From an uncultured Clostridia bacterium (GTDB lineage: Bacteria; Bacillota; Clostridia; Christensenellales; Borkfalkiaceae): a stretch of DNA of 64,000 bases. Below, one piece after another: positions 1-64,000 of this stretch. A program made the position numbers and the translations under genes. The DNA is taken from positions 164 through 64,163 of the forward strand of contig CAYXWN010000004.1 in the NCBI GenBank assembly GCA_964468815.1. Reading direction: 5' to 3'. The first letter of the stretch is position 1. Each line of letters opens with the position of its first letter. The notes beneath the pieces were generated by a model. That model saw only the letters and a list, made by a program, of their open reading frames with translations. It had not been told where the DNA came from and did not search any database.

Positions 1-1
1 A

Positions 2-109
2 GATCTCATAGCCAAAAACCAAAGACTCAAAATGGAGATAGAATACTTAAAAAAACTGAGTGCCTTAGTTCTTGCGGAAGAGCAAAAGAACGGCAAAAAG
101 CGTTCATAA
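2..109 (+). CDS. IS3 transposase OrfA, C-terminal fragment (leucine-zipper end)
   Basis: Frame 2 translates to DLIAKNQRLKMEIEYLKKLSALVLAEEQKNGKKRS*. This heptad-like Leu pattern is typical of the OrfA C-terminus. The start lies upstream of the window. Confidence 0.7.
   Translation, partial: DLIAKNQRLKMEIEYLKKLSALVLAEEQKNGKKRS
49..55 (+). promoter_or_regulatory. Candidate -1 programmed ribosomal frameshift site (A AAA AAA)
   Basis: Seven A residues are read as TTA AAA AAA CTG in the orfA frame. A -1 slip enters the orfB frame 54 nt before the orfA stop, the classic IS3 arrangement. Confidence 0.6.
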
Positions 110-144
110 TTGCTGAACTAAGGCAAAAGTATCCGCTTAAAGAT

Positions 145-945
145 TTGTTAGAGCTTTCCGGGATAGCGAGGAGTACGTATTATTACTACTTGAAGCAGAA
201 AGATAAGGACAAATACGAAAGCGAAAAGCAAGATATAATAGAAATCTACAATACTCACAAGGGAAGATACGGCTACAGACGTATTTGCTCTGAACTAAAG
301 GCAAAAGGTTATCTAATTAACCACAAAACCGTGTTAAAACTGATGAAATCACTTCATTTGCGTGGAAAACAGAGTAAAAATGGCAAGTACCACTCCTACA
401 AAGGTGAAGTTGGTAAAGTCGCAGATAATCTGCTACATAGAGATTTTCATGCAGATAAGCCATTTGAAAAACTAACAACAGACGTTACAGAGTTTAAAAT
501 CGGTGATGAGAAAATCTATTTTTCGTCCGTGCTCGATATGTTCAATCGTGAAATAATCTCTTATTCCATTTCAACAAGTCCTAACTTGCAGCAGGTTAGA
601 GATATGTTGAACGGATTGTTTGAAAAGCTTCCTACTGATGCACGACCATTATTTCACTCTGATCAAGGTTGGCAGTACCAACACGCAGAATACCAAAGAC
701 TTCTTGCCAAGCATAACATTACACAAAGCATGTCTCGGAAAGGAAACTGTATGGACAATGGTATTATGGAAAATTTCTTTGGCAGGTTGAAAGTTGAAAT
801 GTATTACGGCGAAAAATTTGAATCCCCTCGGGGATTCATTGAAAAGTTAGAAGAATACATACATTACTACAACTATGAGAGAATCTCTCTTAAACTAAAA
901 GGAATGAGCCCTGTTCAATACCGAGCTCAGTCACAAGCAATTTAA
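145..945 (+). CDS. IS3-family transposase OrfB (DDE integrase core), normally made as an OrfAB fusion
   Basis: Track ORF of 266 aa. Motifs seen: TDVTEF, HSDQGWQY and DNGIMENFFGRLKVE (D, D, E). An HTH-like stretch (GIARSTYYYYLK) is also present. The same frame is open back to base 1, consistent with frameshift-dependent expression. Confidence 0.9.
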   Translation: MLELSGIARSTYYYYLKQKDKDKYESEKQDIIEIYNTHKGRYGYRRICSELKAKGYLINHKTVLKLMKSLHLRGKQSKNGKYHSYKGEVGKVADNLLHRDFHADKPFEKLTTDVTEFKIGDEKIYFSSVLDMFNREIISYSISTSPNLQQVRDMLNGLFEKLPTDARPLFHSDQGWQYQHAEYQRLLAKHNITQSMSRKGNCMDNGIMENFFGRLKVEMYYGEKFESPRGFIEKLEEYIHYYNYERISLKLKGMSPVQYRAQSQAI

Positions 946-957
946 TATTTTATTTTG

Positions 958-980
958 TCTAAACTTTTGGGTTCACTTCA
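958..980. repeat. Candidate right terminal inverted repeat of the IS
   Basis: TCTAAACTTTTGGGTTCACTTCA ends in CA. Its reverse complement starts TGAAGTGAACCC..., matching the IS3-family TG...CA termini. The left IR is outside the window, so pairing cannot be verified. Confidence 0.45.
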
Positions 981-1026
981 GTTTTAGCCGTTCGGGTTCT
1001 CTTTTTTATATTGATTATTCTTTTGA

Positions 1027-2307
1027 TTATTCTTCTACTTTCAAAACGCTCTCGATGCCCAACACTTCTTCCAATTCGTTGAATTTCAATAACGCCTTTT
1101 GAATTTGCGATTCGCGCGTTTCGTGCGTGATCAGTACCAAAATCGCAACGCCGCATTCCGAACTGAATTGCTCTACTAAATGCATTCCGATGTCGTTTTT
1201 GCCTATGATACCGCAAATCTTTGCTAAAACGCCGTTTTGGTCTTTTACTTTCATGCGGATAAAAAATTTACTCAAAAAATCAGAAGAAAATTTGGTCGCT
1301 TTATCCGCTTCCTTTGTGTTTTCAAAAGTGGAATACGAAATATCCGAATGTTTTGCGGCGTAAATAACGTCGCTCACGATAGCGCTGCCCGTCGGAAGCG
1401 CGCCTGCTCCTCTGCCGTACAACATAATATCGCCAACCGATTCGCCGACGAGTTTGACCGCGTTAAAGGCATCCGAAACAGCCGCCAACGGGTTTTTATT
1501 GCTCACCAAAGCAGGCTGTACGCGCACCTCGATTCCTTTATCCGTCTGTTTTCCGATTCCCAAAAGTTTGATCGTATATCCGAGTTTTTTCCCGTAATAA
1601 ATATCCTCTTGCGTTACGGACGTGATCCCGGTACGGTGAATCTTTTCCAACGGGATTTTCGTATTGAACGCGAGCGAAGATAAAATCGAAAGTTTATACG
1701 CGGCGTCAAATCCCTCGACGTCCGCCGTCGGATCTGCCTCCGCATAACCGAGCGACTGCGCCTCTTTCAGCACGTCTTGATAAGAACTGCCGTCGGAAGC
1801 CATTTTCGTCAAAATATAATTGGTCGTACCGTTGATAATCCCGGTAATGGAAGAAATTTTGTTTGCTTGCGTTCCGTCTAAAAGCGTACGAATGATCGGA
1901 ACGCCGCCGACGCAACTCGCCTCGAAATAAAGCCCGACGTTCATATTCCGCGCTTCCTCTTCCAATTCGTACCAATATTTACAAACCAACTCTTTGTTGG
2001 ACGTAACGACGGACTTTCCGCTGCGAAGCGCCTTTAATACGAACGAGCGCGCAAGTTCTATGCCGCCGATCACCTCGATTACGATATCGACGTTTGGATT
2101 GGTAACAACCTCTTCGATACTCCCGGCGACTGCTTGCAGAGGGATTCCCAATGCCTCCGCGCGCGCCGGATTGCGTTCCAACACACTCTCCACCGCAATA
2201 TCCAACTGCTGCGTTTTTTGGTAAAACGCGCGATTGTCGGTCAGAATCCGATACGTTCCGCTTCCGACGACGCCAAGTCCTAAAATGGCTACTCCGACTT
2301 TTTTCAT
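1027..2307 (-). CDS. hom: Homoserine dehydrogenase
   Basis: 426 aa. N-terminal NAD fold (VAILGLGVVGSG), a central homoserine-DH domain and a C-terminal ACT-like domain. Confidence 0.93.
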   Translation of the reverse strand: MKKVGVAILGLGVVGSGTYRILTDNRAFYQKTQQLDIAVESVLERNPARAEALGIPLQAVAGSIEEVVTNPNVDIVIEVIGGIELARSFVLKALRSGKSVVTSNKELVCKYWYELEEEARNMNVGLYFEASCVGGVPIIRTLLDGTQANKISSITGIINGTTNYILTKMASDGSSYQDVLKEAQSLGYAEADPTADVEGFDAAYKLSILSSLAFNTKIPLEKIHRTGITSVTQEDIYYGKKLGYTIKLLGIGKQTDKGIEVRVQPALVSNKNPLAAVSDAFNAVKLVGESVGDIMLYGRGAGALPTGSAIVSDVIYAAKHSDISYSTFENTKEADKATKFSSDFLSKFFIRMKVKDQNGVLAKICGIIGKNDIGMHLVEQFSSECGVAILVLITHETRESQIQKALLKFNELEEVLGIESVLKVEE

Positions 2308-3086
2308 TGGTGATCCTCCGGTTTATTTAAGTTGTAAATCATTTTCAAGCCTTCCAAGGTCAAAGTCCGATCGAATTTCGTAATGCAAGAAACCTCGCGC
2401 GCGATAATTTCTCCCATGCCGCCCGTAGCGATTACCGTGAGAGAATCTACCCTCAACTCCCGTTTGATTTTCGCAATGATATTTTCTACCAACCCGGCAA
2501 AGCCGAATATAATGCCGGCTTGCATGGCGGATTCCGTATTCTTCCCCAACACGCTCTTCGGAACGCCGAGTTCGATCATAGGAAGTTGCGCCGTCCCGTG
2601 CACCAAACTTTCAAGCGCGGTTTTGATCCCCGGAGCGATAATGCACCCGACAAGTTCTTGCTTTGCGGTGATGACGTCAAACGTCGTCGCCGTGCCGAAA
2701 TCAATTAAAACAACCGGTCCGCCGTACTTGCGAAACGCGGCCACACTGTTGACGATAATATCCGCTCCGACCTCGCGCGGATTTTCCGCCTTGATATTAA
2801 GTCCCGTCTTTACCCCCGGTCCGATCATGATCGGCGTTTTTCCGAAAAAATACTCGCACATATGCGCGATTGTATAATTCAGCGACGGAATCACCGAAGA
2901 AACGATGATCCCCTCGACGGATTCTCTCGCAATATTCTTACTGCTTAACAAATTCAACAAAACGACTCCGTATTCGTCCGCCGTTTTGGTCATGCGGGAA
3001 GAAACGCGGAAACTCGCTTTCAGTTCGTCGCCGTCAAAGACGCCGTATTTAATATTCGTATTGCCGATATCAATCGTTAAAAGCAT
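2304..3086 (-). CDS. coaX: Type III pantothenate kinase
   Basis: 260 aa starting MLLTIDIGNTNIKYGVF, with ...DFGTATTFD... and ...ATGGMG. This is the ASKHA fold typical of CoaX. It has a 4-bp overlap with the hom start. Confidence 0.93.
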   Translation of the reverse strand: MLLTIDIGNTNIKYGVFDGDELKASFRVSSRMTKTADEYGVVLLNLLSSKNIARESVEGIIVSSVIPSLNYTIAHMCEYFFGKTPIMIGPGVKTGLNIKAENPREVGADIIVNSVAAFRKYGGPVVLIDFGTATTFDVITAKQELVGCIIAPGIKTALESLVHGTAQLPMIELGVPKSVLGKNTESAMQAGIIFGFAGLVENIIAKIKRELRVDSLTVIATGGMGEIIAREVSCITKFDRTLTLEGLKMIYNLNKPEDHQ

Positions 3087-3113
3087 ATTTTTTCTCCTTT
3101 CTTAACGATAGTG

Positions 3114-3731
3114 TCAATCTATCGCGTTGATCACGGTGTATAATGCCGGCGCACAAATCAAATTGATCGCAAATTCTACGAGAAAATTGGTCCCGGCACA
3201 ACCGATCACCAAAAAATAAATCACGGTTGAGCCTGCCTCTACGAAATTAATCGCCAACACGTCGCTCAACATCGTCAACGCGCCTAAAATAAACAGCCCC
3301 GTATTGAGAACGGGCGCGACGGCTGCCGCGACGAACACGGCAACGTACCCATTCTTCCGCGCGAGCAAGCGATACGAAAGAGCCGCCCCAAGCCCGGCGA
3401 TCGTTCCCTTCCCCAAACAAATCAAGGAAGTAGCGAGCGGACCGTTTTGAAAGAGCGTTGCCGTAAACAAATCCGTACCGAATATGCCGTAAAGTAACGT
3501 GATCACCCCGAATACGGAGCCCAACAAAGCGCCGACACGCGGTCCTAATAAAATTCCGCCCAATACGATGGGAATTAAAACCAAACTAAAACTCGTCGTG
3601 CCGATCGTGATCGAACCTGCAAAGCATTGCAACAATACGACCAGCGCCAATAAAACGGCGAACCAAGTAATATTCCGTGCGGTGAAAAAGGGCTTTTTCT
3701 CTTTACCTGTGTTGTTTTGTGTTTGTTCCAT
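3114..3731 (-). CDS. ECF-transporter S component (substrate-capture subunit), possibly pantothenate-specific (PanT-like)
   Basis: About 205 aa with about 6 TM helices and Gly/Ala-rich helices typical of ECF S components. I chose the ATG at 3731, preceded by GGAGG, over the TTG at 3743. Specificity is only inferred from adjacency to coaX. Confidence 0.65.
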   Translation of the reverse strand: MEQTQNNTGKEKKPFFTARNITWFAVLLALVVLLQCFAGSITIGTTSFSLVLIPIVLGGILLGPRVGALLGSVFGVITLLYGIFGTDLFTATLFQNGPLATSLICLGKGTIAGLGAALSYRLLARKNGYVAVFVAAAVAPVLNTGLFILGALTMLSDVLAINFVEAGSTVIYFLVIGCAGTNFLVEFAINLICAPALYTVINAID

Positions 3732-3979
3732 TTTTGCCTCCAATCAAATTTCCGAATAGAATATCTGTTGTAAAAAAACAAACTCTGTTCCGTTGTAACG
3801 TCAAATCCCCTAAGGGTATCTGCAATTCAAATTTTAACATAAAATTTCATTTTTATCAACTGTTTGTAAGGGACAGTAACATTTTTCAAAAAAACCGCTT
3901 ACAATAAAGTATGAGATACTTCGCCAAATAAAATTTTTACATATCGGCGAAAGTGGAAAGAAAAACCGGAGGTACTATT

Positions 3980-4177
3980 ATGAATGGATTTTGTTTTGAC
4001 CAGAACAACTGCAATCTTTGGATTTTGCTCCTTCTCGTTCTCTGCGTTTGCAAAAGCGGCTGCCTGAACGGAATTTTGAACAGTTGTTACGCATTGCCGA
4101 TCGCCCTCGCGCTGATCTGCTGCTTCTGCAAAAACGGCGGAGGCGGTTTCTTTAACACGGGGTGCGGCTGCAAATAA
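3980..4177 (+). CDS. Small Cys/Gly-rich hydrophobic protein (65 aa, 11 Cys)
   Basis: GGAGG lies 6 nt upstream of the ATG at 3980. The sequence is MNGFCFDQNNCNLWILLLLVLCVCKSGC...ICCFCKNGGGGFFNTGCGCK. A strong hairpin terminator follows. Confidence 0.6.
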   Translation: MNGFCFDQNNCNLWILLLLVLCVCKSGCLNGILNSCYALPIALALICCFCKNGGGGFFNTGCGCK

Positions 4178-4217
4178 GAAGCCTAAAAACCTCTCGAATC
4201 TTACGCTTCATTGTCCG

Positions 4218-4250
4218 AAAGAGGCGCACCGAACGGTGCGCCTCTTTCCT
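4218..4250. terminator. Bidirectional rho-independent terminator
   Basis: AAAGAGGCGCACC / GGTGCGCCTCTTT forms a 13-bp stem with a short loop, and T/A runs lie on both sides. It sits between convergent genes. Confidence 0.75.
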
Positions 4251-4718
4251 TTATTCGTTTTCTTCTTCGTATTTCTCAATGATAAGCCCGGCTTCCGCAA
4301 ACAACCGCAACGAAAAATCGTCCGGATAGCCGTACCGATAGACGACGCGGCGAATCCCTGCGTTAATGATCATGCGCGCGCAAATCACGCACGGCTGGTG
4401 AGTACAATAAAGCGTCGCCCCGTCCACGCTGACGCCCAACCTCGCCGCCTGTATAATAGCGTTCTGCTCTGCGTGCACCGCATAACAAACCTCTTGACAA
4501 GTACCGGACGGAATGTTCTTTTCCCGTCTTAAACAATTTTGCCGATCGACGCACGTAGAAACGCCGACGGGCGCGCCGTTATACCCCGTCGTCATGATTC
4601 TCTTATCCTTGACGATCACCGCGCCGATATGGCGGTTCTCTTGATAACAACTAGACCACCCTGCAACCGTTTCCGCAAGTTCCATAAAACGACGATCCCA
4701 TTTATCCATCATAAACAC
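4251..4718 (-). CDS. comEB: dCMP deaminase (ComEB family)
   Basis: 155 aa with the zinc-deaminase motifs HAEQNA and PCVICA. Confidence 0.9.
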   Translation of the reverse strand: MFMMDKWDRRFMELAETVAGWSSCYQENRHIGAVIVKDKRIMTTGYNGAPVGVSTCVDRQNCLRREKNIPSGTCQEVCYAVHAEQNAIIQAARLGVSVDGATLYCTHQPCVICARMIINAGIRRVVYRYGYPDDFSLRLFAEAGLIIEKYEEENE

Positions 4719-4820
4719 CCTCTTAATTCCTTTTTACTATCATAACATACGGCGACGGAATTTGCAAACAATTTATTTTTTTATTTGACAAAATTTTCGA
4801 TTTTTTTTCTTTCAAATCAT

Positions 4821-4848
4821 TTGACAATTTTATTTTAATGACTATAAT
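4821..4848 (+). promoter_or_regulatory. Sigma-A type promoter of groESL
   Basis: TTGACA (4821-4826), a 16-nt spacer, then TATAAT (4843-4848), directly upstream of CIRCE. Confidence 0.75.
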
Positions 4849-4852
4849 AGAA

Positions 4853-4879
4853 TTAGCACTTGAATAAAAAGAGTGCTAA
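4853..4879 (+). promoter_or_regulatory. CIRCE operator (HrcA binding site)
   Basis: TTAGCACTT-N9-GAGTGCTAA is a near-perfect match to the consensus TTAGCACTC-N9-GAGTGCTAA. Confidence 0.92.
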
Positions 4880-4917
4880 CACTATTAGGAATCAATTGCA
4901 AGGAGGCAAACGAAGTT

Positions 4918-5202
4918 ATGAATATCAGACCTTTATTCGACAAGGTTGTGGTAGAAGCTTGCGAAGCGCAAGAAACCACGAAGTCGGGATTCATTCTCCC
5001 CTCTTCCGCACAGGAAAAACAACAGACTGCAAAAGTTGTTGCGGTCGGCCCCGGAGGCGTAATCGACGGGAAGGAAGTCGTTATGCAGGTAAAAGTCGGT
5101 GAAACCGTTCTCTACTCGAAATACGCAGGAAGCGAATTTAAAGTAGACGGAAAGGAATTCACCATCATCCGTCAAAGCGATATTTTGGCGGTCGTAGAAT
5201 AA
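4918..5202 (+). CDS. groES: Co-chaperonin GroES
   Basis: 94 aa starting MNIRPLFDKVVV. AGGAGG lies upstream of the ATG at 4918; the track ORF starts earlier at 4873. Confidence 0.97.
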   Translation: MNIRPLFDKVVVEACEAQETTKSGFILPSSAQEKQQTAKVVAVGPGGVIDGKEVVMQVKVGETVLYSKYAGSEFKVDGKEFTIIRQSDILAVVE

Positions 5203-6843
<1,641 letters not shown>

Positions 6844-6851
6844 TCGCCAAA

Positions 6852-6873
6852 AAACGCGGCTTTCCGCCGCGTT
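6852..6873 (+). terminator. groESL terminator hairpin 1
   Basis: AAACGCGGC-tttcc-GCCGCGTTT. Confidence 0.55.
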
Positions 6874-6885
6874 TACTCTCCCCCA

Positions 6886-6927
6886 AAAGCCCTCGGCGTA
6901 TCAAAACGCCGAGGGCTTTCCCTTTTT
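6886..6927. terminator. Bidirectional terminator between groEL and the convergent ABC operon
   Basis: AAAGCCCTCGGCG / CGCCGAGGGCTTT forms a 13-bp stem. It is followed by CCCTTTTT on the plus strand and by a T-run on the minus strand. Confidence 0.75.
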
Positions 6928-6934
6928 AATTTTC

Positions 6935-7750
6935 TTATACCAAACTCGTTTTCGTTAAAATCACGTTGCTGATCGCGCCCATGCCGACCGAAAACCCGAT
7001 ACTGCCGACGAAACACAAGATCACGTGAATCATGCTTGCGTTCAGCGGACTCGCGACGGATATCACCATAAACAAAAACATTTCCACGCCGAGCGAAAGA
7101 CAGATCGCAAGCCACGATCTTTGTTTTCCGATCACACTCATCGTCAAGAACACGGAAACGAAAATCGGAACGAGCAAGACCTTGGAAAGAACCGAACAAA
7201 CCAAATTGAACGCGTTAAAACCCGTCATTTCAAACGAAAGCCCCGACACGCCTCCGCCGATAACCGAACCCAACACGAACGCAACGATCATGATTCCGCC
7301 CCCGATCGAACCTACGATGGTTTTGGAAATAACGTAATCCGTCTTTTTGGAACGGACGGTAAAAAGATTTTTTGCGTAGCCGCTTCTGAAATCGTCGCAA
7401 ACGAAAACGCATACGAGAACGGCGATCGCAAAATACATCATATTGATATTGCACATAGACACCAAATCCATGCTCGTTCCCGTTTGCTGAGCTCCACCGG
7501 CAGCGTTTAACGAGCCGAGAATCTGCCAAACGTAATCAAAGCCCTTTATTACCGTTTCTTGCCCCGTTTGCGGATTCGAGGAGACCGTGCCGTCCATCAT
7601 CGTCGTCATGACGAGAATTAAAATAGGCACGACAAGGGCGATTCCGACCATGATATAAAAGAAAGGACTGACGAATAATCTTCTCGTATCGACCTTTAAC
7701 ATGCTTTTCAATCTTTTTGTAAAAGAATTCCGTTCAAACGTCTTTTCCAT
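6935..7750 (-). CDS. ABC-2 type transporter permease (copy 1)
   Basis: 271 aa with 6 predicted TM helices. The N-terminus (ERNSFTKRLKSMLKVDTRRLF) is paralogous to the 8666-9496 product. Confidence 0.8.
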   Translation of the reverse strand: MEKTFERNSFTKRLKSMLKVDTRRLFVSPFFYIMVGIALVVPILILVMTTMMDGTVSSNPQTGQETVIKGFDYVWQILGSLNAAGGAQQTGTSMDLVSMCNINMMYFAIAVLVCVFVCDDFRSGYAKNLFTVRSKKTDYVISKTIVGSIGGGIMIVAFVLGSVIGGGVSGLSFEMTGFNAFNLVCSVLSKVLLVPIFVSVFLTMSVIGKQRSWLAICLSLGVEMFLFMVISVASPLNASMIHVILCFVGSIGFSVGMGAISNVILTKTSLV

Positions 7751-7751
7751 T

Positions 7752-8654
7752 TTATCTTGCTCCTTTGCTCTTCATAAGGTCAATATAATATTCCTCTAAA
7801 CCGATTTTGTCCGTTCTGATCTCGTTTACCAAAACGCCCTCCGCGTAAAGATAGGAAACGATTTCTTCGGGCGAAACTTGATCATAAACACGGAGATATC
7901 CGCTTTCGTCCTCTTCCACGCGCAAATATTTCTTTTTCAAAAGCGTTTTCGCCTCTTCCATTTTGCTTGCTCCGATCGCAACGAACGTTCGACAACTGTC
8001 TTCCAACTCTTGCGCGGTCATTTCGGCAATCATTTTACCGCCGCGAACAATGCCGTAATGGGTGGCGACCTTTTCCAATTCGCCCAAAATATGCGAGGAT
8101 ATTACAAGCGTTACTCCCTTTTGCGCCAAGGACGTAAAAACTTCTCTCATAATGCGCATACCGTCCGCGTCCAAGCCGTTAATCGGCTCGTCCAATATGA
8201 GGAGATCGGGATTTCCCAAAAGCGCCATCGCGATGCCGATCCGCTGTTTCATGCCGAGCGAACAATTTTTATACCGATTCCCGGCGGCGCCCTCCATGCG
8301 AACGAGTTTTAATATTTTTCTGATTTCGTCGTCCGAATTTTCTATGCTTAAATTGTCCGCTTGTAATTTCAGGTTGTTCCAGACGGTCATGTTCGGAAAA
8401 CACCCGGGGGCTTCGATCAAAACGCCCACCTTTGCCCGTACGTCTGCGTCCGTACCGTCTCTTCCGAAAAGACTTACGCTTCCGCCGCTCGCATGAATGA
8501 GTCCACAAATAATTTTTTCCGTCGTGGATTTTCCCGATCCGTTCTCCCCGATAAAGCCGTAAATACTGCCGACGGGGACAGTCATGTTTAAGCCTTGCAG
8601 GGCTTGTTTTTCGCCGAAATTCTTGGTTAAATTTTTGATTTCGATTGCATTCAT
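7752..8654 (-). CDS. ABC transporter ATP-binding protein (copy 1)
   Basis: Walker A GENGSGKST, signature LGMKQR and Walker B LLILDEP. I chose the ATG at 8654, preceded by AAGGAGA; this gives 300 aa, the same as the paralogue. The track ORF has a 42-codon upstream extension. Confidence 0.9.
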   Translation of the reverse strand: MNAIEIKNLTKNFGEKQALQGLNMTVPVGSIYGFIGENGSGKSTTEKIICGLIHASGGSVSLFGRDGTDADVRAKVGVLIEAPGCFPNMTVWNNLKLQADNLSIENSDDEIRKILKLVRMEGAAGNRYKNCSLGMKQRIGIAMALLGNPDLLILDEPINGLDADGMRIMREVFTSLAQKGVTLVISSHILGELEKVATHYGIVRGGKMIAEMTAQELEDSCRTFVAIGASKMEEAKTLLKKKYLRVEEDESGYLRVYDQVSPEEIVSYLYAEGVLVNEIRTDKIGLEEYYIDLMKSKGAR

Positions 8655-8665
8655 GACAATTCTCC

Positions 8666-9496
8666 TTAATACACGTCGCTTTTGCTTAAAAGATACGAGC
8701 CGAATACGATATAAATTCCCGTCCAGGCAAGCGATACGACGATGCAGTTGACGATCGTAAAAAGATTGCTCGTTAAGCACGCAAATACGGACGAGCCGTA
8801 TAAAAACACGTTGAGGACGGGCGCATTCCCTACGATAGAGCCGATTCCGATCACCAAAACGCCCGTTCCGAAAAAGAACGACGACGCGATGGATACGCCG
8901 AAATATTTTCTAAAAATCACGTTTAAGAACGTGTAAAGGCTCGCCCAGCCTAAACTCATAACCGTTTTCCCGACGATCGCGCAAAGCAAGTTTCCTACGT
9001 TGACGGCAAAAGACGTTTGCGTAAAAATCCCGGCGGCGATACTGCCGAACAAATAAGCGACGCACATGCACGCCATGGCAAATGCGCAAACAAGCGTTTT
9101 AGAGAGCATATAATCTTCTTTTTTAGGATGCGTCGTGAACAGTTGCTTTACGTAGCCGCTTTTATAATCGTGTCCGATAAAAATAGAAACCATAATGCCG
9201 CCGAAAATGAAAACCATATTCATGTTGGCGTACTTATCAATCCCCTCAAAGCCGTAAATCGGCGTATCGGCGGCGATTGCTTGCCAAACGTTGGTGAATA
9301 ACGGTTGGCTTACCTCTCCGTTCGGACCGCTCATTCCCGTCATCGCGATCAGCATTGCCGGAATAATTGCGGCAATCCCCAAGAAAATATAAAATAGAGG
9401 CGTATGGAATAAACGGTAAAAGTCAACGCCGAGCATTCCCTTGATCCGTTGCTTAAAAGAGGGCGATTCAAACGTCGGTTCTCTTGATTTTTCCAT
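8666..9496 (-). CDS. ABC-2 type transporter permease (copy 2)
   Basis: 276 aa with 6 TM helices, paralogous to 6935-7750. Confidence 0.8.
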   Translation of the reverse strand: MEKSREPTFESPSFKQRIKGMLGVDFYRLFHTPLFYIFLGIAAIIPAMLIAMTGMSGPNGEVSQPLFTNVWQAIAADTPIYGFEGIDKYANMNMVFIFGGIMVSIFIGHDYKSGYVKQLFTTHPKKEDYMLSKTLVCAFAMACMCVAYLFGSIAAGIFTQTSFAVNVGNLLCAIVGKTVMSLGWASLYTFLNVIFRKYFGVSIASSFFFGTGVLVIGIGSIVGNAPVLNVFLYGSSVFACLTSNLFTIVNCIVVSLAWTGIYIVFGSYLLSKSDVY

Positions 9497-9497
9497 C

Positions 9498-10400
9498 TTA
9501 TTCGTTCTCCTTTCGGCTTATAAGTTCGATATAGTATTCTTCCAAACCGATTTTGTTCTTTTTGATTTCGTTAACCACAAACCCTTTTTGAATGAGGTAT
9601 TCCACGATTTCTTCGGAAACGTCCGCGTCGTAAACGCGGATGCAGTCTTCTTCCATACGAACGGTCGCGTATTTTTCTTCCAACGCCTTAAACGCGCCGC
9701 GCATATCCGCCGTTTTAAGAGAGGTAAACACACGCGCGCGGCTTTCCATTTCTTTTGCGGAGAGTTCCGCAATCATTTTTCCCTGCCGAATGATCCCGTA
9801 ATGGGTGGCAATCTTTTCGAGTTCGCCCAAAATATGCGACGAAATCAAAACGGTACAGCCGTAAGATTGTGTGATTTCCGCGAGAATTTCTCGCATGATC
9901 CGCATACCGTCCGTATCCAGCCCGTTAATCGGCTCGTCCAATATGAGCAGCGCGGGAGTACCCAAAAGAGCCATAGCGATGCCGATCCGCTGTTTCATGC
10001 CGAGCGAACAACTCTTGAATTTGAGCGTTTTACTCTCTTCCATGCGAACGATTTTCAGCACGCGGTCGATTTCTTCTTCTCTGTTTTCAAGCCCCAAATT
10101 GATCGCCTGCATCATTAAGTTTTGGTATACGCTAGAATTAGGAAAACACCCTGCGTTTTCGATCAACGCGCCCACGCGTACCCGTACGCCGGCATCCGTA
10201 TAATCTCTGCCAAACAACTTAATTTCTCCGCAGTCGGGCACAAGGTGTCCGCAAATGAGTTTTTCCGTCGTGGATTTTCCCGATCCGTTCTCCCCGATAA
10301 AGCCGTAAATACTGCCGACGGGAACGGTCATGTTCAAGCCGTTTACGGCGTACATACCGCGAAAACTCTTTGAAAGTCCTTTTATTTCAATCGCGTTCAT
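9498..10400 (-). CDS. ABC transporter ATP-binding protein (copy 2)
   Basis: 300 aa. It shares long identical stretches with copy 1 (GLNMTVPVGSIYGFIGENGSGKSTTEK). Confidence 0.9.
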   Translation of the reverse strand: MNAIEIKGLSKSFRGMYAVNGLNMTVPVGSIYGFIGENGSGKSTTEKLICGHLVPDCGEIKLFGRDYTDAGVRVRVGALIENAGCFPNSSVYQNLMMQAINLGLENREEEIDRVLKIVRMEESKTLKFKSCSLGMKQRIGIAMALLGTPALLILDEPINGLDTDGMRIMREILAEITQSYGCTVLISSHILGELEKIATHYGIIRQGKMIAELSAKEMESRARVFTSLKTADMRGAFKALEEKYATVRMEEDCIRVYDADVSEEIVEYLIQKGFVVNEIKKNKIGLEEYYIELISRKENE

Positions 10401-10505
10401 AAAATCTCCTTTTTGTTCCGTTTACCCTTATACTATACAAAATCAATGTTTCCGAAACGCAAATCTTATGTTTTTAAGACGTAAAATATTTGTTAATAAA
10501 ATGTT

Positions 10506-10538
10506 AAAGCGGCTACGCCGCTCGGACGTAACCGCTTT
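10506..10538 (-). terminator. Probable terminator of the long glycan operon
   Basis: The arms AAAGCGG...CCGCTTT enclose an inner TACG/CGTA pairing, 20 nt downstream of the CE2-like gene stop. Confidence 0.5.
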
Positions 10539-10558
10539 TATCGCTAAAAAATACTCTT

Positions 10559-11788
10559 TTATTCCGCCGTTTTTTCGGCAGGGACGATATCGCATACGCG
10601 ATTCGCAATGCCGTTTTCTTCTAAAAACGAAAGTATGGTCTGCGCAGCGGAACGGTGCGCCGCCTTACTCGGATGCCCGTGTAACGCAAGCGGCAAGAAA
10701 CTCGTTGCCGCACGGACTCTCACGCCGTAAACCTTTGCTCCGCTTGCTTGAAAGCCCTTTACCACGTTTTCGATAGACTCGTAAACGCCGATTTCGTTTA
10801 AGAAACCGTAACAACATACGATGCTTGCTTCGGGGTAAACTTCGATCAATTCGGAAACAAAGTTTACGTACGCCCGTTTATAATCCGCAAGGCGTTTTTC
10901 CTTTTCCTCTGCGGTCGCGCCCTCGTTGATATACGTATTATCGTTTGCCCCCAAACTGATCAACACGATATCGGGAGCGTCCGCCGCGACGTTCCATTCC
11001 GTTTGCGACTGAACGTCCGCCTTTTTGAACCATTGCGGAATCGCGCTGTCCGGCGACAAGCCGCGGCACATTCCCCAACCACTCGACGCCAAGACGGATA
11101 AATCGGCGTTCAACGCCTTTGCCGTTAAAAACGCGTACGTATCGCAGACGTCCTCGGTAGACGCGTCAAACGCTTCGTTCGGCTCTAACATGGAATCGAC
11201 GCCGTAGCCGCAAGTGATCGAATCGCCGAATACTTCTATTTTTAAGTTCTTTACGTCCGATCTTTTATAGATATAACCATCCGTTTCAAGCGATTGTAAA
11301 TATAATTTACCGCAAACGGATTCGTCCTTTTTGTAAACCTTTACGACGTGGTTTCCCTCTTCGAGATTTTCCGCAAGCGTCAACGTTTCGGTATCTTGCG
11401 TTATGCTTACCGTTTTAAGATCCTCTATTTTATACGCGCTGTCAATCGCAACCGCCAAATAATTGCTTCCGCACATCACGTTCGTATGCGATAATTGCAC
11501 CGTAAGTCGCGTTCCGTAAAACTTCACCTCGAATCCGCTCGCCGACTGACTGAAAAACACGCCCTCGGCAAGATTGTCGTAATAATGTCTGCCCAGCCAC
11601 TTCACGCGCTTTGCGTTGAGCAGATCTTTTCCCGAAAGAACGGACGGCGCTTCCGAGTCCTTTTCAAAAACTTCTTCTAACATCGGATCAAAATTTTCTC
11701 CTTCATTCTTTTTATCGTCAGGTTCGGGCGAACAACCGCACGCGAACAAAAGTAAGCACGCAAGCAAAACGGCAAATATCTTTTTCAT
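10559..11788 (-). CDS. Lipoprotein carbohydrate esterase, CE2-like (N-terminal beta-sandwich + SGNH hydrolase)
   Basis: Lipobox LLFAC. SGNH blocks are FGDSITCGYG, SGWGM and LGANDN, and a C-terminal GHP His is present. Start taken at the ATG at 11788 (MKKIFAVLL). Confidence 0.8.
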   Translation of the reverse strand: MKKIFAVLLACLLLFACGCSPEPDDKKNEGENFDPMLEEVFEKDSEAPSVLSGKDLLNAKRVKWLGRHYYDNLAEGVFFSQSASGFEVKFYGTRLTVQLSHTNVMCGSNYLAVAIDSAYKIEDLKTVSITQDTETLTLAENLEEGNHVVKVYKKDESVCGKLYLQSLETDGYIYKRSDVKNLKIEVFGDSITCGYGVDSMLEPNEAFDASTEDVCDTYAFLTAKALNADLSVLASSGWGMCRGLSPDSAIPQWFKKADVQSQTEWNVAADAPDIVLISLGANDNTYINEGATAEEKEKRLADYKRAYVNFVSELIEVYPEASIVCCYGFLNEIGVYESIENVVKGFQASGAKVYGVRVRAATSFLPLALHGHPSKAAHRSAAQTILSFLEENGIANRVCDIVPAEKTAE

Positions 11789-11896
11789 AACAGTTTCCCT
11801 TTTAACGAGTTTGAAATTCGGTATTATTATATCATACCGTCCGATATTTGTCACGCCTATCGGCGCATTTTACGGTCGAATTTATTTTTCTTATAA

Positions 11897-11937
11897 GAAA
11901 AAACGCGCCATACTTCCGTTTTGGAAGGACAGCGCGT
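11897..11937 (-). terminator. Internal terminator/attenuating hairpin
   Basis: In minus sense: ACGCGC..CTTCC-aaaac-GGAAG..GCGCGT followed by TTTTTT. It lies between the Big_2 lipoprotein gene and the esterase gene. Confidence 0.6.
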
Positions 11938-11988
11938 CTAGATTCACGTAAAATATTCTTTTATCGCAATACGCCGCTCGGCGGAGCG

Positions 11989-12603
11989 CTAAATCGCAAG
12001 CACGGTTACATCGATATACGCCGTAAGCGTTTTTTCTTCCGCACCGCGCCAAGACGCCACGATCTTTACGCGACCGCTCCCGGCGGTTCCTGCCGTAACG
12101 ACGCCGTTTTCGGAAACGGTTACGTTCCCCTCCGCCGCGTACGCAAACGTCCCGTCGGTATAGGCTTCTCCGTCGTAAAGCACGGTGGGCGCAAGCGTAT
12201 ATTCGTCGCCCTCGGCAAGCACTAAGCCGTCCTCCGGGAGAACGACTCGGACGGTCGGAATATAACCGCTGTCGATCACTCGAACCGTACAAGTCGCGCT
12301 GTCCTCTCCGAGCGTTGCGGTAATCGTCACCACGCCTGCCGCCTTTGCCAAGACTTCGCCGCTTTGCGAAACCGTCGCGCGGCTTTCGTTCGAGGAAGCC
12401 CAGCGAATCACGCCCGTTTCGGACGTTTCGGGCGAAAGCGTGAGCGTTTTGTAGCGTTCAAGCGTGACGACGCTCTCGGCAAATGACAACTTCGGCTGTT
12501 CCTCTACGGGATTTTGCGGCTGAGAGCCGTCGTTACACGCAGCAAAGCAACACACGACGACGGACAACATTGCCGCAATCAATACCCAAAAACGTTTTTT
12601 CAT
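11989..12603 (-). CDS. Lipoprotein with two bacterial Ig-like (Big_2-type) domains
   Basis: 204 aa with lipobox CFAAC. Big_2-like strands are seen: GVVTITATLGEDSATCTVRVI and GRVKIVASW..AYIDVTV. Confidence 0.75.
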   Translation of the reverse strand: MKKRFWVLIAAMLSVVVCCFAACNDGSQPQNPVEEQPKLSFAESVVTLERYKTLTLSPETSETGVIRWASSNESRATVSQSGEVLAKAAGVVTITATLGEDSATCTVRVIDSGYIPTVRVVLPEDGLVLAEGDEYTLAPTVLYDGEAYTDGTFAYAAEGNVTVSENGVVTAGTAGSGRVKIVASWRGAEEKTLTAYIDVTVLAI

Positions 12604-12658
12604 GTTATGTTTCCTTATATTCGGCTTCGCCCGAAAACGAGCGAAGCCTATCTTTTTG

Positions 12659-14962
12659 TTATTCCGCTACCTTAACAAGCGATCCATCTTTTAATTGATA
12701 GTTGATTTCAGAAGAAATCTTAACCGTTTTCCCGTCCGTATTCATCCACGACGCGGTTTTCACCGTTACCGTAAAATCACCGAGCGTTTGAATATATTCG
12801 TTTAAAATGAAAATATTCAAATGTTGACCGTCGTTGTGTACCGAGATAGGATTAAATACGCCGCCCATACTCATCGGGAAAGATTCCGTCGTATACTTGG
12901 GACTTTCCGCATTGACGATATCGTAAATGCTAACGCCGTTAATATAGACGTACTTGACAAAATCCATTTCTCCCTTTACTTCATTATGGTAATACGCACC
13001 CGTTGCGCCCGTCGGAAGAATGTTCGTTCCGCCGAACCCGATTTGTACTAACGAAAAATCGCTTCCCTGCGCCGGATTATATCCCATACCGATTTTTGAA
13101 GTTACGTCAATCTCCGTTGCCACAGGATCTGCGGGCGGTTCGGGGGTATCCGCATCTACGGGAGCAGGCGAACCCTTAATCTTGCTCAGAACAACCTCGT
13201 CGAAATACACGACGGCATCGGTCAATGCCGTAAAAGTTACAAATTTGATTCCCGTCAGTTTTCCGTCCACCAAATAAGGCGCGACGTTAACTTCGATATT
13301 ATACCATTGATTGGTTAAAACGTTGACTTTATTCGCACAAGCGTCACCTGCCGCACCCGTATATGCAGTGCTGTACAACCACCACTCTACAACGGTAAGC
13401 GTAGTGTCTTCGATATAAACGCGAAGCGTCAATTGCATATCTTCGGTAATCGTTCCGCTATAACTTTCTCCGAACGTGAACGCGTTACCATGCCAAAGCG
13501 CAATCGCGCTGACCTTTAACACATCGCTGGTTGCACCCGTCGGTACGCCGTCGTCGGACGCTTTCATCGCCGTATAACGATCGGCAGCAACGCCACCGCA
13601 CCGGTCAAGATCAATGGAAGAAGGAACGTTGGTATAGCCGTCAAGGTCAAATCTCTTCGCCACCTCATAATCGGGTTTTTCGACAGGGAAAACAAGTTCT
13701 ACGTCTTTAATATACACGTTGCCTTTGGTGGGCAAAATCAAGAGTGTTTTTAAATTTCCGCTCTCGTCGTTCGGAATGATATCGAACGAAAATTCATATT
13801 CTTGATACTCGGCATTATAGCCAAAGCCCTTCATAGTAGCAAAGGTCGAATCCCACCAATCGGGCCAAAAGCCGGTGAAAAATTGCGCGCTTTCGTCGGC
13901 GAGTTTAAACTTAAACTTCATGCCGCTTGCGCCCGTATTTTCCACAATGCCGCGGAAATAATCCGCATTCAGCGTAAACGCTCTGCTATCGTCTTCCTCG
14001 GTGGCGTTATTCGTGAAAAGGAACGCGTTTTCTTCTTCTGCCCAAGTAACCGAGTTTACAATTTCGCCTTCCGCGAGATTCGGCTCGAACAAACTTGCCA
14101 TTTCAGCCCCCTGAATGGCTCTGCCGTAATAATCTTTCCGCGAAAGTTGCACTTCTACGGAAACCGTCGTGTACCCCTCTTGGAACGTAAGATCGAAATC
14201 ATACGTGCCGACGCCGTTCTTCATGACGAACGCCGATAAGGAAAGTACGCCGCCCTTTACCGTATATTCGCTTACGTCTAAGAGGTTGCCTTTATAACTA
14301 ATGCTGCTCAGCGTTTTTTCGTCGATCGCAACTTCTGCCTTGGGACTTTCCGCCGTTACGACGATATCGGAAAAATCCAAACCGTCGGGCTTGGTAACGA
14401 CGTACGTTCTGTCAAACGTGTTGGTCTGACCGAGTACGTCCGTCGCATAGTAACGAACGGTATGCTCGCCGTATTTGATTCTGCCAAGATCGTCCTTATC
14501 GAAATCGCTGTTGGTGGTTACTTCCAAACTTTCGCCAAAGGAATCCTTTGCCTCGATCTCTGCGAGGATATCCAAATTCTCGCTGTACACCGCTTCGTAA
14601 CGCGCCTCGCCGACAAACGTAGGCAAGCCGTAAATTTTTACGGTAATCGTTTCTTCCGCATCGCCGCACGTATACTTAACGGTATACGTTCCCGCCGTTC
14701 CGAACACGACGCTCGTCGTATCTGCGGTAACCTCTTCCGCCGCTCCGTCCTTAGTGCCCGTCACGTTTTGTAAAAAATCGTATTCCGTCACCGTATAACC
14801 GAGGGAAACGTCTTCCGCTCCGTCAATGCGATACTCCGCTTTCGGCTGTTCAGGCGTCGGCTTATTGCCGTCGTCCTCGTTTCCGTTACAAGCCGCGCCT
14901 GTAATAGCAAAGAGAAACGCCAACACGAGTACGATTAAGTAACTGGTTTTCTTTTTCATCAT
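12659..14962 (-). CDS. Large surface lipoprotein, unknown function (Ig-like + CBM-like beta-sandwich modules)
   Basis: 767 aa. Signal peptide plus Cys (ITGAAC). Ig-like strands (GTYTVKYTCGD, HTVRYYATD). Two modules end in jelly-roll-like strands (VYIKDVELVF, VVYFDEVVL). No catalytic motif recognised. Confidence 0.75.
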   Translation of the reverse strand: MMKKKTSYLIVLVLAFLFAITGAACNGNEDDGNKPTPEQPKAEYRIDGAEDVSLGYTVTEYDFLQNVTGTKDGAAEEVTADTTSVVFGTAGTYTVKYTCGDAEETITVKIYGLPTFVGEARYEAVYSENLDILAEIEAKDSFGESLEVTTNSDFDKDDLGRIKYGEHTVRYYATDVLGQTNTFDRTYVVTKPDGLDFSDIVVTAESPKAEVAIDEKTLSSISYKGNLLDVSEYTVKGGVLSLSAFVMKNGVGTYDFDLTFQEGYTTVSVEVQLSRKDYYGRAIQGAEMASLFEPNLAEGEIVNSVTWAEEENAFLFTNNATEEDDSRAFTLNADYFRGIVENTGASGMKFKFKLADESAQFFTGFWPDWWDSTFATMKGFGYNAEYQEYEFSFDIIPNDESGNLKTLLILPTKGNVYIKDVELVFPVEKPDYEVAKRFDLDGYTNVPSSIDLDRCGGVAADRYTAMKASDDGVPTGATSDVLKVSAIALWHGNAFTFGESYSGTITEDMQLTLRVYIEDTTLTVVEWWLYSTAYTGAAGDACANKVNVLTNQWYNIEVNVAPYLVDGKLTGIKFVTFTALTDAVVYFDEVVLSKIKGSPAPVDADTPEPPADPVATEIDVTSKIGMGYNPAQGSDFSLVQIGFGGTNILPTGATGAYYHNEVKGEMDFVKYVYINGVSIYDIVNAESPKYTTESFPMSMGGVFNPISVHNDGQHLNIFILNEYIQTLGDFTVTVKTASWMNTDGKTVKISSEINYQLKDGSLVKVAE

Positions 14963-14987
14963 TCATTCTCCTTTTTGTTTTTTCATA

Positions 14988-16898
14988 TCATACGCCCCAT
15001 TTATTGTAGAGCGACTTTATGACGCTTAAAGTATTTTCCGACGCCTTGGTCAATCCGATTGCCTCGGCATCCGCCTTAAACTGTTCTTTATATTCTTGCA
15101 AAACAGTGGGATCGGTATTGTAGGTGTAAAGTTCGACAAACATATAATACGTTGACAACCGCTCGCCTGCGATATGCTTATAATATAAATCATACGCCGT
15201 CGGATCGGAAGTTTTCAGTTTCTCGATCTTCGCCAAAGCAAGGTCGTAAATTTCGATCCACTGTTTCAAAATATTCTTCGGCCAAAACTTCTCTTTTAAG
15301 ATCTCCGTAAAGCACGAACGAATACCGCCGAACCCGTTGTATTCCTTGTTGTACGCGGAAAGCGTGCGATAGGAATCGAATATCTGCCGCATTTCGGGTG
15401 CTGCCGCCCCGAAATACGTCTCGAAGAAATCGTCTACGAGTTCGCTGAGATTTTCATCGCAATCCCACGCCAGTTTCGCGTTGAGATACGATTTCAAATT
15501 GTGCCAGCCGGTACTGAATCCGTTTTCGTTCCATTGCGCTTGGTCGAACAACCATTTCGCATCTAATTCTACGGCAAATTTGTAGTTATCCTGCATTCCC
15601 TCGAAAGAATCGAACGGAACGAGATAATCGTAAAAGTTGGTGCTGTATATCCAGAAATACATACTTTCCGTTACGTCACCCCACGCCTTGGACATATCGT
15701 AGAACGAACTGTTGCCTTCGTCGAAGAAACTACGCGTAAAATCGCTGTTTACGGGTGCTAACAGTAAAGAAATACCTTCGTCGATCTTTAAACCGTTCTT
15801 CATCTCGTACTTACCCGTCTTTTCGTTATATACCGTAGGCGGAATTTGCGTAGAAGTGTAAGCAAAAAATACAAGATCGAGATCGCGCGCGTAGGGTGCG
15901 CCGTCTTCCGTCTTCATCCAAGCGCGAATTTTCGCGTTCAGATCGTTCAAGAAGAGAATCACCGCCGCCGAATTCGCGCCGTATTCTTCGACGACCTTAG
16001 AACAAGCGGAGCACGCGCAGAACATGCTGTTATCTTCGATGGAAAAAGTAACGACGTTTTTGTCCGGATATTCCTTTAACCCTTCTTGCAGTCGATTGCA
16101 AGCGGCGTTGAGCATCAATTCGTATTGCTCTTTATCTCCGTGCGCCGTATAGCAAAGTTGATTGCCGCCGTCCGAAACCCATTGCGTGTTGTAATTCGGA
16201 TCGGTATTCACGTACGAAAAAGAGTTGTGAAAGACTGTCCCGATATACATAAACCACTCATAATACGGTCTTTGCCGCATACGGTAGGATTCATACATAT
16301 CGTTCGCAACCGAGCCGTACCCTGCCGCTCTGTACGGAATATCGGGGATTTCCGTTACAGCCATTTCGTAAAAGTGCAGATCGGAAACGCCTTTATTCAG
16401 ACGATAGGTATCTTTATAGAAATATTCAAAATCGAACAAATACCCGAGCGTTTCGTATACGGCGTACAACGAGCCGTAATCGGTCGCGCCGTACAGATAC
16501 ATGTCATCGCCCTCTGTGGTGATTTGAAAGCCGTCAGAGCCGAGTTTTTTCTCGTCATAGGTGATGCCGCTGTTTTTCAACAACGCGGTTTTGCCGATGG
16601 AAAAATATTTTCCGTTTTCCGTCACCTCCGCGTCGGTTACCGTCTTTAATTCAATCGAAGTCGCCTCGCAAAAGAACGTCGTAAACTCGCCTGCGGCGTT
16701 CAAGAGAAGCGCGGAAGCGTTTTCGGGAATCAAAACCCGATAATCCGTCGTTCCGTTCTTTACGATATACGCGTCGGTTACCGTTACGGAAGAATCGTTA
16801 TTTCCGTCGTCAACGTTCGGGGTGTCGGACGAAACGCATGCGGAAAGCGCAATCGTAAAAGAAAGCAGAATTACCAATAATATATTGCGTTTTTTCAT
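14988..16898 (-). CDS. Lipoprotein, DUF4838-like (putative glycan-processing or -binding protein)
   Basis: 636 aa with lipobox LSAC. The N-terminal module (GSDGFQITTEGDDMYLYGATDYGSLYAVYETLGYLF) resembles the GH20/GH67 N-terminal-like domain that precedes DUF4838. The family call is from memory only. Confidence 0.6.
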   Translation of the reverse strand: MKKRNILLVILLSFTIALSACVSSDTPNVDDGNNDSSVTVTDAYIVKNGTTDYRVLIPENASALLLNAAGEFTTFFCEATSIELKTVTDAEVTENGKYFSIGKTALLKNSGITYDEKKLGSDGFQITTEGDDMYLYGATDYGSLYAVYETLGYLFDFEYFYKDTYRLNKGVSDLHFYEMAVTEIPDIPYRAAGYGSVANDMYESYRMRQRPYYEWFMYIGTVFHNSFSYVNTDPNYNTQWVSDGGNQLCYTAHGDKEQYELMLNAACNRLQEGLKEYPDKNVVTFSIEDNSMFCACSACSKVVEEYGANSAAVILFLNDLNAKIRAWMKTEDGAPYARDLDLVFFAYTSTQIPPTVYNEKTGKYEMKNGLKIDEGISLLLAPVNSDFTRSFFDEGNSSFYDMSKAWGDVTESMYFWIYSTNFYDYLVPFDSFEGMQDNYKFAVELDAKWLFDQAQWNENGFSTGWHNLKSYLNAKLAWDCDENLSELVDDFFETYFGAAAPEMRQIFDSYRTLSAYNKEYNGFGGIRSCFTEILKEKFWPKNILKQWIEIYDLALAKIEKLKTSDPTAYDLYYKHIAGERLSTYYMFVELYTYNTDPTVLQEYKEQFKADAEAIGLTKASENTLSVIKSLYNKWGV

Positions 16899-16908
16899 GT
16901 TTGCCTCC

Positions 16909-19900
16909 TTATTTCACGGTTACGGTATACGAAGCGAACGTGTAATTGCCTGCCTCGTCGCTGACCATGTAACTGATCTTGTAAACGCCTGCCTTATCTG
17001 CCTTAAAACCGTTGTTTTCCACGGTTACGTGCACGAAATCCGGTCCTTCTACGCAAATGAATACGGACGAGGTTTCCGTGACGTTATCCTTGACGCTCAA
17101 AGAAGCAATCTTTACCGTTTCCCCTCTTTTCGCGCTCGTTTTCGGCGAGAGAATCTCTACCGTCGGCGCAACGTTGTCTAAAACGCTGATACCGTACGTA
17201 TAATCCGTCGGGTTATTGTGCGAATCGGTCGCCCGATACGTTATCGTATAATCGCCGTATACCGTCAGTTTTACATCGTACGTCGCCGTCGGATCGTTAT
17301 CCGTGCCGTTTAACAACACGCCGTTTTCCGCGCGCACGTAATTACCGTTCGGATCGGTTATGCTAAACGAAAATTCACAGCGAGAATCCAACACGTCCGC
17401 CGCCAAAGCACCGCCGAACGTGAGAATTTCGTCTTTCGTTCTGTCGCCGATCAACGGGGATACGACGATCTGCGGCGGCCGATTATCGCGCGTGAAATCG
17501 GTAAAACTCTGTCTGTTGATATTATAGACAAACAACTCGGATTCGCCCGAAACGCCGACAAATTCCACCGTGAGATACGCCGTATTGTTCGTAAATCCCG
17601 TAAATGCGCTTCCGTCCGTAAAGGTTGTTACCTTTACCCCGACCGACGCGCTTGCGTTCGCGACGTTGGTAGAAGCGTCGAAGTTTAACATAAAGTTATC
17701 CTTTCCGCCAAAGAACGTCGCGCCGATCGTACGGACCGTTCCGTCGTTTATGCTGTACCTAGAACCGTTCTCTTGTTTGGCGTACGTAAATTTTACTTGC
17801 TTCGCGCCGTCCTGCGTATCGGTGAGATACACGTTGATCGCGTTGAAGTTGTTCTTTTCGGCGTTTACGTTAAAAGTAAACGTAAACGATTTTACTTGCA
17901 CCGTGTTGATGAACTCCACGTTTGTGTTTTTCGTCGTTTTTAACGTGACGTATCCCTCGGTCGCCTCTGTTTGCAGCGAACCGCTTTTCGCGACGAAATA
18001 CTTTTCCAATCCAACCGTTCCGCCGTAGCCTACGTCGATCACGGGAACGCTGTACGTCTTTTCCGCCCTCTTGCCGTTAACTTCCAGACGGTAACCGACG
18101 GTTACCGTTCCTTCCGCGGACGGGACGTATACGGAAGGAACAGCCTTTTCCGCACCGCCGTTTTCACGAATGAAAATTTCCGCCGTCTTGCGCTCGCCCG
18201 TTCCGGACGAGAAATCATAACCGCACAAGGTCGGCAACGTATAACTTGCGCCCTTGATAAAATAATGCGGAAGCGTTACTTCGTCATAGATATACGGGGT
18301 ATCGTTGTTCCACGCGATAAACGTAAATAACTTTTCCACCGTCTTTACGTAGTCGGTCGCCCGAACGATGATTTTATATTCCCCGTCTTTCGTCGGACGG
18401 AATAAAAACGTCTTGGCATCCACCTCGTAGGAATTCTCCCCGTCAACGGCAGAAACGGTATAAGTCACGTTGCCGGACGGATTGCTCACGTTGACAGATT
18501 CCAACAACCGCACCGATTCGCCCGTCGCGCCCTCGGTCACCGCCCCTTTCAGCACGACGGAAAGTCCGCTCTCCGCAACGGCGTTGACCGTAAGTTTCTC
18601 GACGGATTTGTTTCCGCAAAGGTCCGTCGCGGTATAAACAAGAGTATACGTGCCGGCACGCTTAGGCGTAAACACGCCGTCTTTTACGTCGCAAACCGTT
18701 TGCTTTTCCGTCCCGTAATTGTAATACACGCTCGTTACGACCGCACAATCGCCGTCGTATTTATCAAACGCCGTTCCCGCAAAAACGAGGTACTCCTTTC
18801 CGACCAACGCGTAGGGAAGCGCGTTCTTTTCATAACCAGACGTATCGACAGCAATCATGGGCGGTTCGTGATCGGCAAGATCCCTTGCCGGCTTTTGCCC
18901 GTCGATCTCCGTAATGACCAAATTCAAAGCAGACGCTTGATAATTTTCTCCGAATACGGTCATGCGAACTTCGCCCGTCGTGAAGCCCTTCCAAGGAGAA
19001 TCGAAATACTCGGCGTCGTCTAAATCTACGACCATATTGCTGCCCGAAAAAATCTGTCCTGCGGTAAAAATCTGCTTTTCCGCATTGTCGTAATACAGCG
19101 TTATAAATTCTTCTCCGAGTTTTTTATACCCGGAAGGCGTGCCCGTCATGGAAAACCACACGGGGAAACCGAAATCGTCCCCTTGATGAAGAGAGAAATT
19201 CCCCGGATAATTTTCCCAACCGCTGTCCGGTTGATCCGCCGCCCCTGCCGAAATATAGGTTTGCGGATCTGCCCAAGTACCTTGATTGGAGTGATTTTTA
19301 AAATTCAAGGTTACGTAGTTACTTTCATCGTAAATATCCGTAAAGCGAACCTTGATTCTGCCGACGTCCGGAGAACCGATCGTCGTCGGTACTACGAAGA
19401 AGCGGATCAATACGTCGTTCGCCGTGTTGTCCGACAAATCAATAATGCGATTGTATTGAAACACGTCCTTGTTTTCAAGTTTGATCACAATCCCCTCGCG
19501 GCTTTGCACTAAATCGTGCGAGCCGTATTTCGCGGATGATTTTTCGCTCCCGACCGAATAAATCTGCTTTCTTACCGAAAAGCCGATTTCCGCGGAAACC
19601 GCTTTTCCGTCGATCGTTCCGTTGTAAATCAGTCTGTACTTTCCCTCTTGGTCAAGCGTTACCGGAGAAAGATCGGTAGCCTTGCCGTTCGGGAATACGA
19701 GATAGCCGTATTCGGAATCCACCGTCTGCTTGCCGTCCGATAACTTTGCCTTCGGAATGGTAAAGCGTTGTCCGATCGCATACTCCTCGCGAATCATCGC
19801 GTCTTGCACGACGACGTCCGCAGCAACCTTGCTTACGGTCTGCGCTAAGCCGAACCCGACTCCGCACGCCGCAAATAAGACGCAAGCGATCAACGCAAGC

Positions 19901-19932
19901 AATAATCTTTTTCTATCTATCCTTTTTCCCAT
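16909..19932 (-). CDS. Very large exported/anchored protein, unknown function (multiple Ig-like/HYR-like domains)
   Basis: 1007 aa with an N-terminal hydrophobic anchor or lipobox (LFAAC). Repeated strands of the type GTYTLVYTATDLCGN, GDYTITYRATDSHNN and GVYKISYMVSDEAGN are present. Confidence 0.75.
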   Translation of the reverse strand: MGKRIDRKRLLLALIACVLFAACGVGFGLAQTVSKVAADVVVQDAMIREEYAIGQRFTIPKAKLSDGKQTVDSEYGYLVFPNGKATDLSPVTLDQEGKYRLIYNGTIDGKAVSAEIGFSVRKQIYSVGSEKSSAKYGSHDLVQSREGIVIKLENKDVFQYNRIIDLSDNTANDVLIRFFVVPTTIGSPDVGRIKVRFTDIYDESNYVTLNFKNHSNQGTWADPQTYISAGAADQPDSGWENYPGNFSLHQGDDFGFPVWFSMTGTPSGYKKLGEEFITLYYDNAEKQIFTAGQIFSGSNMVVDLDDAEYFDSPWKGFTTGEVRMTVFGENYQASALNLVITEIDGQKPARDLADHEPPMIAVDTSGYEKNALPYALVGKEYLVFAGTAFDKYDGDCAVVTSVYYNYGTEKQTVCDVKDGVFTPKRAGTYTLVYTATDLCGNKSVEKLTVNAVAESGLSVVLKGAVTEGATGESVRLLESVNVSNPSGNVTYTVSAVDGENSYEVDAKTFLFRPTKDGEYKIIVRATDYVKTVEKLFTFIAWNNDTPYIYDEVTLPHYFIKGASYTLPTLCGYDFSSGTGERKTAEIFIRENGGAEKAVPSVYVPSAEGTVTVGYRLEVNGKRAEKTYSVPVIDVGYGGTVGLEKYFVAKSGSLQTEATEGYVTLKTTKNTNVEFINTVQVKSFTFTFNVNAEKNNFNAINVYLTDTQDGAKQVKFTYAKQENGSRYSINDGTVRTIGATFFGGKDNFMLNFDASTNVANASASVGVKVTTFTDGSAFTGFTNNTAYLTVEFVGVSGESELFVYNINRQSFTDFTRDNRPPQIVVSPLIGDRTKDEILTFGGALAADVLDSRCEFSFSITDPNGNYVRAENGVLLNGTDNDPTATYDVKLTVYGDYTITYRATDSHNNPTDYTYGISVLDNVAPTVEILSPKTSAKRGETVKIASLSVKDNVTETSSVFICVEGPDFVHVTVENNGFKADKAGVYKISYMVSDEAGNYTFASYTVTVK

Positions 19933-19941
19933 AATTTCTCC

Positions 19942-20829
19942 TTATTCTTTTAAGCCGCCCATCGAAACGTTCGACATTAAACGCTCTTGAAAGATCAAAA
20001 ACAATATCAAGATCGGAATGATCACGATAATGCACCCTGCCATGCGCATCGGCACGTACGATAAGCCGTTGATAGACTTATTCGTCAATTGATGCAAGCC
20101 GTACGACAACGTGGGGTATGCCGGAATATACAAAAGCGGCGTTTGATAATCGTTCCAAAACTCGATAAACTTGATCAAGAATATCGTAAAGAACACGTTT
20201 TTGACAAGTGGAAAAATAATCCGTACCATAACCGTCCATTCGGAAGCGCCGTCTATCTTCGCCGCCTCGGAAAAGTCGTCCGAAAGACGGATAAACGTCG
20301 CATGGAATACCAGAAAGTACATTCCCAAAAAATTCGCCTTTTGCAACCACGCACCGTACATCGTGTTATAAAGGTTGAGTTTGCGCAGCATATCAATTTC
20401 CGCCGGGTACGATCCGACGATCGGAATCATCATCGTAATCAACACGACCGCGTAAATAACCTTACTCATTTTGTAACGGAATTTCGCCGTCACGTACGCC
20501 ACGATACACGGAATGAACGTTGCGACAAACGCCGAACCGATTACGTACAACAACGTATTGACAATCATCTGCCAAACGTTCTGTTCAAACGTGCGTCCGT
20601 CTCGTACGCCGTCAACGATAAAGTTTTGCATGACCGTCGCAAAGTTCGAAAACGCCCAATCTTGCGGAAAGCCCAATTTGTTGCTGCGAAATTCGTCTAT
20701 GGATTTTAAAGAAGTCAACGCGCCCCAAAGTAACGGATACAACATCGATATCGTATACAGCACCAAAACGATGAAGAGAATAATCATGAGCGGATTCAAA
20801 AACGCTCTTAATTTTTTCGGATTTTTCAT
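19942..20829 (-). CDS. Carbohydrate ABC transporter permease (LplC-like)
   Basis: 295 aa with 6 TM helices. The EAA-type loop is SEAAKIDGASEWTVMVRIIFPL. Confidence 0.9.
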   Translation of the reverse strand: MKNPKKLRAFLNPLMIILFIVLVLYTISMLYPLLWGALTSLKSIDEFRSNKLGFPQDWAFSNFATVMQNFIVDGVRDGRTFEQNVWQMIVNTLLYVIGSAFVATFIPCIVAYVTAKFRYKMSKVIYAVVLITMMIPIVGSYPAEIDMLRKLNLYNTMYGAWLQKANFLGMYFLVFHATFIRLSDDFSEAAKIDGASEWTVMVRIIFPLVKNVFFTIFLIKFIEFWNDYQTPLLYIPAYPTLSYGLHQLTNKSINGLSYVPMRMAGCIIVIIPILILFLIFQERLMSNVSMGGLKE

Positions 20830-20841
20830 ATTCTCCCCTCC

Positions 20842-21774
20842 TTAATCCACGTTCGGACCACACTTGTTCAACACCCATTTGAACAAGAGGGTTACGGGCG
20901 CGGTGATTAACGTAAGAACCAAGCCGAACGCCGCATAATAAGGATAATCCCCGACAGACGTTTCCGGGAGCGCCATTTGACGGTATAAATAATACCCTAC
21001 CGTATAAACGTTGTAATCCCCCGGCGATAAGCCGTAGAAATTAAATATGTTCATTTGGTTGACGAAAATTCCCGCTACGCTCGATACCAAGAATACCGAA
21101 ATCGTCGGAAAAATCATCGGAACGGAAATATAGATAAATTCCTTAAACTGCGAAATTCCGTCCAACGACGCCGCCTCTACGACGGAATCGGAGATTCCGC
21201 TCATAGAGCCGCTGTATATCAACGTCTGCACCCCGAAACCCGTCCACACGGTAAAAAACAATATCGTGCCGAACTTCGTATCGGGATTGGATAAAAGCCC
21301 TCGAATCTCCTTTGAGAACAGCGTTTCCCACAAAGCCGGAATGGCACTTTCCACAAAGTATTTATACACGAGCACCATGGCGATGCTGGAAATAACGAAA
21401 GGCATGAATAAAATCAACTTAAACAGTTTCGAACCGTATTGCTTTTTATAAACGTAGTACGAAAACAGCAACGCAAGCGTACACCCTATAACCGTACTGA
21501 TTGCAAACAGCAATATGGAATTTTTGAACGCCGTGCCCAAAAACTTTTCGCCACCGCCGATATTTGCAAGAACGCTTTGAAAGTTACTAAGCCCCGCCCA
21601 ATCGTACTTACCGTTGAAAAAGTCATACTTCTCGAAAGCAAGCACGAACGAGTTCATGTTAACGCCGATATAAAAAATTGCAAATTGAAGCAAGGGAAAA
21701 GCAAGAATCAAAGAATAAAACAAGATCCTTCCTTTTTCGCCTACCTTCTTATTTTTCTCCGCTTTACGAGCCAT
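20842..21774 (-). CDS. Carbohydrate ABC transporter permease (LplB-like)
   Basis: 310 aa. The EAA loop is VEAASLDGISQFKEFIYISVPM. Confidence 0.9.
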   Translation of the reverse strand: MARKAEKNKKVGEKGRILFYSLILAFPLLQFAIFYIGVNMNSFVLAFEKYDFFNGKYDWAGLSNFQSVLANIGGGEKFLGTAFKNSILLFAISTVIGCTLALLFSYYVYKKQYGSKLFKLILFMPFVISSIAMVLVYKYFVESAIPALWETLFSKEIRGLLSNPDTKFGTILFFTVWTGFGVQTLIYSGSMSGISDSVVEAASLDGISQFKEFIYISVPMIFPTISVFLVSSVAGIFVNQMNIFNFYGLSPGDYNVYTVGYYLYRQMALPETSVGDYPYYAAFGLVLTLITAPVTLLFKWVLNKCGPNVD

Positions 21775-21818
21775 GCGTTATCCTCTCTAAAAGTAATGCC
21801 CTATTCGGTTTCTCTATT

Positions 21819-23498
21819 TTATTTCGCATTGAAATAAACGGAATAAGCATCATTCCAATCATTTTCGGTCGTCCATGCGCCCATGAAATAATCCTTTGCG
21901 CTAACGCCGCGGTTCATGGCGTAATAGGCGTTAAGATAGGGTGTGCCGTTTACCGTCGAGCCCCAAATCAAAGAGCCTTGATCGAACTTGAAGTTTGCTT
22001 GTCCGACCATGAAAATTTTGTTGTCCGAATAGGGATAAATGATATCCGATTCGGCTTTCACATTAAATAAACTCTGTTGATATCTGGGAAGTTGCGCAAG
22101 TTTTTCCTCGGGAACGGTGTAATTAAGCGCCTTGGGAATCCCCGTCGTTACGGAGAAATCGACCAACGCTTCTTCCGTATAGCAATACTGCAAGAACATC
22201 TTCGCCATCTTTACGATTTCGGGTTTATCTTTGATGTTTGCGTTGATAAACGAATAGGAGGAAAGAATCTCTAACAAGGCATTCTTTTTGCCCTCGCCTT
22301 CTTTCACGCTGCCCGAATATTGAGTGGGCAACGGCATCCAAGCAAAGTTCCGATCTTTCGCCTTTTCTTTATAAGTGTTCTCCGAACGTCTGAAAATATC
22401 TTTTGCCTCGTTATACCAATAACTTCCGTCGATCAGCATCGCGATGGGTGCGTCGTTTTCAAGAGAACTGTAAATAAACTCTTCCTGCGCGCCGAGGTGA
22501 GAAAGCACTTCGGTGATTTCCGTAGAATAATACGAGGACGAGGAAAGCAACTTTTCTAAAAAGGCATAGGCGTAATATTTCGACGCTTGACGACTCATCA
22601 TATAGCCGGTTTCGGGCGTAACGTCGATCTTTTCCTCTACGGGGTTTCCTTTTTCGTCAAAGCGATTGATAACGGTCGCCTGCGTACCCGTCTTCGAACT
22701 GTCGAAATTGACGTTCAGTTCAAATTCGTTTTTCCCCGCGCACGCCGCCCAAAGCCCTGCAAGAAGGTCGTTGGTATAGTTCGTAAATTCGCCCGTCCAG
22801 ATAAACGGCACGACCATGGCGACGTTTACCATTCTGTCCATCAACTTATAAAACTCCTCGTACGAAGAAGGCAAACCGTCGTCGGACGTTCCCCTCACGC
22901 CGTCCGGCCCGACCGACTTCTCCGCGTCAATGTCCGTCCAACCGCCGCCGGCCTTAAAGAACAACACGTTTTTATAGAACAAATCCACGTCGTACGTCAA
23001 GCCCGTATACACCTCGTAATGCGGAATGACGTAATATTTTCCGTCCATCGCCGTAATCGCGTCACGTTGCGTTTGACTCATTTTTTCTTCAATCGTTCTA
23101 CTATCCGTAATGCCGGACGTCGCGGAAAAACTGCCGTCTACTACGTCGGAAATATCCAAAAGCAACCCTTGCGAAATAAAGTCGTTATACAATACTTGCT
23201 CGGTAAAAATAACATTATACTTATCCGTTCCCAAGGTAGAAAGATTGCTTTCCCCCGGCGTGACCTCTACGATAACGCCCTTTTTTCCCTCTTCAAACGA
23301 ATAATCCGCATATTCCTCTTGAAACTTAGCCGCAATATTGTCCAACCACTCTCTGCCGACGCCGCCGTCGTAGTTGAATACGTACAGATAGGAAATATCC
23401 GAACGCAATCCCGTTCCGCCGCAAGCCGTCGCGGACAACACCATTCCGAGCGCCATTCCGATTGCCAAGATAAGGCTTAATGCCGATTTCTTTTTCAT
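21819..23498 (-). CDS. Extracellular solute-binding lipoprotein (large LplA-type SBP)
   Basis: About 559 aa from the ATG at 23498, preceded by GGAAGGAGA. Lipobox SATAC. Confidence 0.85.
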   Translation of the reverse strand: MKKKSALSLILAIGMALGMVLSATACGGTGLRSDISYLYVFNYDGGVGREWLDNIAAKFQEEYADYSFEEGKKGVIVEVTPGESNLSTLGTDKYNVIFTEQVLYNDFISQGLLLDISDVVDGSFSATSGITDSRTIEEKMSQTQRDAITAMDGKYYVIPHYEVYTGLTYDVDLFYKNVLFFKAGGGWTDIDAEKSVGPDGVRGTSDDGLPSSYEEFYKLMDRMVNVAMVVPFIWTGEFTNYTNDLLAGLWAACAGKNEFELNVNFDSSKTGTQATVINRFDEKGNPVEEKIDVTPETGYMMSRQASKYYAYAFLEKLLSSSSYYSTEITEVLSHLGAQEEFIYSSLENDAPIAMLIDGSYWYNEAKDIFRRSENTYKEKAKDRNFAWMPLPTQYSGSVKEGEGKKNALLEILSSYSFINANIKDKPEIVKMAKMFLQYCYTEEALVDFSVTTGIPKALNYTVPEEKLAQLPRYQQSLFNVKAESDIIYPYSDNKIFMVGQANFKFDQGSLIWGSTVNGTPYLNAYYAMNRGVSAKDYFMGAWTTENDWNDAYSVYFNAK

Positions 23499-23555
23499 AA
23501 TTTTTCTCCTTCCGTTTTTTATTTTCGTCACCCGTTCTCACACGCCCGAAGTTGT

Positions 23556-24785
23556 TTACTCGGCTGTGTTTGCAGGGTTCTTCAAAAAGTTTTTACTGTA
23601 AATATACAAGCCTGCCGTCCACCCCATCATCGGCGGCGTATCGTATTCGTTATTCACCGCAGGCGTTCCGTCGATCGCATTGTACTTTTCCCACAAATGC
23701 CCCGTTTTTTCCAGACATTCGTCCACCATCGTCCTGTAAGACGACGCGATTTCCGCCGCCTTTTCCGTCATTCCGACGTTCACAAGCGCATTCAAAACAA
23801 AGTATACCATCGGCGGCCACATATTCGGATAGTCCCATTGATACTCCCCGGTGTGATTCGCACGCTTTTCACAGGTCAAAACACCGTATTTTGCTTGCAG
23901 CCGATCCATAATGAGTGACAAACTTTCCCGATCGTCCGCAATACCTAACGCATAAGGCAATACGGAAGCAACGCTTAACACCTCCGACCGCGCCTCGGTA
24001 ACGTAATTGTAATCGAGGTAAATTCCGTTTTCGCCGCGCATATATTTCTGCATTGCCGCTTTGCGCGTTGCCGCCGCCTCTTCAAAAATTACGCGATTCT
24101 TTTCTTCACCCAACAACTGCGAAAAATATGCGATCTTCTTTTCTACGTCGTATAAAATGCTATTCAAATCTACCGCCGCAAAATCGGCGCACGCAAACTC
24201 GCTGTAATCGGTTTTATAGCGCGGATTAAAGTCCCAACCGCTTTCCGCAATGGCAAGCAGGTGCTTTCCTTCCGAAACTTCGTCTACCCCTTCTTGCACC
24301 GGTCTTTGCAACCGCCCTTCTAAAACGCCTCGGTAAAAATTCCGACAATCATCACCCTCTAATTCGCTGTAATAACGATTCAATCCGATCGGCGTCGCTC
24401 GCTTCGTCTGCCAAAAATTGTACTCAATTAGCATAAAGGGATAACATTCTTTCACTTCTTCCACGTCGCCCGTAGATTGATAATAGTCGTATACACCGCG
24501 CGTGAAAAGGGGCGGCTGACTGCGATCGAGAAGATGGTCGGCATTGGGAACAAAACCATACTTTTTCACAAAGAAACGCATTACGTCCAAATTATTCTTC
24601 GCCTGCTCGGGATTGATTTCCAACAGTCCTAAATTGGTAAAATACGTGTCCCAATAATAGAAATTTATAAATCCCTCTCCGATACAAGGCACGGTATAGG
24701 GCTTCTCTATGAATTCTCCCCTTTTAATTGCCAACGGCATATTCTCTACGATATACGCCAACGTGTCTTTCTCTTTCCGTTCCAT
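23556..24785 (-). CDS. GH37-like (trehalase-family) glycoside hydrolase, cytoplasmic
   Basis: Trehalase signatures FYYWDTYF and QWDYPNMWPP are present. No signal peptide. About 409 aa from the ATG at 24785, which is short for a canonical trehalase. Confidence 0.8.
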   Translation of the reverse strand: MERKEKDTLAYIVENMPLAIKRGEFIEKPYTVPCIGEGFINFYYWDTYFTNLGLLEINPEQAKNNLDVMRFFVKKYGFVPNADHLLDRSQPPLFTRGVYDYYQSTGDVEEVKECYPFMLIEYNFWQTKRATPIGLNRYYSELEGDDCRNFYRGVLEGRLQRPVQEGVDEVSEGKHLLAIAESGWDFNPRYKTDYSEFACADFAAVDLNSILYDVEKKIAYFSQLLGEEKNRVIFEEAAATRKAAMQKYMRGENGIYLDYNYVTEARSEVLSVASVLPYALGIADDRESLSLIMDRLQAKYGVLTCEKRANHTGEYQWDYPNMWPPMVYFVLNALVNVGMTEKAAEIASSYRTMVDECLEKTGHLWEKYNAIDGTPAVNNEYDTPPMMGWTAGLYIYSKNFLKNPANTAE

Positions 24786-24921
24786 TTTTTCTCCATTGTT
24801 ACACAACTTTCATTTTTTTGATAGTTTCATCATATTTTATGATAATTTTATTATAACGCAAAAAGATTTCACTTTCTACCACTATGAAAGCAAAATATTG
24901 TACTATATAATCATTTTTGCT

Positions 24922-24951
24922 TTGACATCGTAAGAAAAAATATGTTATGAT
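24922..24951 (+). promoter_or_regulatory. Promoter of the AraC-family gene
   Basis: TTGACA (24922-24927), an 18-nt spacer and an extended -10, TGtTATGAT (24943-24951). Confidence 0.5.
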
Positions 24952-24973
24952 ACTAACGACGGAGGGAATTGTT

Positions 24974-25816
24974 ATGAATATTGTTATGGTAACGGAAGAC
25001 GAAGGTTTTAACAGAAAAGCGGAATGCGGCTATCGCTATTTGGACAGCGAGCAAGAATCCGTACAACCGCACACGCATGCGTTTTACGAAATCTTTTTAA
25101 TCACGTCAGGAACGGCAAAGCACTGCGTCAACGGCGTCAATCAAACGCTGCGAGAAGGAACGTTAATGTTTATTCGTGCAGAGGACGTTCATTATTTCAT
25201 AAAAACAACGCAACCGTACCGTTGGATCAACGTCAACTTTTCAAAAAACACCCTTTCTGCGTTGCTGAATTACATTAGTATCCCCGATTTTTCGCAAACA
25301 ATGCTCTCCCCCGCACTGCCGCCTTACGTGGAACTTTCCGGCAACCAAAAACAGCGGTGCGTTAAAAATTTATCCAAGTTAAATTACGTAAATTGGAAAA
25401 ACGATAACGATTTAAAATTGGAAACAAGAAGACAACTCTTCGATTTATTCGTCACGTATTTCTTAAAAAAAGAAGAAGAATATAACAAATACCCCGAATG
25501 GTTTGAGCATTTGTGCTATCAAATGAAGAAATTTGAAAATTTTTCGGTCGGGGCGGAACGCATATACGAACTTTGCCCCAAAAGCAAATCACATTTAATT
25601 AAGTGTATGAAAAAATACTTAAACACTACCGTTTCGGAATTTATCAATAAACAACGGCTTTCTTACGCAGCGAACATGTTGATCAACAGCAGTTTACCGA
25701 TCATCGATATTATTTTAGACAGCGGCTTTGATAATCTCAATTATTTTTACAAACTTTTTAAGAAAGAAAACAACATGTCCCCGAAAAAATTCAGGAACAC
25801 GTACAGCCACATTTAA
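24974..25816 (+). CDS. AraC-family transcriptional regulator (cupin-like sensor + HTH)
   Basis: The N-terminus (HTHAFYEIFLITSG) is cupin-like. The C-terminal double HTH ends ...YFYKLFKKENNMSPKKFR. Start taken at the ATG at 24974, after GGAGGG. Divergent from the 24785 operon. Confidence 0.85.
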   Translation: MNIVMVTEDEGFNRKAECGYRYLDSEQESVQPHTHAFYEIFLITSGTAKHCVNGVNQTLREGTLMFIRAEDVHYFIKTTQPYRWINVNFSKNTLSALLNYISIPDFSQTMLSPALPPYVELSGNQKQRCVKNLSKLNYVNWKNDNDLKLETRRQLFDLFVTYFLKKEEEYNKYPEWFEHLCYQMKKFENFSVGAERIYELCPKSKSHLIKCMKKYLNTTVSEFINKQRLSYAANMLINSSLPIIDIILDSGFDNLNYFYKLFKKENNMSPKKFRNTYSHI

Positions 25817-25875
25817 ATAATTATCTTCGATTTTATATTCTTTATCGCAACAAATCGCTTCTCGATTTTTCTAGC

Positions 25876-25911
25876 AAAAAACGCATCGTAATGAAGCTAC
25901 GATGCGTTTTT
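25876..25911. terminator. Bidirectional terminator
   Basis: AAAAACGCATCGTA-atgaagc-TACGATGCGTTTTT. Confidence 0.8.
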
Positions 25912-25926
25912 AAGGGGAATATTATT

Positions 25927-27228
25927 CTAAACGATTAATGCCAACACGCAAAGATTGACCGCCAGCGACGGAATCGAAACCGCCGCACCATATTTTACAA
26001 AGTCAAAATAAGAAAATTTCACTTGATGCTCTTTCAGCATCGACGACCACATAATCCCGGCAAGCGCGCCGATCGGCGTTAAACAAGCACCCAAATTAGA
26101 ACCGACAATCGTCGCATAGATCGCTTGCATTTGCGTCGTTCCCGTAAGCGGCGCAATAACGGGACAAAAGAATACACTCATGGGAATATTGTTGATGACG
26201 TTCGCGGACAAAAACGAAAGAACTCCGTATTTCAACACAACGTTATCGCTGCCCAACACATTGGAAATTGCCTCCGTAACGCCGACGCTTTGCAACGAAA
26301 GAATAATCGTAAACATAGACAATACGAAAGGAACTAACTGCCACGGTGCGCGCTTTAAGGTACGCCCCACTTCGATCGGCTTTTGTCTTTTAAACAAACA
26401 AATGCAAAGAATGATCAAAACAAGACTCAATGCGGCAATCAATGAAACCAACCACATTTCAAGCCCTATATACGAACCGATTGCAAGCACGATGGTACAT
26501 ATTGCAAGATGAATTACGCCGATAACGAGATACGCCTTATTCTTGATCGGAACAAGTTCGCACGTTCCCTCCGCAGGCTTTTTTAATTCCTTGCGGAAGA
26601 TCAAATACAATACGAAAAAAGACACGATCGTCGATGCCAGCGACGGCAAAAACATGACCTTAAAATATTCCAAAAAACCAACCCCGTAAGAAGTCGCTAT
26701 GTAAATATTGGTAGGATTTCCGATAATAAACGTCATGCTCATCGTATTCGCCGCGACAAACTCTACGATCAAATACGGCAACGCGCTTATCTTTGCGTTT
26801 TTTGCAAAATAACAGATAAACGGCGTAAACGTCAATACGATAATATCGTTTGAAGTAAATACCGTAAGCACGGATACGATAACGTACAACCAAACAAACA
26901 ACTTCATTTGGCTGTTTTTTGCAAGGTTCAACGTTCTACTCGCAAGGTAACTAAAAAAGCCGACCTCGTCTAAAAATACGGATAAAATCGTCATCGTAAT
27001 GAATAAGACGAGGATTTTTATCGGGTTGATAGACGAATCCTTTACGAGTTCGGCGCACAAATACTGAAAATCTACGCCGCCGGAGGCAATCATTACGATC
27101 GCCCCGATCAAAACAATTACCCAATACGAATCGATTTTTAACTTTTTAATCTTTATCTGCGGAAAAAACAACACGCCTAAAATCATGCACAAGCAAGTAA
27201 GTCCGCCGATTGTCAGTGATAATGCCAT
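25927..27228 (-). CDS. ArsB/NhaD-superfamily anion permease (YbiR/citrate-transporter-like)
   Basis: 433 aa with about 11-12 TM helices and an internal repeat architecture typical of the ArsB/NhaD superfamily. Substrate unknown. Confidence 0.7.
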   Translation of the reverse strand: MALSLTIGGLTCLCMILGVLFFPQIKIKKLKIDSYWVIVLIGAIVMIASGGVDFQYLCAELVKDSSINPIKILVLFITMTILSVFLDEVGFFSYLASRTLNLAKNSQMKLFVWLYVIVSVLTVFTSNDIIVLTFTPFICYFAKNAKISALPYLIVEFVAANTMSMTFIIGNPTNIYIATSYGVGFLEYFKVMFLPSLASTIVSFFVLYLIFRKELKKPAEGTCELVPIKNKAYLVIGVIHLAICTIVLAIGSYIGLEMWLVSLIAALSLVLIILCICLFKRQKPIEVGRTLKRAPWQLVPFVLSMFTIILSLQSVGVTEAISNVLGSDNVVLKYGVLSFLSANVINNIPMSVFFCPVIAPLTGTTQMQAIYATIVGSNLGACLTPIGALAGIMWSSMLKEHQVKFSYFDFVKYGAAVSIPSLAVNLCVLALIV

Positions 27229-27381
27229 TTACTGTTCCCTTTTGTTCACGGCTAAACACATGAATATGAAAAAACTTTTCTATTTTTATTGCTTTCAGTC
27301 CATAAAAATTTGTTTAAATCTAATTAATGGTAACACAAAAAATCCCACATGTCAATAACAAAACGCCGCTTAATACAAATT

Positions 27382-27585
27382 TTATAATTGGATATAGTTT
27401 CTAAAATTCAGCGTTCCGAATCCGAACGCATTTTCGCCGATCGCTTGATGCGTGCGTAAGCCGGAAATAAAACACCAAAAAATAAGATATACGTAGGTAA
27501 AAGCAAATACGGCAAAGACGCAAAACACGATCAAACGGACGATCGTTTCACTCGGCGTTCTTCTTGCAAACAGTTTATTTTTCAT
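27382..27585 (-). pseudogene. 5' remnant (67 codons) of a carbohydrate ABC permease
   Basis: The product (MKNKLFARRTPSETIVRLIVF...FISGLRTHQAIGENAFGF) aligns to the first ~65 aa of the LplC-like permease at 19942-20829. It then stops, and no downstream frame continues it. Confidence 0.6.
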
Positions 27586-27594
27586 CGGTACACC

Positions 27595-28547
27595 TCAATA
27601 CTGTATTTCTTCTACACGACTATTCAATACCTTTCGTACCAAAACAGCCAACACGCAGGAAATCGCCGTCAAAATCAACCCCAAAGCGGACGCTTGATAC
27701 AAGTAATCGTTGCTTAACGGGTTATTTGCCTGTTGCACCCTCATATACAGCCAATTGGAAACGGTTTGCGTTCCGTTCAAGCCGCCCGTCAGCAAGAACA
27801 CGTTTCCCGTTGCCGCGAAAATTCCGGCGATGGACGTCGTGATCGTCAAAACGAACGTCGGCCACACCAACGGCAATATGATTTGAACCAATTCTCTAAC
27901 CCAATTCACGCCGTCTATCCGCGCCGATTCGATGACCGAATCGGGAATACGGGAAAACGTGCCGCCCACACGATCAAATTTCCCGGAAACGCCAGCCAGA
28001 TCAAATTCAACAACACCATGCTATTGGCAAAATCCGGGTTTTCCAACGGATTCTGCACGATCCCCTCCGTCCCCGTTATTTGATATAAGATTTCGGGAAA
28101 AAAACTGCTGGTCGGCGACATCAACTCTTGAAAGAAAAAACTTACGACGACCGGGGAAATAATCGTCGGCAAATAGAAAATAACCCGCCAAGCTTTATAG
28201 CCCCATATCTTTTTATAAATAAAGTAAGAAACCATCAACCCGATCGGATACATGATCATTTGCACCAAAAAGGTTTTCATCGTATTCCCGAACGCCACTC
28301 TTAAATCCCATTCGGGGAAAGCAGATCCGTTCTTCAATAACTTAAAGATATATTCAAAGTTATCCAGCGTAAATACCAACCCCGTTTGCGCGTCGTTCGG
28401 CTTTTGAAACGCCATGACGAACGAATCCAAATTGACGTAAACGTAAAAGAGCAGGAAAAACGCAACCGGGATAATCGTAAAGGACAAAATAAACAATGCC
28501 CTCATTGTCTTTCTTCCGACCGTTTCTCTTTTCAGAACTTTTTTCAT
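27595..28547 (-). pseudogene. LplB-like carbohydrate ABC permease interrupted by a 1-nt frameshift
   Basis: The N-terminal 210-aa ORF (27915-28547) and the C-terminal 124-aa ORF (27595-27969) overlap. Together they rebuild one permease, including the EAA loop IESARIDGVNWVRELVQIILPL. The shift maps to a C3/G3 run at 27965-27967. Confidence 0.75.
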
Positions 28548-28667
28548 ATCGATCCCCTCGTTACGATGCGGAAACGGTAATCGTCAAGCCTTTTACTTCG
28601 GCATTTACGTAACACCGCATCGCAAAATATCCGTCAACGCCGAAAGAATCATTCTTCGGCAATTGAT

Positions 28668-30005
28668 TCAAGTCAATTTCCACCGTCGTAGTCTCTGGGA
28701 AAACGCCGCCGATGTTCGCCGCGGAACATTGGGAATCGTGAATTGAATCGCCGCTTGTTCCCGATCTACCGTGCCGATCGTCAAAATCAATTTTGTTTTC
28801 CCCTCCGCCTTATACTTTGCAATCAGATCGGACGAAAAACACGGATGGTGAAACCCGACCATAGCCGTATCTTGATTCGGCGTAAAAGTCCAAGTATTCC
28901 TCTCCCGATCATAAGAAACGTTCATATTATCGCAGAAAAACCAACTTTCTTTTTTGGATTCGTCAAACGCCTTTACGCCGGTTACCGAAAATTTGAATCC
29001 GTCCGTTGCGTCTTTGTCGACGTCCATCGCCCAACCGCGCGTGTGATAATACATCGTGATATCCACACCATCCGTTTTCATCTCTTCCGTAAGTGCGATA
29101 GAAAACTGAAATCCGATATTGCTCTCGTTATTCACTCCGTTAAATTGAGCGTTAAACGCGGTTTCTTGATTTTCCTTTTTATCAAATGCGACTGTGATTT
29201 TATTGCAACCGTTTTCGACGAAATTGCGAACGGCTTCCGCTTCGATATGCAAAATTTTGCCGTCCGTTTCGCTGTTGACGGTATACGTTCCGCCCTCGTA
29301 CTCCACTGCGTCAAGACTGCCGCCGTAAGTCACCCAAACAGCCTCTTTCCCAACGCCGCAATTCTTACAGGCGTTGCCCGATGAAAAATCATGGCTTAAT
29401 TTATTCGCCGTCTTTTCGATTAACCGATCGCCGCAATTGCCGCAAATTCTTACCGTATAACCGATATGCGAACAATTTTCCTCTACCGACTCAACGATTT
29501 CGCCGTAAACGTGCCCTGTCTTTACCTGCCAATCCGCGTGATAACGCTCGTGGCAAACCTTGCACTCGTACTCGGTATAGCTGTCCGCCAAACATTCGAC
29601 GGCATGAACCGTCCCCGTTCCGTTCGGGGTATGCCCTTTCGCTTCGGTATAAATCGCGTAATTTTCACCGCACTCCAAGCAAGCGTAAACTCGATAGCCT
29701 TGATGCGTGCAATCCCCCTCGGATTCGTCCAACAACTCGACCTCGGCGTGCGGAAGTTTTGCGAGTATTTCTCGCTTCGTCTTTCCGCATTTCTTGCAGA
29801 CGAACTTTTTTTCTCCGATTCTCGAACACGTCGGAAGGATCGAATATTCCGTATCTTCTTTAAAGTCGTGTCCGCACTTCTCTTTGACGATTTCGTCATC
29901 CGGTACGGGATCTTTTTTCGGCTCGGTATTCTCGTTACACGCGCCCAGGCAAGCAATTGCGCAAAATGCAAGGATAACGATCCATACTTTCATCAATCGG
30001 CTCAT
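28668..30005 (-). CDS. Exported lipoprotein with four C-x9-C-x2-C-x12/13-H repeats; 3' end probably frameshifted (true end likely 28561)
   Basis: 445-aa track ORF with lipobox CLGAC. See the findings for the repeat structure and for the protein-like alternative frame from 28740 to 28561. Confidence 0.75.
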   Translation of the reverse strand: MSRLMKVWIVILAFCAIACLGACNENTEPKKDPVPDDEIVKEKCGHDFKEDTEYSILPTCSRIGEKKFVCKKCGKTKREILAKLPHAEVELLDESEGDCTHQGYRVYACLECGENYAIYTEAKGHTPNGTGTVHAVECLADSYTEYECKVCHERYHADWQVKTGHVYGEIVESVEENCSHIGYTVRICGNCGDRLIEKTANKLSHDFSSGNACKNCGVGKEAVWVTYGGSLDAVEYEGGTYTVNSETDGKILHIEAEAVRNFVENGCNKITVAFDKKENQETAFNAQFNGVNNESNIGFQFSIALTEEMKTDGVDITMYYHTRGWAMDVDKDATDGFKFSVTGVKAFDESKKESWFFCDNMNVSYDRERNTWTFTPNQDTAMVGFHHPCFSSDLIAKYKAEGKTKLILTIGTVDREQAAIQFTIPNVPRRTSAAFSQRLRRWKLT

Positions 30006-30408
30006 CTTAACTCCTTTTTATCGTATTATTTCTTCTTATACGCGGCGACGAACGCCGCCGAAAGCGACTTTTTCACGCTTATCATATATCGTTTAACAGT
30101 CTACCTTTATTTTAACGCTACTTCCGCATAAAAACAATCCACACGAAAAATCAAAAATTGCTCTATATAAACTTTTTGAAATTATTTTTCCATTTTTAGG
30201 AAAAAATACTGACCGCTATAAACAAATACGGACTTAAAACCGTTAAAAAAATAAAAATATTTTTCTCAAAAAAAAGCCGACTTTCGGGCAAATTCGTCCG
30301 AAGCCGGTCTTTCCTTTCTCAAATTTTTTACTCTCTCGCTTTCGCGCCGTTTTCCGTTACGTAAAGGGGGTGTAACGATTCACTATCCCCGTTCAAACAT
30401 GAATCCTT

Positions 30409-31653
30409 TTATTCGGACAGGTCGCGCATCATTTCGATGACAAGCACATTCCAATTCAAAAAACTTCCCTCCATCGTGGGCTTGCCCGTTTCGGGATTGT
30501 ACGACTCGCTCATGTTGTTATTCTCCAACACGTCTTGCCCCAATAACTTTACCGTCTTTTTCGCGAGATCGCGCGCCTCTTTTTTCATGTTCGCCGCCTT
30601 TAAGGATTTCCATACGCAATAATTCGCGATGATCCAAACCGCACCGAGCCAATTAGATGGATTGCTCGATTCCTCTAAGCAATACATTTTTTCGTCTTTT
30701 GCGAGCGTACGCACGCCGTATTGGCACGACACGTTCTTGTCGAGATAATGCTTTTTCAAAATCGCTTTTCCCTCTTCCGCCGTGGCGATTCCGCACATAA
30801 TCGGCAAAAAGCAACCCCAAAACCGAATCTTTATCGGAATACTCTTCCAAAAAACACCAAGCCCGTGGTGAAAATTCTCTGTTTTACGCGTTTTGATATC
30901 CAGATATGCCGAATAGTACAAGTCGTCGCGCGCATCGTATAATTCCGAACGGATCGCCGACTTCAAGTTTTCGGCTTTCCCCAGATAATAAACATCGCTT
31001 TCGCCGCGCGATTCTAAAATTTCGTGCATTGCGCAAAATTCGGAATATAAAAAGCAATTTAAATAGACGTCCGCGCAACAATCTTCGGGGAATCCGAACA
31101 CGGTGGGATTATTATCTACGCCGATCATGACGTCGTTCCGCCAAAAATAAAGTCCGCTCTTCTCGTCAAATTGATACTTGTCGTAATATGCGAGATATTT
31201 TTTTAAGGGCGTCGCGTCAAACCACGAAAAATCGTTTACCGCCTTGCTGGCGTTGAGCGTTCCTCTACACAAAAAAGGCTTGTGTTGATTCACCTTTTTC
31301 CCTGCCAAATGCTCGTCTTTTAAAAGAGAAGACATCAATCCGGTCGCCGTAACGGTCATCGGAATAAATCCGTCGTCAAGTTGTTGATCAAAGAAATTTA
31401 AGATATTTCCCTTTATGTGAACGATTATTTTTTCTCTCATTTTATCGTAATCGAAATCGGGAGAATTTTTATAATATTCACAATATTCCAAAAGAGCCTT
31501 TGCGCTCCAATAAGAATCCCAATCCCATAAATTGTTGGCGTACATCGCACCGGGATCTAAAAATGGATGGTTGAATACGCCGTCCGTCGGCTTTAACATT
31601 TTCGGTGCGTTCTCTCGGATATAACCGCTTACCGCTTTTATATACTCTTTCAT
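30409..31653 (-). CDS. Cytoplasmic (alpha/alpha)6 six-hairpin glycoside hydrolase, GH63/MGH1-like
   Basis: 414 aa with no signal peptide. The motifs NLWDWDSYW and a C-terminal ESYNPETGKP...FLNWN are typical of GH63-like or mannosylglycerate-hydrolase-like enzymes. Family call by eye. Confidence 0.7.
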   Translation of the reverse strand: MKEYIKAVSGYIRENAPKMLKPTDGVFNHPFLDPGAMYANNLWDWDSYWSAKALLEYCEYYKNSPDFDYDKMREKIIVHIKGNILNFFDQQLDDGFIPMTVTATGLMSSLLKDEHLAGKKVNQHKPFLCRGTLNASKAVNDFSWFDATPLKKYLAYYDKYQFDEKSGLYFWRNDVMIGVDNNPTVFGFPEDCCADVYLNCFLYSEFCAMHEILESRGESDVYYLGKAENLKSAIRSELYDARDDLYYSAYLDIKTRKTENFHHGLGVFWKSIPIKIRFWGCFLPIMCGIATAEEGKAILKKHYLDKNVSCQYGVRTLAKDEKMYCLEESSNPSNWLGAVWIIANYCVWKSLKAANMKKEARDLAKKTVKLLGQDVLENNNMSESYNPETGKPTMEGSFLNWNVLVIEMMRDLSE

Positions 31654-31804
31654 GCCGTTTCTCTTGCGGAAAAATCACGTTTTTCCGCCCTTTTTCTCCT
31701 TTGACAAATTCTTGTTTTTCAGAATGGAAGCAATTGCCCCATAAAAGGCATGATTGCGGACGTTTCAACGAGCCGCAATCTCCTTTTTTAATGATTTAAG
31801 AAAG

Positions 31805-34774
31805 TTAAAATTCTTCTTTTTCTATCCGTTCTTTTGTTAAATACACGTCGCCGATCGCAAACGGGACGAAATGATAATCGTCCACGTACGTACATTCGGG
31901 CGCATCCGTACGTACGACGTTATCCTCGTATCCGCGCTTCCCGACGAACGTACTGAGTCCGACGAAATTCTGCTCGCCCCGAATATGATGGTGCGGTCCG
32001 AGCAAGTTTCTGTTTCCGGACACGGCGACGACCGTAATTTTATTTCTTCCTTCCTTTACGAAATCGGTTATTTCGAGAGAAGCCGCCCCGTCGCCGATCG
32101 AACCGCAAAATACGCCGTTTACAAAAATCCGCAACAGTACGGCGTGCGAACGCTCCGACTCAACGTAATAATTACAGTCTTTCGTTAATTCCGCCTCGTA
32201 TTCCGCCACGATTTCACCGCGATAAAAAGGATATCCGCAATCGGTGATATCGCAATCGGTCGTCAACGGTCGTTCCCTCGTGATCGCGAAATTGCCTGCC
32301 GTCTTGTAATAGCCGGAATGATTTTGAATCGGCGCGCTTTTTACGCCGAACTTGCCGCGAACATAGCAATTTTCGATTTCCAAGGGGTAACTGAACACGT
32401 TTCGGACGCACTCGAACGAATTTTCGACGTCGATCAACGTTTTCGCCGCCTTTAACGTGCCGACGACGCCAATCTTGTTCCACCCTTTCACGAGCAAATT
32501 CTTTATATCGCTCCCGATAATGCTCTTGTCGATCCACCAACGGTCGTCGTTTAAGGTTACGAGCGCGCCGTTTACGCTTACGTCCGAAAAATGCCCCCTT
32601 TCCAAGAAAAGTTCGGCTGTTTCCGGCACTTCGTCGCACTGAACGCCGAACACCACCTCAACGGCGATATCCTTGGTAATTTCCGCAGACTTTCCGTATA
32701 AATACTCTTGTATGCGCTGCACGGGCGCGTTCTCGAACACTTTTTCCCCGTCTACGATGCAGTCCGCATAATCCAACGTGATCGCGTTTTGATCGCACAC
32801 GCGAAATTGCTCGGAATGGAGCAATTTCTTTTCGACCTTACGCCGAATGCGATTCGTGTCGTTTTTCTTATCGAGGATAAAATACGCGCTTTCCATCGGT
32901 TTCAACGTCTGCTCGGTATACGTGCGGCAAGGCGAAGCAACCGCCTCTTGCAAATATTTTTTTCCGCTCGACAAATTCACCCGATAAACAGAACCGCGGC
33001 GATTGAACGTTAAAACAAAGCGTTTTTCGTCGCATACGGACGTATTGCAAATGAAAACGTATAAACGATCTGCGTCCTCCGAAACGTGTATTTTACAACT
33101 TTTTACCAATATTTCGTCCTTGCCGTACAATGCAACGGGACGACGGTAACCGTAATACTCGAAAATCTTTTCCAGTTTTTTCGCGCTGTTAAAATATTCG
33201 TAGAATCTACCGCTTTCCTTTAATACCGACGACAACGCCTTTCCCTGCGTTCCCGTCAACGATTGTTCGTTTCCGACCAATACGATGCCGCCGCCCTGCG
33301 CAAACTTTTTGATCTTGCGCAACGCGTTTTGCGAAGGCTCTGCGCCGTCCGGCAAAATTAAATAGCGATAATTCATTCTTCCGACGTTCAGCGCACCGTC
33401 CTTTACCTTGCCCTTTTCTTCCAACATCCACTCGTCCAACACGTCGAAAGGAATTTGAGCGTCCTCTAAATTCTCTATCAACTGCCTGTAAAAGGTAGAA
33501 ATTCTGCCGTTTTGCGAACAGCCGGCAACACCCTTAAAACAAGCGGTGATCGGAGAAAGAATCGCGACGTCCGCAAAGGGCTTCCCCTGCGATACCGCCC
33601 CGTTGACGTTTTCCATCCATTGAAAGAGTACGTCCGCATAATTCCACCAAGGCGATTGGTAGGAGAAAAACGCAGGATAATCGCGCTTTCTGATTCCGCT
33701 GATCGTATACGCGGACAAGTGCAAACACGCCGTATTGACGCCGTACGCCGCTTGATATCCCCAAATCCACGCGTATTGCGAAAAGGAAGTATTCCAACCG
33801 CAACACCCAAACGTTTCGCTCAACACGTTTTTATAGCCGACCTGCCGTTTTACCGAACCGATTTGCTTTAAGAGCACGGGCGAAGTCAATCTTCTGCCCA
33901 AAAAATCAATGCCCGGATAATCCATATAACGATAATGATTGGCAACGTTTCCGCTCAGTTGATACTGCGTGCTGATGCCGTCCTCTCCGCCGAAATGCCC
34001 GGTCAAAAGAAGATTGTTTTCTCTGCACCACCGGTTTAATTTATCCGTAAAACTCTCGGCAAATAATTTCGCGTAAAGTTCGTAAAAATGCGAACGGAAT
34101 TTCCGACCTTTGGCGGTATCCTCTCTCAAAAGCCATAAATCCGCGCGTAAATTCCCGTAAACGGCATTGTAGCGTTCTTCCAAGCGAGGACTCCACGCCG
34201 TACGGAACGCAAGTTGCGGCTCATCCGTAAAGATGCCGCGAATCACCGTTCCGAAATACGCACCGAACCGCTCTTTGTACCGTTCGTGCGTGCTTTCGAT
34301 AAATAAATCCACAACCTTATCGTTGAGTAAATCGACGTAATTTGCGTTTACTTTCGCAAAGCAATACAGATCGGCGTTGTCTTTTTCGGTTATTTGATAG
34401 CCGCCGCGAACCTTTTCGTATTTCGCAATAAACTCGCCGCAGACGTCTTTTTCTTCTTCACAAAAGGCGCCTTCTTTCTGTAACGCCCAAGTGCCGTGAT
34501 TTAAGACGGCACCGCCGCCGAAGCCGCTCGGCCAACCGTTTTCATCGTAAAGCCACACTTCGAGATTCTGCTTTTTTGCCTCGTCTATGGCAACCGCGAT
34601 GGCGGAAAACCATTCCTCGCTCATATAAGAAAGTTTTAATCCCGCTCTTGCATGGATAAAAAAGCCGCCTATGCCCCTTTTTGCAAAATCACAAATCTGT
34701 AATCGTATTTCAGGCTCTTTCATCTCGCCGTTCCAAGACCAAAAAACCTTATTCTTTCTCGTAATTTCTTTCAT
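31805..34774 (-). CDS. Large cytoplasmic glycoside hydrolase (family not assignable by eye; resembles 'glycosyl hydrolase, GH106-like jelly-roll' annotations)
   Basis: 989 aa. The N-terminus reads VFWSWNGEMKEPEIRLQICDFAKRGIGGFFIHARAGL...EVWLYDENGWPSGFGGG. No signal peptide. Confidence 0.75.
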   Translation of the reverse strand: MKEITRKNKVFWSWNGEMKEPEIRLQICDFAKRGIGGFFIHARAGLKLSYMSEEWFSAIAVAIDEAKKQNLEVWLYDENGWPSGFGGGAVLNHGTWALQKEGAFCEEEKDVCGEFIAKYEKVRGGYQITEKDNADLYCFAKVNANYVDLLNDKVVDLFIESTHERYKERFGAYFGTVIRGIFTDEPQLAFRTAWSPRLEERYNAVYGNLRADLWLLREDTAKGRKFRSHFYELYAKLFAESFTDKLNRWCRENNLLLTGHFGGEDGISTQYQLSGNVANHYRYMDYPGIDFLGRRLTSPVLLKQIGSVKRQVGYKNVLSETFGCCGWNTSFSQYAWIWGYQAAYGVNTACLHLSAYTISGIRKRDYPAFFSYQSPWWNYADVLFQWMENVNGAVSQGKPFADVAILSPITACFKGVAGCSQNGRISTFYRQLIENLEDAQIPFDVLDEWMLEEKGKVKDGALNVGRMNYRYLILPDGAEPSQNALRKIKKFAQGGGIVLVGNEQSLTGTQGKALSSVLKESGRFYEYFNSAKKLEKIFEYYGYRRPVALYGKDEILVKSCKIHVSEDADRLYVFICNTSVCDEKRFVLTFNRRGSVYRVNLSSGKKYLQEAVASPCRTYTEQTLKPMESAYFILDKKNDTNRIRRKVEKKLLHSEQFRVCDQNAITLDYADCIVDGEKVFENAPVQRIQEYLYGKSAEITKDIAVEVVFGVQCDEVPETAELFLERGHFSDVSVNGALVTLNDDRWWIDKSIIGSDIKNLLVKGWNKIGVVGTLKAAKTLIDVENSFECVRNVFSYPLEIENCYVRGKFGVKSAPIQNHSGYYKTAGNFAITRERPLTTDCDITDCGYPFYRGEIVAEYEAELTKDCNYYVESERSHAVLLRIFVNGVFCGSIGDGAASLEITDFVKEGRNKITVVAVSGNRNLLGPHHHIRGEQNFVGLSTFVGKRGYEDNVVRTDAPECTYVDDYHFVPFAIGDVYLTKERIEKEEF

Positions 34775-34803
34775 TTTGCACCTTTATTGCTATTTGCGGT
34801 CGT

Positions 34804-35808
34804 TTATTTCGGCGACGCAACCGATTTACGAATCACGATTTCCGTTTCGTATTTTTCAAACGTTCCTATTACGTTATTTTCAATACTGTGCGAAAGGATA
34901 TCGAAAACCTTTCGCCCGTATGCGTTTTTATCATAAGTTACGGTAGTCAGCGCGGGACTTACGAAATTAGAATACAATATATCATCAAAGCCGACGACCG
35001 AAACGTCTTCGGGAACGCGGATTCCGCGTTTTTGCAACTCGCTTAACGCACCGTACGCCATTAAGTCGTTCGTCGTAATGATTGCAGTGGCTTTACAACC
35101 GCTCTCTATCAACTTCGCCGTAAGTTGCATACCTGTTTGAACGGAAGTGTCATACGGATATTCGTTATCGATCACCGTACCTTCCTTGCCCATAAGATTC
35201 CTGTATTCGTCCTTAAACGCCTTATACCGTAAGTCTACCGTATCTTCCCTCAACCCGGAAAGATACGCAATATCGGTATGCCCGACCGATTTTAAATAAG
35301 CGATCAGTTTGCGCATACCTTGTGCCATGTCGATTTCGACACAGCCGTATCCCAATTTAAAATTATCGAATTTGTTACCCGTCACGACCTTTATTCCGTT
35401 TTTCGTAAATTTGTCGATAACGTTCGATACTACGTCGGAATTGATAAGCGAAATATACACGCCGTCAATTCTCCGTGAAATAAGATCGGCAACTTGATTG
35501 CGGAAGCCGTTCATCGCGTCCGCAAAATACACGGCATAGCCTGCCTGCGACGCGCTTTCTTGAAACCCGTGGAATATTTCGCCGAAAATCGGGTTGGATA
35601 CGTCGTTAACTAAGATTGCAACCGTGTACGTTTTCTTTTTCGTCATACTCTTTGCAATCATGTCGGGCTTATATCCGTATTGCTCGACCACGGACAATAC
35701 TCTTTGCGTCACCTCATCGGAAAACTTTCTGCTATTGTTTAAGATATAAGAAACCGTTTGCTCCGACACTCCGGCTATTTTTGCTATATCTTTTCTGGAT
35801 ATGCGCAT
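34804..35808 (-). CDS. LacI-family transcriptional regulator
   Basis: N-terminal HTH ([23 protein letters not shown]) plus a periplasmic-binding-protein-like sugar sensor domain. The ATG at 35808 is preferred over the GTG at 35823. Confidence 0.9.
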
Positions 35809-35872
35809 ACTTCCTTTCCCCACAAACTATATCGTCTACTTTCTTTTTCTGCCGTTTTTTGATTCCGTTTCA

Positions 35873-35888
35873 CACTACTCGGGTAGTG
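35873..35888. promoter_or_regulatory. Candidate LacI-family operator (CACTACTCGGGTAGTG)
   Basis: A 6-4-6 inverted repeat with a central CG lies about 65 nt upstream of the LacI start, just downstream of a TTGACA / TGaTACGAT promoter-like pair. The core CTACTCG.GTAG is shared with 51601-51616. Confidence 0.45.
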
Positions 35889-36093
35889 ATATCGTATCAT
35901 AATTATCAATATTTTGTCAATAATTTTGAAAATATTTTTTCATTATCTTAAATATCGTTATAGCTATAAAAACTTTAACGATTTGAAAAACCGCCCGTTC
36001 CTTTTATTTTACAAAGCACTTACGAAAAAATAACCGATTTTACTTCGCTTTATAAAAAATTTTTTTGCTAAAAATTTTCTTTTTCGGTATTCT

Positions 36094-36126
36094 CTCCGAC
36101 GTTCGGTTTTTCACCGAACGTCGGAG
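36094..36126 (-). terminator. Strong hairpin downstream of the alpha-glucan operon
   Basis: CTCCGACGTTCGG-tttttca-CCGAACGTCGGAG forms a perfect 13-bp stem. There is no clear U-tract. Confidence 0.5.
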
Positions 36127-36140
36127 ATCATCCGTTTTAT

Positions 36141-36172
36141 AAAACAGAGGCAAGGCCTTTTGCCCTTGCCTC
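36141..36172 (-). terminator. Rho-independent terminator of the alpha-glucan operon
   Basis: In minus sense: GAGGCAAGG-gcaaaagg-CCTTGCCTC followed by TGTTTTA. It lies about 30 nt after the stop at 36204. Confidence 0.7.
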
Positions 36173-36203
36173 CGTCTTCCTAAGATTTATTTAATTGTTT
36201 TTA

Positions 36204-38099
36204 TTATCTAGCGCGCTTTTTTCCGAAAACGAACGCTGCCGCCACCAAAAGAACGATTGCGCCAACCGCAAACGAAGCGTCTAACGAAGAACCGCAACCC
36301 GGCTTTTCCGCAACGATTACCTTTACGGTGTACTCATTGCCGTTATAGGTAATTTTTACGGTCTGCTCGCCGGACGTCGCTTTGTCGTAATCGGAAACCG
36401 TAAAGTCTGCCGCGGATACGCTAACGTTCTCGCTCTCTTTTCCGCTTGCGTACTTTTTAACCACCTTGATCGTGGAAAGATCGAAATCCTCGTTATACTC
36501 GTATTCCGCCTTGGTTACGCTTACTTCGTAGGACTCTACGTCCGCAACCTCTACTTCAAAGGTCGCCGTAACGTTCTGATTCAATACCGTCTTCGTTACG
36601 GATACCGTTTGCTTGCCAACCGTGTTTTTGTCAAATCCGTTTACGGTTAAATCCGCGAGCGTCAACGTTTCCGTCGTTCCGTCCATATACGTAAGTTCAA
36701 AAGAACCGCCGCTCAATTCTTCGCCGTAACTCACGTTTGCAGGAGCGGTCGTAACCGTCAAACCGGACGCGTAATTCGCAACCTCCGTATCCGAAACGAT
36801 ATACCATTTCATATTGCTGATAACCGTTTCGCCGTTGGTTCTGTCACCGAAGGAGAATACGGGGACGTATTCGTCGGGTAAAATTTCCTTATCGACAACG
36901 GAAGCCCATACTTTACCGTCAACGGTCAATTTCGCGCTTACTTTTTTGCCGCTGTATTCGACTTTTACTTTATACGAACCGCCTGCGGGGAATGCCGTTC
37001 CGGAAACGGGAAGTTCGTGACAAATTACTTCTGTGTAGTTACCTACTTCATCGCAACGTTGGAACAAATAGCACGTTCCCGCACCGCCGGACATACCTGC
37101 GCGGAAATGGAACTCATACGTATCAATTCCGTTCTTTGCAAAGACGAGGAACGGAACAGTCCAAGATCCCGTCGTTCCCGGGGTAATCGTCGCTTCCATA
37201 CCGAAGGTCAATTCGTTGACAGCCTTCTCACTACCGTCTGCAAAACGAACCTTACCGTCCGTTACGCTGCTGACAACGGTGGGAATGTATACGCGGGAAT
37301 CGTCACCGTACAGCATGACCTCGCCCGTTTCTGCGTCATAGAAGTTCTTTCCCCAATCGGTTGCACCGAAATTCAAAAGGTTGGTGTATTCGGGTTCGGG
37401 AATTACCACAACGCCCTCTTTAACGTAGAAGCGCATGTTACTGAATTCAGCATCTTTGATCTTTCTGTCGCCAAGTCCGAACACGGGCGTGTAGCCGTCC
37501 GGCAAATCGATTTGAACGTTCGATACGTCAAGACGCGTCGTCGTACCGTTTACGAGAATCTTAACGGAAACGGTCTTTGCCTTATATTCCATATGAATGG
37601 TATAAGAATCGCCGACCGCGATAGGAGCATTGTTTCCGCCAAACTCTTTTACCGTTCCCTTATCCAGATCCCCTTCTCTCGCAAACGCATATACGCTGCC
37701 GACTCCGTTACGGTCATGCAACTCATATGCTACGTCTCCGTCTTGCGCGAAGATCAAGAAAGGTACTTGCCACGTAGCGACCGCAGCAGGCTTTACGGTT
37801 ACCTCAGCCACGAAGGTAACTTCATCTACCCCCTTCGTAGAGCCGTCGGTAAACTCCAACTGCGTATCCGCCGCGATGGGCAGAAGTGTTTGGAAATACA
37901 AACGAACGTCGTCGCCTGCCATTTTCAGCGTACCGGTTTCGGCGTTGTACGTATGATTCCCATAATTGGTCTTTCCGAAATCCAAAAGATTTTGGATTTC
38001 GGATTCGACAGTCGAATCCGCCGCAAATGCAGGACAGACTGCCAGTGCCGTCGTAACGACGAGTGCAAAGGTCAACATCATGATTAAAATTTTTTTCAT
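36204..38099 (-). CDS. Secreted protein with duplicated ~205-aa beta-sandwich module, Ig-like domains and a C-terminal G-C-G-S + TM + basic-cluster signal
   Basis: 631 aa. Signal peptide ...AVCPAFA/AD. Two internal repeats (NLLDFGKTNYGNHTYNAETG... and NLLNFGATDWGKNFYDAETG...). Ig-like strands (GKQTVSVTK, GEQTVKITYNG). The C-terminus is EKPGCGSSLDASFAVGAIVLLVAAAFVFGKKRAR. Confidence 0.8.
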   Translation of the reverse strand: MKKILIMMLTFALVVTTALAVCPAFAADSTVESEIQNLLDFGKTNYGNHTYNAETGTLKMAGDDVRLYFQTLLPIAADTQLEFTDGSTKGVDEVTFVAEVTVKPAAVATWQVPFLIFAQDGDVAYELHDRNGVGSVYAFAREGDLDKGTVKEFGGNNAPIAVGDSYTIHMEYKAKTVSVKILVNGTTTRLDVSNVQIDLPDGYTPVFGLGDRKIKDAEFSNMRFYVKEGVVVIPEPEYTNLLNFGATDWGKNFYDAETGEVMLYGDDSRVYIPTVVSSVTDGKVRFADGSEKAVNELTFGMEATITPGTTGSWTVPFLVFAKNGIDTYEFHFRAGMSGGAGTCYLFQRCDEVGNYTEVICHELPVSGTAFPAGGSYKVKVEYSGKKVSAKLTVDGKVWASVVDKEILPDEYVPVFSFGDRTNGETVISNMKWYIVSDTEVANYASGLTVTTAPANVSYGEELSGGSFELTYMDGTTETLTLADLTVNGFDKNTVGKQTVSVTKTVLNQNVTATFEVEVADVESYEVSVTKAEYEYNEDFDLSTIKVVKKYASGKESENVSVSAADFTVSDYDKATSGEQTVKITYNGNEYTVKVIVAEKPGCGSSLDASFAVGAIVLLVAAAFVFGKKRAR

Positions 38100-38120
38100 T
38101 TTAACCCCTCCTAAAAAATT

Positions 38121-39032
38121 TCAGATGAATTTATTCCATACCGCCAACGCGATAAATGTCACAATACAAAGAACGTACGTAAGAATCGAATTTCGATCCA
38201 AGCGCGGTTCTTCTTTTGCAAACTTAACGCGAAGCGGCTTGAATAACAGAATTGCGCAGGCAAGCGACGCAAACGTCACCGCACCGCAAAACAGGGCGCA
38301 TAAAAGCGCGGTTTCCCTCGACGTTACCCCGTACGCAGACAGAGGCAACACCCAATACGAGGGAATAATTACTTGCAGACATTCAAAGATAACTGCAAAG
38401 AGAAAGGGAAACACCGCTCGATCGGTCGCCGCGTAAATCAAACTTGCAACTACGCCAAGCAGCAACAATCGCAAAAAGATGGAAGAGTCGTAACACACGA
38501 GCGCGGATAAAACGCAAGGCAATAAATATCCGACAAAGGAATTACCGTATGCGATTTTCCCAAGATAGCGAAATACGTATTCCCGTAAAAGGGTAACGAT
38601 CACGCCGTTTACCAATAAGGATAAAACAAGTTGCCACGCACTCGGTCGAACGGGCATGGAAAGAGAAATTCCTCCCGTGATCGCAGAGCGAAAGCCTGCA
38701 ACCGTGTACGATAAATAGGTATACAACAACCACGCAGTCATTGCGAGTAAGATTACGAAAACGAATTGTTTTTTCTCTATCGGCGCAGGCGAATCTCTAT
38801 ACGTCGATTCCGTCCCAGAATATTTTTTCTCGGTGTGCACCAGCACTACCGTCGGAATCGCAAACACGACAAACGGTTGTAAGCCGTACAGCAAAATCAC
38901 CGACCACAATTCGCTCGCAAATTTTGCAATTACCAACGAATAGAGAAACCCGATGAGCAACATATAAAAAGTCGCAATCTGAAAGGACGTTTTCCTTATA
39001 CGCAAGTCGGGATCAAACAGAATATTTTTCAT
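38121..39032 (-). CDS. Polytopic membrane protein (~9 TM), CPBP/Abi-like fold with degenerate catalytic motifs
   Basis: 303 aa. The segment TLLREYVFRYLG ... SALVCY ... GVVASLIYAATDRAVFPFLFAVIFECLQ follows the spacing of the CPBP motifs (EExxxR, FxxxH, HxxxN). The first Glu is Arg and both His are missing. Confidence 0.6.
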   Translation of the reverse strand: MKNILFDPDLRIRKTSFQIATFYMLLIGFLYSLVIAKFASELWSVILLYGLQPFVVFAIPTVVLVHTEKKYSGTESTYRDSPAPIEKKQFVFVILLAMTAWLLYTYLSYTVAGFRSAITGGISLSMPVRPSAWQLVLSLLVNGVIVTLLREYVFRYLGKIAYGNSFVGYLLPCVLSALVCYDSSIFLRLLLLGVVASLIYAATDRAVFPFLFAVIFECLQVIIPSYWVLPLSAYGVTSRETALLCALFCGAVTFASLACAILLFKPLRVKFAKEEPRLDRNSILTYVLCIVTFIALAVWNKFI

Positions 39033-39891
39033 AGATCCCCCATAAATAACTTTTTATTTCTTCGCGATCCAACAGCGCGAAGTAGGTTGACTTGCCGTTC
39101 ACGGTGCTTCTCTTTTCTTTCCGTCCGATTCGGTAATAAACCGTCGGTTTCAATTCGCAAAAAGGTTCTGCGCGAAACGCTTCCCGTCCGGTAAACGTAC
39201 AATTCAGCGTAATTTCTTCCCCCGCGCGCAAAATCACTTCGTCGTTCCATTCTCCGTAAACGTAATCGGCATCGTAATATCCCGTACTTTGCTCCATTCC
39301 TTGGAGTTGAACGGACAATCCCGTAATGAATACGTCCGTCTCTCCGTTGTTGATGATTTTTACGTTGTAACTGTTCAGTTCGGAGGCGTTTTGCGTATAC
39401 CCCGAATAAGACAGCACGTCGTCATCGTCCCCGACGGTAAGATCGAGATAAACCCGACCGATCGGAAAACTTTTCTCCGTTCCGTCCGATAAAACCAGAA
39501 CGGCTTGCGTGAGTGTTGCTGTGTATTCGGTAAAGTCATTTCGGTCCAACACGCAAACGATACGATAACTTGCAAAATAAAAATCAGAAAAGATCACCTG
39601 CAAACTCATATCTTTTAAAGAATACGGCTTTCCGTCTTGATCGCGCAAATACATTTCCTTGCTCGCCAGAAAGGACAGTCCGCCTTTCACCTCGTATACT
39701 TGCAAGGTGAAGTAGGGGTTGTACGCCTTTTCGGAAAAGGAAAGAGAATGTTCGTGATCGGCAAAGTATACCCCTGCGGGCGGAAAAGAACGCTTTTCCG
39801 CAAACATAACGCACACTCCCGAAACCGAAAAGGCGATACACGCCACTACGCAAATTGCAATTGCCGTAAGAAACCCGGGCAACTTTTTCAT
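39013..39891 (-). CDS. Single-pass (N-terminal anchor) extracytoplasmic protein, unknown function
   Basis: 292 aa with N-terminal TM FLTAIAICVVACIAFSVSGVCVMF. A 20-bp overlap with the downstream membrane-protein gene suggests translational coupling. Confidence 0.7.
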   Translation of the reverse strand: MKKLPGFLTAIAICVVACIAFSVSGVCVMFAEKRSFPPAGVYFADHEHSLSFSEKAYNPYFTLQVYEVKGGLSFLASKEMYLRDQDGKPYSLKDMSLQVIFSDFYFASYRIVCVLDRNDFTEYTATLTQAVLVLSDGTEKSFPIGRVYLDLTVGDDDDVLSYSGYTQNASELNSYNVKIINNGETDVFITGLSVQLQGMEQSTGYYDADYVYGEWNDEVILRAGEEITLNCTFTGREAFRAEPFCELKPTVYYRIGRKEKRSTVNGKSTYFALLDREEIKSYLWGIYEKYSV

Positions 39892-39902
39892 GCTGCACTC
39901 CG

Positions 39903-42900
39903 TTAAATCGAAACGTTTTCTATTTTTTCCTCTGCGCCAAGTCCGTACACGAACACGTCGCTGATTCTCGTACGTGCATTGACCGCTTCAAACGCGAACG
40001 CACCGCCGCGCGCAATGGTATCCGTATACGTGAGAACGGGCTTACCGCTCAAATCGGGACGGGCAGACGCGTTTGCAAATACGCGAACGGTCTTGTTTTG
40101 TACCGCTACCGTCAAATACATTTTACCTACCGCAAACTCGCTCGAAAGTTTATGTGAAGCAACGATTTCCCCGTCTATTTCCACAAACAACTCCTTAGAG
40201 AGCGTCATACCGATTTTCATGATACCGTCGCAATTTTCGCCGTAACCGACCGAACCGCCGAACACGAATGCAAAGTAAATATCCGAACTCGGTTGACTGC
40301 GCTGGAATTGCGACACTTTGAAAGAAACCAAGCAATCGGTAACGCCGTTTGAAAGAACGTACATTTCCGAATTGGGATTATAGATCTCCCCGGACGAAAC
40401 GCTCACTCCGCCGTATACGGGATAATCGTCCGAATAACTTTGACATTGATAATTGCATAAGCGGATCGCCGCTTTATGCGTTTGCCAACGAGGTGCTCCG
40501 CTCGTCGCGGTAAAACCAGAAACCGTAATAACCGTTTCGGCAAGTCCGCCGATCGAAACGGTTAACACCTTGCTATCCGTATATTGTACGAAGATTCGGG
40601 TATCCTTTTCTTTATCGTAATCGGGAATCGTATATTCTTTTACCGCGCTTCCGTTTTGATAAAGTGCAAGTTTTCCGTTCGGATAGAGGCGTACCGAGTT
40701 GTTCTCAGAACCGCCGAACACGAACGCCGCATACGAATCCGCCGACGATTTTACAAACTGTACCATATAGTCCGAACGGAAATAAGTAAATGTCTGCCCT
40801 GCGCGCAACGTTGCCGTTTCCGCATTTGCGTCACTTTGCAACAATCCGCCGTTGGTCATCTTCCAATTACCGCCCGAAACCGAATAGCCGACTACACCGT
40901 ATTCGCCGAAATTAATATTATTGAGCGAGAGAACGCCCTGCCCTGCGTGCGCCGACAAACTGTGTCCGTCGTTTACCGCATCGCCAAAGCAATAATATTC
41001 AAACGTCGCCTCGCCTTTCCCCACGTTGCATACACCGGCGTTCATATCCGAAAAGTTTGCAATCAAATGGCTGCCTAACGTTTGGAACGAACCGTTTACG
41101 GTCTTATACCGTGCTACCCAATTCGCGCCCGTACGTTCGATTTGGAATACAAGTTCACCGCTTACGTCGGGAAGAGAACCGTTCAACATCAACGATCCGT
41201 TTTCCACTAAGCCGAACGCAAGTTTTACGCCGCCGTCCAAATAGGCTCTGCCTGCAAACAAATAACTGTTTGCCGTTTGATAGACAACAACGCCCATCAA
41301 ATCACCGACTTGCTTGGGAGAACCGCTCATCTGCGCTTTTACCGTAAAGTCGCGCATTTGCGCATGCGTTAAGGCAAATACGCCCGTTTCGCTTGCCGCA
41401 AGTTTCAACTTGCCGTTCGCGATGCTCGCTTTTTCTGCTTCTCCCGCATAGAACGTCATCGAATCGGTCGCTTTATCGAACTGCGTGCTGCGTTGATTTT
41501 CTTCCGCGTTCATCGTGAGTACGACGTTTTTCGCCTTTCCCTCACCGTTCACGCCGCCGATTGCAGCGACTCCCTCGTACGACATTTCCACGTAACATTC
41601 GCTGTTCGCTTGTTTTGTTCCGTCTAACGTCACGTAGAAGAGATTATCGTTACTTCTTACAAGTTCGATCTTCTGTCCTGCTTTTATCGTCAACGTAGCC
41701 ACCGTTTTTTCCGTACCGCCGGCACTCTCGCGCGCCTTCACTACTAACTGCGTTCCGCCGATCTCCGCGCCGTAATACGCCGCGTCCGCTTTCTTGCCTG
41801 CGCGCAACGCCGCCAATACGTTCCCTTCCGCGACAAGCGAAAGTCTTGCATTGTTATAGATCGGCAAGGTTGCGAACGAGCCGCTTCCCTCTACCGTCAA
41901 CTCGTCTACGTTCGTCTGACGGATTACGCCGCCCTCTCCGTTTACTTGCCATTTCCCTGCCCAAGCGTTGGACGCTTTATTGGTAAGCAACGCGCCGTAC
42001 GGCATTACGTCGATCGTAATTTTTCCGTCTTGCACGGTATAAGAATTTCCCGAAAGATAATCGTAAATCTTCTCGCCGTTTTTCACTTCCATCGTGTGAA
42101 CGTCAAGTTCTAAGCCCTTGCAGACGTTCCCCGTTGGATTTAAGATCGTCAAAATGGACGTTCCTTGATACGAACGCTGGTATTTTAATAAAAGATTCGT
42201 TTCGTCTACACCCAGTTTGCGAATGATTCCGTACTTAAATAAATCTTTATTCTCTGCACGAAATTGTCCGAGTGCTTTATATAAGTTAAAAATATCGTAG
42301 TTCCAAGTCGTTCTGTCCCAATTCATGGACTCGAAAAAGGAATGGTCGTACCGACTTGTCATTCCGATTTCCTCCCCGTAGAAAAGGGAGGGTGCGCCCA
42401 TATACGTCATCAATAACAGATGAACGGACGTCGCCTTGCTTACATTTCCGTTGGCTGCGTTTTCGTCAAGTAAACGCATCGTATCATGGTCTGCGGAAAT
42501 CGTGTAAAGCGACAATCCCGTTGCGCGCGGCAACGTCGCTACCGTGTTAAAGCAATTTTCTTCCAAACTAGCCAAGGTGTCCGCGGAAACTTGCGCCGAC
42601 GCAAATCTGCGAACGCCTGCTAAAAATTCTTGACTCCAATAGGTATCCGCCGCATAATCAGTGTACATGGTAGAGGCCGACGCGTTTTCAATACACAGCA
42701 AGGAATCGGGCGCAACCTCTTTCATATACTTACGCATATCCTGAATAACCTTCGTTCCGTTGGTATTCGTTCCTCCGAACAGAACGGAGGAATCCAAACG
42801 CCAACCGTCCAAGCCGAATTCCGTCAAATAATACTGCATGACCGAATCGGGAGAAGAGTAAACTAAACGTTGCGAAGTTGCCTTTCCCAAATCAATAATC

Positions 42901-43946
42901 GGGCCGAACTGATTGGACTGAATTTTCCCGTTTTGATCGCGCGCAAATACCGAATAATACGGAGAAGAGAGATTTTCGGCATTTTCGGTAAACCAAGTGT
43001 TTCCCCCGTTTACGTAAATGGAATTGGTTACCAAAAACGCAAACACGCCGTCCATCATGAATTTCATATCGTTCGCGTGCAATTCGTCCGTTAAGATACG
43101 CAACATTTCTTCGCTTCCGAACGTAGAATCCAAATTCGTGAGATCGAACGCGCCGTATCCGGCATTGTGATTTGCAAGCCAAATGGGATTGATGTAAACC
43201 CCGTCTATGTTCAACTCATTGAAAAAATCGATTTTTTCGTACAATCCCTTCAAGTCTCCGCCGAAATAATCCAAGCCGCCGGTGTGCGTGAGCCCCCAAA
43301 CGTCTTGAGTGATTCCTCCGCCGTACTTATCCGAGAACGTTTCTCCGTTGAAAAAACTATCCGGCATGGCGGAATACCACAACGCGCCCTTAGACCAATC
43401 GGGTGTGGAGAAGTTGATTTGCGACAAAAAATCATGAGAGAGAGTTTCGGGAAACCCCGTTTCGCTCTCCTTGCTCTGCTGCATATTGTAACAAACAGAG
43501 CCTACGTTGTTTTTCACAACGAAGTGGTAACGGTACGAGGTACTTTGCGGAGGGACTTCGCATTTATAATAATCGTAGTAGCCGTTTACGTCCGCATAGT
43601 CGAATTCCATGGGAACGTCGTTCCAAGCACATTCTTCCGCACTCGCCTTGCTCAAATCCGTTGTGTAACGCAAGGTTACTTCCGTCGCGTTTTTACGACG
43701 AACACGTAACCGCATTGTAACGGTATCGGTATCTTTCGGTTCGATATGCGAAACGTACACGTCCCCGATATCGTGGAATATTTCACCCGTAACGATCGGC
43801 TCGTCTACAAGGGATACGGCATCGTCCGTCTGTGTTCCGCCGCAACCGATCACGCATAAACTCGCGCACAAAAATACGCAAACCGAGCATACAATCAATA
43901 ATAAGTTTTTCGCTTTATAAAACATCGCGTTTTCCCCTTTTCGCAT
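39903..43946 (-). CDS. Surface lipoprotein alpha-amylase-family enzyme (GH13, neopullulanase/cyclomaltodextrinase-like N-terminal half) with ~650-aa C-terminal extension (copy A)
   Basis: Lipobox VIGC. GH13 regions seen: DGVFAF, DGWRLDS, CIEN and SADHD. The C-terminal half consists of LamG/jelly-roll-like modules. The start codon ATG at 43946 overlaps the upstream stop (TAATG); the ATG at 43925 is an alternative. Confidence 0.88.
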   Translation of the reverse strand: MRKGENAMFYKAKNLLLIVCSVCVFLCASLCVIGCGGTQTDDAVSLVDEPIVTGEIFHDIGDVYVSHIEPKDTDTVTMRLRVRRKNATEVTLRYTTDLSKASAEECAWNDVPMEFDYADVNGYYDYYKCEVPPQSTSYRYHFVVKNNVGSVCYNMQQSKESETGFPETLSHDFLSQINFSTPDWSKGALWYSAMPDSFFNGETFSDKYGGGITQDVWGLTHTGGLDYFGGDLKGLYEKIDFFNELNIDGVYINPIWLANHNAGYGAFDLTNLDSTFGSEEMLRILTDELHANDMKFMMDGVFAFLVTNSIYVNGGNTWFTENAENLSSPYYSVFARDQNGKIQSNQFGPIIDLGKATSQRLVYSSPDSVMQYYLTEFGLDGWRLDSSVLFGGTNTNGTKVIQDMRKYMKEVAPDSLLCIENASASTMYTDYAADTYWSQEFLAGVRRFASAQVSADTLASLEENCFNTVATLPRATGLSLYTISADHDTMRLLDENAANGNVSKATSVHLLLMTYMGAPSLFYGEEIGMTSRYDHSFFESMNWDRTTWNYDIFNLYKALGQFRAENKDLFKYGIIRKLGVDETNLLLKYQRSYQGTSILTILNPTGNVCKGLELDVHTMEVKNGEKIYDYLSGNSYTVQDGKITIDVMPYGALLTNKASNAWAGKWQVNGEGGVIRQTNVDELTVEGSGSFATLPIYNNARLSLVAEGNVLAALRAGKKADAAYYGAEIGGTQLVVKARESAGGTEKTVATLTIKAGQKIELVRSNDNLFYVTLDGTKQANSECYVEMSYEGVAAIGGVNGEGKAKNVVLTMNAEENQRSTQFDKATDSMTFYAGEAEKASIANGKLKLAASETGVFALTHAQMRDFTVKAQMSGSPKQVGDLMGVVVYQTANSYLFAGRAYLDGGVKLAFGLVENGSLMLNGSLPDVSGELVFQIERTGANWVARYKTVNGSFQTLGSHLIANFSDMNAGVCNVGKGEATFEYYCFGDAVNDGHSLSAHAGQGVLSLNNINFGEYGVVGYSVSGGNWKMTNGGLLQSDANAETATLRAGQTFTYFRSDYMVQFVKSSADSYAAFVFGGSENNSVRLYPNGKLALYQNGSAVKEYTIPDYDKEKDTRIFVQYTDSKVLTVSIGGLAETVITVSGFTATSGAPRWQTHKAAIRLCNYQCQSYSDDYPVYGGVSVSSGEIYNPNSEMYVLSNGVTDCLVSFKVSQFQRSQPSSDIYFAFVFGGSVGYGENCDGIMKIGMTLSKELFVEIDGEIVASHKLSSEFAVGKMYLTVAVQNKTVRVFANASARPDLSGKPVLTYTDTIARGGAFAFEAVNARTRISDVFVYGLGAEEKIENVSI
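41277..42118. repeat. 842-bp segment 100% identical to 45266-46107 (copy A side)
   Basis: Compared line by line at a constant offset of 3989, with no mismatch seen. The first mismatches are at 41276/45265 and 42119/46108. Confidence 0.93.
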
Positions 43947-46900
43947 TAAGCGAATTTACGGTTTTGATAAACCGCGGTCGATTCATAGTTTTCGCTTTCT
44001 CTCATTCCGTACACGTTAAAATCGGAATGTTCAAATCTGCCGTTTACGCCGTATACGCTTACTAAGCCGCCGCAAGCACACTTCGTATCATATTCCACGA
44101 CGGGATTTGCCGAGAACGTGCCGTCGTTCGCTTGATCGACGAACAGTTTTATCGTTCCGTCCTGCACGACCAAAGTCAAGTATACGGTAACGTTTTTGTA
44201 GGCAGATCCAAGATTTACGCTAGCAAGTTTTTCTCCGTTGTACGAAATGTACGCTTCTTGACGGGAACTAATCCCTGCAAAGTATGCGTCCTTTACACCG
44301 CCGTTAGACGAACCGCCGAACGCAAACCCGAGTTCCGCTCTGTTCAAAATATTCGTCTGTTGAATCGTGGTAATCTTCAACGTTGCCACGAACTCCGTCG
44401 CGTATGCAAGATTATGAGAAGCCGTATAACTTTGGAACTGCATATCCGCGATTTTATAAGAAGCCTTACTTCCCTCGATATAAACCGCGCCGACTTGATA
44501 ATCGGTGAGCACCGTGTGGAAGATCAATTCCATTTCCGTCCCTACGTAAACGGACAGTCTGCCGCTATCGGTCATAACCGCAATGATACGCAAAGGTTGT
44601 TCGGTTACGTTCTGCACGGTATGGCTTCCTAAGGATTTCGTTCCGTTCAGCAATTCGATCTTTCCGCTTTGTTCGAAGCGCAGAGAATAATCTCCGCCGA
44701 ACCGCAAAGCAACGTTGCCGCCCTGTCCTGCTTTATAAATCACGACCGAATAGTCTGCTCTGAACCCCTTAAAAGAGCCTTGCGTGTTTTTCAACGTCGT
44801 TGTTGCCGCCGTTTCGTCACTCTGCAAGAAGCCTCCCTGCACCATTTCCCAAGTGCCGCCTTCCGTCCGATACGCCACAACCGAATACGAGCCGGACTGC
44901 CCCGACCAACGGTTGACGTTACCGTATCCTGCATGTGCAGACAAACTGTGTCCGTCGTTTACCGCGTCGCCGAAGCAATAATATTCAAACGTTGCTTCAC
45001 CCGTCCCCAAATTGAACACACCTGCGTTCATATCCGAAAAGTTCGCGCACAAGCCCTCTGCCAACAAAGTAAAGGATTCTTGTTCGGGCGTTTTATATCT
45101 CGCCGTCCAATAAGCGCCGAGTCTTTCCAGCTGTATCACGATATCGCCGCTTACGTCTGTCTCTTCGGCAAATATCGTAACTTGTCCGTTCACGGATTGT
45201 CCCAAAACGAGTTTCACGCTTCCGTCTAAATAGGCTCTGCCTGCAAACACGTAATTATTTGCCGATTGATAGACAACAACGCCCATCAAATCACCGACTT
45301 GCTTGGGAGAACCGCTCATCTGCGCTTTTACCGTAAAGTCGCGCATTTGCGCATGCGTTAAGGCAAATACGCCCGTTTCGCTTGCCGCAAGTTTCAACTT
45401 GCCGTTCGCGATGCTCGCTTTTTCTGCTTCTCCCGCATAGAACGTCATCGAATCGGTCGCTTTATCGAACTGCGTGCTGCGTTGATTTTCTTCCGCGTTC
45501 ATCGTGAGTACGACGTTTTTCGCCTTTCCCTCACCGTTCACGCCGCCGATTGCAGCGACTCCCTCGTACGACATTTCCACGTAACATTCGCTGTTCGCTT
45601 GTTTTGTTCCGTCTAACGTCACGTAGAAGAGATTATCGTTACTTCTTACAAGTTCGATCTTCTGTCCTGCTTTTATCGTCAACGTAGCCACCGTTTTTTC
45701 CGTACCGCCGGCACTCTCGCGCGCCTTCACTACTAACTGCGTTCCGCCGATCTCCGCGCCGTAATACGCCGCGTCCGCTTTCTTGCCTGCGCGCAACGCC
45801 GCCAATACGTTCCCTTCCGCGACAAGCGAAAGTCTTGCATTGTTATAGATCGGCAAGGTTGCGAACGAGCCGCTTCCCTCTACCGTCAACTCGTCTACGT
45901 TCGTCTGACGGATTACGCCGCCCTCTCCGTTTACTTGCCATTTCCCTGCCCAAGCGTTGGACGCTTTATTGGTAAGCAACGCGCCGTACGGCATTACGTC
46001 GATCGTAATTTTTCCGTCTTGCACGGTATAAGAATTTCCCGAAAGATAATCGTAAATCTTCTCGCCGTTTTTCACTTCCATCGTGTGAACGTCAAGTTCT
46101 AAGCCCTGACATACGTCGCCGTTGGGGTTTAAGATCGTCAAAATGGACGTTCCTTGATACGCACGTTGATATTTTAACAAGAGATTTTCTTCGTCTACAC
46201 CCAAAGCGCGAAGCGTGCCGTACTTGAACACTCCTTCGTTTTCGCTACGGAACTGTCCCAACGATTTGATCATGTTAAAAATATCGTAATTATAGGTGCT
46301 TCTATCCCAATTCATTCCAACAAAGAAGCGGTTCACGTCCAGCGTGCCGGTTTCTTCCCCGTAGAAAATAGTGGGAGAGCCCATGTACGTCATTACCATT
46401 AAATACAACGACTGCGCTTTTTGAACGTCACCGTCCATCAATTCCAAAATACGGGAACAGTCGTGATTGGTCAGCATATTATAACTGGAATGCGCTACCG
46501 AACGCGGAAGTCCCAACACGGCTTCGTACAGATTGGAAGAAAGCAAATTCAACGTGGATTTGTTGATTTTTCCGTCCATAAACGCTTCTACCGCTTTTAA
46601 GAACCGTTGATTCCAATAGGTATCCGCCGCATAATTGGTATACATACCTGCTTCGTTTGCATTTTCCAAGCAAAGTAACGAATCGGGAGCGACTTCTTTC
46701 ATATACTTACGCATATCTTGAATCATCTGCGTACCCGTTCTGCCATCGGATGCAACGAATAAAATAGCAGAGTCCAAACGCCACCCGTCTACCCCACATT
46801 CGGTCACGTAATATTGCATGATGGAATCGGGTGTAGAATAAATCAACTTTTGCGCTTCCTCGCTTGCAAAGTCTACCACGTATCCGAATTGGTTCGTCTG

Positions 46901-47950
46901 CAAATTACCTTGCGTATCGCGCATGAATACACTGTAATAATCATTTTCCGAACCTCTTCCCTCGGTGGGCCAAAGGTTGGAAGAATTTACGTATTTGGAA
47001 TTTCCTACGAAATAATTGAATACGCCGTCGAACATCAGCCGCATATTGTTGTTATGCAATTCTTCGGTCAGTTTTTTCAGCATTTGCTCGTTACCGAAAG
47101 TAGAGTCAAGCAACGTGCCGTCGAAAAATCCGTAGCCTGCGTTATGATTGGCAAGCCATACGGGATTGATAAAGAGCGCCGTACAATTAAGTTCTTTCAA
47201 ATAATCAATTTGATCGTACAATCCTTGCATATCGCCGCCGAAATATCCCAAACCGCCGGAATGAACCGTTCCCCACGGAGTCTGCGAAATCGCGCCGCCG
47301 TATTTATCCCCCGTCGGATCGGAATTGTAAAAACTGTCCGGCATAGCGGAATACCACAACGCGCCCTTAGACCAATCGGGTGTGGAAAAATTAACCTGCA
47401 AGAGGAAATCCTTGCTGAATCCGTTAAACGGATTGATATAATTCCCACTAGAATCCTTTGTCGTAAGTTCGATATCTCTGCCTGCGTAAAACGCCGTTTG
47501 CTTGTTGTTCGACACAACGAAGTGATAGCGATATGCCGAAGGCTGCGCGGGAATCACTCCCTTATAATAATCGTAATACTTGTTTACGTCAGCCTTTTCA
47601 AAGGTAAGAGGCGCGCTCTTCCATTCGATTCCGTCGCCGCTAACCTTGTCAAGGTCGGTCGTCCACTCAACGGTCACGTTCGTCACGTTTCCGCGGCGAA
47701 CGCGTAACCGCACGGTAACGTCCTCTTGATCCGTCGGTTCAAAAGTAGAAAGATACACGTCGCCTTGATCGTGAAAAATTTCTTCCGTTATAAGATTTTC
47801 GTTAACCAATTCGTCCGACGGTTGCTCGGTTACCTCGCCGCCCTCTCCGTTATTGCACCCGATCAAGCCAACCGCCGCGCAAAACAACACGAATGAAAAC
47901 AATAATAACAAAAATCCTCTGATTGATTGATAAGTTTTTGCAGTTTTCAA
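43946..47950 (-). CDS. Surface lipoprotein GH13 enzyme with long C-terminal extension (copy B)
   Basis: 1334 aa from a TTG start at 47950 preceded by AGGAGGGG. Lipobox LIGC. GH13 regions seen: DGVFNY, DGWRLDS, CLEN and TNHD. Confidence 0.88.
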   Translation of the reverse strand: MKTAKTYQSIRGFLLLLFSFVLFCAAVGLIGCNNGEGGEVTEQPSDELVNENLITEEIFHDQGDVYLSTFEPTDQEDVTVRLRVRRGNVTNVTVEWTTDLDKVSGDGIEWKSAPLTFEKADVNKYYDYYKGVIPAQPSAYRYHFVVSNNKQTAFYAGRDIELTTKDSSGNYINPFNGFSKDFLLQVNFSTPDWSKGALWYSAMPDSFYNSDPTGDKYGGAISQTPWGTVHSGGLGYFGGDMQGLYDQIDYLKELNCTALFINPVWLANHNAGYGFFDGTLLDSTFGNEQMLKKLTEELHNNNMRLMFDGVFNYFVGNSKYVNSSNLWPTEGRGSENDYYSVFMRDTQGNLQTNQFGYVVDFASEEAQKLIYSTPDSIMQYYVTECGVDGWRLDSAILFVASDGRTGTQMIQDMRKYMKEVAPDSLLCLENANEAGMYTNYAADTYWNQRFLKAVEAFMDGKINKSTLNLLSSNLYEAVLGLPRSVAHSSYNMLTNHDCSRILELMDGDVQKAQSLYLMVMTYMGSPTIFYGEETGTLDVNRFFVGMNWDRSTYNYDIFNMIKSLGQFRSENEGVFKYGTLRALGVDEENLLLKYQRAYQGTSILTILNPNGDVCQGLELDVHTMEVKNGEKIYDYLSGNSYTVQDGKITIDVMPYGALLTNKASNAWAGKWQVNGEGGVIRQTNVDELTVEGSGSFATLPIYNNARLSLVAEGNVLAALRAGKKADAAYYGAEIGGTQLVVKARESAGGTEKTVATLTIKAGQKIELVRSNDNLFYVTLDGTKQANSECYVEMSYEGVAAIGGVNGEGKAKNVVLTMNAEENQRSTQFDKATDSMTFYAGEAEKASIANGKLKLAASETGVFALTHAQMRDFTVKAQMSGSPKQVGDLMGVVVYQSANNYVFAGRAYLDGSVKLVLGQSVNGQVTIFAEETDVSGDIVIQLERLGAYWTARYKTPEQESFTLLAEGLCANFSDMNAGVFNLGTGEATFEYYCFGDAVNDGHSLSAHAGYGNVNRWSGQSGSYSVVAYRTEGGTWEMVQGGFLQSDETAATTTLKNTQGSFKGFRADYSVVIYKAGQGGNVALRFGGDYSLRFEQSGKIELLNGTKSLGSHTVQNVTEQPLRIIAVMTDSGRLSVYVGTEMELIFHTVLTDYQVGAVYIEGSKASYKIADMQFQSYTASHNLAYATEFVATLKITTIQQTNILNRAELGFAFGGSSNGGVKDAYFAGISSRQEAYISYNGEKLASVNLGSAYKNVTVYLTLVVQDGTIKLFVDQANDGTFSANPVVEYDTKCACGGLVSVYGVNGRFEHSDFNVYGMRESENYESTAVYQNRKFA
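45266..46107. repeat. 842-bp segment 100% identical to 41277-42118 (copy B side)
   Basis: Same comparison as for 41277-42118. The block is in frame in both genes. Confidence 0.93.
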
Positions 47951-47977
47951 GTTTTCCCCTCCTGTTTTTATTCGATT

Positions 47978-48838
47978 TTACCCTTTTACCGCGCCTGCCG
48001 CTACGCCGTTCAAAAAGTATTTCGAGAAGAACGAATAGATCAGCAAGATCGGAATACACATGATGACGAGTCCTGCACACAAAACGCCGTACATCGAACC
48101 GTTTTGCGCCTGAAAATTAATTAGTGCAAGCGGTAACGTTTGCGCCTTTGCGTTGGTCGGCAACACAATAAAAGGCCAAAAGAAATCATTCCAATAAGAA
48201 GTAAAGGTCGTAATCGCTACGTACGACAGTACGGGTTTGATCAAAACGAAATCGATATGGAAGAAAATTTGCCACACCGTCGCCCCGTCCAAACTTGCCG
48301 CCTCATGCAAATCGTTCGGAATATTTTTTACGTAAGTAACGCCTAAAAACACTCCCGTACCAGAAATCGCAATCATCGCCGGCAATAACAACGCCCACAG
48401 CGAATCGATCAATCCGAGTTCGCGCATCATCAAAAACAACGGGATTGTCGTTACTTCGCCGCTGATAAACATCGTAAACAACAGCATGTAGAATATAATC
48501 GCCGATCCCTTGTACTTCAACACGCCGATCGCAAAGATCGTGAGCGCCGTGGTAAAAGTTTGGACCACGACCGCTGCCGCCGATACGGTAAAGCTGTTGA
48601 TTACGTTGGTGGAAAACCCTCCTTTCACCCACGCGTCCGAATAATTTTCGGGGTGGGCGAAAGAAAGGGAAAAAGGAGATTTTATGAATTCCCCACGCGT
48701 TTTGAACGACGTACTCAAAACGAACAATAGCGGATATAAAATAGCGATTGTAATAAGCGTTATAATGATTCCGAGGATAATATTAACGATCAGATCGATG
48801 CGTTTTTGTCTTGTAAGGCTCGCTTCTTTCTCACTCAT
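47978..48838 (-). CDS. Carbohydrate ABC transporter permease (MalG-like)
   Basis: 286 aa. The EAA loop is HEAASLDGATVWQIFFHIDFVLIKP. Confidence 0.9.
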   Translation of the reverse strand: MSEKEASLTRQKRIDLIVNIILGIIITLITIAILYPLLFVLSTSFKTRGEFIKSPFSLSFAHPENYSDAWVKGGFSTNVINSFTVSAAAVVVQTFTTALTIFAIGVLKYKGSAIIFYMLLFTMFISGEVTTIPLFLMMRELGLIDSLWALLLPAMIAISGTGVFLGVTYVKNIPNDLHEAASLDGATVWQIFFHIDFVLIKPVLSYVAITTFTSYWNDFFWPFIVLPTNAKAQTLPLALINFQAQNGSMYGVLCAGLVIMCIPILLIYSFFSKYFLNGVAAGAVKG

Positions 48839-49730
48839 AAATACTTTCCACCTTTGCCATTAACTTGTTCGTAACCACCGTAAACGCTCCTAAAATAATC
48901 GATAACATAAAGGACATTACGATTGCCCACCCCATGCGGTTCATTTTAAACGCATAGTTATAGATAATCAAACCGACCGGTCTTGTTTCCGGCATAGTAC
49001 CGCCTTCCAACATAAAGAACATATCGAAAGATTTCATTCCGCCGACAAACGAAAGGACCAAATTCATTTTGGTTGCCGAAATCGTCAACGGAAAAATAAA
49101 ACGCCACAAAATCGTCCAGCGGTTTGCCCCGTCTATGGTTGCTCCTTCCAAAACCTCTTTGGAAACGGCGTTCATATTAACGAAGTATAAAACCATGGTA
49201 ACGCCTACAAAACGCCACGTGTTTGCGATAATGATAGACCAAAACGCAATATTCGGATCGTTCAGCCAAAGAACCTGCTCCCAGCCGAGTAATCCCCAAA
49301 TTTTTGCAAGCAAACCGACGTCGTATTCATAGATAAAACGCCACATGACGGCAACGACCGTACTCGGTAAAACGCACGGAATGTACAACAAAACTCTGTA
49401 CACCGATTGTAAGCGTTTTCCCATGGAATACAACAGATATGCAAGGAAAAAGCCTAAAACCGTTTGGAGAAGGGTAGAAATAAAGGAAAATTTCCCGGCA
49501 ACCCAAATTCCGTTCCAAAAATCGCCTGCATATTCCGAAAACAGCCACACGTAATTTTGAAAACTATTCCATTTCAAATTGGTAACGGTACCGCGTATTC
49601 CCGTAAAACTCAAAAAAAACGAAAACACAATCGGATATGCAATTAAACAGAGCACGCTGACGATCGCAGGAATGGACATAACCCATCCGTAAATCGTCCG
49701 TTGCCTATTGAAAGCCTTCGTATTTAACAT
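48831..49730 (-). CDS. Carbohydrate ABC transporter permease (MalF-like)
   Basis: About 299 aa from the ATG at 49730, preceded by GAGAGGA. The EAA loop is LEGATIDGANRWTILWRFIFPL. It has an 8-bp overlap with the next gene. Confidence 0.9.
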   Translation of the reverse strand: MLNTKAFNRQRTIYGWVMSIPAIVSVLCLIAYPIVFSFFLSFTGIRGTVTNLKWNSFQNYVWLFSEYAGDFWNGIWVAGKFSFISTLLQTVLGFFLAYLLYSMGKRLQSVYRVLLYIPCVLPSTVVAVMWRFIYEYDVGLLAKIWGLLGWEQVLWLNDPNIAFWSIIIANTWRFVGVTMVLYFVNMNAVSKEVLEGATIDGANRWTILWRFIFPLTISATKMNLVLSFVGGMKSFDMFFMLEGGTMPETRPVGLIIYNYAFKMNRMGWAIVMSFMLSIILGAFTVVTNKLMAKVESIYE

Positions 49731-49746
49731 CGAGTCCTCTCTTTCT

Positions 49747-51243
49747 TTAACCGTTTGCCGTCGGCATTTCTGCAAGACACCACGCTTTATATGCCTCTAT
49801 ATTGGCGGTATTGCGCGTATAGGTGCTTTCAATAACCTTTTTAGCGGGATTATTATACATTAAATTCTTTAAAGCCGCGCCTAACTGCGTATATCTCTCT
49901 TTTACGATATCGAGTGCAGTTCCCTTCGAGTTGTCCCCCGAAGCGTAGTACGAAATGTTATCGCCGGTCGCATTCAACTTAGACGTAGCGTTATAATCGG
50001 GTACGAAATCGTACAACGCTGTAAACGTCATCGTTTCAACCATTTCTTGCTGTACCTTGTTTTCGTAGACAACGTTCTTGTTCGCCATAATCGAAAGCGT
50101 GCTGTCACTGAAAATCTGTTGCGCGGAATCGCTCAGCAAATATTCAACGAATTTTTTAGCCGCAGCCTTTTTCGTGCTAGAACTGGAAATACACCATCCG
50201 TCGTATCCGCCGTAAGAATAACCGTAGGTACTCTTATATCCGTCGATCGTATTGAAAACCGCGGGTGCGGGTAAAGTCATAACGCCAACCTCGAAATCCG
50301 CTTGATCGGTGATTTCGTTGAGCAAATTGTTATTGCACATTACCATTAAATAGTTTCCGTCGATAAAGCCCTTTTCACTAGCGTCTTCACCGCCTGCGAT
50401 CGGAGAATCGCCGAATACGCCCTTTCTGGTCCAATTTCTTAATTTTTCCATCGTCGCGGCGTACGCTTCCCAATCCGTTTCATCTTGCGTCAATCTGCCC
50501 GTAAGATAGTTCGGATCTGTATACATTCCGGAAAGCACGTCGTAATATGCAAACAATGCTCTCCACATAAACATAAACGTTCCGTTCGTTCCGTACACTT
50601 TGAGGGGTGCAACGCCCAAATCCGCAGCAAGAATATTGGAAAGAAGTTGTTCAAAATCTTCTAACGTTTCCGGTTGTTCCCAACCATATTCTTTAAATAC
50701 CGTTTTATTATAATAAATAACGAATCCGGTCGCACGGAAGGGAATATTATAATATCCGTCGCCGATTTTACCTAACTGCCATGCCTTTTCGTTCTTGAAA
50801 ATAGACATAAATTCTTCATCGTTAATGAATTGATCGGACAAATCCGCAGCCATAAACTCTTCGCCTTCGATCAAAATTTCACGCATTTGGTGAGACCAAT
50901 ACGAGAAAACGTCGGGCATCGTGCCGCCCATCCAAGCGGCGTTGATCGCACTCATCATGTTGTTGTAATCAGTCGTAGAATACTCAACCTTGATAGAGGG
51001 ATTTTCCTTGGTAAAGTTGGTCGCGATTTCATCAAACGCTTCCGCACATTCCGGCCAATAGTGCATAACGCGAATGGTTACGGGTTGTTGAACCACAGGG
51101 TCATCGCCGGGTGTTACGGGCTCTCCCCAATCTTCATTGCCATGCGATCCGCCGCCGCAGCCAACGAAGGCAAAGCAAGAAAGACACATGAGTAGCGCTA
51201 TAATAAACGCCAAAGGTTTCAAAAATAGTTTTGCTTGATTCAT
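49747..51243 (-). CDS. Extracellular solute-binding lipoprotein (CUT1 family)
   Basis: About 498 aa from the ATG at 51243. Lipobox FVGC. Confidence 0.85.
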   Translation of the reverse strand: MNQAKLFLKPLAFIIALLMCLSCFAFVGCGGGSHGNEDWGEPVTPGDDPVVQQPVTIRVMHYWPECAEAFDEIATNFTKENPSIKVEYSTTDYNNMMSAINAAWMGGTMPDVFSYWSHQMREILIEGEEFMAADLSDQFINDEEFMSIFKNEKAWQLGKIGDGYYNIPFRATGFVIYYNKTVFKEYGWEQPETLEDFEQLLSNILAADLGVAPLKVYGTNGTFMFMWRALFAYYDVLSGMYTDPNYLTGRLTQDETDWEAYAATMEKLRNWTRKGVFGDSPIAGGEDASEKGFIDGNYLMVMCNNNLLNEITDQADFEVGVMTLPAPAVFNTIDGYKSTYGYSYGGYDGWCISSSSTKKAAAKKFVEYLLSDSAQQIFSDSTLSIMANKNVVYENKVQQEMVETMTFTALYDFVPDYNATSKLNATGDNISYYASGDNSKGTALDIVKERYTQLGAALKNLMYNNPAKKVIESTYTRNTANIEAYKAWCLAEMPTANG

Positions 51244-51600
51244 TTTTTCCCTTTTCAACAAAGCCGATGGATTTTGAACGATGCGTTCAGCGACTTCGTT
51301 ATAATTTTCTTTTCATTACACCGAACGATACAAATAAAACGTACTTTTCGGCTTATAACGGCTGTTTTTCTTATACATAACAAAATATAAATAAGAACGT
51401 TCTCGCTTCAAAATCGTCGTCACCCGATCGGCATTTGACAAACGTTTTTCACGATTTTTCCAACCGTTTTCCGTAGCGTCGTGCGATCGGATTTTTCCCT
51501 TCAAGTCCGTCCAAACCGAAGCAAAAAATCCATCTTTTTTGAAAAATTCTTTCCGCAAAAGCCCCTGTTTTTTCGATCGCACATTGCTACTTTTTTGTTC

Positions 51601-51616
51601 TGCTACTCGTGTAGCA
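51601..51616. promoter_or_regulatory. Candidate LacI-family operator (TGCTACTCGTGTAGCA)
   Basis: A 16-bp palindrome with a central CG, matching 7 of 8 half-site positions. It sits about +10 to +25 relative to the predicted promoter of the alpha-glucan operon. Confidence 0.5.
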
Positions 51617-51631
51617 AACCTTTGTATCTAT

Positions 51632-51660
51632 ATAATATCATAAAATTTTCTGTCTGTCAA
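51632..51660 (-). promoter_or_regulatory. Sigma-A promoter of the alpha-glucan operon
   Basis: In minus sense: TTGACA (51660-51655), a 17-nt spacer and an extended -10 TGaTATTAT (-10 hexamer 51637-51632). Confidence 0.6.
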
Positions 51661-51774
51661 TACCTTTTGAAAAATTTTTTGTTGATTTATCAAATCTTTT
51701 TTGTAAAAACAATTCAACGAAAAGCAAAACTTAAACAATCTTATTACGACTATAAAAAACACTGATTTTTTTCA

Positions 51775-51813
51775 CAAAAAAACAAAAAGAACGGTCGATT
51801 TTTCCCGTTCTTT
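51775..51813 (-). terminator. Rho-independent terminator (second, downstream of the Na/Pi gene)
   Basis: In minus sense: AAAGAACGG-gaaaaatcga-CCGTTCTTT followed by TTGTTTTTTT. Confidence 0.65.
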
Positions 51814-51902
51814 CCAGCCGGTTTTCGGTTTTAATATACAAATTATTCTACTCGATGTTAAATTTTTTGCAAACACCGACGTAGCCGCGGATTTCCTTTT
51901 AC

Positions 51903-51943
51903 ATAAAAAAACGCCTCGAATGGAGTCAATCCATCGAAGCGTT
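51903..51943 (-). terminator. Rho-independent terminator of the Na/Pi symporter gene
   Basis: In minus sense: an imperfect 12-13-bp stem (AACGCTTCGATGG / CCATTCGAGGCGTT) followed by TTTTTTT. Confidence 0.65.
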
Positions 51944-51956
51944 CTCGTTTTCTGCC

Positions 51957-53630
51957 TTAAATTCCTTGAATGGAAAACGCGACGTTCGTCATGTGGTCGC
52001 CGATTCGCTCGTAATCGCTCAACGTCTGCAAGTAAACAGAGCCGACGGAAGCCGTACAAATCCCCGCTTTGACGCGCTCGATATGGCGATCTTCCAATAC
52101 CCTTTGCGCTTCGTCGACGCTTTCTTCTACGTCGTCCGCTTGAGGAAGAACGCTTTCGTCCAGTTCGGCGAACGCCTTCATCGTAAGTTCAAACAAGCGG
52201 TTCAAACGATTCAAAACGTCCCTCAACTCGCCTGCCGCGTCCGCGGAAAATTCCAACTCGCCGTCTTTCATTTTATAGGCGTATTCCATTACGTTTTCGG
52301 AATAATCGCCGATCCGTTCCAAATCGCTGACGACGTGATAATAGGTCGCGATCGTGCGTTCGTCTTTCCCGGAAAGTTGCACCGCCAACGTCTTGGTTAA
52401 AAACGCGGTGATCGTGCGGTTCATAAAGTTGAGTTTTTCTTCGTTTTTCTTGACCGTTTCGGTATTCTCAAATTTTCTGTCCAACAAAATCTCAGAAGCG
52501 AGATTCATATTCGTATACGCAAGATTCGCCATTTCCACGATAACAGTTTTCACTTGAGAAACGGCGAGAGGAGGCGATTCGAGCAAACGCTCGTCTAACA
52601 GAGCACGTTGCTTTTTCTCGTCCTCACGAACCTTTTTGTCTGGTACGATCTTTGTAGCAATTTTAATCAACCAATTAATAAACGGCAAGAACACGATCAC
52701 CATTACGACTTTGAAAATCGTATGAAAGTTAGCAACCATACGGGCAATGTTTCCGCCGCTGATTACCGACACGAAATCGGTAATCTGATTCTGCCAAATC
52801 CAAAGCGGCGCTAAAAACAACAACGCACCGAAACAGTTGAACAAAAGATGAATGACTGCCGTCCGCTTCGCGTTGGTAGACGTACCGATACTCGAAAGCA
52901 GAGCCGTGACGCACGTTCCGATATTCGATCCGAGAATAATAAAAATGGACATTTCAAACGGCAATGCCGTTCCGAACGAAATCATAATCGCCGTCATTGC
53001 GGACGAACTTTGAATCAAAGCCGTCATAATCAATCCGATCAACATTGCGATCAACGGCATTAACGAACTCTTCGCCGTCTGACGGAACAAAACGTCGAAA
53101 AACGGAACGAGATCCTTGCCGTTTTCCTCATAAATAATGGCTTTCAGAGAAACGCTCATGATTTCCAAGCCGATAAAGATTAAACCCAATCCGACCAAAA
53201 TATGCCCGATACAGTTAATCTTATCTCCTTTCAAGAAAATCGCCATGATCATTCCGATTGCCGCGATAAATGCAACGATCGCGGTAACGTTAACCGCACC
53301 GACGCTGTTTAACGAAACGATTTGCGCGGTAATCGTCGTACCGATATTCGCGCCCATGATAACCGAAGTCGCTTGGAATAAATCCATCATGCCGATGTTG
53401 ACGAAACCGACTAATATAACCGTCGTTGCGGCGGAACTCTGAATGATCGCTGTCGTGAGCGTTCCGACACCAACCCCGGCAAACCGATTGACCGTCATCT
53501 TACCCAACAAGGTCTTCATCTTGCTGCCGGCGGCATTTTCAAGATTCGCCCCCATAATCTTCATGCCGTACATCAACAACGCAAGTCCGCCCAGTACGAA
53601 AAAGATATTCTCGTATAAATTATTACCCAT
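51957..53630 (-). CDS. Na+/phosphate symporter family protein with C-terminal PhoU-like domain
   Basis: 557 aa. Duplicated Na/Pi-cotransporter repeats (GANIGTTITAQ and GSNIGTCVTALL) are followed by a soluble helical PhoU-like tail. Confidence 0.9.
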   Translation of the reverse strand: MGNNLYENIFFVLGGLALLMYGMKIMGANLENAAGSKMKTLLGKMTVNRFAGVGVGTLTTAIIQSSAATTVILVGFVNIGMMDLFQATSVIMGANIGTTITAQIVSLNSVGAVNVTAIVAFIAAIGMIMAIFLKGDKINCIGHILVGLGLIFIGLEIMSVSLKAIIYEENGKDLVPFFDVLFRQTAKSSLMPLIAMLIGLIMTALIQSSSAMTAIMISFGTALPFEMSIFIILGSNIGTCVTALLSSIGTSTNAKRTAVIHLLFNCFGALLFLAPLWIWQNQITDFVSVISGGNIARMVANFHTIFKVVMVIVFLPFINWLIKIATKIVPDKKVREDEKKQRALLDERLLESPPLAVSQVKTVIVEMANLAYTNMNLASEILLDRKFENTETVKKNEEKLNFMNRTITAFLTKTLAVQLSGKDERTIATYYHVVSDLERIGDYSENVMEYAYKMKDGELEFSADAAGELRDVLNRLNRLFELTMKAFAELDESVLPQADDVEESVDEAQRVLEDRHIERVKAGICTASVGSVYLQTLSDYERIGDHMTNVAFSIQGI

Positions 53631-53782
53631 AGATTCCTCTCTCGTAAATTTACCTATAATTTACGCTTTCGTTACATTTACTTTACATATCTATTTTACA
53701 AGTTTACCACTCATTCGTCAAGCAATTTTAATACATAACGGAATTTTATAGATTACTAAAATTTCGTTATGTTTTACCAAAC

Positions 53783-53813
53783 AAAAAAGGGGCTTCCCCC
53801 CTGCGGAAAGCCC
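53783..53813 (-). terminator. Terminator downstream of the mreB-like gene
   Basis: In minus sense: GGGCTTTCC-gcagg-GGGGAAGCCC followed by TTTTTT. Confidence 0.65.
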
Positions 53814-53824
53814 GAAAAATTTTT

Positions 53825-54829
53825 TTAATTTTCTTTTAACCGAATCGCGCGTAAAAGCGACTCGTTGCCCAAAGCCGCTCCCGCTCCCAACATAACGGAC
53901 ATATCCGGCTCTGACGGAATATTCATCTGCATATTGAAAACTTTTCCGTAATAATCCTCTAACCCGACGATCTCTGCTCCGCCGCCTGCAAGATAGATCC
54001 CTGCGTGACGGATATCAGCCGCGACCTCTGCCGGAAGTTTTGCGATAACGGCAAACGCGTATTCCGCGATTTTGTCGTAAAAAAGTTTGATCGGATCGTA
54101 AATATCGTTTGCGGTAAGAGAAAGCGAACGGGGTTTGCCCGTATCTACGTCACGCCCGTTGACGACGGTCGTCAAGCGGTCGTTTTGAAACAGACTGCCG
54201 ATCTGCTTTTTCGTGCGTTCCGCAGTCAAAAGTCCCACTTGAAGTCCGAAATTTTCCGCAATGTAATCTATTAACGCGCTGTCTAACAGATTGCCGCCGA
54301 CGTTAATCGAAATTCCGGCGATGACGCCGCCCAAAGAAAGCGCGGCGATATTCGTGACGCCGCCGCCGATATCAATGACGAAGCACGGATTGGATTCGTT
54401 AATCGGAACGTTCTGTCCCAACGCGCAAAGCACGGGCGATTCCACAAAGTCCACGTCCACGATTCCGCAACGATCCAAAACGCGCTCGTATTTTTTCAGC
54501 ATCGCCACGTCCATTCCGCACGGAACGCTGACCAACGCGCTGCCGCCGCCGATTCCCGGTTTGTACTGAATCTTTTTCAAAAAATAAGAGAGCATGGCGG
54601 TCGCCAACTTCTCGTTGACAACCTCTCCCTCGAATACGGGGAAACTGATGCGCGTATTGTCCGCGGTTTTCCCGATGATGCGCTTTGCGTCCGTTCCGAT
54701 CGCGCGGATTTGCCCGTCCGCGTCCGCACTCAACGCGACGACGCTCGGTTCGGCAAGTTGGACGCCGCCGCCCAAGCGATATATCTTAGTCGTAGCAGAG
54801 CCTAAATCGACTGCAATTTTTACTCCCAT
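53825..54829 (-). CDS. MreB/Mbl-family actin-like protein (divergent)
   Basis: 334 aa with ASKHA phosphate motifs DLGSATTKIY, IDIGGGVTNIA and LAGGGAEI. Context is maf-mreB, as in Bacillus. Confidence 0.8.
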   Translation of the reverse strand: MGVKIAVDLGSATTKIYRLGGGVQLAEPSVVALSADADGQIRAIGTDAKRIIGKTADNTRISFPVFEGEVVNEKLATAMLSYFLKKIQYKPGIGGGSALVSVPCGMDVAMLKKYERVLDRCGIVDVDFVESPVLCALGQNVPINESNPCFVIDIGGGVTNIAALSLGGVIAGISINVGGNLLDSALIDYIAENFGLQVGLLTAERTKKQIGSLFQNDRLTTVVNGRDVDTGKPRSLSLTANDIYDPIKLFYDKIAEYAFAVIAKLPAEVAADIRHAGIYLAGGGAEIVGLEDYYGKVFNMQMNIPSEPDMSVMLGAGAALGNESLLRAIRLKEN

Positions 54830-55380
54830 AAGCGTTTCTCCTCAAACACCTTTTTCAAGCGTTCCGTCGGAAGTCCCATGACGTTCGTCAAACTTCCCGT
54901 GACGCCCTCCACGGGCGTATCCGGATCTTGTACGCCGTAAGCCCCCGCCTTATCCATCGGTGCGCCCGTAGCGATATAAGAAGCGATCTCCTCCGCCGTC
55001 AGTTTGCGAAACTTCACCGCGGAACGGACCGCCTCGAAAACAGGCTCTCCTGCCCCTAACAAGCAATACCCGGTCCAAACGTCGTGAACGTTCCCCGAAA
55101 GCGTTGCGAGCATTTCCGCCGCTTCCGCCTCCGAACGGGGCTTGCCGAAAATCCTTCCGTTAAAACATACGACGGTATCGATGCCCAAAACCGTGCCGCC
55201 GTGCTTTTGATACACGTCCTCCGCCTTTTGTCGCGCAAGCGAAACCACCAAACGGTCGGGCGAAAGAGAGGGATCGACCACCTCTTCGATTTCGGACGGG
55301 ATCTGTCTGAACGGACACCCCATACGGGTAAGCAAATCTCTTCGTCTCGGCGATTGACTCGCCAATATCAATTCTGTCAT
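54820..55380 (-). CDS. maf: Maf-family nucleoside-triphosphate pyrophosphatase
   Basis: 186 aa with LILASQSPRRRDLL and KAGAYGVQ. Confidence 0.9.
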   Translation of the reverse strand: MTELILASQSPRRRDLLTRMGCPFRQIPSEIEEVVDPSLSPDRLVVSLARQKAEDVYQKHGGTVLGIDTVVCFNGRIFGKPRSEAEAAEMLATLSGNVHDVWTGYCLLGAGEPVFEAVRSAVKFRKLTAEEIASYIATGAPMDKAGAYGVQDPDTPVEGVTGSLTNVMGLPTERLKKVFEEKRLWE

Positions 55381-55411
55381 TTACCGAAAGACGCCGCGTT
55401 ACCGCGTTTCC

Positions 55412-56935
55412 TTATAATATTTCAAGATTCTTCTTGAATACCTTTCTGAAATCGCCGCCGATATTGAGCGCGGAATTGATTTCAAGAGCGGCGTCGCCCT
55501 CGACCTCGGTCTTCATGATGACCGAATCGCCCAAGATATCGCAATTGATTCCCTTAACAACGCCGGCCATACTCCGATCCAAAGCGTCCGCAATCCGCAA
55601 CATCGTGCCCATTTTGCGTACCGCCTCTAAATCTTCGTCCGTGACGAGATCCTTGTATTTCTGCCACTCGGCGAGATTCACGTCCTCTAAACTGTTGTTC
55701 GCCGCGACAAAGGACGCCAAAACGAGATCGCGATGGGATAACCCGTTGATTTCCGAATTCAAAATTACGTAACCGCTGTTGTTTTCATATCCGTAATAGC
55801 GAACGCGCGTGCCGACGTCGTGCAACGTCGCCGCAACTTTCAAAATTTTCAAATGCTGACGAGGGAACTTGTGCAACACTCTCAATTGTTTGAACAACTG
55901 AACGGACAAATTCACCACTTGATCGGTATGTGCCTTGTTGCATTGGAAGAACTGCGTCAACGTATTGAGCGAGAATCCCAACACGTCCGTGATCGGCTTA
56001 TCCACCGTTCCCGGAACGGCGTAATTAAAGATCAAGCCCGTACGAACGCCTGCCGCGCTGATGACGATATTACCCAATTCCATGTACTTCTTGAACGCGT
56101 TGATCGCCGCAAGCGCGCTCGGCAAAATATCCGCTCTGCCCGAAGAAATTCCGCGAATCTTCTTCTTTTTATCCAGATCCAAACTCTTTAACAAATTATA
56201 AGTATGATTGAAATCCGCATCGTGTACCACGTAATTGTGGATCATGCGAACGGGATATTTTCTCATAATCTTGGAAATACGGCAAATGTTACGGAAAGAA
56301 CCGCCGACGCCGATTAACTGTACTTCGGGATCGACGGTCTTTAACCAAGGAATTTGCGAAAGTTGCTCGGTGAAAAACTCTTCCACCTTTTGCGCCTGTT
56401 CCTCCGTCGTTAACCCGTCGTTCGCAAACAGTTCGGTCAACGTGATCGAACCGAACGGCAACGTTTCGTGCGCCAACAGATTTCTGCGGTTGTAATAGAC
56501 GATCTTCGTGCTGCCGCCGCCGATCTCCAAAATCAACCCCTTGGGAATATCCATCGTGTTGATAACGCCCTTGTAGACGTACATCGCCTCTTCTTCCGCG
56601 CTCAATACGCGAAATTTAATTCCGCAAGTCGCGGCAACCTCGTCCAAAAAGCTGCGTTGATTTTTCGCATGGCGAACCGCCGCCGTCGCAACCGCGATGG
56701 TTTTCTCGATACCGTACGAATCGCAAAGTTTGCGGAACATCTTCAAAGTACGAATGGTTTCCTGAATCCGCGCGGGCTTCAAAAATCCGTCGCGCTCCAT
56801 TCCCTCGCCAAGACGCGGCATCTCTTTCAACTGGTCAAGGACGATAAAATGACCGTCTTCCAATATTTGAATAATCAAGAGTCTCGCCGTATTAGACCCG
56901 AGATCAATAATTGCTATTTTTTCCAACTTCCTCAC
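55412..56935 (-). CDS. Ppx/GppA-family phosphatase with C-terminal HD domain
   Basis: 507 aa with IIDLGSNTARLLI, EIGGGSTK and an HD domain (LHDVG). Confidence 0.9.
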   Translation of the reverse strand: MRKLEKIAIIDLGSNTARLLIIQILEDGHFIVLDQLKEMPRLGEGMERDGFLKPARIQETIRTLKMFRKLCDSYGIEKTIAVATAAVRHAKNQRSFLDEVAATCGIKFRVLSAEEEAMYVYKGVINTMDIPKGLILEIGGGSTKIVYYNRRNLLAHETLPFGSITLTELFANDGLTTEEQAQKVEEFFTEQLSQIPWLKTVDPEVQLIGVGGSFRNICRISKIMRKYPVRMIHNYVVHDADFNHTYNLLKSLDLDKKKKIRGISSGRADILPSALAAINAFKKYMELGNIVISAAGVRTGLIFNYAVPGTVDKPITDVLGFSLNTLTQFFQCNKAHTDQVVNLSVQLFKQLRVLHKFPRQHLKILKVAATLHDVGTRVRYYGYENNSGYVILNSEINGLSHRDLVLASFVAANNSLEDVNLAEWQKYKDLVTDEDLEAVRKMGTMLRIADALDRSMAGVVKGINCDILGDSVIMKTEVEGDAALEINSALNIGGDFRKVFKKNLEIL

Positions 56936-57035
56936 CTTTTAAATTGATTTTTTCTTAAATTATACCACAAGATATTGTGTTTGTGAATACCTTTTTCCAA
57001 TTTTTGTGCAAATTTTTGTAAACTTTTTTTTAACA

Positions 57036-57079
57036 TAAAAACACCCCCTCAAAAACCTTTTTAAAAGGGGGGGTTTTTC
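57036..57079. terminator. Weak bidirectional hairpin downstream of the TSUP genes
   Basis: A C5-6/G5-7 stem with an AU-rich loop and T-runs on both strands. Confidence 0.45.
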
Positions 57080-57181
57080 TTAAAAATGAAATAAATAATC
57101 GGAAGAATTTACAAAACAAAGATAACGTTTTTCATTTTTCACAAAAAAATTCAACATTTTACGTTTGGGCATTTTGCACAA

Positions 57182-57580
57182 TCAAATTTTTTCGTTTTTC
57201 TCTTCGTCCGCGTTTTTCGTTCGCTTTAAGCCCGTTACGACTTGAAATGCGGAAAGTGCGATCAGAAAGCCCCCGAACAGCCGTTTCAGCAAATCGCCCT
57301 CGATAAAGGAAGCGACGAAACTTCCCCCCGCGCTAAGCAAAACCGCCGGCACGATTAAATACAGTAATCCCTTAAATTCGATCAATCCGTTTTTGCAATG
57401 AATGATGATCGCGACCACCGCCATCGGCAAAAAAGCAATGAGATTCACCGCTTGCGCCGTATGCTGCTCCACCGCGTAAAAAATACTCAACAGCGGAATC
57501 AAAACCGTTCCGCCGCCCATGCCCATGCCGCCGAGTATTCCGCCGAACACTCCGGCGATCGCGTACCAAAGATACTCCAT
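57182..57580 (-). CDS. Half-size (4-TM) TSUP/TauE-SafE family membrane protein, second half
   Basis: 132 aa. The start (AIAGVFGGILGGMGMGGGTVLIPLL) is the typical TSUP repeat start. It has its own RBS (GGAGAGGTG). Confidence 0.8.
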   Translation of the reverse strand: MEYLWYAIAGVFGGILGGMGMGGGTVLIPLLSIFYAVEQHTAQAVNLIAFLPMAVVAIIIHCKNGLIEFKGLLYLIVPAVLLSAGGSFVASFIEGDLLKRLFGGFLIALSAFQVVTGLKRTKNADEEKNEKI

Positions 57581-57614
57581 TTTATCACCTCTCCGTCAAA
57601 CGCTCTTTCCGTTC

Positions 57615-57980
57615 TCAAAAGAACAACATCTTCGCTCCGGCAGCCGCCATCACGATTGCGAAAATCACGACCACCCATTTGGGCGGCAACTTTTTCAGCA
57701 AAAAAGCCCCTACGACGCCGCCTGCCAGCACGCCTGCCGTTACTGGGATTCCGACCTTGCAATCGAAATTTCCGAAAATCACGTATAGGATTCCGCTCAT
57801 CAAAGAAATCGGCAGAATAACGGCGATCGCCGTCGCGTGCGCGACTTTCGGATTCTTTTTCAGCAGAGAAACCAACAGAGGAACAACCAACATTCCGCCG
57901 CCCCCGCCGAAAATTCCGTTGACGAGCCCGACGAAAGCACCCGACGCAAGCATCAGTAAATTTCCTTTTTTTCCGTTCAT
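57615..57980 (-). CDS. Half-size (4-TM) TSUP/TauE-SafE family membrane protein, first half
   Basis: 121 aa containing GAFVGLVNGIFGGGGGMLVVPLL. Confidence 0.8.
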   Translation of the reverse strand: MNGKKGNLLMLASGAFVGLVNGIFGGGGGMLVVPLLVSLLKKNPKVAHATAIAVILPISLMSGILYVIFGNFDCKVGIPVTAGVLAGGVVGAFLLKKLPPKWVVVIFAIVMAAAGAKMLFF

Positions 57981-58125
57981 ATCATTTAAGTTTTTGCAAT
58001 TTTACGAAAAGTATCGAATTTTTTTCGCAAAAATCGGGAAAAAACCGCTCGAATAAATTGCTTTTTCCCCTTAAATATTATATACTATCTTTACATGTTT
58101 CAAAAAACTTATAAAAAGGTGAACT

Positions 58126-61100
58126 ATGACAGGAACAAAACAGACAAAACGAGCCGGCTTTAAGGCAATCTTCTCTCTGATCACTGCGCTTTTATTGTGC
58201 TTCGTGATGGCGTTCGGTCTTGCGTGTAACAGCGAAGAACCGAAAGAGGACAAAACGACTTACACGAAAAGCGAAACGGACGAACAGACCATTGCAAACG
58301 GTAACTTCGAATTCAAGACGGCAGACTCCAAGCCGACCAGCTTCCCCATTTATACGAGCATCAGCTGGACGAAAGCGACGGACAACGCGTCTTCATCCGC
58401 AGTTAACTCCGGCATCGTCGATACGGACGACTTCGACACTTGGTTCGACAATCTTTACGCCGATACCGATTTCGTGAAATACCTCAAACGCAATTACGCA
58501 GACGCCGTTGAAGCATTGGGTGAAAACCCCTCGGACGCCGACGTTAAGAGCGCTTTGAAAACCGCTTTCGGTAATCCGGGCGTCAACGAGACGCACGGCG
58601 AAGACGGCGAAACCAAGATCCTCATGATCAACAACTACGTGGATTCTTTCCCCGGCTACGGCACGGCGCAGAAATTCACGAGCACCACTTCGCTCACGTT
58701 GGACAAAAACGCTTACGGCAAACTCTCCGTTTGGGTTAAGACGCAAAATATCAACACCAACCTCGCCGATTCGGACGAGTACGGCGCGAATATTCGCATC
58801 GTAAACACCCTCGCGGGCGTTACGCAGGCGGAATACCAAATTAAAGGAATCCGCAACGCGGAATGGACGCAATATTCCGTTTACGTGAAAGGGAACGATT
58901 TCGCGACGGCGACCTTAAAGGTTGTGCTCGGACTCGGTTTCGGATCGGGTACTTCCAACGTGGAAAACAACGTTGAAGGCACGGCTTATTTCGACGACGT
59001 GGTTTACGAAGAAATCACCGAGGAAGCGTACCTCGCCGCTACGGCGGACGCAACCGTTTCCGCGATCTCTCCCGAATCGCAATCCTCTTCGGATACGCTT
59101 GCCGTTTCCGCAGGAGATAAGACGACTTTCGGTTACGACATGAATACCGCGTTCTTCTTCCAAAACGCAAACGTAACGGCGAACGGCGCTTACGTCGTTT
59201 CTCCTCAGGGCGTTTCGGGCGGAAGATACGATACGGACAACAAGTCCAAGGTAACCGTCGGAACGGTTCAATCTCTCGTTGAAAATTACAACGACCTCTC
59301 CTTTATGGACGCGAGCGCGAAAGCCGTTCAAATCTATGCGGAGTACGCCAGCTACGAAGTCAGCCTCGGAAAAATCTCCGTCGCTCCGAACAGTTATCAC
59401 GTAATCAGTTTCTATCTGAAAACCGAACTTGCGTTCGACACGACGGGACTTTCTTTCTACGTGATCGACGAGGACGGCAACACGGGCGCGAATAACGTAA
59501 CGAATACCGTTTTAAGTTCCGTCGTTACCGAAAAGGTGGACGAATCCCTTACCCCGGACGACGATAATTACGACGCGTTCCGCGGTTGGAAACGTTACAC
59601 CGTCGTATTGAAGAACAACTTCGTCGAAGGCGACAGAACGTGCGAACTCATTTTGAATCTCGGACCGACCGACGCAAACGAAACCAATAAAAACCTCTTC
59701 GCACTCGGCACGGTAACGCTTGCAAACTTCTTGGAAGCGACGGGTACGATCCCCTCTGTCGACGAAAAGGATTACAAAGAATACACCGCGCAAGATCATC
59801 TTTATTCCATGATTAGCGGCGCGACGGACAGTTCGACCGTATTCTCCTACGCGTTGTACGCAAGTTATACCGAAGATTACAGCGACAGCGAGGACGAGCC
59901 CTCTTATAAAATGACCATCGCCCCCAGCAACGAGGGCGTAGAAACGACACGTCCAGCAGCACCCGACGGATTCATCGGCGTGACCGGCGGCAGCGTATAC
60001 GTCGACACCGACGAGAACGCACCTGCTTCTTCCGTCAACAAAAACGCAAACGCAGGTATCATCAATACCAAATATTTAGATAATTACACCGATTTCGTCG
60101 GAATCAAGGATTGCTTCGATACGGACGACAAGTTACAGCCTTTAATGATTTACAATCAAACCGCAGGCTCTTACGGATATCTTTCGGACAACAGCACGTT
60201 GAGCAAAGATTCCTTTACGGTTATCACCGTTCGCGTTAAGGTTACGGGCGACGCAACCGCATACGTTTACGTCGTCGATACGGCGATTGATTCGGAAAAC
60301 CGCACGAAAGTTCTCACGCAATACGACAATGCGGATCGCGCACTTGCCGTTGCCGTAAAAGCGGACATGATGGATTCCGACGGTTGGGCAACCGTAAGCA
60401 TTTACCTCTCCGCCGGAAAAGACGCGATCCAATACCGCGTCGAGTTGTGGAACGGCTCTCGCGACAACATGGTCGAAAGCAAGGGTTACGTATTCTTCGA
60501 CAATTATTCAATCTCGTCCAGCAGCGAAAGCGCATTTACTTCCGCGTTGGATACGGCGAATAACGAAGGTTATATCGAAGACACGAACTTCAAAAAGCAC
60601 ACCACAGTCTTGACCGACGAGGAAAAAGAGTATAACGAAAAATACTTGAAAGATCACGACGAAGCGTACTTCAAGCCCAGAACGGACGTCGTTTGGGCGC
60701 AAACGACAGACGTCGTTGACGGTCACCTCTATCTCTTCACGAGAAACGACACGTTGAACCGCTCCGCATCCACCATTCCTTCGGACAGCGACGACAGCGA
60801 AGAAGAAACGGGTTCGGGTTGCCAAGACGTCGATCAATCCACGTTGTGGATCTCCCTCTCCTCTCTCATTCTCGCGGTTGCGTTGGTTGTAGCGATCATC
60901 GCGTTGATCGTCAAGAGAGTTCGCATTAAGCGTCAAAAGAACCAAAACGACGCCAAGGCGCACTACAACGTCAAGAGCAGAAACAAGACGCAGGAAACCA
61001 TTTCGCAAAAGAAGAGCGCGAAAGTCGTAAAGGAAGTTCCGGAAGAAACCACGACGGAAGAACCCGAAACGGAAACCGAAACCGAAGAATATCAGTACGG

Positions 61101-61206
61101 CGAAGTTTTGGAAGACTTTGACGACAGCGTTTCCGAAACACCCGTCGCGGAAAGCGCAACAGAAGAAACGCCTGCTACGGAAAGCGAATCGGATAAAACG
61201 GAATAA
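58126..61206 (+). CDS. Large envelope protein: N-terminal lipobox, CBM-like beta-sandwich modules, C-terminal TM helix and acidic cytoplasmic tail
   Basis: 1026 aa. Lipobox FGLAC. ANGNFEF and AYFDDVVYEE / YVFFDNYSI are jelly-roll hallmarks. GSGC is followed by TM LWISLSSLILAVALVVAIIALIV, then KRVRIKRQK. The tail is rich in E/T (ETETETEE). Confidence 0.8.
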   Translation: MTGTKQTKRAGFKAIFSLITALLLCFVMAFGLACNSEEPKEDKTTYTKSETDEQTIANGNFEFKTADSKPTSFPIYTSISWTKATDNASSSAVNSGIVDTDDFDTWFDNLYADTDFVKYLKRNYADAVEALGENPSDADVKSALKTAFGNPGVNETHGEDGETKILMINNYVDSFPGYGTAQKFTSTTSLTLDKNAYGKLSVWVKTQNINTNLADSDEYGANIRIVNTLAGVTQAEYQIKGIRNAEWTQYSVYVKGNDFATATLKVVLGLGFGSGTSNVENNVEGTAYFDDVVYEEITEEAYLAATADATVSAISPESQSSSDTLAVSAGDKTTFGYDMNTAFFFQNANVTANGAYVVSPQGVSGGRYDTDNKSKVTVGTVQSLVENYNDLSFMDASAKAVQIYAEYASYEVSLGKISVAPNSYHVISFYLKTELAFDTTGLSFYVIDEDGNTGANNVTNTVLSSVVTEKVDESLTPDDDNYDAFRGWKRYTVVLKNNFVEGDRTCELILNLGPTDANETNKNLFALGTVTLANFLEATGTIPSVDEKDYKEYTAQDHLYSMISGATDSSTVFSYALYASYTEDYSDSEDEPSYKMTIAPSNEGVETTRPAAPDGFIGVTGGSVYVDTDENAPASSVNKNANAGIINTKYLDNYTDFVGIKDCFDTDDKLQPLMIYNQTAGSYGYLSDNSTLSKDSFTVITVRVKVTGDATAYVYVVDTAIDSENRTKVLTQYDNADRALAVAVKADMMDSDGWATVSIYLSAGKDAIQYRVELWNGSRDNMVESKGYVFFDNYSISSSSESAFTSALDTANNEGYIEDTNFKKHTTVLTDEEKEYNEKYLKDHDEAYFKPRTDVVWAQTTDVVDGHLYLFTRNDTLNRSASTIPSDSDDSEEETGSGCQDVDQSTLWISLSSLILAVALVVAIIALIVKRVRIKRQKNQNDAKAHYNVKSRNKTQETISQKKSAKVVKEVPEETTTEEPETETETEEYQYGEVLEDFDDSVSETPVAESATEETPATESESDKTE

Positions 61207-61218
61207 TTCTTAAAATCA

Positions 61219-61250
61219 AGTGCGGAAGCAATCGGCTTCCGCACTTTTTT
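61219..61250 (+). terminator. Rho-independent terminator
   Basis: AGTGCGGAAGC-aatcg-GCTTCCGCACT followed by TTTTT. Confidence 0.85.
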
Positions 61251-61374
61251 ATGCAATCGAACAGAACCGCTTACCGATACGAACGTGCTTTCCCTACCGA
61301 TATTTTTATGAAAGATTCCTTGCTATTATATATAATGTTATATAAAGCGGCGAATTGCGATCCCGAAAGAGCGA

Positions 61375-61405
61375 AAAACGGACGGTGAATTTTTCCGTCC
61401 GTTTT
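61375..61405 (+). promoter_or_regulatory. Terminator-like hairpin in the murG leader (possible attenuator)
   Basis: AAAACGGACGG-tgaattttt-CCGTCCGTTTT forms an 11-bp stem with a U-run and ends 16 nt before the murG ATG. Confidence 0.45.
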
Positions 61406-61420
61406 GCATATAAATAAGGT

Positions 61421-62476
61421 ATGCGTACAATCGTATTGACGGGAGGCGGCACGGCGGGGCACTGTATTCCCAACGTCGCGCTTCTCCCCTATCTGAAAAA
61501 CAACTTTGACCGAATCTGTTATATCGGAACGAAAAACGGAATCGAAAAAACAATCGTCGAACAAGAAAAGATTCCCTATTACGGCGTAACCGCGGCAAAA
61601 CTCGTGCGAAAATTTACAGTCAAGAATTGCGTTCTTCCCTTTCGCGTATATAAGGGCTACCGCGAATGTAAGGAAATCTTAAAGGAACTCGATCCTGCCA
61701 TCGTCTTTTCCAAGGGCGGATACGCGGCGTTTCCCGTCGTGCTTGCCGCTCATCGGTTAAATATTCCCGTTATCGCGCACGAGAGCGACTTTTCTGTAGG
61801 GCTTGCCAACCGCATGGCGGCGCGATATACGTTATTAACGCTGACAAGTTTTCCCGAAACCGCGTTGTCCTTAAAAAACGGACGCTACGTCGGCTCACCT
61901 GTTCGCAAAACCCTTTTGACCGGAGAGAGAGAACGCGCGCTCGCACGCTGCGGATTTTCGGGGGATAAACCCGTTTTGTCGGTTATCGGCGGAAGTCAGG
62001 GCAGTACCGCCGTCAATGCCGCTCTGCGCGCCGCTCTTCCCAAATTGCTAACGCAATTCGATATTCTCCATTTGACGGGAAAGGGAAACGCGAACGCACA
62101 ACTTTCTTCCGAACACTATTGCCAAATCGAATTTACGAACGACATGGCGGACGTATTTGCCATTACGGACGTTGCGGTTTCCCGTGCCGGCGCAAACACG
62201 ATCGCGGAACTTCTCGCGCTGAAAATTCCTGCCGTACTGATCCCCTTGCCAAAAGGAAACAGTCGCGGCGACCAAGTGGAAAACGCGAAATACTACGCCC
62301 AAAAAGGTCTTGTCACCCTTCTTCCGCAAGAAAATTTAACGCCAGAATCGTTGGAAAGCGCGGTCGCGGCGTGCTATGCCGATCGGTTTCATTTTCGCCT
62401 CCGCTTAGCGGAAACACCCGTTCGCGACGCAAGCCGCCAAATCACCAAGATCCTCGCCGATTACGCTAAGCGTTGA
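61421..62476 (+). CDS. murG: UDP-GlcNAc:undecaprenyl-PP-MurNAc-pentapeptide GlcNAc transferase
   Basis: 351 aa starting MRTIVLTGGGTAGH, with GGSQGS. GT28 architecture. Confidence 0.92.
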   Translation: MRTIVLTGGGTAGHCIPNVALLPYLKNNFDRICYIGTKNGIEKTIVEQEKIPYYGVTAAKLVRKFTVKNCVLPFRVYKGYRECKEILKELDPAIVFSKGGYAAFPVVLAAHRLNIPVIAHESDFSVGLANRMAARYTLLTLTSFPETALSLKNGRYVGSPVRKTLLTGERERALARCGFSGDKPVLSVIGGSQGSTAVNAALRAALPKLLTQFDILHLTGKGNANAQLSSEHYCQIEFTNDMADVFAITDVAVSRAGANTIAELLALKIPAVLIPLPKGNSRGDQVENAKYYAQKGLVTLLPQENLTPESLESAVAACYADRFHFRLRLAETPVRDASRQITKILADYAKR

Positions 62477-62729
62477 CGACAGCGCGTTCTCTGAGCAGAC
62501 GCTCCGCTTTCGCGCGCTTGCGCTCATACGTATTCAACCCCTCGCAATCCGCGAACAACGACAATACGTCGAACTGTTCCGAACAAGCCCCTACGGGGAT
62601 TCGCCCCTCGGTTTTTGCCGAGGGCTTTTTTATAAGCGTTTTCTCCGTTTGCATATCGCGTTCCGATGCGTATGCTTGTGCAGACGTGTCCTTTTTCTCG
62701 AAAAACGTACGAATCATCCAATCAATCAT
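62466..62729 (-). CDS. Hypothetical 87-aa protein
   Basis: Good RBS (AAAGGAGAAG) 6 nt upstream of the ATG at 62729. No recognisable family. Its 3' end overlaps the murG 3' end by 11 nt (convergent). Confidence 0.5.
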   Translation of the reverse strand: MIDWMIRTFFEKKDTSAQAYASERDMQTEKTLIKKPSAKTEGRIPVGACSEQFDVLSLFADCEGLNTYERKRAKAERLLRERAVVNA

Positions 62730-62810
62730 CTTTTTCTTCTCCTTTCCACTCTATCATATCCAATAATTATGACAAATGTCTGTCACAATTAAAAAACTTT
62801 TCTTAAACTC

Positions 62811-62839
62811 TTGCAATTTTTTCGGAAATATACTATGAT
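62811..62839 (+). promoter_or_regulatory. Promoter of the WYL regulator gene
   Basis: TTGCAA, a 17-nt spacer, then TATGAT. An inverted repeat TGACA-N6-TGTCA lies upstream at 62770-62785. Confidence 0.5.
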
Positions 62840-62858
62840 AGAAATATGAGGACAAGCC

Positions 62859-63794
62859 ATGAAATATGAAATACTGCTTCAAATTTTTTTTGAACTGACC
62901 GCCAAGCGCAGCGTTTCCACCACCGCTCTCGCCCGAAAATACAACGTCACGCGCAGAACGATTTTCCGCTATATGGAAACGTTGGAACAAGCAGGCGTCC
63001 CTCTCTATTCCAGACGCGGAAAAGAGGGCGGTTATTCGATCGTGGATTCTTACCGCCTGAGCGCGGCTTGCTTTACACCGGAAGAATACCGCATGATCAT
63101 CGACGCGTTGGAGGCATTCCGTCGCGAAGTCGGCGCAAAACCGTTAGACAGCGCACTGAATAAGATCAAGAGCGCGGAACGCGGCAGCGCGGAACTGCAA
63201 TTAAAGAGCGATCGGTTGATCATCGACGCGTCCCCTTGGGGAGATTCCGCCGAATACCGCGGCAAGATCGCCGCATTGGAAGAGGCGATCGGAGGTTGTA
63301 ATACCGTGGAAATCGAATATCACGACCGCAACGGAGCGATTACTCTCAGAATAGTCGAACCGCACGCGCTCGTTTACAAGCAAGGGCTTTGGTACGTGCT
63401 TGCGTTCTGCCGATTGAGAAATCAATTCCGTCTCTTTAAGATCGGTCGAATCGCCACGGCAAAAATAAACGCCGAGCAATTTCAGCGACGAGATCCGTCC
63501 GAAATTCCCCCGTTGTTTACCTCTTGGTACAAAGAATCGGACTGCGTAAACGCGGTGTTTGCGGTCGATCGCAGCGTATTGAGCGACGTGGAAGAATGGC
63601 TGGGAATCGAAAACGTGCGCGAAACGGAAAACGGAATCCGAGCGGAAGCGCGGTTGCCCGTCGGAAAGGGCTTAATCGCCAAAATTCTCGGATTCGGAAA
63701 GGGCATAGAAGTTCTGTCTCCGCTCTCTCTTCGGAAAGAAGTAATCGCGCAACTTACGGAGTTGACAGAACGGTACTCTTCGGCGAATATTTGA
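62859..63794 (+). CDS. HTH + WYL domain transcriptional regulator (YafY-like)
   Basis: 311 aa. N-terminal HTH (VSTTALARKYNVTRRTIFRYMETLEQAGVPL). WYL-type core (IEYHDRNGAITLRIVEPHALVYKQGLWYVLAFCRLRNQFRLFKIGRI). Confidence 0.85.
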   Translation: MKYEILLQIFFELTAKRSVSTTALARKYNVTRRTIFRYMETLEQAGVPLYSRRGKEGGYSIVDSYRLSAACFTPEEYRMIIDALEAFRREVGAKPLDSALNKIKSAERGSAELQLKSDRLIIDASPWGDSAEYRGKIAALEEAIGGCNTVEIEYHDRNGAITLRIVEPHALVYKQGLWYVLAFCRLRNQFRLFKIGRIATAKINAEQFQRRDPSEIPPLFTSWYKESDCVNAVFAVDRSVLSDVEEWLGIENVRETENGIRAEARLPVGKGLIAKILGFGKGIEVLSPLSLRKEVIAQLTELTERYSSANI

Positions 63795-63886
63795 TCACAA
63801 AAAAATAATAGGGTGATTCTATTGACTTATTCGTCGTTTTTCGCTAAAATGGATATTACCATTGGATTTCGTTTACGAGGTATAAA

Positions 63887-64000
63887 ATGAAGAAAATAGA
63901 TATGAAATTATTAAAAACGGCGGTCAAATCAGTCTCGTTTATCGCAATCGCCGCATTGTTTTTGATGATATTACATTTTACGAGAGCATTCGTCGTCCAA
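63887..64000 (+). CDS. 5' fragment of a membrane-anchored protein, possibly signal peptidase I
   Basis: GAGG lies 6 nt upstream of the ATG. The fragment reads MKKIDMKLLKTAVKSVSFIAIAALFLMILHFTRAFVVQ. The TM followed by R.FVVQ resembles the LepB N-terminus. It is truncated by the window end. Confidence 0.35.
   Translation, partial: MKKIDMKLLKTAVKSVSFIAIAALFLMILHFTRAFVVQ

What the first reader, a model, noticed from the sequence alone, without database searches (positions are those of the whole stretch)
36204..39891. Candidate undescribed C-terminal protein-sorting module: G-C-G-S + TM + basic tail substrate next to a CPBP-like membrane protein
The last gene of the alpha-glucan operon encodes a 631-aa secreted protein whose final 34 residues are EKPGCGSS-LDASFAVGAIVLLVAAAFVF-GKKRAR. 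This is a short motif with an invariant-looking Cys, then a TM helix, then a basic cluster.

That tripartite layout is the hallmark of dedicated sorting signals. Examples are LPXTG/sortase, PEP-CTERM/exosortase, and especially the Cys-containing MYXO-CTERM and Synerg-CTERM signals, which are processed by CPBP-family intramembrane proteases.

Immediately upstream lie a 292-aa single-pass protein and a 303-aa ~9-TM protein, which overlap by 20 bp and are probably translationally coupled. The core of the 303-aa protein (LLREYVFRYLG ... SALVCY ... GVVASLIYAATDRAVFPFLFAVIFECLQ) follows the CPBP motif spacing. It lacks the first Glu and both His, so it may be a divergent enzyme, a pseudo-enzyme or something unrelated.

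The 1026-aa protein at 58126-61206 also carries G-S-G-C just before its TM helix and basic cluster.
Basis: partly seen in the sequence, partly recalled or inferred. Interest (0 to 1): 0.7.

Follow-up and report, generated by a model that had tools for sequence, protein, structure and literature searches.

The report
Surface-protein tail with pseudo-protease partner
In a starch-utilisation operon of an uncultured gut Clostridia lineage, a secreted surface protein ends in a conserved Gly-Cys motif, a membrane helix and a basic tail, and it always sits next to a very divergent relative of the CAAX/CPBP membrane proteases that has lost the usual catalytic residues, so this looks like a new, narrow variant of the cysteine-tail sorting systems but more probably a docking device than a cutting one.

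Summary
All on the minus strand, GH13-GH13, a 292-aa single-pass protein, a 303-aa roughly 9-TM protein and a 631-aa Big_3 protein form one tight operon. The 631-aa protein ends in EKPGCGSS + TM + GKKRAR.

G-C-[GKS]-[SG] is invariant in about seven lineages and one paralogue (45-79% identity), while the TM helix diverges. It is the only Cys conserved in the family.

The 303-aa family is tiny: 3 clusters among 1.84 billion representatives, and one species genome. It is always in this operon.

Its CPBP/Rce1 similarity is weak but consistent:
- Pfam PF02517 in 2 of 6 members (E 0.003 and 0.0095, below threshold).
- hhalign against eight genuine CPBPs: E 8e-5, against scores of 10-21 for shuffles.
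- Top rank among 503 local ORFs.
- MmRce1 is the best TM-score match.

The canonical catalytic set is replaced: EExxxR becomes RExxFR, FxxxH becomes SxxxC/S, and HxxxN becomes AxxxE.

No known sorting-signal model covers the motif. No non-homologous client was found.

Most likely this is a clade-specific Cys-tail module whose CPBP-fold partner is a non-canonical, probably non-proteolytic, tail receptor or scaffold. A true sorting protease remains possible.

The 1026-aa protein is not a second client.

The parts
36204..38099 (-). 631-aa secreted surface protein. It has a signal peptide, two ~200-aa N-terminal repeats of unknown fold, two Big_3 Ig-like domains and a Cys-containing tripartite C-terminal tail.
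   Evidence: ORF. Big_3 PF07523, E 3.3e-12. Homologues P0004-P0010.
38022..38099 (-). Signal peptide, residues 1-26, with predicted SPase I site AFA|AD.
   Evidence: Read from the sequence. Hydrophobic segment 4-22. A Cys in the signal peptide is not conserved among homologues, so this is not a lipoprotein signal.
36288..36299 (-). G601-C602-G603-S604 signature motif, directly after the last Big_3 strand (..VKVIVAEKP).
   Evidence: G-C is invariant and positions 3-4 are [GKS][SG] in 8 of 8 homologue tails. It is the only conserved Cys.
36222..36278 (-). C-terminal transmembrane helix, residues 608-626.
   Evidence: Kyte-Doolittle mean 2.45. It matches the TM-plus-basic part of the LPXTG, NPXTG and PEF-CTERM models only.
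36207..36221 (-). Basic cluster KKRAR at the extreme C-terminus (cytoplasmic stop-transfer).
   Evidence: Sequence. K/R clusters are present in all homologues.
36148..36165 (-). Terminator-like hairpin plus T-run that ends the operon.
38121..39032 (-). 303-aa polytopic (~9 helix) membrane protein. It belongs to an orphan family with remote CPBP/Rce1-like similarity and a replaced catalytic set.
   Evidence: Helices. Family size. CPBP evidence.
38364..38657 (-). CPBP-like core, residues ~126-223. R150-E151-x-x-F154-R155 stands in for EExxFR, S176..C180 (Y181 D182) for FxxxH, and A213..E217 (Q220) for HxxxN.
   Evidence: hhalign alignments. Pfam PF02517 covers residues 133-216 of two members, profile positions 2-90 of 93. 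Invariant columns.
39013..39891 (-). 292-aa single-pass (N-terminal TM 11-29) protein with a ~260-aa extracytoplasmic domain. Its stop overlaps the 303-aa start by 20 bp.
   Evidence: The overlap is conserved in relatives. No family match, only faint Ig-like or beta-sandwich hints. Invariant residues include H46, C113, D116, R117 and C231.
39903..47950 (-). Context: two tandem GH13 alpha-amylase-family lipoproteins (1347 and 1334 aa) in the same operon, preceded by an ABC sugar importer (47978-51243).

Best explanation
This is a clade-restricted, three-gene surface-anchoring module at the end of an alpha-glucan utilisation operon.

The 631-aa protein is exported by Sec. It stays in the membrane through its C-terminal helix and cytoplasmic KKRAR cluster. 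This presents an invariant, unpaired Cys in a G-C-G-S motif at the outer membrane face.

The 303-aa protein is a very divergent CPBP/Rce1-fold membrane protein. Its canonical glutamic-protease residues have been replaced: E to R150, H to C/S180, H to A/S213 and N to E217. It is made by translational coupling with a 292-aa single-pass protein that carries extracytoplasmic beta-rich domains.

I infer that the 303/292 pair is a dedicated intramembrane receptor, scaffold or chaperone for the Cys-proximal tail, which may be lipid-modified. It would use the lipid-Cys-binding cavity of the CPBP fold without canonical proteolysis, as SpdC, LnsB and APH-1 do. This would hold the glucan-binding protein next to the lipoprotein amylases and the ABC importer.

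Shown: gene structure, tail conservation, synteny, remote CPBP similarity and loss of the catalytic residues.

Inferred: physical interaction, Cys modification and absence of cleavage.
For: Tail:
- G-C is invariant in 8 of 8 homologues at 45-79% identity, while the TM helix drifts.
- It is the only conserved Cys, so it has no intramolecular disulfide partner.
- The architecture equals that of Cys-containing sorting signals described by Haft (bioRxiv 10.1101/2023.06.07.544157).

Linkage:
- The order 292-303-tail protein, the 20-bp overlap and the short gaps are kept in all ~6-7 lineages.
- One species has two tail-bearing paralogues in the same locus as one 292/303 pair.

CPBP fold:
- PF02517 is the only recurrent Pfam hit. 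It scores E 0.0028 and 0.0095 and covers nearly the full domain at residues 133-216.
- NCBIfam MroQ hits the same region.
- hhalign against 8 genuine CPBPs gives probability 43-61% and E 8e-5 to 2.4e-4, against scores of 10-21 and probability <=1.2% for 22 reversed or shuffled controls.
- A CPBP HMM ranks family members 1st, 2nd and 5th among 503 local ORFs.
- MmRce1 4cad_C has the highest TM-score and probability in Foldseek.
- Genuine CPBPs themselves reach only 24.6 bits against Rce1.

Non-catalytic reading:
- The replaced residues are invariant or nearly so in the family.
- There are precedents for CPBP-fold proteins without catalytic residues that act as scaffolds or chaperones with a single-pass or second partner: SpdC-SagB (bioRxiv 10.1101/2020.05.21.109470), and LnsB and APH-1 (PMC7387801).
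Against: - Every CPBP signal is sub-threshold on its own. The window's own protein gets no Pfam hit, the family profile finds nothing in PDB sequences, and no Foldseek match is significant on a pLDDT 59.6 model.
- No direct evidence links the tail to the 303/292 pair beyond synteny inside one orthologous operon.
- Invariant polar residues in the core (E151, D182, R188, R205, E217, Q220, E240) could equally form a new active site.
- The 292-aa protein has no recognisable fold or function.
- No lipidation machinery was identified.
Confidence: 0.4

Rival explanations
1. This is a dedicated sorting and processing system. The Cys is modified, and the 303-aa protein, alone or with the 292-aa protein, cleaves the tail just after it. 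The mature protein would then be anchored by the modification or handed to the wall. This is analogous to the JDVT-CTERM/MrtJ single-client pairs, but with a reinvented active site (E151, D182, E217).
For: All four known Cys-containing C-terminal signals pair with CPBP enzymes, and JDVT-CTERM clients are adjacent to theirs in 16 of 17 cases. Here there is the same adjacency plus a CPBP-like fold. Invariant acidic and polar residues sit at or next to the lost catalytic positions. MrtX cleavage needs the motif Cys (PMC11980579).
Against: The first Glu of EExxxR, both His and the Asn are all replaced in every lineage. In MrtX and MmRce1 a motif-1 Glu and the motif-2 His hold the catalytic water, and the HxxxN motif forms the oxyanion hole. 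I know of no CPBP protease that works without them. The tail was found only on homologues of one protein.
Confidence: 0.2
2. The tail is only a C-terminal stop-transfer anchor with a conserved juxtamembrane linker. The 292/303 pair serves another role in the glucan locus, such as substrate sensing, envelope remodelling or amylase lipoprotein handling, and does not recognise the tail.
For: The sorting-signal HMMs match only the generic TM-plus-basic part. No unrelated client was found. All co-occurrence is explained by inheritance of one operon in one small clade. The two GH13 lipoproteins in the same operon are alternative partners for a lipid-Cys-binding CPBP fold. That would be analogous to LnsB acting on lipoproteins.
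Against: A neutral linker would not keep an unpaired Cys in eight diverged sequences and in a paralogue whose surrounding residues differ. It would also be a coincidence for a Cys-tripartite tail to lie beside a CPBP-like protein, which is the pairing seen in every known Cys-tail system.
Confidence: 0.3
3. The apparent CPBP similarity is a compositional artefact of hydrophobic helices. The 303-aa protein is then an unrelated orphan membrane protein such as a transporter or permease.
For: All scores are below curated thresholds. Foldseek gives no significant hit, and a nucleotide-sugar transporter is nominally rank 1 by E-value.
Against: Shuffled and reversed controls never exceed score 21, against 36-39 for the real comparison. 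Other polytopic proteins in the window and loci do not score. The match covers the full Pfam domain in register with the F-R of motif 1. 4cad has by far the best TM-score, 0.33/0.37, where other matches score 0.26 or less.
Confidence: 0.1

Closest known systems
JDVT-CTERM / MrtJ dedicated pairs (Haft 2023, bioRxiv 10.1101/2023.06.07.544157)
   Same: Both have a tripartite C-terminal signal with a single invariant Cys. There are one or two clients per genome. The client gene is adjacent to a CPBP-family membrane protein.
   Different: MrtJ keeps the canonical CPBP motifs and is found in Proteobacteria (diderms). JDVT tails carry a conserved DP in the helix and sit on unrelated proteins. Here the partner has lost the catalytic set, a third single-pass protein is coupled to it, the host is a Clostridia lineage, and the clients are all homologous.
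MYXO-CTERM / myxosortase MrtX (PMC11980579)
   Same: Both have a G-C-G-type motif followed by a TM helix and a basic tail. In MrtX the Cys is required for cleavage, and the proposed mechanism is Cys lipidation followed by CPBP recognition.
   Different: MrtX is a housekeeping enzyme with dozens of clients and an intact E/H/H/N set, and export continues through T2SS across an outer membrane. The MYXO-CTERM model gives only E 7.6 on one tail here.
SpdC-SagB of Staphylococcus aureus (bioRxiv 10.1101/2020.05.21.109470)
   Same: A CPBP/Rce1-fold polytopic protein acts non-catalytically as a scaffold for a single-pass membrane protein that works on a glycan at the cell surface.
   Different: SpdC is readily recognisable as CPBP and works in peptidoglycan release. 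No Cys tail is involved. The partner genes are not in one operon with a tail-anchored client.
LnsA/LnsB lipoprotein N-acylation system (PMC7387801)
   Same: It is a two-component system in a Firmicute, in which a remote CPBP homologue lacking catalytic motifs is needed to act on a lipid-modified Cys of surface proteins.
   Different: LnsA is an NlpC/P60 enzyme, and the 292-aa protein shows no such similarity. Its substrates are N-terminal lipoprotein Cys residues, and its genes are unlinked.
LPXTG / NPXTG sortase signals of Firmicutes
   Same: Both have a C-terminal TM helix plus a K/R cluster on a secreted multidomain surface protein. The TIGR01167 and Rumino_NPXTG models align to that part.
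   Different: There is no LPXTG- or NPXTG-like pentapeptide; a Gly-Cys motif stands in its place. No sortase gene is in the locus.

Membership tests
CPBP / Rce1-like glutamic intramembrane endopeptidases (Pfam PF02517) | Sequence match to the family HMM above the curated threshold | tested here: not met
   The window protein gets no Pfam hit. The best family members score 18.3 and 16.6 bits against a cut-off of 22.4. NCBIfam MroQ gives 9.2 bits against a cut-off of 270.
CPBP / Rce1-like glutamic intramembrane endopeptidases (Pfam PF02517) | Homologous core (TM4-TM7) detectable by profile-profile or fold comparison | tested here: inconclusive
   hhalign gives probability 43-61% and E 8e-5 to 2.4e-4, with controls at <=1.2%. 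Family members rank top among 503 ORFs. Foldseek gives 4cad_C the best TM-score, 0.33/0.37, but E 0.41 on a pLDDT 59.6 model. The result leans positive but is not decisive.
CPBP / Rce1-like glutamic intramembrane endopeptidases (Pfam PF02517) | Motif 1, EExxxR, including the catalytic first Glu | tested here: not met
   It aligns to R150-E151-Y-V-F154-R155, and R150 is invariant in 6 lineages.
CPBP / Rce1-like glutamic intramembrane endopeptidases (Pfam PF02517) | Motif 2, FxxxH | tested here: not met
   It aligns to S176-x-x-x-C180, where position 180 is Ser in one lineage. Invariant Y181-D182 follow.
CPBP / Rce1-like glutamic intramembrane endopeptidases (Pfam PF02517) | Motif 3, HxxxN/D (oxyanion hole) | tested here: not met
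   It aligns to A213 (Ser in one lineage)-x-x-x-E217, and Q220 is invariant.
Cys-containing C-terminal sorting signals (MYXO-, JDVT-, Synerg-, CGP-CTERM) | Tripartite architecture at the extreme C-terminus with an invariant Cys in the signature motif | tested here: met
   G-C-[GKS]-[SG], then a ~19-aa helix and a K/R cluster within the last 34-40 residues in 8 of 8 homologues.
Cys-containing C-terminal sorting signals (MYXO-, JDVT-, Synerg-, CGP-CTERM) | Match to one of the curated NCBIfam models | tested here: not met
   The only trace is TIGR03382 at E 7.6 on one tail. There are no JDVT, Synerg or CGP hits.
Cys-containing C-terminal sorting signals (MYXO-, JDVT-, Synerg-, CGP-CTERM) | The domain is shared by proteins with no other homology | tested here: inconclusive
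   Only orthologues and one paralogue carry it. No other ORF in the window and the loci L001-L009 has it. The tail-only database search could not reach significance. Whole genomes were not available.
Cys-containing C-terminal sorting signals (MYXO-, JDVT-, Synerg-, CGP-CTERM) | A cognate CPBP enzyme with intact catalytic motifs co-occurs | tested here: not met
   The adjacent CPBP-like protein lacks the motifs. The presence of another CPBP elsewhere in the genome could not be checked.
Cys-containing C-terminal sorting signals (MYXO-, JDVT-, Synerg-, CGP-CTERM) | Removal of the C-terminal helix and/or Cys lipidation in the mature protein | not testable with these tools
   This needs tagged expression or C-terminal peptide mass spectrometry.
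Sortase substrates (LPXTG and variants) | An LPXTG-type pentapeptide before the TM helix and basic tail | tested here: not met
   TIGR01167 aligns only profile positions 8-32 of 34, the helix plus basic part. It scores 15.3-16.7 bits around the 15.9 cut-off. No LPXTG or NPXTG motif is present.
Exosortase / archaeosortase / rhombosortase | HMM similarity of the polytopic partner to these families | tested here: not met
   No such hit at E <= 10 for any of the six 303-aa family members in Pfam or NCBIfam.
Non-catalytic CPBP-fold scaffolds (SpdC, LnsB, APH-1 type) | CPBP-like fold with the catalytic residues lost | tested here: inconclusive
   The loss of the residues is clear if the alignment is right. 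The fold assignment itself rests on sub-threshold evidence.
Non-catalytic CPBP-fold scaffolds (SpdC, LnsB, APH-1 type) | A stable complex with a partner membrane protein | not testable with these tools
   Only indirect evidence exists: the conserved 20-bp overlap of the 292 and 303 genes.

The most novel reading that the evidence does not exclude
This would be the first Cys-tail protein-sorting system of monoderm Firmicutes. A CPBP-fold protein with a rebuilt active site (R150/E151/D182/E217 instead of E/H/H/N) and a translationally coupled single-pass partner (invariant H46, C113, R117) would together cleave or transfer the G-C-G-S tail of a dedicated glucan-binding surface protein. That would be new catalytic chemistry on the CPBP scaffold and a new way of anchoring proteins to a Gram-positive surface.
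Probability: 0.13. Interest if true: 0.8.

Novelty: new variant of a known kind. Interest (0 to 1): 0.45.

Why it matters
Cys-containing C-terminal sorting signals with CPBP partners were defined only recently, and so far in Myxococcota, Proteobacteria, Synergistetes and Thermococcales. One enzyme, MrtX, has been validated experimentally.

A Clostridia example would address two questions. The first is whether the CPBP fold can serve as a receptor for Cys-proximal membrane tails independently of proteolysis. The second is how gut Firmicutes assemble starch-degrading surface machinery without sortase motifs.

It also adds an orphan family to the growing list of CPBP pseudo-enzymes (SpdC, LnsB, APH-1).

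Its reach is limited. The family is confined to a handful of uncultured gut lineages, and all functional links are inferred.

Tried and rejected
1. The first AlphaFold run used only 2 sequences. It gave pLDDT 41 and was unusable. A 4-sequence run gave pLDDT 59.6.

2. The tail-only database search failed. The last protein search yielded nothing.

3. An L-rich artificial CPBP consensus was masked by BLAST. A less repetitive artificial consensus retrieved real CPBP genes.

4. I considered that P0010/P0015 (734 aa, GGCSG tail) was a lineage that keeps the Cys tail without any 303-aa gene. I rejected this. The end of its locus overlaps L017 at 98.8%, so it is a paralogue in the same locus as a 292/303 pair.

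5. The 292-aa protein was tested against Pfam, NCBIfam and PDB sequences, including the idea of a sortase- or NlpC/P60-like enzyme. Nothing came up beyond faint Ig-like hints.

6. The N-terminal repeats of the 631-aa protein show no similarity to the extra C-terminal domains of the GH13 enzymes or to PDB sequences.

7. The 1026-aa protein as a second client was rejected because of its long cytoplasmic extension.

8. A lipoprotein-type signal for the 631-aa family was rejected because the signal-peptide Cys is not conserved.

Full report
**Observation**

The region contains three minus-strand genes exactly as described:
- 39013-39891 encodes a 292-aa protein.
- 38121-39032 encodes a 303-aa protein.
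- 36204-38099 encodes a 631-aa protein.

They close a tightly packed operon. It comprises a sugar-binding protein and two ABC permeases (47978-51243), then two tandem GH13 lipoproteins (43946-47950 and 39903-43946), then the three genes.

- The gaps are 11 nt (GH13 to 292) and 21 nt (303 to 631).
- The 292 and 303 genes overlap by 20 bp.
- A terminator-like hairpin lies about 40 nt after the 631 stop codon.

The 631-aa protein has an SPase-I-type signal peptide (AFA|AD), two ~200-aa repeats without family assignment, and two Big_3 domains. Its tail is EKPGCGSS / LDASFAVGAIVLLVAAAFVF / GKKRAR.

The 292-aa protein has one N-terminal helix. The 303-aa protein has about nine helices.

**Is the tail motif real?**

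Eight homologues of the 631-aa protein were recovered at 45-79% identity, from human-gut metagenomes such as Hadza samples.

- All end in G-C-[GKS]-[SG], then a helix, then a K/R cluster.
- Gly-Cys is invariant, while the helix is only about 34-60% conserved.
- This Cys is the only one conserved in the family. In P0008 it is the only Cys of the mature protein. It therefore has no intramolecular disulfide partner.

Curated sorting-signal HMMs (LPXTG, Rumino_NPXTG, PEF-CTERM, Loki-CTERM) align only to the helix-plus-basic part. The MYXO-CTERM model gives E 7.6 on one tail.

The tail therefore has the generic build of a sorting signal, but its signature belongs to no catalogued family.

**Distribution and synteny**

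The 303-aa family is extremely small.
- An exhaustive HMMER scan of 1.84 billion cluster representatives found 3 clusters.
- A scan of 185,579 species genomes found one locus, a MAG titled uncultured Clostridia bacterium.
- A metagenome scan found six loci.

In every locus the order is GH13-GH13-292-303-tail protein, with the same 20-bp overlap.

I first thought that the 734-aa homologue P0010/P0015 (tail GGCSG) lived without a 303-aa gene. That was wrong. The end of its locus (L030) overlaps the start of L017 at 98.8%.

That species therefore carries: LacI - 734 aa (tail) - 470 - 1004 - SBP - permeases - GH13 - GH13 - 292 - 303 - 426 aa (tail). It has two paralogous clients and one 292/303 pair.

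All tail-bearing proteins found are homologous to one another. No other ORF in the window and loci L001-L009 carries the tail.

A tail-only search of the protein collection could not work, because of the E-value cap. The classic criterion for a sorting signal, sharing by unrelated proteins, therefore remains untested. Co-occurrence is explained by vertical inheritance of one operon.

**What is the 303-aa protein?**

Direct searches give nothing above threshold.
- The window protein has no Pfam hit.
- The family profile finds nothing among PDB sequences.

Several independent weak signals nevertheless point to one family.
- *NCBIfam:* MroQ, a CPBP, hits residues 138-223 at E 0.71.
- *Pfam:* PF02517 (Rce1-like) is the only recurrent Pfam hit among six members. 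It scores E 0.0028 (18.3 bits) and E 0.0095 (16.6 bits) against a threshold of 22.4. It covers profile positions 2-90 of 93 at residues 133-216.
- *Profile-profile:* I retrieved eight genuine, annotated CPBP genes from plasmids with an artificial consensus query. Their profile finds MmRce1 4CAD at E 1.6e-4 and only 24.6 bits, which shows how divergent the superfamily is. hhalign of the 303-aa family against this profile gives probability 43-61%, E 8e-5 to 2.4e-4 and score 36-39 over 75-91 columns. Twenty-two reversed, globally shuffled or locally shuffled controls give scores of 10-21 and probability <=1.2%.
- *Local ranking:* An HMM of the eight CPBPs ranks 303-family members 1st, 2nd and 5th among 503 ORFs from the window and loci, which include other polytopic proteins. 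The alignment runs over residues 31-239.
- *Structure:* A 4-sequence AlphaFold model has pLDDT 59.6 and pTM 0.56. It gives no significant Foldseek match. MmRce1 4cad_C nevertheless has the highest probability (0.57) and the highest TM-scores, 0.33/0.37, where other matches score 0.26 or less.

I conclude that the family is probably a very remote CPBP-fold protein. I put this at roughly 70-75%.

**Catalytic residues**

In the profile alignments the F-R of motif 1 fixes the register.

| CPBP motif | 303-aa family |
|---|---|
| EExxFR | R150-E151-x-x-F154-R155 |
| FxxxH | S176-x-x-x-C180 (Ser in one lineage), followed by invariant Y181-D182 |
| HxxxN | A213 (Ser in one lineage)-x-x-x-E217, with invariant Q220 |

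In MrtX and MmRce1 a Glu and the motif-2 His hold the catalytic water, and the HxxxN motif forms the oxyanion hole (PMC11980579). The register here puts invariant R150 at the first Glu of EExxxR, and both His and the Asn are replaced.

The canonical mechanism is therefore unavailable. The pair of changes Glu to Arg and Asn to Glu could form a salt bridge that fills the site, which is my inference.

CPBP-fold proteins without catalytic residues are known to act non-catalytically.
- SpdC scaffolds the single-pass hydrolase SagB. Its authors suggest that other bacterial CAAX-protease homologues scaffold membrane proteins.
- LnsB is required, with LnsA, for lipoprotein N-acylation. It is compared to APH-1 of gamma-secretase.

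**The 292-aa protein**

It is an orphan. It shows only faint Ig-like or beta-sandwich hints for residues ~168-239.

Its invariant residues include H46, C113, D116, R117 and C231. No enzyme family could be assigned.

**Mechanism**

The pairing seen here is a Cys-containing tripartite tail next to a CPBP-like membrane protein. This is the pairing that characterises all four known Cys-tail systems. The dedicated JDVT-CTERM/MrtJ pairs are likewise adjacent genes. That makes a functional link between the tail and the 303/292 pair more likely than not.

Because the catalytic set is gone, I favour a receptor, scaffold or chaperone role for the 303/292 complex (0.40). It would dock the tail, possibly lipid-modified, and position the glucan-binding protein beside the lipoprotein amylases and the importer.

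The rivals are:
- a true processing enzyme with a rebuilt active site (0.20);
- a plain membrane anchor, with 292/303 doing something else in the locus, for example acting on the two GH13 lipoproteins (0.30);
- a spurious CPBP resemblance (0.10).

**Comparison with known systems, and novelty**

The module works most like JDVT-CTERM/MrtJ in its architecture and adjacency. In the state of its active site it is most like SpdC or LnsB.

It is a member of none of these.
- It fails the HMM thresholds and all three catalytic motifs of CPBP proteases.
- It matches no curated sorting-signal model.
- It lacks any sortase motif.

I rate it a new variant of a known kind. It has a narrow taxonomic reach, and its function is entirely inferred.

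**The 1026-aa protein (58126-61206)**

It has a lipoprotein signal. GSGC lies nine residues before a helix and a basic cluster. About 80 further residues of acidic cytoplasmic tail then follow. It is not a C-terminal sorting signal and not evidence for a second client.

Noticed in passing
window 39903-43946 and 43946-47950 (minus strand): The two tandem GH13 lipoprotein paralogues are 59% identical overall, but they share a block of about 280 residues that is 100% identical (about aa 612-890 of the 1347-aa protein). The same near-identical block between the two paralogues appears in another species (L030 against L017, 99.2%). Contigs of relatives often break inside these genes. This suggests recurrent gene conversion, although assembly collapse is not excluded.
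   Followed up: partly
L030 7783-9987 with L017 6903-8216 (same species): One relative carries two tail-bearing paralogues in one extended locus: a 734-aa protein (tail GGCSG) right after the LacI gene, and a 426-aa protein (tail GCGS) after the 292/303 pair. The window lineage instead has a single 631-aa protein with a duplicated N-terminal domain.
   Followed up: yes
window 58126-61206 (+): This 1026-aa protein has a lipoprotein signal (GLAC|N), a large ectodomain, GSGC nine residues before a TM helix, a basic cluster and then an acidic, T/E-rich cytoplasmic tail of about 80 residues. It would thus be anchored at both ends. Conservation of its Cys was not examined.
   Followed up: partly
window 31805-34774 and 34804-35823 (minus strand): A LacI-family regulator and a 989-aa cytoplasmic protein lie directly downstream of the operon terminator. 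In relatives their homologues (338 aa and 1004 aa) lie upstream of the ABC importer. The locus is therefore rearranged between lineages.
   Followed up: partly
L012 2307-4524: The Logan assembly of one relative has frameshifts in both the 303-aa gene and the tail-protein gene. P0013 (299 aa) ends in out-of-frame sequence, and intact versions exist in L013/L014. These are probably sequencing errors rather than pseudogenes.
   Followed up: partly
L017 6001-6909, residues 156-190; L021 1610-1813: One 303-aa family member gives a weak DUF4305 hit (E 0.0097). In Listeria a genuine CPBP gene is immediately followed by a DUF4305 gene. This is probably coincidental similarity of a TM hairpin.
   Followed up: no
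window 343-945 (+): The 200-aa ORF at the window start ends in a sequence that resembles the C-terminus of an IS3-type transposase (..YYNYERISLKLKGMSPVQYRAQ). That resemblance is from my own knowledge and was not tested.
   Followed up: no

Follow-up and report, generated by a model that had tools for sequence, protein, structure and literature searches.

Segmental gene conversion is exemplified by the bab/sab genes of H. pylori and the PE/PPE genes of M. tuberculosis. Bacterial outer-membrane and antigen families with segmental conversion have been described (PMC13061034), and mosaic or segmental interlocus conversion between tandem paralogues is represented by mammalian TLR1/TLR6 (PMC2077338) and by an HMA4 model (bioRxiv 10.1101/2025.10.29.685298). 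In regards to concerted evolution, Wang and Chen (2018; PMC6053082) reported a long-lasting, recurrent form in 26 genes across 682 species (examples are tufA/tufB, psbA, amo/hao, and mtrA), attributed it to ongoing gene conversion, and called the pattern rare. The locus described here is a new case of this known phenomenon. Two GH13 genes that lie in tandem as direct repeats share a block of identity, and we estimate at about 85% the probability that this block is the present-day trace of ectopic (interlocus) gene conversion that is still going on between them.

The window (the whole 64,000-nucleotide stretch of DNA that was analysed) carries a downstream gene A and an upstream gene B in tandem on the minus strand, and both products are predicted to be GH13 lipoproteins (Table 1). 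The database version of A (P0001, 1340 aa) starts 7 codons later, and that of B (P0007) has 1314 aa. The two proteins are 59% identical overall. PF00128 (E values of 1e-26 and 8e-38) and PF02903 matched both A and B, PF16657 and PF17851 matched B weakly, and a lipobox (LIGC) in B predicts a lipoprotein. The catalytic motifs GWRLD, (I/L)EN, and (D/N)HD were found in both proteins (B reads GWRLD, LEN, and NHD), and the nucleophile Asp, the acid/base Glu, and the transition-state Asp of conserved regions II–IV are present in each. Residues 54–654 of A matched the PDB sequences of TVAI, neopullulanase, and maltogenic amylase, and the best solved-structure matches were 1izk, 1ji1, and 1j0h (E values of ~1e-44 to 1e-48). 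B is predicted to be neopullulanase/cyclomaltodextrinase-like and A to have the same architecture; the NCBIfam equivalog level was not reached, the best scores being 172 bits (cut-off 568) and 160 bits (cut-off 540). In the AlphaFold model of residues 540–1347 of A (pLDDT 90.3), the ~690 residues beyond the GH13 part are predicted to form four LamG/ConA-like β-sandwich domains, the first at residues 666–812 and the second at residues 832–987. By paralogy with A, B probably carries the same four C-terminal domains.

The upstream genes, which encode a solute-binding protein and two permeases, stand in an identical order at all related loci. Of the three downstream gene products, one has 292 aa and a single TM segment at the N-terminal end, and another is a polytopic membrane protein of 303 aa; the family search gave no match for either. 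The third has a Big_3 domain and, at the C-terminal end, a TM segment.

The original prediction held that 41277–42118 and 45266–46107 are identical at a constant offset of 3989, that identity drops just outside the block, and that the block is in frame in both genes and encodes the same ~280 aa up to GVVVYQ. All of these claims were borne out. In the assembled sequence, 842 of 842 positions matched, and the longest exact run at this offset coincided precisely with these limits. Given the overall codon-aligned nucleotide identity of 65.2% between A and B, the chance of 842 straight matches is log10 P ~ −156. A windowed identity check gave zero mismatches within the block versus many in the flanks. 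From 42119 upward, successive 50-nt windows gave identities of 0.82, 0.86, 0.68, 0.70, and 0.60; from 41276 downward, the values were 0.90, 0.68, 0.50, and 0.58. With alignment by codon and windows of 30 codons, the block shoulders were 87% and 77% identical, and the rest of the gene pair was 27–81% identical with a third-position identity of 0.14–0.67. The proteins share 280 consecutive identical residues, from ...LELDVHTMEVK... to ...GVVVYQ. Another tandem duplicate in the window (7752–10400) served as an internal control and carries no identical block.

The placement of the block relative to the protein domains differed from what had been proposed. The block does not start directly after the catalytic region but inside GH13 domain C, and it does not correspond to one module. 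On the domain limits modelled for A, it takes in the C-terminal half of domain C, LamG-like domain 1 in full, and the linker, and it ends one third of the way into LamG-like domain 2. It therefore cuts both domain C and LamG-like domain 2, and its ends vary by species and strain.

Table 1. Positions of the gene pair, the identity block, and the neighbouring operon genes in the window.
Feature	Position	Strand	Evidence or remark
Solute-binding protein	49747–51261	−	Pfam; upstream operon gene
ABC permease	48831–49775	−	Pfam; upstream operon gene
ABC permease	47978–48838	−	Pfam; upstream operon gene
Upstream GH13 paralogue B (predicted)	43946–47950	−	ORF, 1334 aa from TTG start; Pfam; lipobox; motifs
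Identity block, paralogue B copy	45266–46107	−	842/842 match to 41277–42118
Downstream GH13 paralogue A (predicted)	39903–43946	−	ORF, 1347 aa; Pfam; PDB sequence matches; AlphaFold model; motifs
5′-side shoulder (gene orientation) of block in A	42119–42330	−	60–86% identity to B, offset 3989
Identity block, paralogue A copy	41277–42118	−	aa ~611–890 of A
3′-side shoulder (gene orientation) of block in A	41100–41276	−	~50–90% identity
Three downstream conserved genes	36204–39891	−	Present in all related loci

Five species-level lineages other than that of the window contributed six more loci with the same operon and tandem GH13 pair. The six lineages are that of the window (one assembly only), L001/L008, L002, L003, L004, and L005; their orthologues are at most 84% identical at the nucleotide level, and their species status is taken from divergence, not from taxonomy. 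With the same operon order in all of them, the pattern covers more than the five species with synteny-supported orthology that PMC6053082 takes as the minimum. Exact runs between the two copies were found at the same place in each of the six further loci, each pair with its own sequence. Their lengths ranged from 704 to 1390 nt and, in residue numbering of A, they were located as follows: 984 nt (578–906) in L001, 937 nt (578–890) in L008, 1067 nt (548–902) in L002, 1100 nt (541–905) in L005, 1390 nt (541–1001) in L003, and 704 nt (641–881) in L004, the block of the window covering residues 610–890. The 5′-side shoulder is converted in other species, with left limits at residues 541–578, and conversion reaches further into the 3′-side shoulder in L001, L002, L005, and L003. 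One complete LamG-like domain lies inside the block in every case. The homogenised share is only ~18–35% of the gene length, so the near-full-length identity required in PMC6053082 is not found here.

On either side of the tract, grouping follows orthology. The N-terminal segments of different species were 69–83% identical between upstream copies, 66–84% between downstream copies, and 56–61% between an upstream and a downstream copy; the corresponding values for the C-terminal segments were 57–80%, 53–79%, and 43–49% (the same-species pairs L001/L008 and L004/L006 are omitted from these ranges). These results indicate that the duplication is ancient and that the pairs are not a set of independent recent duplications. 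In the block, the orthologue comparison that had been suggested as a check gave a different grouping: the core was 100% identical within the genome at seven loci and 54–79% identical between species. This grouping by genome is concerted evolution. The paralogue pS values (Nei-Gojobori) were 0 in the block (0.006 in L004) and 0.67–0.77 in the flanks, where synonymous sites between paralogues are saturated. Between species, the block showed near-saturated pS and omega values of 0.05–0.27; this purifying selection indicates that the block is conserved at the protein level, not at the DNA level. The between-species amino-acid identity was 49–59% in the block versus 46–57% in the C-terminal part.

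We also compared strains. Downstream-type sequence at residues 891–897 is present in the upstream copy of L001 but absent from that of L008, a sister strain with 99.4% identity. The extension of the L003 block over residues 910–1000 is of the downstream type and runs for ~300 nt through roughly 40%-diverged sequence. In five assemblies of Candidatus Borkfalkia ceftriaxoniphila (L028–L031 and L033), ~200 nt of the upstream copy has been replaced by downstream-type sequence. The type I paralogues of this species differ at 44 sites (22%) in this stretch, and the replaced sequence has 38 differences from the type I upstream copy and 7 from the type I downstream copy; type II has downstream-type sequence in both copies at 7628–7826, whereas type I keeps the two distinct. 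In all three readable transfers, the downstream copy is the donor and the upstream copy is the acceptor. The divergence between assemblies was 2.2–2.5% in the block versus 0.2–0.9% in the flanks, with the block changes always mirrored in both copies, and the strain differences were mostly synonymous (pN 0.004, pS 0.065).

Hybrid alleles were also present in the assemblies. L006/L007 have a single gene that consists of the upstream gene of L004 (residues 1 to ~620), the block, and the downstream gene of L004 (residue 881 to the end), with one clean switch. Full-length hybrid genes occur in MEGAHIT, Logan, MGnify, and scaffold assemblies, and in one species the hybrids number 24 cluster members versus 66–88 for the two parental genes. 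A single-switch hybrid is as expected from deletion by crossover inside the block.

The recent non-reciprocal recombination of the original prediction was thus retained as gene conversion, given the pS of 0 in the block against saturated flanks, the grouping of the block by genome and of the flanks by orthology, and the three cases with readable donors. It was not retained as a single recent event, since the process is found in all six lineages and has been running since before their split. The duplication is old and was already in place when at least six Borkfalkia-like species-level lineages separated. We propose that the N-terminal/catalytic and C-terminal parts have since diverged too far for homologous recombination. 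A central island of ~0.7–1.4 kb would be overwritten repeatedly and thereby stay identical enough for the next overwriting. The tract ends would be set by local homology; ends that fall wherever homology allows would be sharp, lineage-specific, and blind to protein domains. The same recombination, when resolved as a crossover, would delete the 4-kb unit between the repeats and leave one hybrid gene. The recombination is assumed to be of the RecA-type homologous kind. We infer that the middle of the gene tolerates conversion because what this segment must supply is the same for both enzymes, and that in the flanks divergence prevents conversion or selection eliminates its products.

It is possible, although we do not favour it, that the conversion is real and its exactness inflated, the true copies being ~96–99.9% identical and the assembler having merged the leftover variants, so that 842 of 842 overstates the recency. 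Two passes of an assembler through one collapsed repeat node would yield the same sequence for both copies, even where the real ones differ by a few percent. L026 (GCA_004134775.1) and L027 represent essentially one strain and are identical over the compared flanking segments; their 16 differences all lie in the block region of the upstream copy, 15 of them at 8193–8522. The two copies differ inside the block at 17 sites in L026 (longest exact run, 302 nt) and at two in L027. This contrast makes the block sequence assembly-dependent, and the assembler may be responsible for part of the exact identity. An exact run of at least 704 nt in every scaffolded assembly except L026 is suspiciously uniform. 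In addition, the mirrored block SNPs between assemblies are 3–7 times denser than those in the flanks, and this excess could come partly from assemblers choosing among paralogue-specific variants. However, private strain SNPs (for example, 7968, 8417, and the L004 cluster at 8197–8279) are not among the alpha/beta paralogue variants of L026 and therefore look like real strain differences carried by both copies. A conversion rate that is high relative to mutation would also make exact identity over ~1 kb unsurprising.

We consider it unlikely that the identity itself is selected or used. Both enzymes would then require the same LamG-like domain and adjoining parts, for docking to one common, fast-evolving surface partner or for hetero-oligomerisation, or the kilobase direct repeat would be a built-in recombination device that switches between two enzymes and a hybrid. 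The maintenance of the block in all six lineages despite saturated synonymous sites between them, the inclusion of one whole LamG-like domain, and the frequency of hybrids in one species would fit such a role. However, the block ends disregard domain limits and vary among strains, and the block's rate of evolution between species matches that of the C-terminal part. Deletion to a hybrid would be irreversible without a template, so that it would be no true switch, and in theory self-sustaining conversion requires no selection.

An assembly artefact, which had been offered as the alternative to conversion, is very improbable as the whole explanation. On that view, assembly or polishing would have produced the identity, either in genes as diverged here as in their other parts or through a chimeric or collapsed region. 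All sequences compared are metagenome assemblies, L026 and L027 disagree for essentially one strain, and a collapsed node traversed twice would give exact identity by construction. However, L026, the least homogenised, is still ~96% identical in the block versus ~55–60% outside, the block groups by genome in six lineages across different studies and assemblers, and the second tandem duplicate in the window stayed unhomogenised. De Bruijn assemblers are expected to collapse near-identical sequence only. Collapse is implausible for the 44 differences erased within 200 nt in five independent assemblies of Ca. B. ceftriaxoniphila and for the roughly 40%-diverged 300-nt segment replaced in L003. 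The non-scaffolded contigs L038, L039, and L040 start <100 nt from the right end of the upstream block, and such breaks at the block edge are expected of a real repeat in the read graph. A nucleotide-level constraint (a promoter, structured RNA, or recombinase site kept in both copies) is the least credible reading, because the higher G+C of the block than of the flanks is nothing specific and shows no significant rise at fourfold-degenerate sites except in L005, the Rfam search of the window gave zero matches, and the block differs by 21–46% between species with the omega and pS values given above.

On the reading of ongoing gene conversion, the locus is a clear case, spanning several species, of bacterial concerted evolution confined to a gene segment, and the same repeats show three outcomes of recombination: homogenisation of a block, strain-specific extension of the tract, and deletion to a hybrid enzyme. 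The enzyme pair belongs to an uncultured human-gut lineage, one of whose species, Ca. B. ceftriaxoniphila, was found in 35% of faecal samples from adults (PMC6839795). Kilobase-long identical blocks in paralogues break or distort short-read metagenome assemblies, and gene catalogues consequently hold upstream, downstream, and hybrid forms whose reality needs checking. If the doubtful reading as a recombination device were true, populations would alternate between carrying two enzymes and carrying one hybrid, and a carbohydrate-active enzyme of a gut commensal would vary in copy number and through domain shuffling.

The predicted enzymes resemble GH13 neopullulanase/cyclomaltodextrinase/TVAI-like enzymes in their N-terminal Ig-like domain, catalytic (β/α)8 domain with D/E/D motifs, and domain C, and they differ from the characterised enzymes in their low identity, the added lipoprotein signal, and the ~690 residues of LamG/ConA-like domains. 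The locus shares with mosaic conversion systems the conversion of part of a gene, sharp tract ends, differing flanks, tract polymorphism among strains, and raised local diversity. Unlike the antigen families, it shows no sign of antigenic or diversifying selection, its strain differences being mostly synonymous, and its genes are predicted to encode catabolic enzymes in a sugar-uptake operon. As in the cases of PMC6053082, the paralogues within a genome are closer than orthologues in at least five species. Those cases have high identity over nearly the full gene and are mostly core complexes, whereas here only the central 0.7–1.4 kb of a 4-kb gene for a predicted extracellular carbohydrate-active enzyme is homogenised between two saturated ends, and the host is an uncultured gut Clostridia lineage.

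The window segments at 41277–42118 and 45266–46107 were identical at all 842 positions, forming the longest exact run at an offset of 3989. These results bear out the original prediction of a perfectly identical block at this location in two tandem GH13 genes, termed here A (the downstream copy, carrying the first segment) and B (the upstream copy). Mismatches at the density seen in the flanks were looked for by computed comparison, and none were present in the block. A and B share 59% protein identity and 65% codon-aligned nucleotide identity. In 30-codon windows outside the block, nucleotide identity was 27–81% and third-position identity 0.14–0.67, and the shoulders adjoining the block were 87% and 77% identical. 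At background identity, the log10 P of 842 matches in a row is approximately −156. The remainder of the predicted description was accurate, with two exceptions: both genes are encoded on the minus strand, and the block begins inside GH13 domain C rather than directly after the catalytic region.

Both proteins matched PF00128 and PF02903, and their first ~650 residues resemble the structures of TVAI, neopullulanase, and maltogenic amylase. The catalytic motifs GWRLD, (I/L)EN, and (D/N)HD are kept in both, the N-termini are of the lipobox type, and all NCBIfam equivalog scores of A and B were far under the cut-offs. The AlphaFold model of A residues 540–1347 (mean pLDDT 90.3) contains the domains listed in the table; as a whole, it matched the LamG repeats of neurexin and laminin and the C-terminal sandwich of GH43 enzymes. 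The block corresponds to A residues ~611–890: it starts midway through domain C, spans all of LamG-like domain 1, and reaches into the first third of domain 2. It is therefore not a module, and the proposal that one module had been homogenised does not hold.

Coordinates of the two GH13 genes (window positions) and of the domains of A (residues)
Feature	Position	Strand	Basis
GH13 ORF A	39903–43946	minus	ORF call
GH13 ORF B	43946–47950	minus	ORF call
Domain C	A aa 574–655		AlphaFold model
Beta-sandwich domain 1 (LamG-like)	A aa 666–812		AlphaFold model
Beta-sandwich domain 2 (LamG-like)	A aa 832–987		AlphaFold model
Beta-sandwich domain 3	A aa 1021–1170		AlphaFold model
Beta-sandwich domain 4	A aa 1182–1335		AlphaFold model

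The start codons of A and B are uncertain. In its longest form, ORF A begins at an ATG that shares one base with the B stop codon, and the database version begins 7 codons later (43925–43946). A TTG start gives B a normal lipoprotein signal; its database start lies 20 codons later, inside the hydrophobic core (47891–47950). Exact-protein look-up with the ORF-finder versions gave no match because the database uses these later start codons. The database proteins (P0001 for A and P0007 for B) come from one shared NCBI contig, and each is the sole member of its 90% cluster.

The operon consists of a solute-binding protein, two permeases, B, A, two unannotated membrane proteins, and a Big_3 protein, in this order, and a LacI regulator adjoins it. 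The two genes directly downstream of the pair (38121–39891, minus strand), which have no Pfam or NCBIfam match, encode a 292-aa protein with one N-terminal hydrophobic segment and a 303-aa protein with approximately 8–9 such segments. Because every related locus retains both, they probably belong to one uptake or processing system together with the GH13 pair. Downstream of the operon, 31805–35823 holds the LacI regulator and a 989-aa protein with a weak match to GH106 (alpha-L-rhamnosidase); in the Candidatus Borkfalkia ceftriaxoniphila contig L006, a LacI gene and a 979-aa protein without a Pfam match (2678–6724) lie upstream of the binding-protein gene. The window also contains a second tandem duplication, of two ABC ATPase and ABC-2 permease pairs (7752–10400, minus strand). 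Its ATPases are 62% identical in protein sequence, with nucleotide patches of 78–87% identity at a spacing of 1743–1746, and no exact block was found in this duplicate. It serves as an internal control: the contig does not homogenise every paralogue pair.

The same operon and tandem pair were found, via close homologues, on six further metagenome contigs, and each pair had a separate exact block at the corresponding position (L001, 984 nt; L002, 1067 nt; L003, 1390 nt; L004, 704 nt; L005, 1100 nt; and L008, 937 nt). Because L001 and L008 are strains of a single species, the six loci represent five lineages besides that of the window. The downstream gene of L004 clusters with RXZ58273.1 of GCA_004134775.1, and L004 belongs to Ca. 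B. ceftriaxoniphila. This would place the window in a related lineage of uncultured Clostridia. In comparisons between distinct species, the N-terminal segment showed identities of 69–83% between upstream copies, 66–84% between downstream copies, and 56–61% between upstream and downstream copies; the corresponding values for the C-terminal segment were 57–80%, 53–79%, and 43–49%. The core block showed 54–79% between upstream copies and likewise between downstream copies, but 100% within each genome, as was found on checking the orthologues in related genomes. Thus, the N- and C-terminal segments group by orthology and the core block groups by genome. The paralogue pS was 0.67–0.77 in the flanks (saturated) and zero in the block, which between species is under purifying selection (omega 0.05–0.27). 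These results are the signature of concerted evolution, in which each of six species-level lineages has separately homogenised a central island of an old duplication.

Across all 83 homologues, identical blocks were confined to the close tandem-pair clade, and no long identical stretch was found in pairs among the more distant protein homologues. Among GTDB representative genomes, two scans recovered only relatives at 26–35% identity and no Borkfalkia-like locus; GCA_004134775.1 does carry the locus, and the collection appears to lack or mask close relatives. Compared by the matched sequence itself, these distant loci are uninformative on whether the ancestor had one copy.

The block ends vary among loci, with abrupt transitions between residues 541 and 641 on the left and between 881 and 1001 on the right. 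Over 17.4 kb, L001 and L008 share 99.4% identity, and residues 891–897 are of the downstream type in the upstream copy of L001 but not in that of L008. The right-hand extension of L003 (residues 910–1000) is 67–70% identical to downstream orthologues versus 57–58% to upstream orthologues. In the 200-nt stretch left of the block, the Ca. B. ceftriaxoniphila assemblies L004, L026, and L027 (type I) show 44 paralogue differences. Five assemblies from different samples (L028–L031 and L033) carry downstream-type sequence in the upstream copy across this stretch, with 38 differences from the type I upstream copy and 7 from the type I downstream copy, which gives these assemblies a 955-nt exact run. 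A de Bruijn assembler would not be expected to merge a segment diverged by 22%. The replacement is a real, recent, non-reciprocal transfer. In all three readable events, the downstream copy was the donor and the upstream copy the acceptor.

Two Ca. B. ceftriaxoniphila-like contigs (L006 and L007, both at 10001–14041) carry, in the same operon, one hybrid GH13 gene instead of two. It follows the upstream copy of L004 to residue ~620, then the block, then the downstream copy from residue 881, with one clean switch within the block (between positions 8522 and 8583 relative to L026). A crossover between the two direct repeats, with loss of the intervening unit, would be expected to leave such a hybrid. 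Its full-length protein is present in assemblies from MEGAHIT, Logan, and MGnify and in scaffold assemblies (24 members in the hybrid cluster), and we therefore consider the allele, known from assemblies, to be real.

All of the sequences compared are metagenome assemblies. This includes the Ca. B. ceftriaxoniphila reference GCA_004134775.1 (L026), which is not an isolate genome: its paper describes assembly from a metagenome dominated by this one species, at 92% abundance in the sample, and it therefore gives no independent proof against assembly effects. L026 and L027, in essence one strain, show no differences over the flanking segments compared; the 16 sites at which they differ all lie in the block region of the upstream copy (7890–8522). 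Inside the block, the two copies differ at 17 positions in L026 (longest exact run, 302 nt) versus two in L027; L026 keeps distinct upstream (alpha) and downstream (beta) haplotypes, and L027 has beta in both copies. Either a conversion that sets two nearly identical genomes apart or an assembler merging or mis-assigning paralogue variants would account for this contrast.

Relative to the right end of the upstream block, the three non-scaffolded contigs L038, L039, and L040 (SPAdes, Logan, and MEGAHIT) begin 19 nt ahead of it, 48 nt past it, and 100 nt ahead of it, respectively. Contig starts within 100 nt of this end are consistent with a real repeat. All three run straight through the downstream block despite breaking at the upstream one; one-sided breaks of exactly this sort would arise at a perfect repeat if the assembler traversed it greedily and flagged k-mers already used.

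Divergence between strains was 2.2–2.5% in the block versus 0.2–0.9% in the flanks (3–7 times; L001 vs L008 at 7173–7764 and 11162–11753, and L028–L031 vs L027 at 7830–8580). The block differences are mostly synonymous (pS 0.065 vs 0.006–0.014) and always mirrored in both copies, a pattern compatible with real strain differences that were copied into the two paralogues and, in part, with assemblers selecting between paralogue variants. The block divergence may have been raised by import from other strains, by mutagenic recombination, or by such assembler choice. We regard the conversion process and a near-identity of at least ~96% as secure, and identity at exactly 842 of 842 positions in the window's genome as probable.

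The evidence is most simply read as a self-sustaining conversion island. In it, frequent recombination would keep the middle segment alike enough for further recombination, and the flanks would have diverged past its reach, or conversions there may be removed by selection because the two enzymes, as we propose, differ in function. This reading is favoured by block ends that vary between strains and ignore domain limits, and by a between-species rate of the block about as fast as that of the C-terminal part. It seems improbable that identity is itself selected or that the repeat serves as a recombination device. A conserved DNA- or RNA-level element is excluded by the divergence of the block between species, and Rfam returned nothing over the whole window, so no RNA element explains the block.

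The G+C content of the block is 0.54 versus 0.43–0.50, and GC3 is raised in the block at all loci. We rejected GC-biased gene conversion: the difference is mostly amino-acid composition, and the excess at fourfold-degenerate sites was non-significant except in L005 (p = 0.005–0.03).

The locus is a warning for gene catalogues made from short-read assemblies. It is also a useful example, unsurprising in principle; other systems offer well-described cases of segmental conversion in tandem paralogues, and a non-exhaustive literature search found no direct precedent in paralogues of gut carbohydrate-active enzymes. Lasting, recurrent concerted evolution has been catalogued for 26 prokaryotic genes, mostly over nearly their full length (PMC6053082), whereas homogenisation here is limited to a central segment. 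The locus adds a well-resolved case of concerted evolution, in a carbohydrate-active enzyme pair of an uncultured gut lineage.
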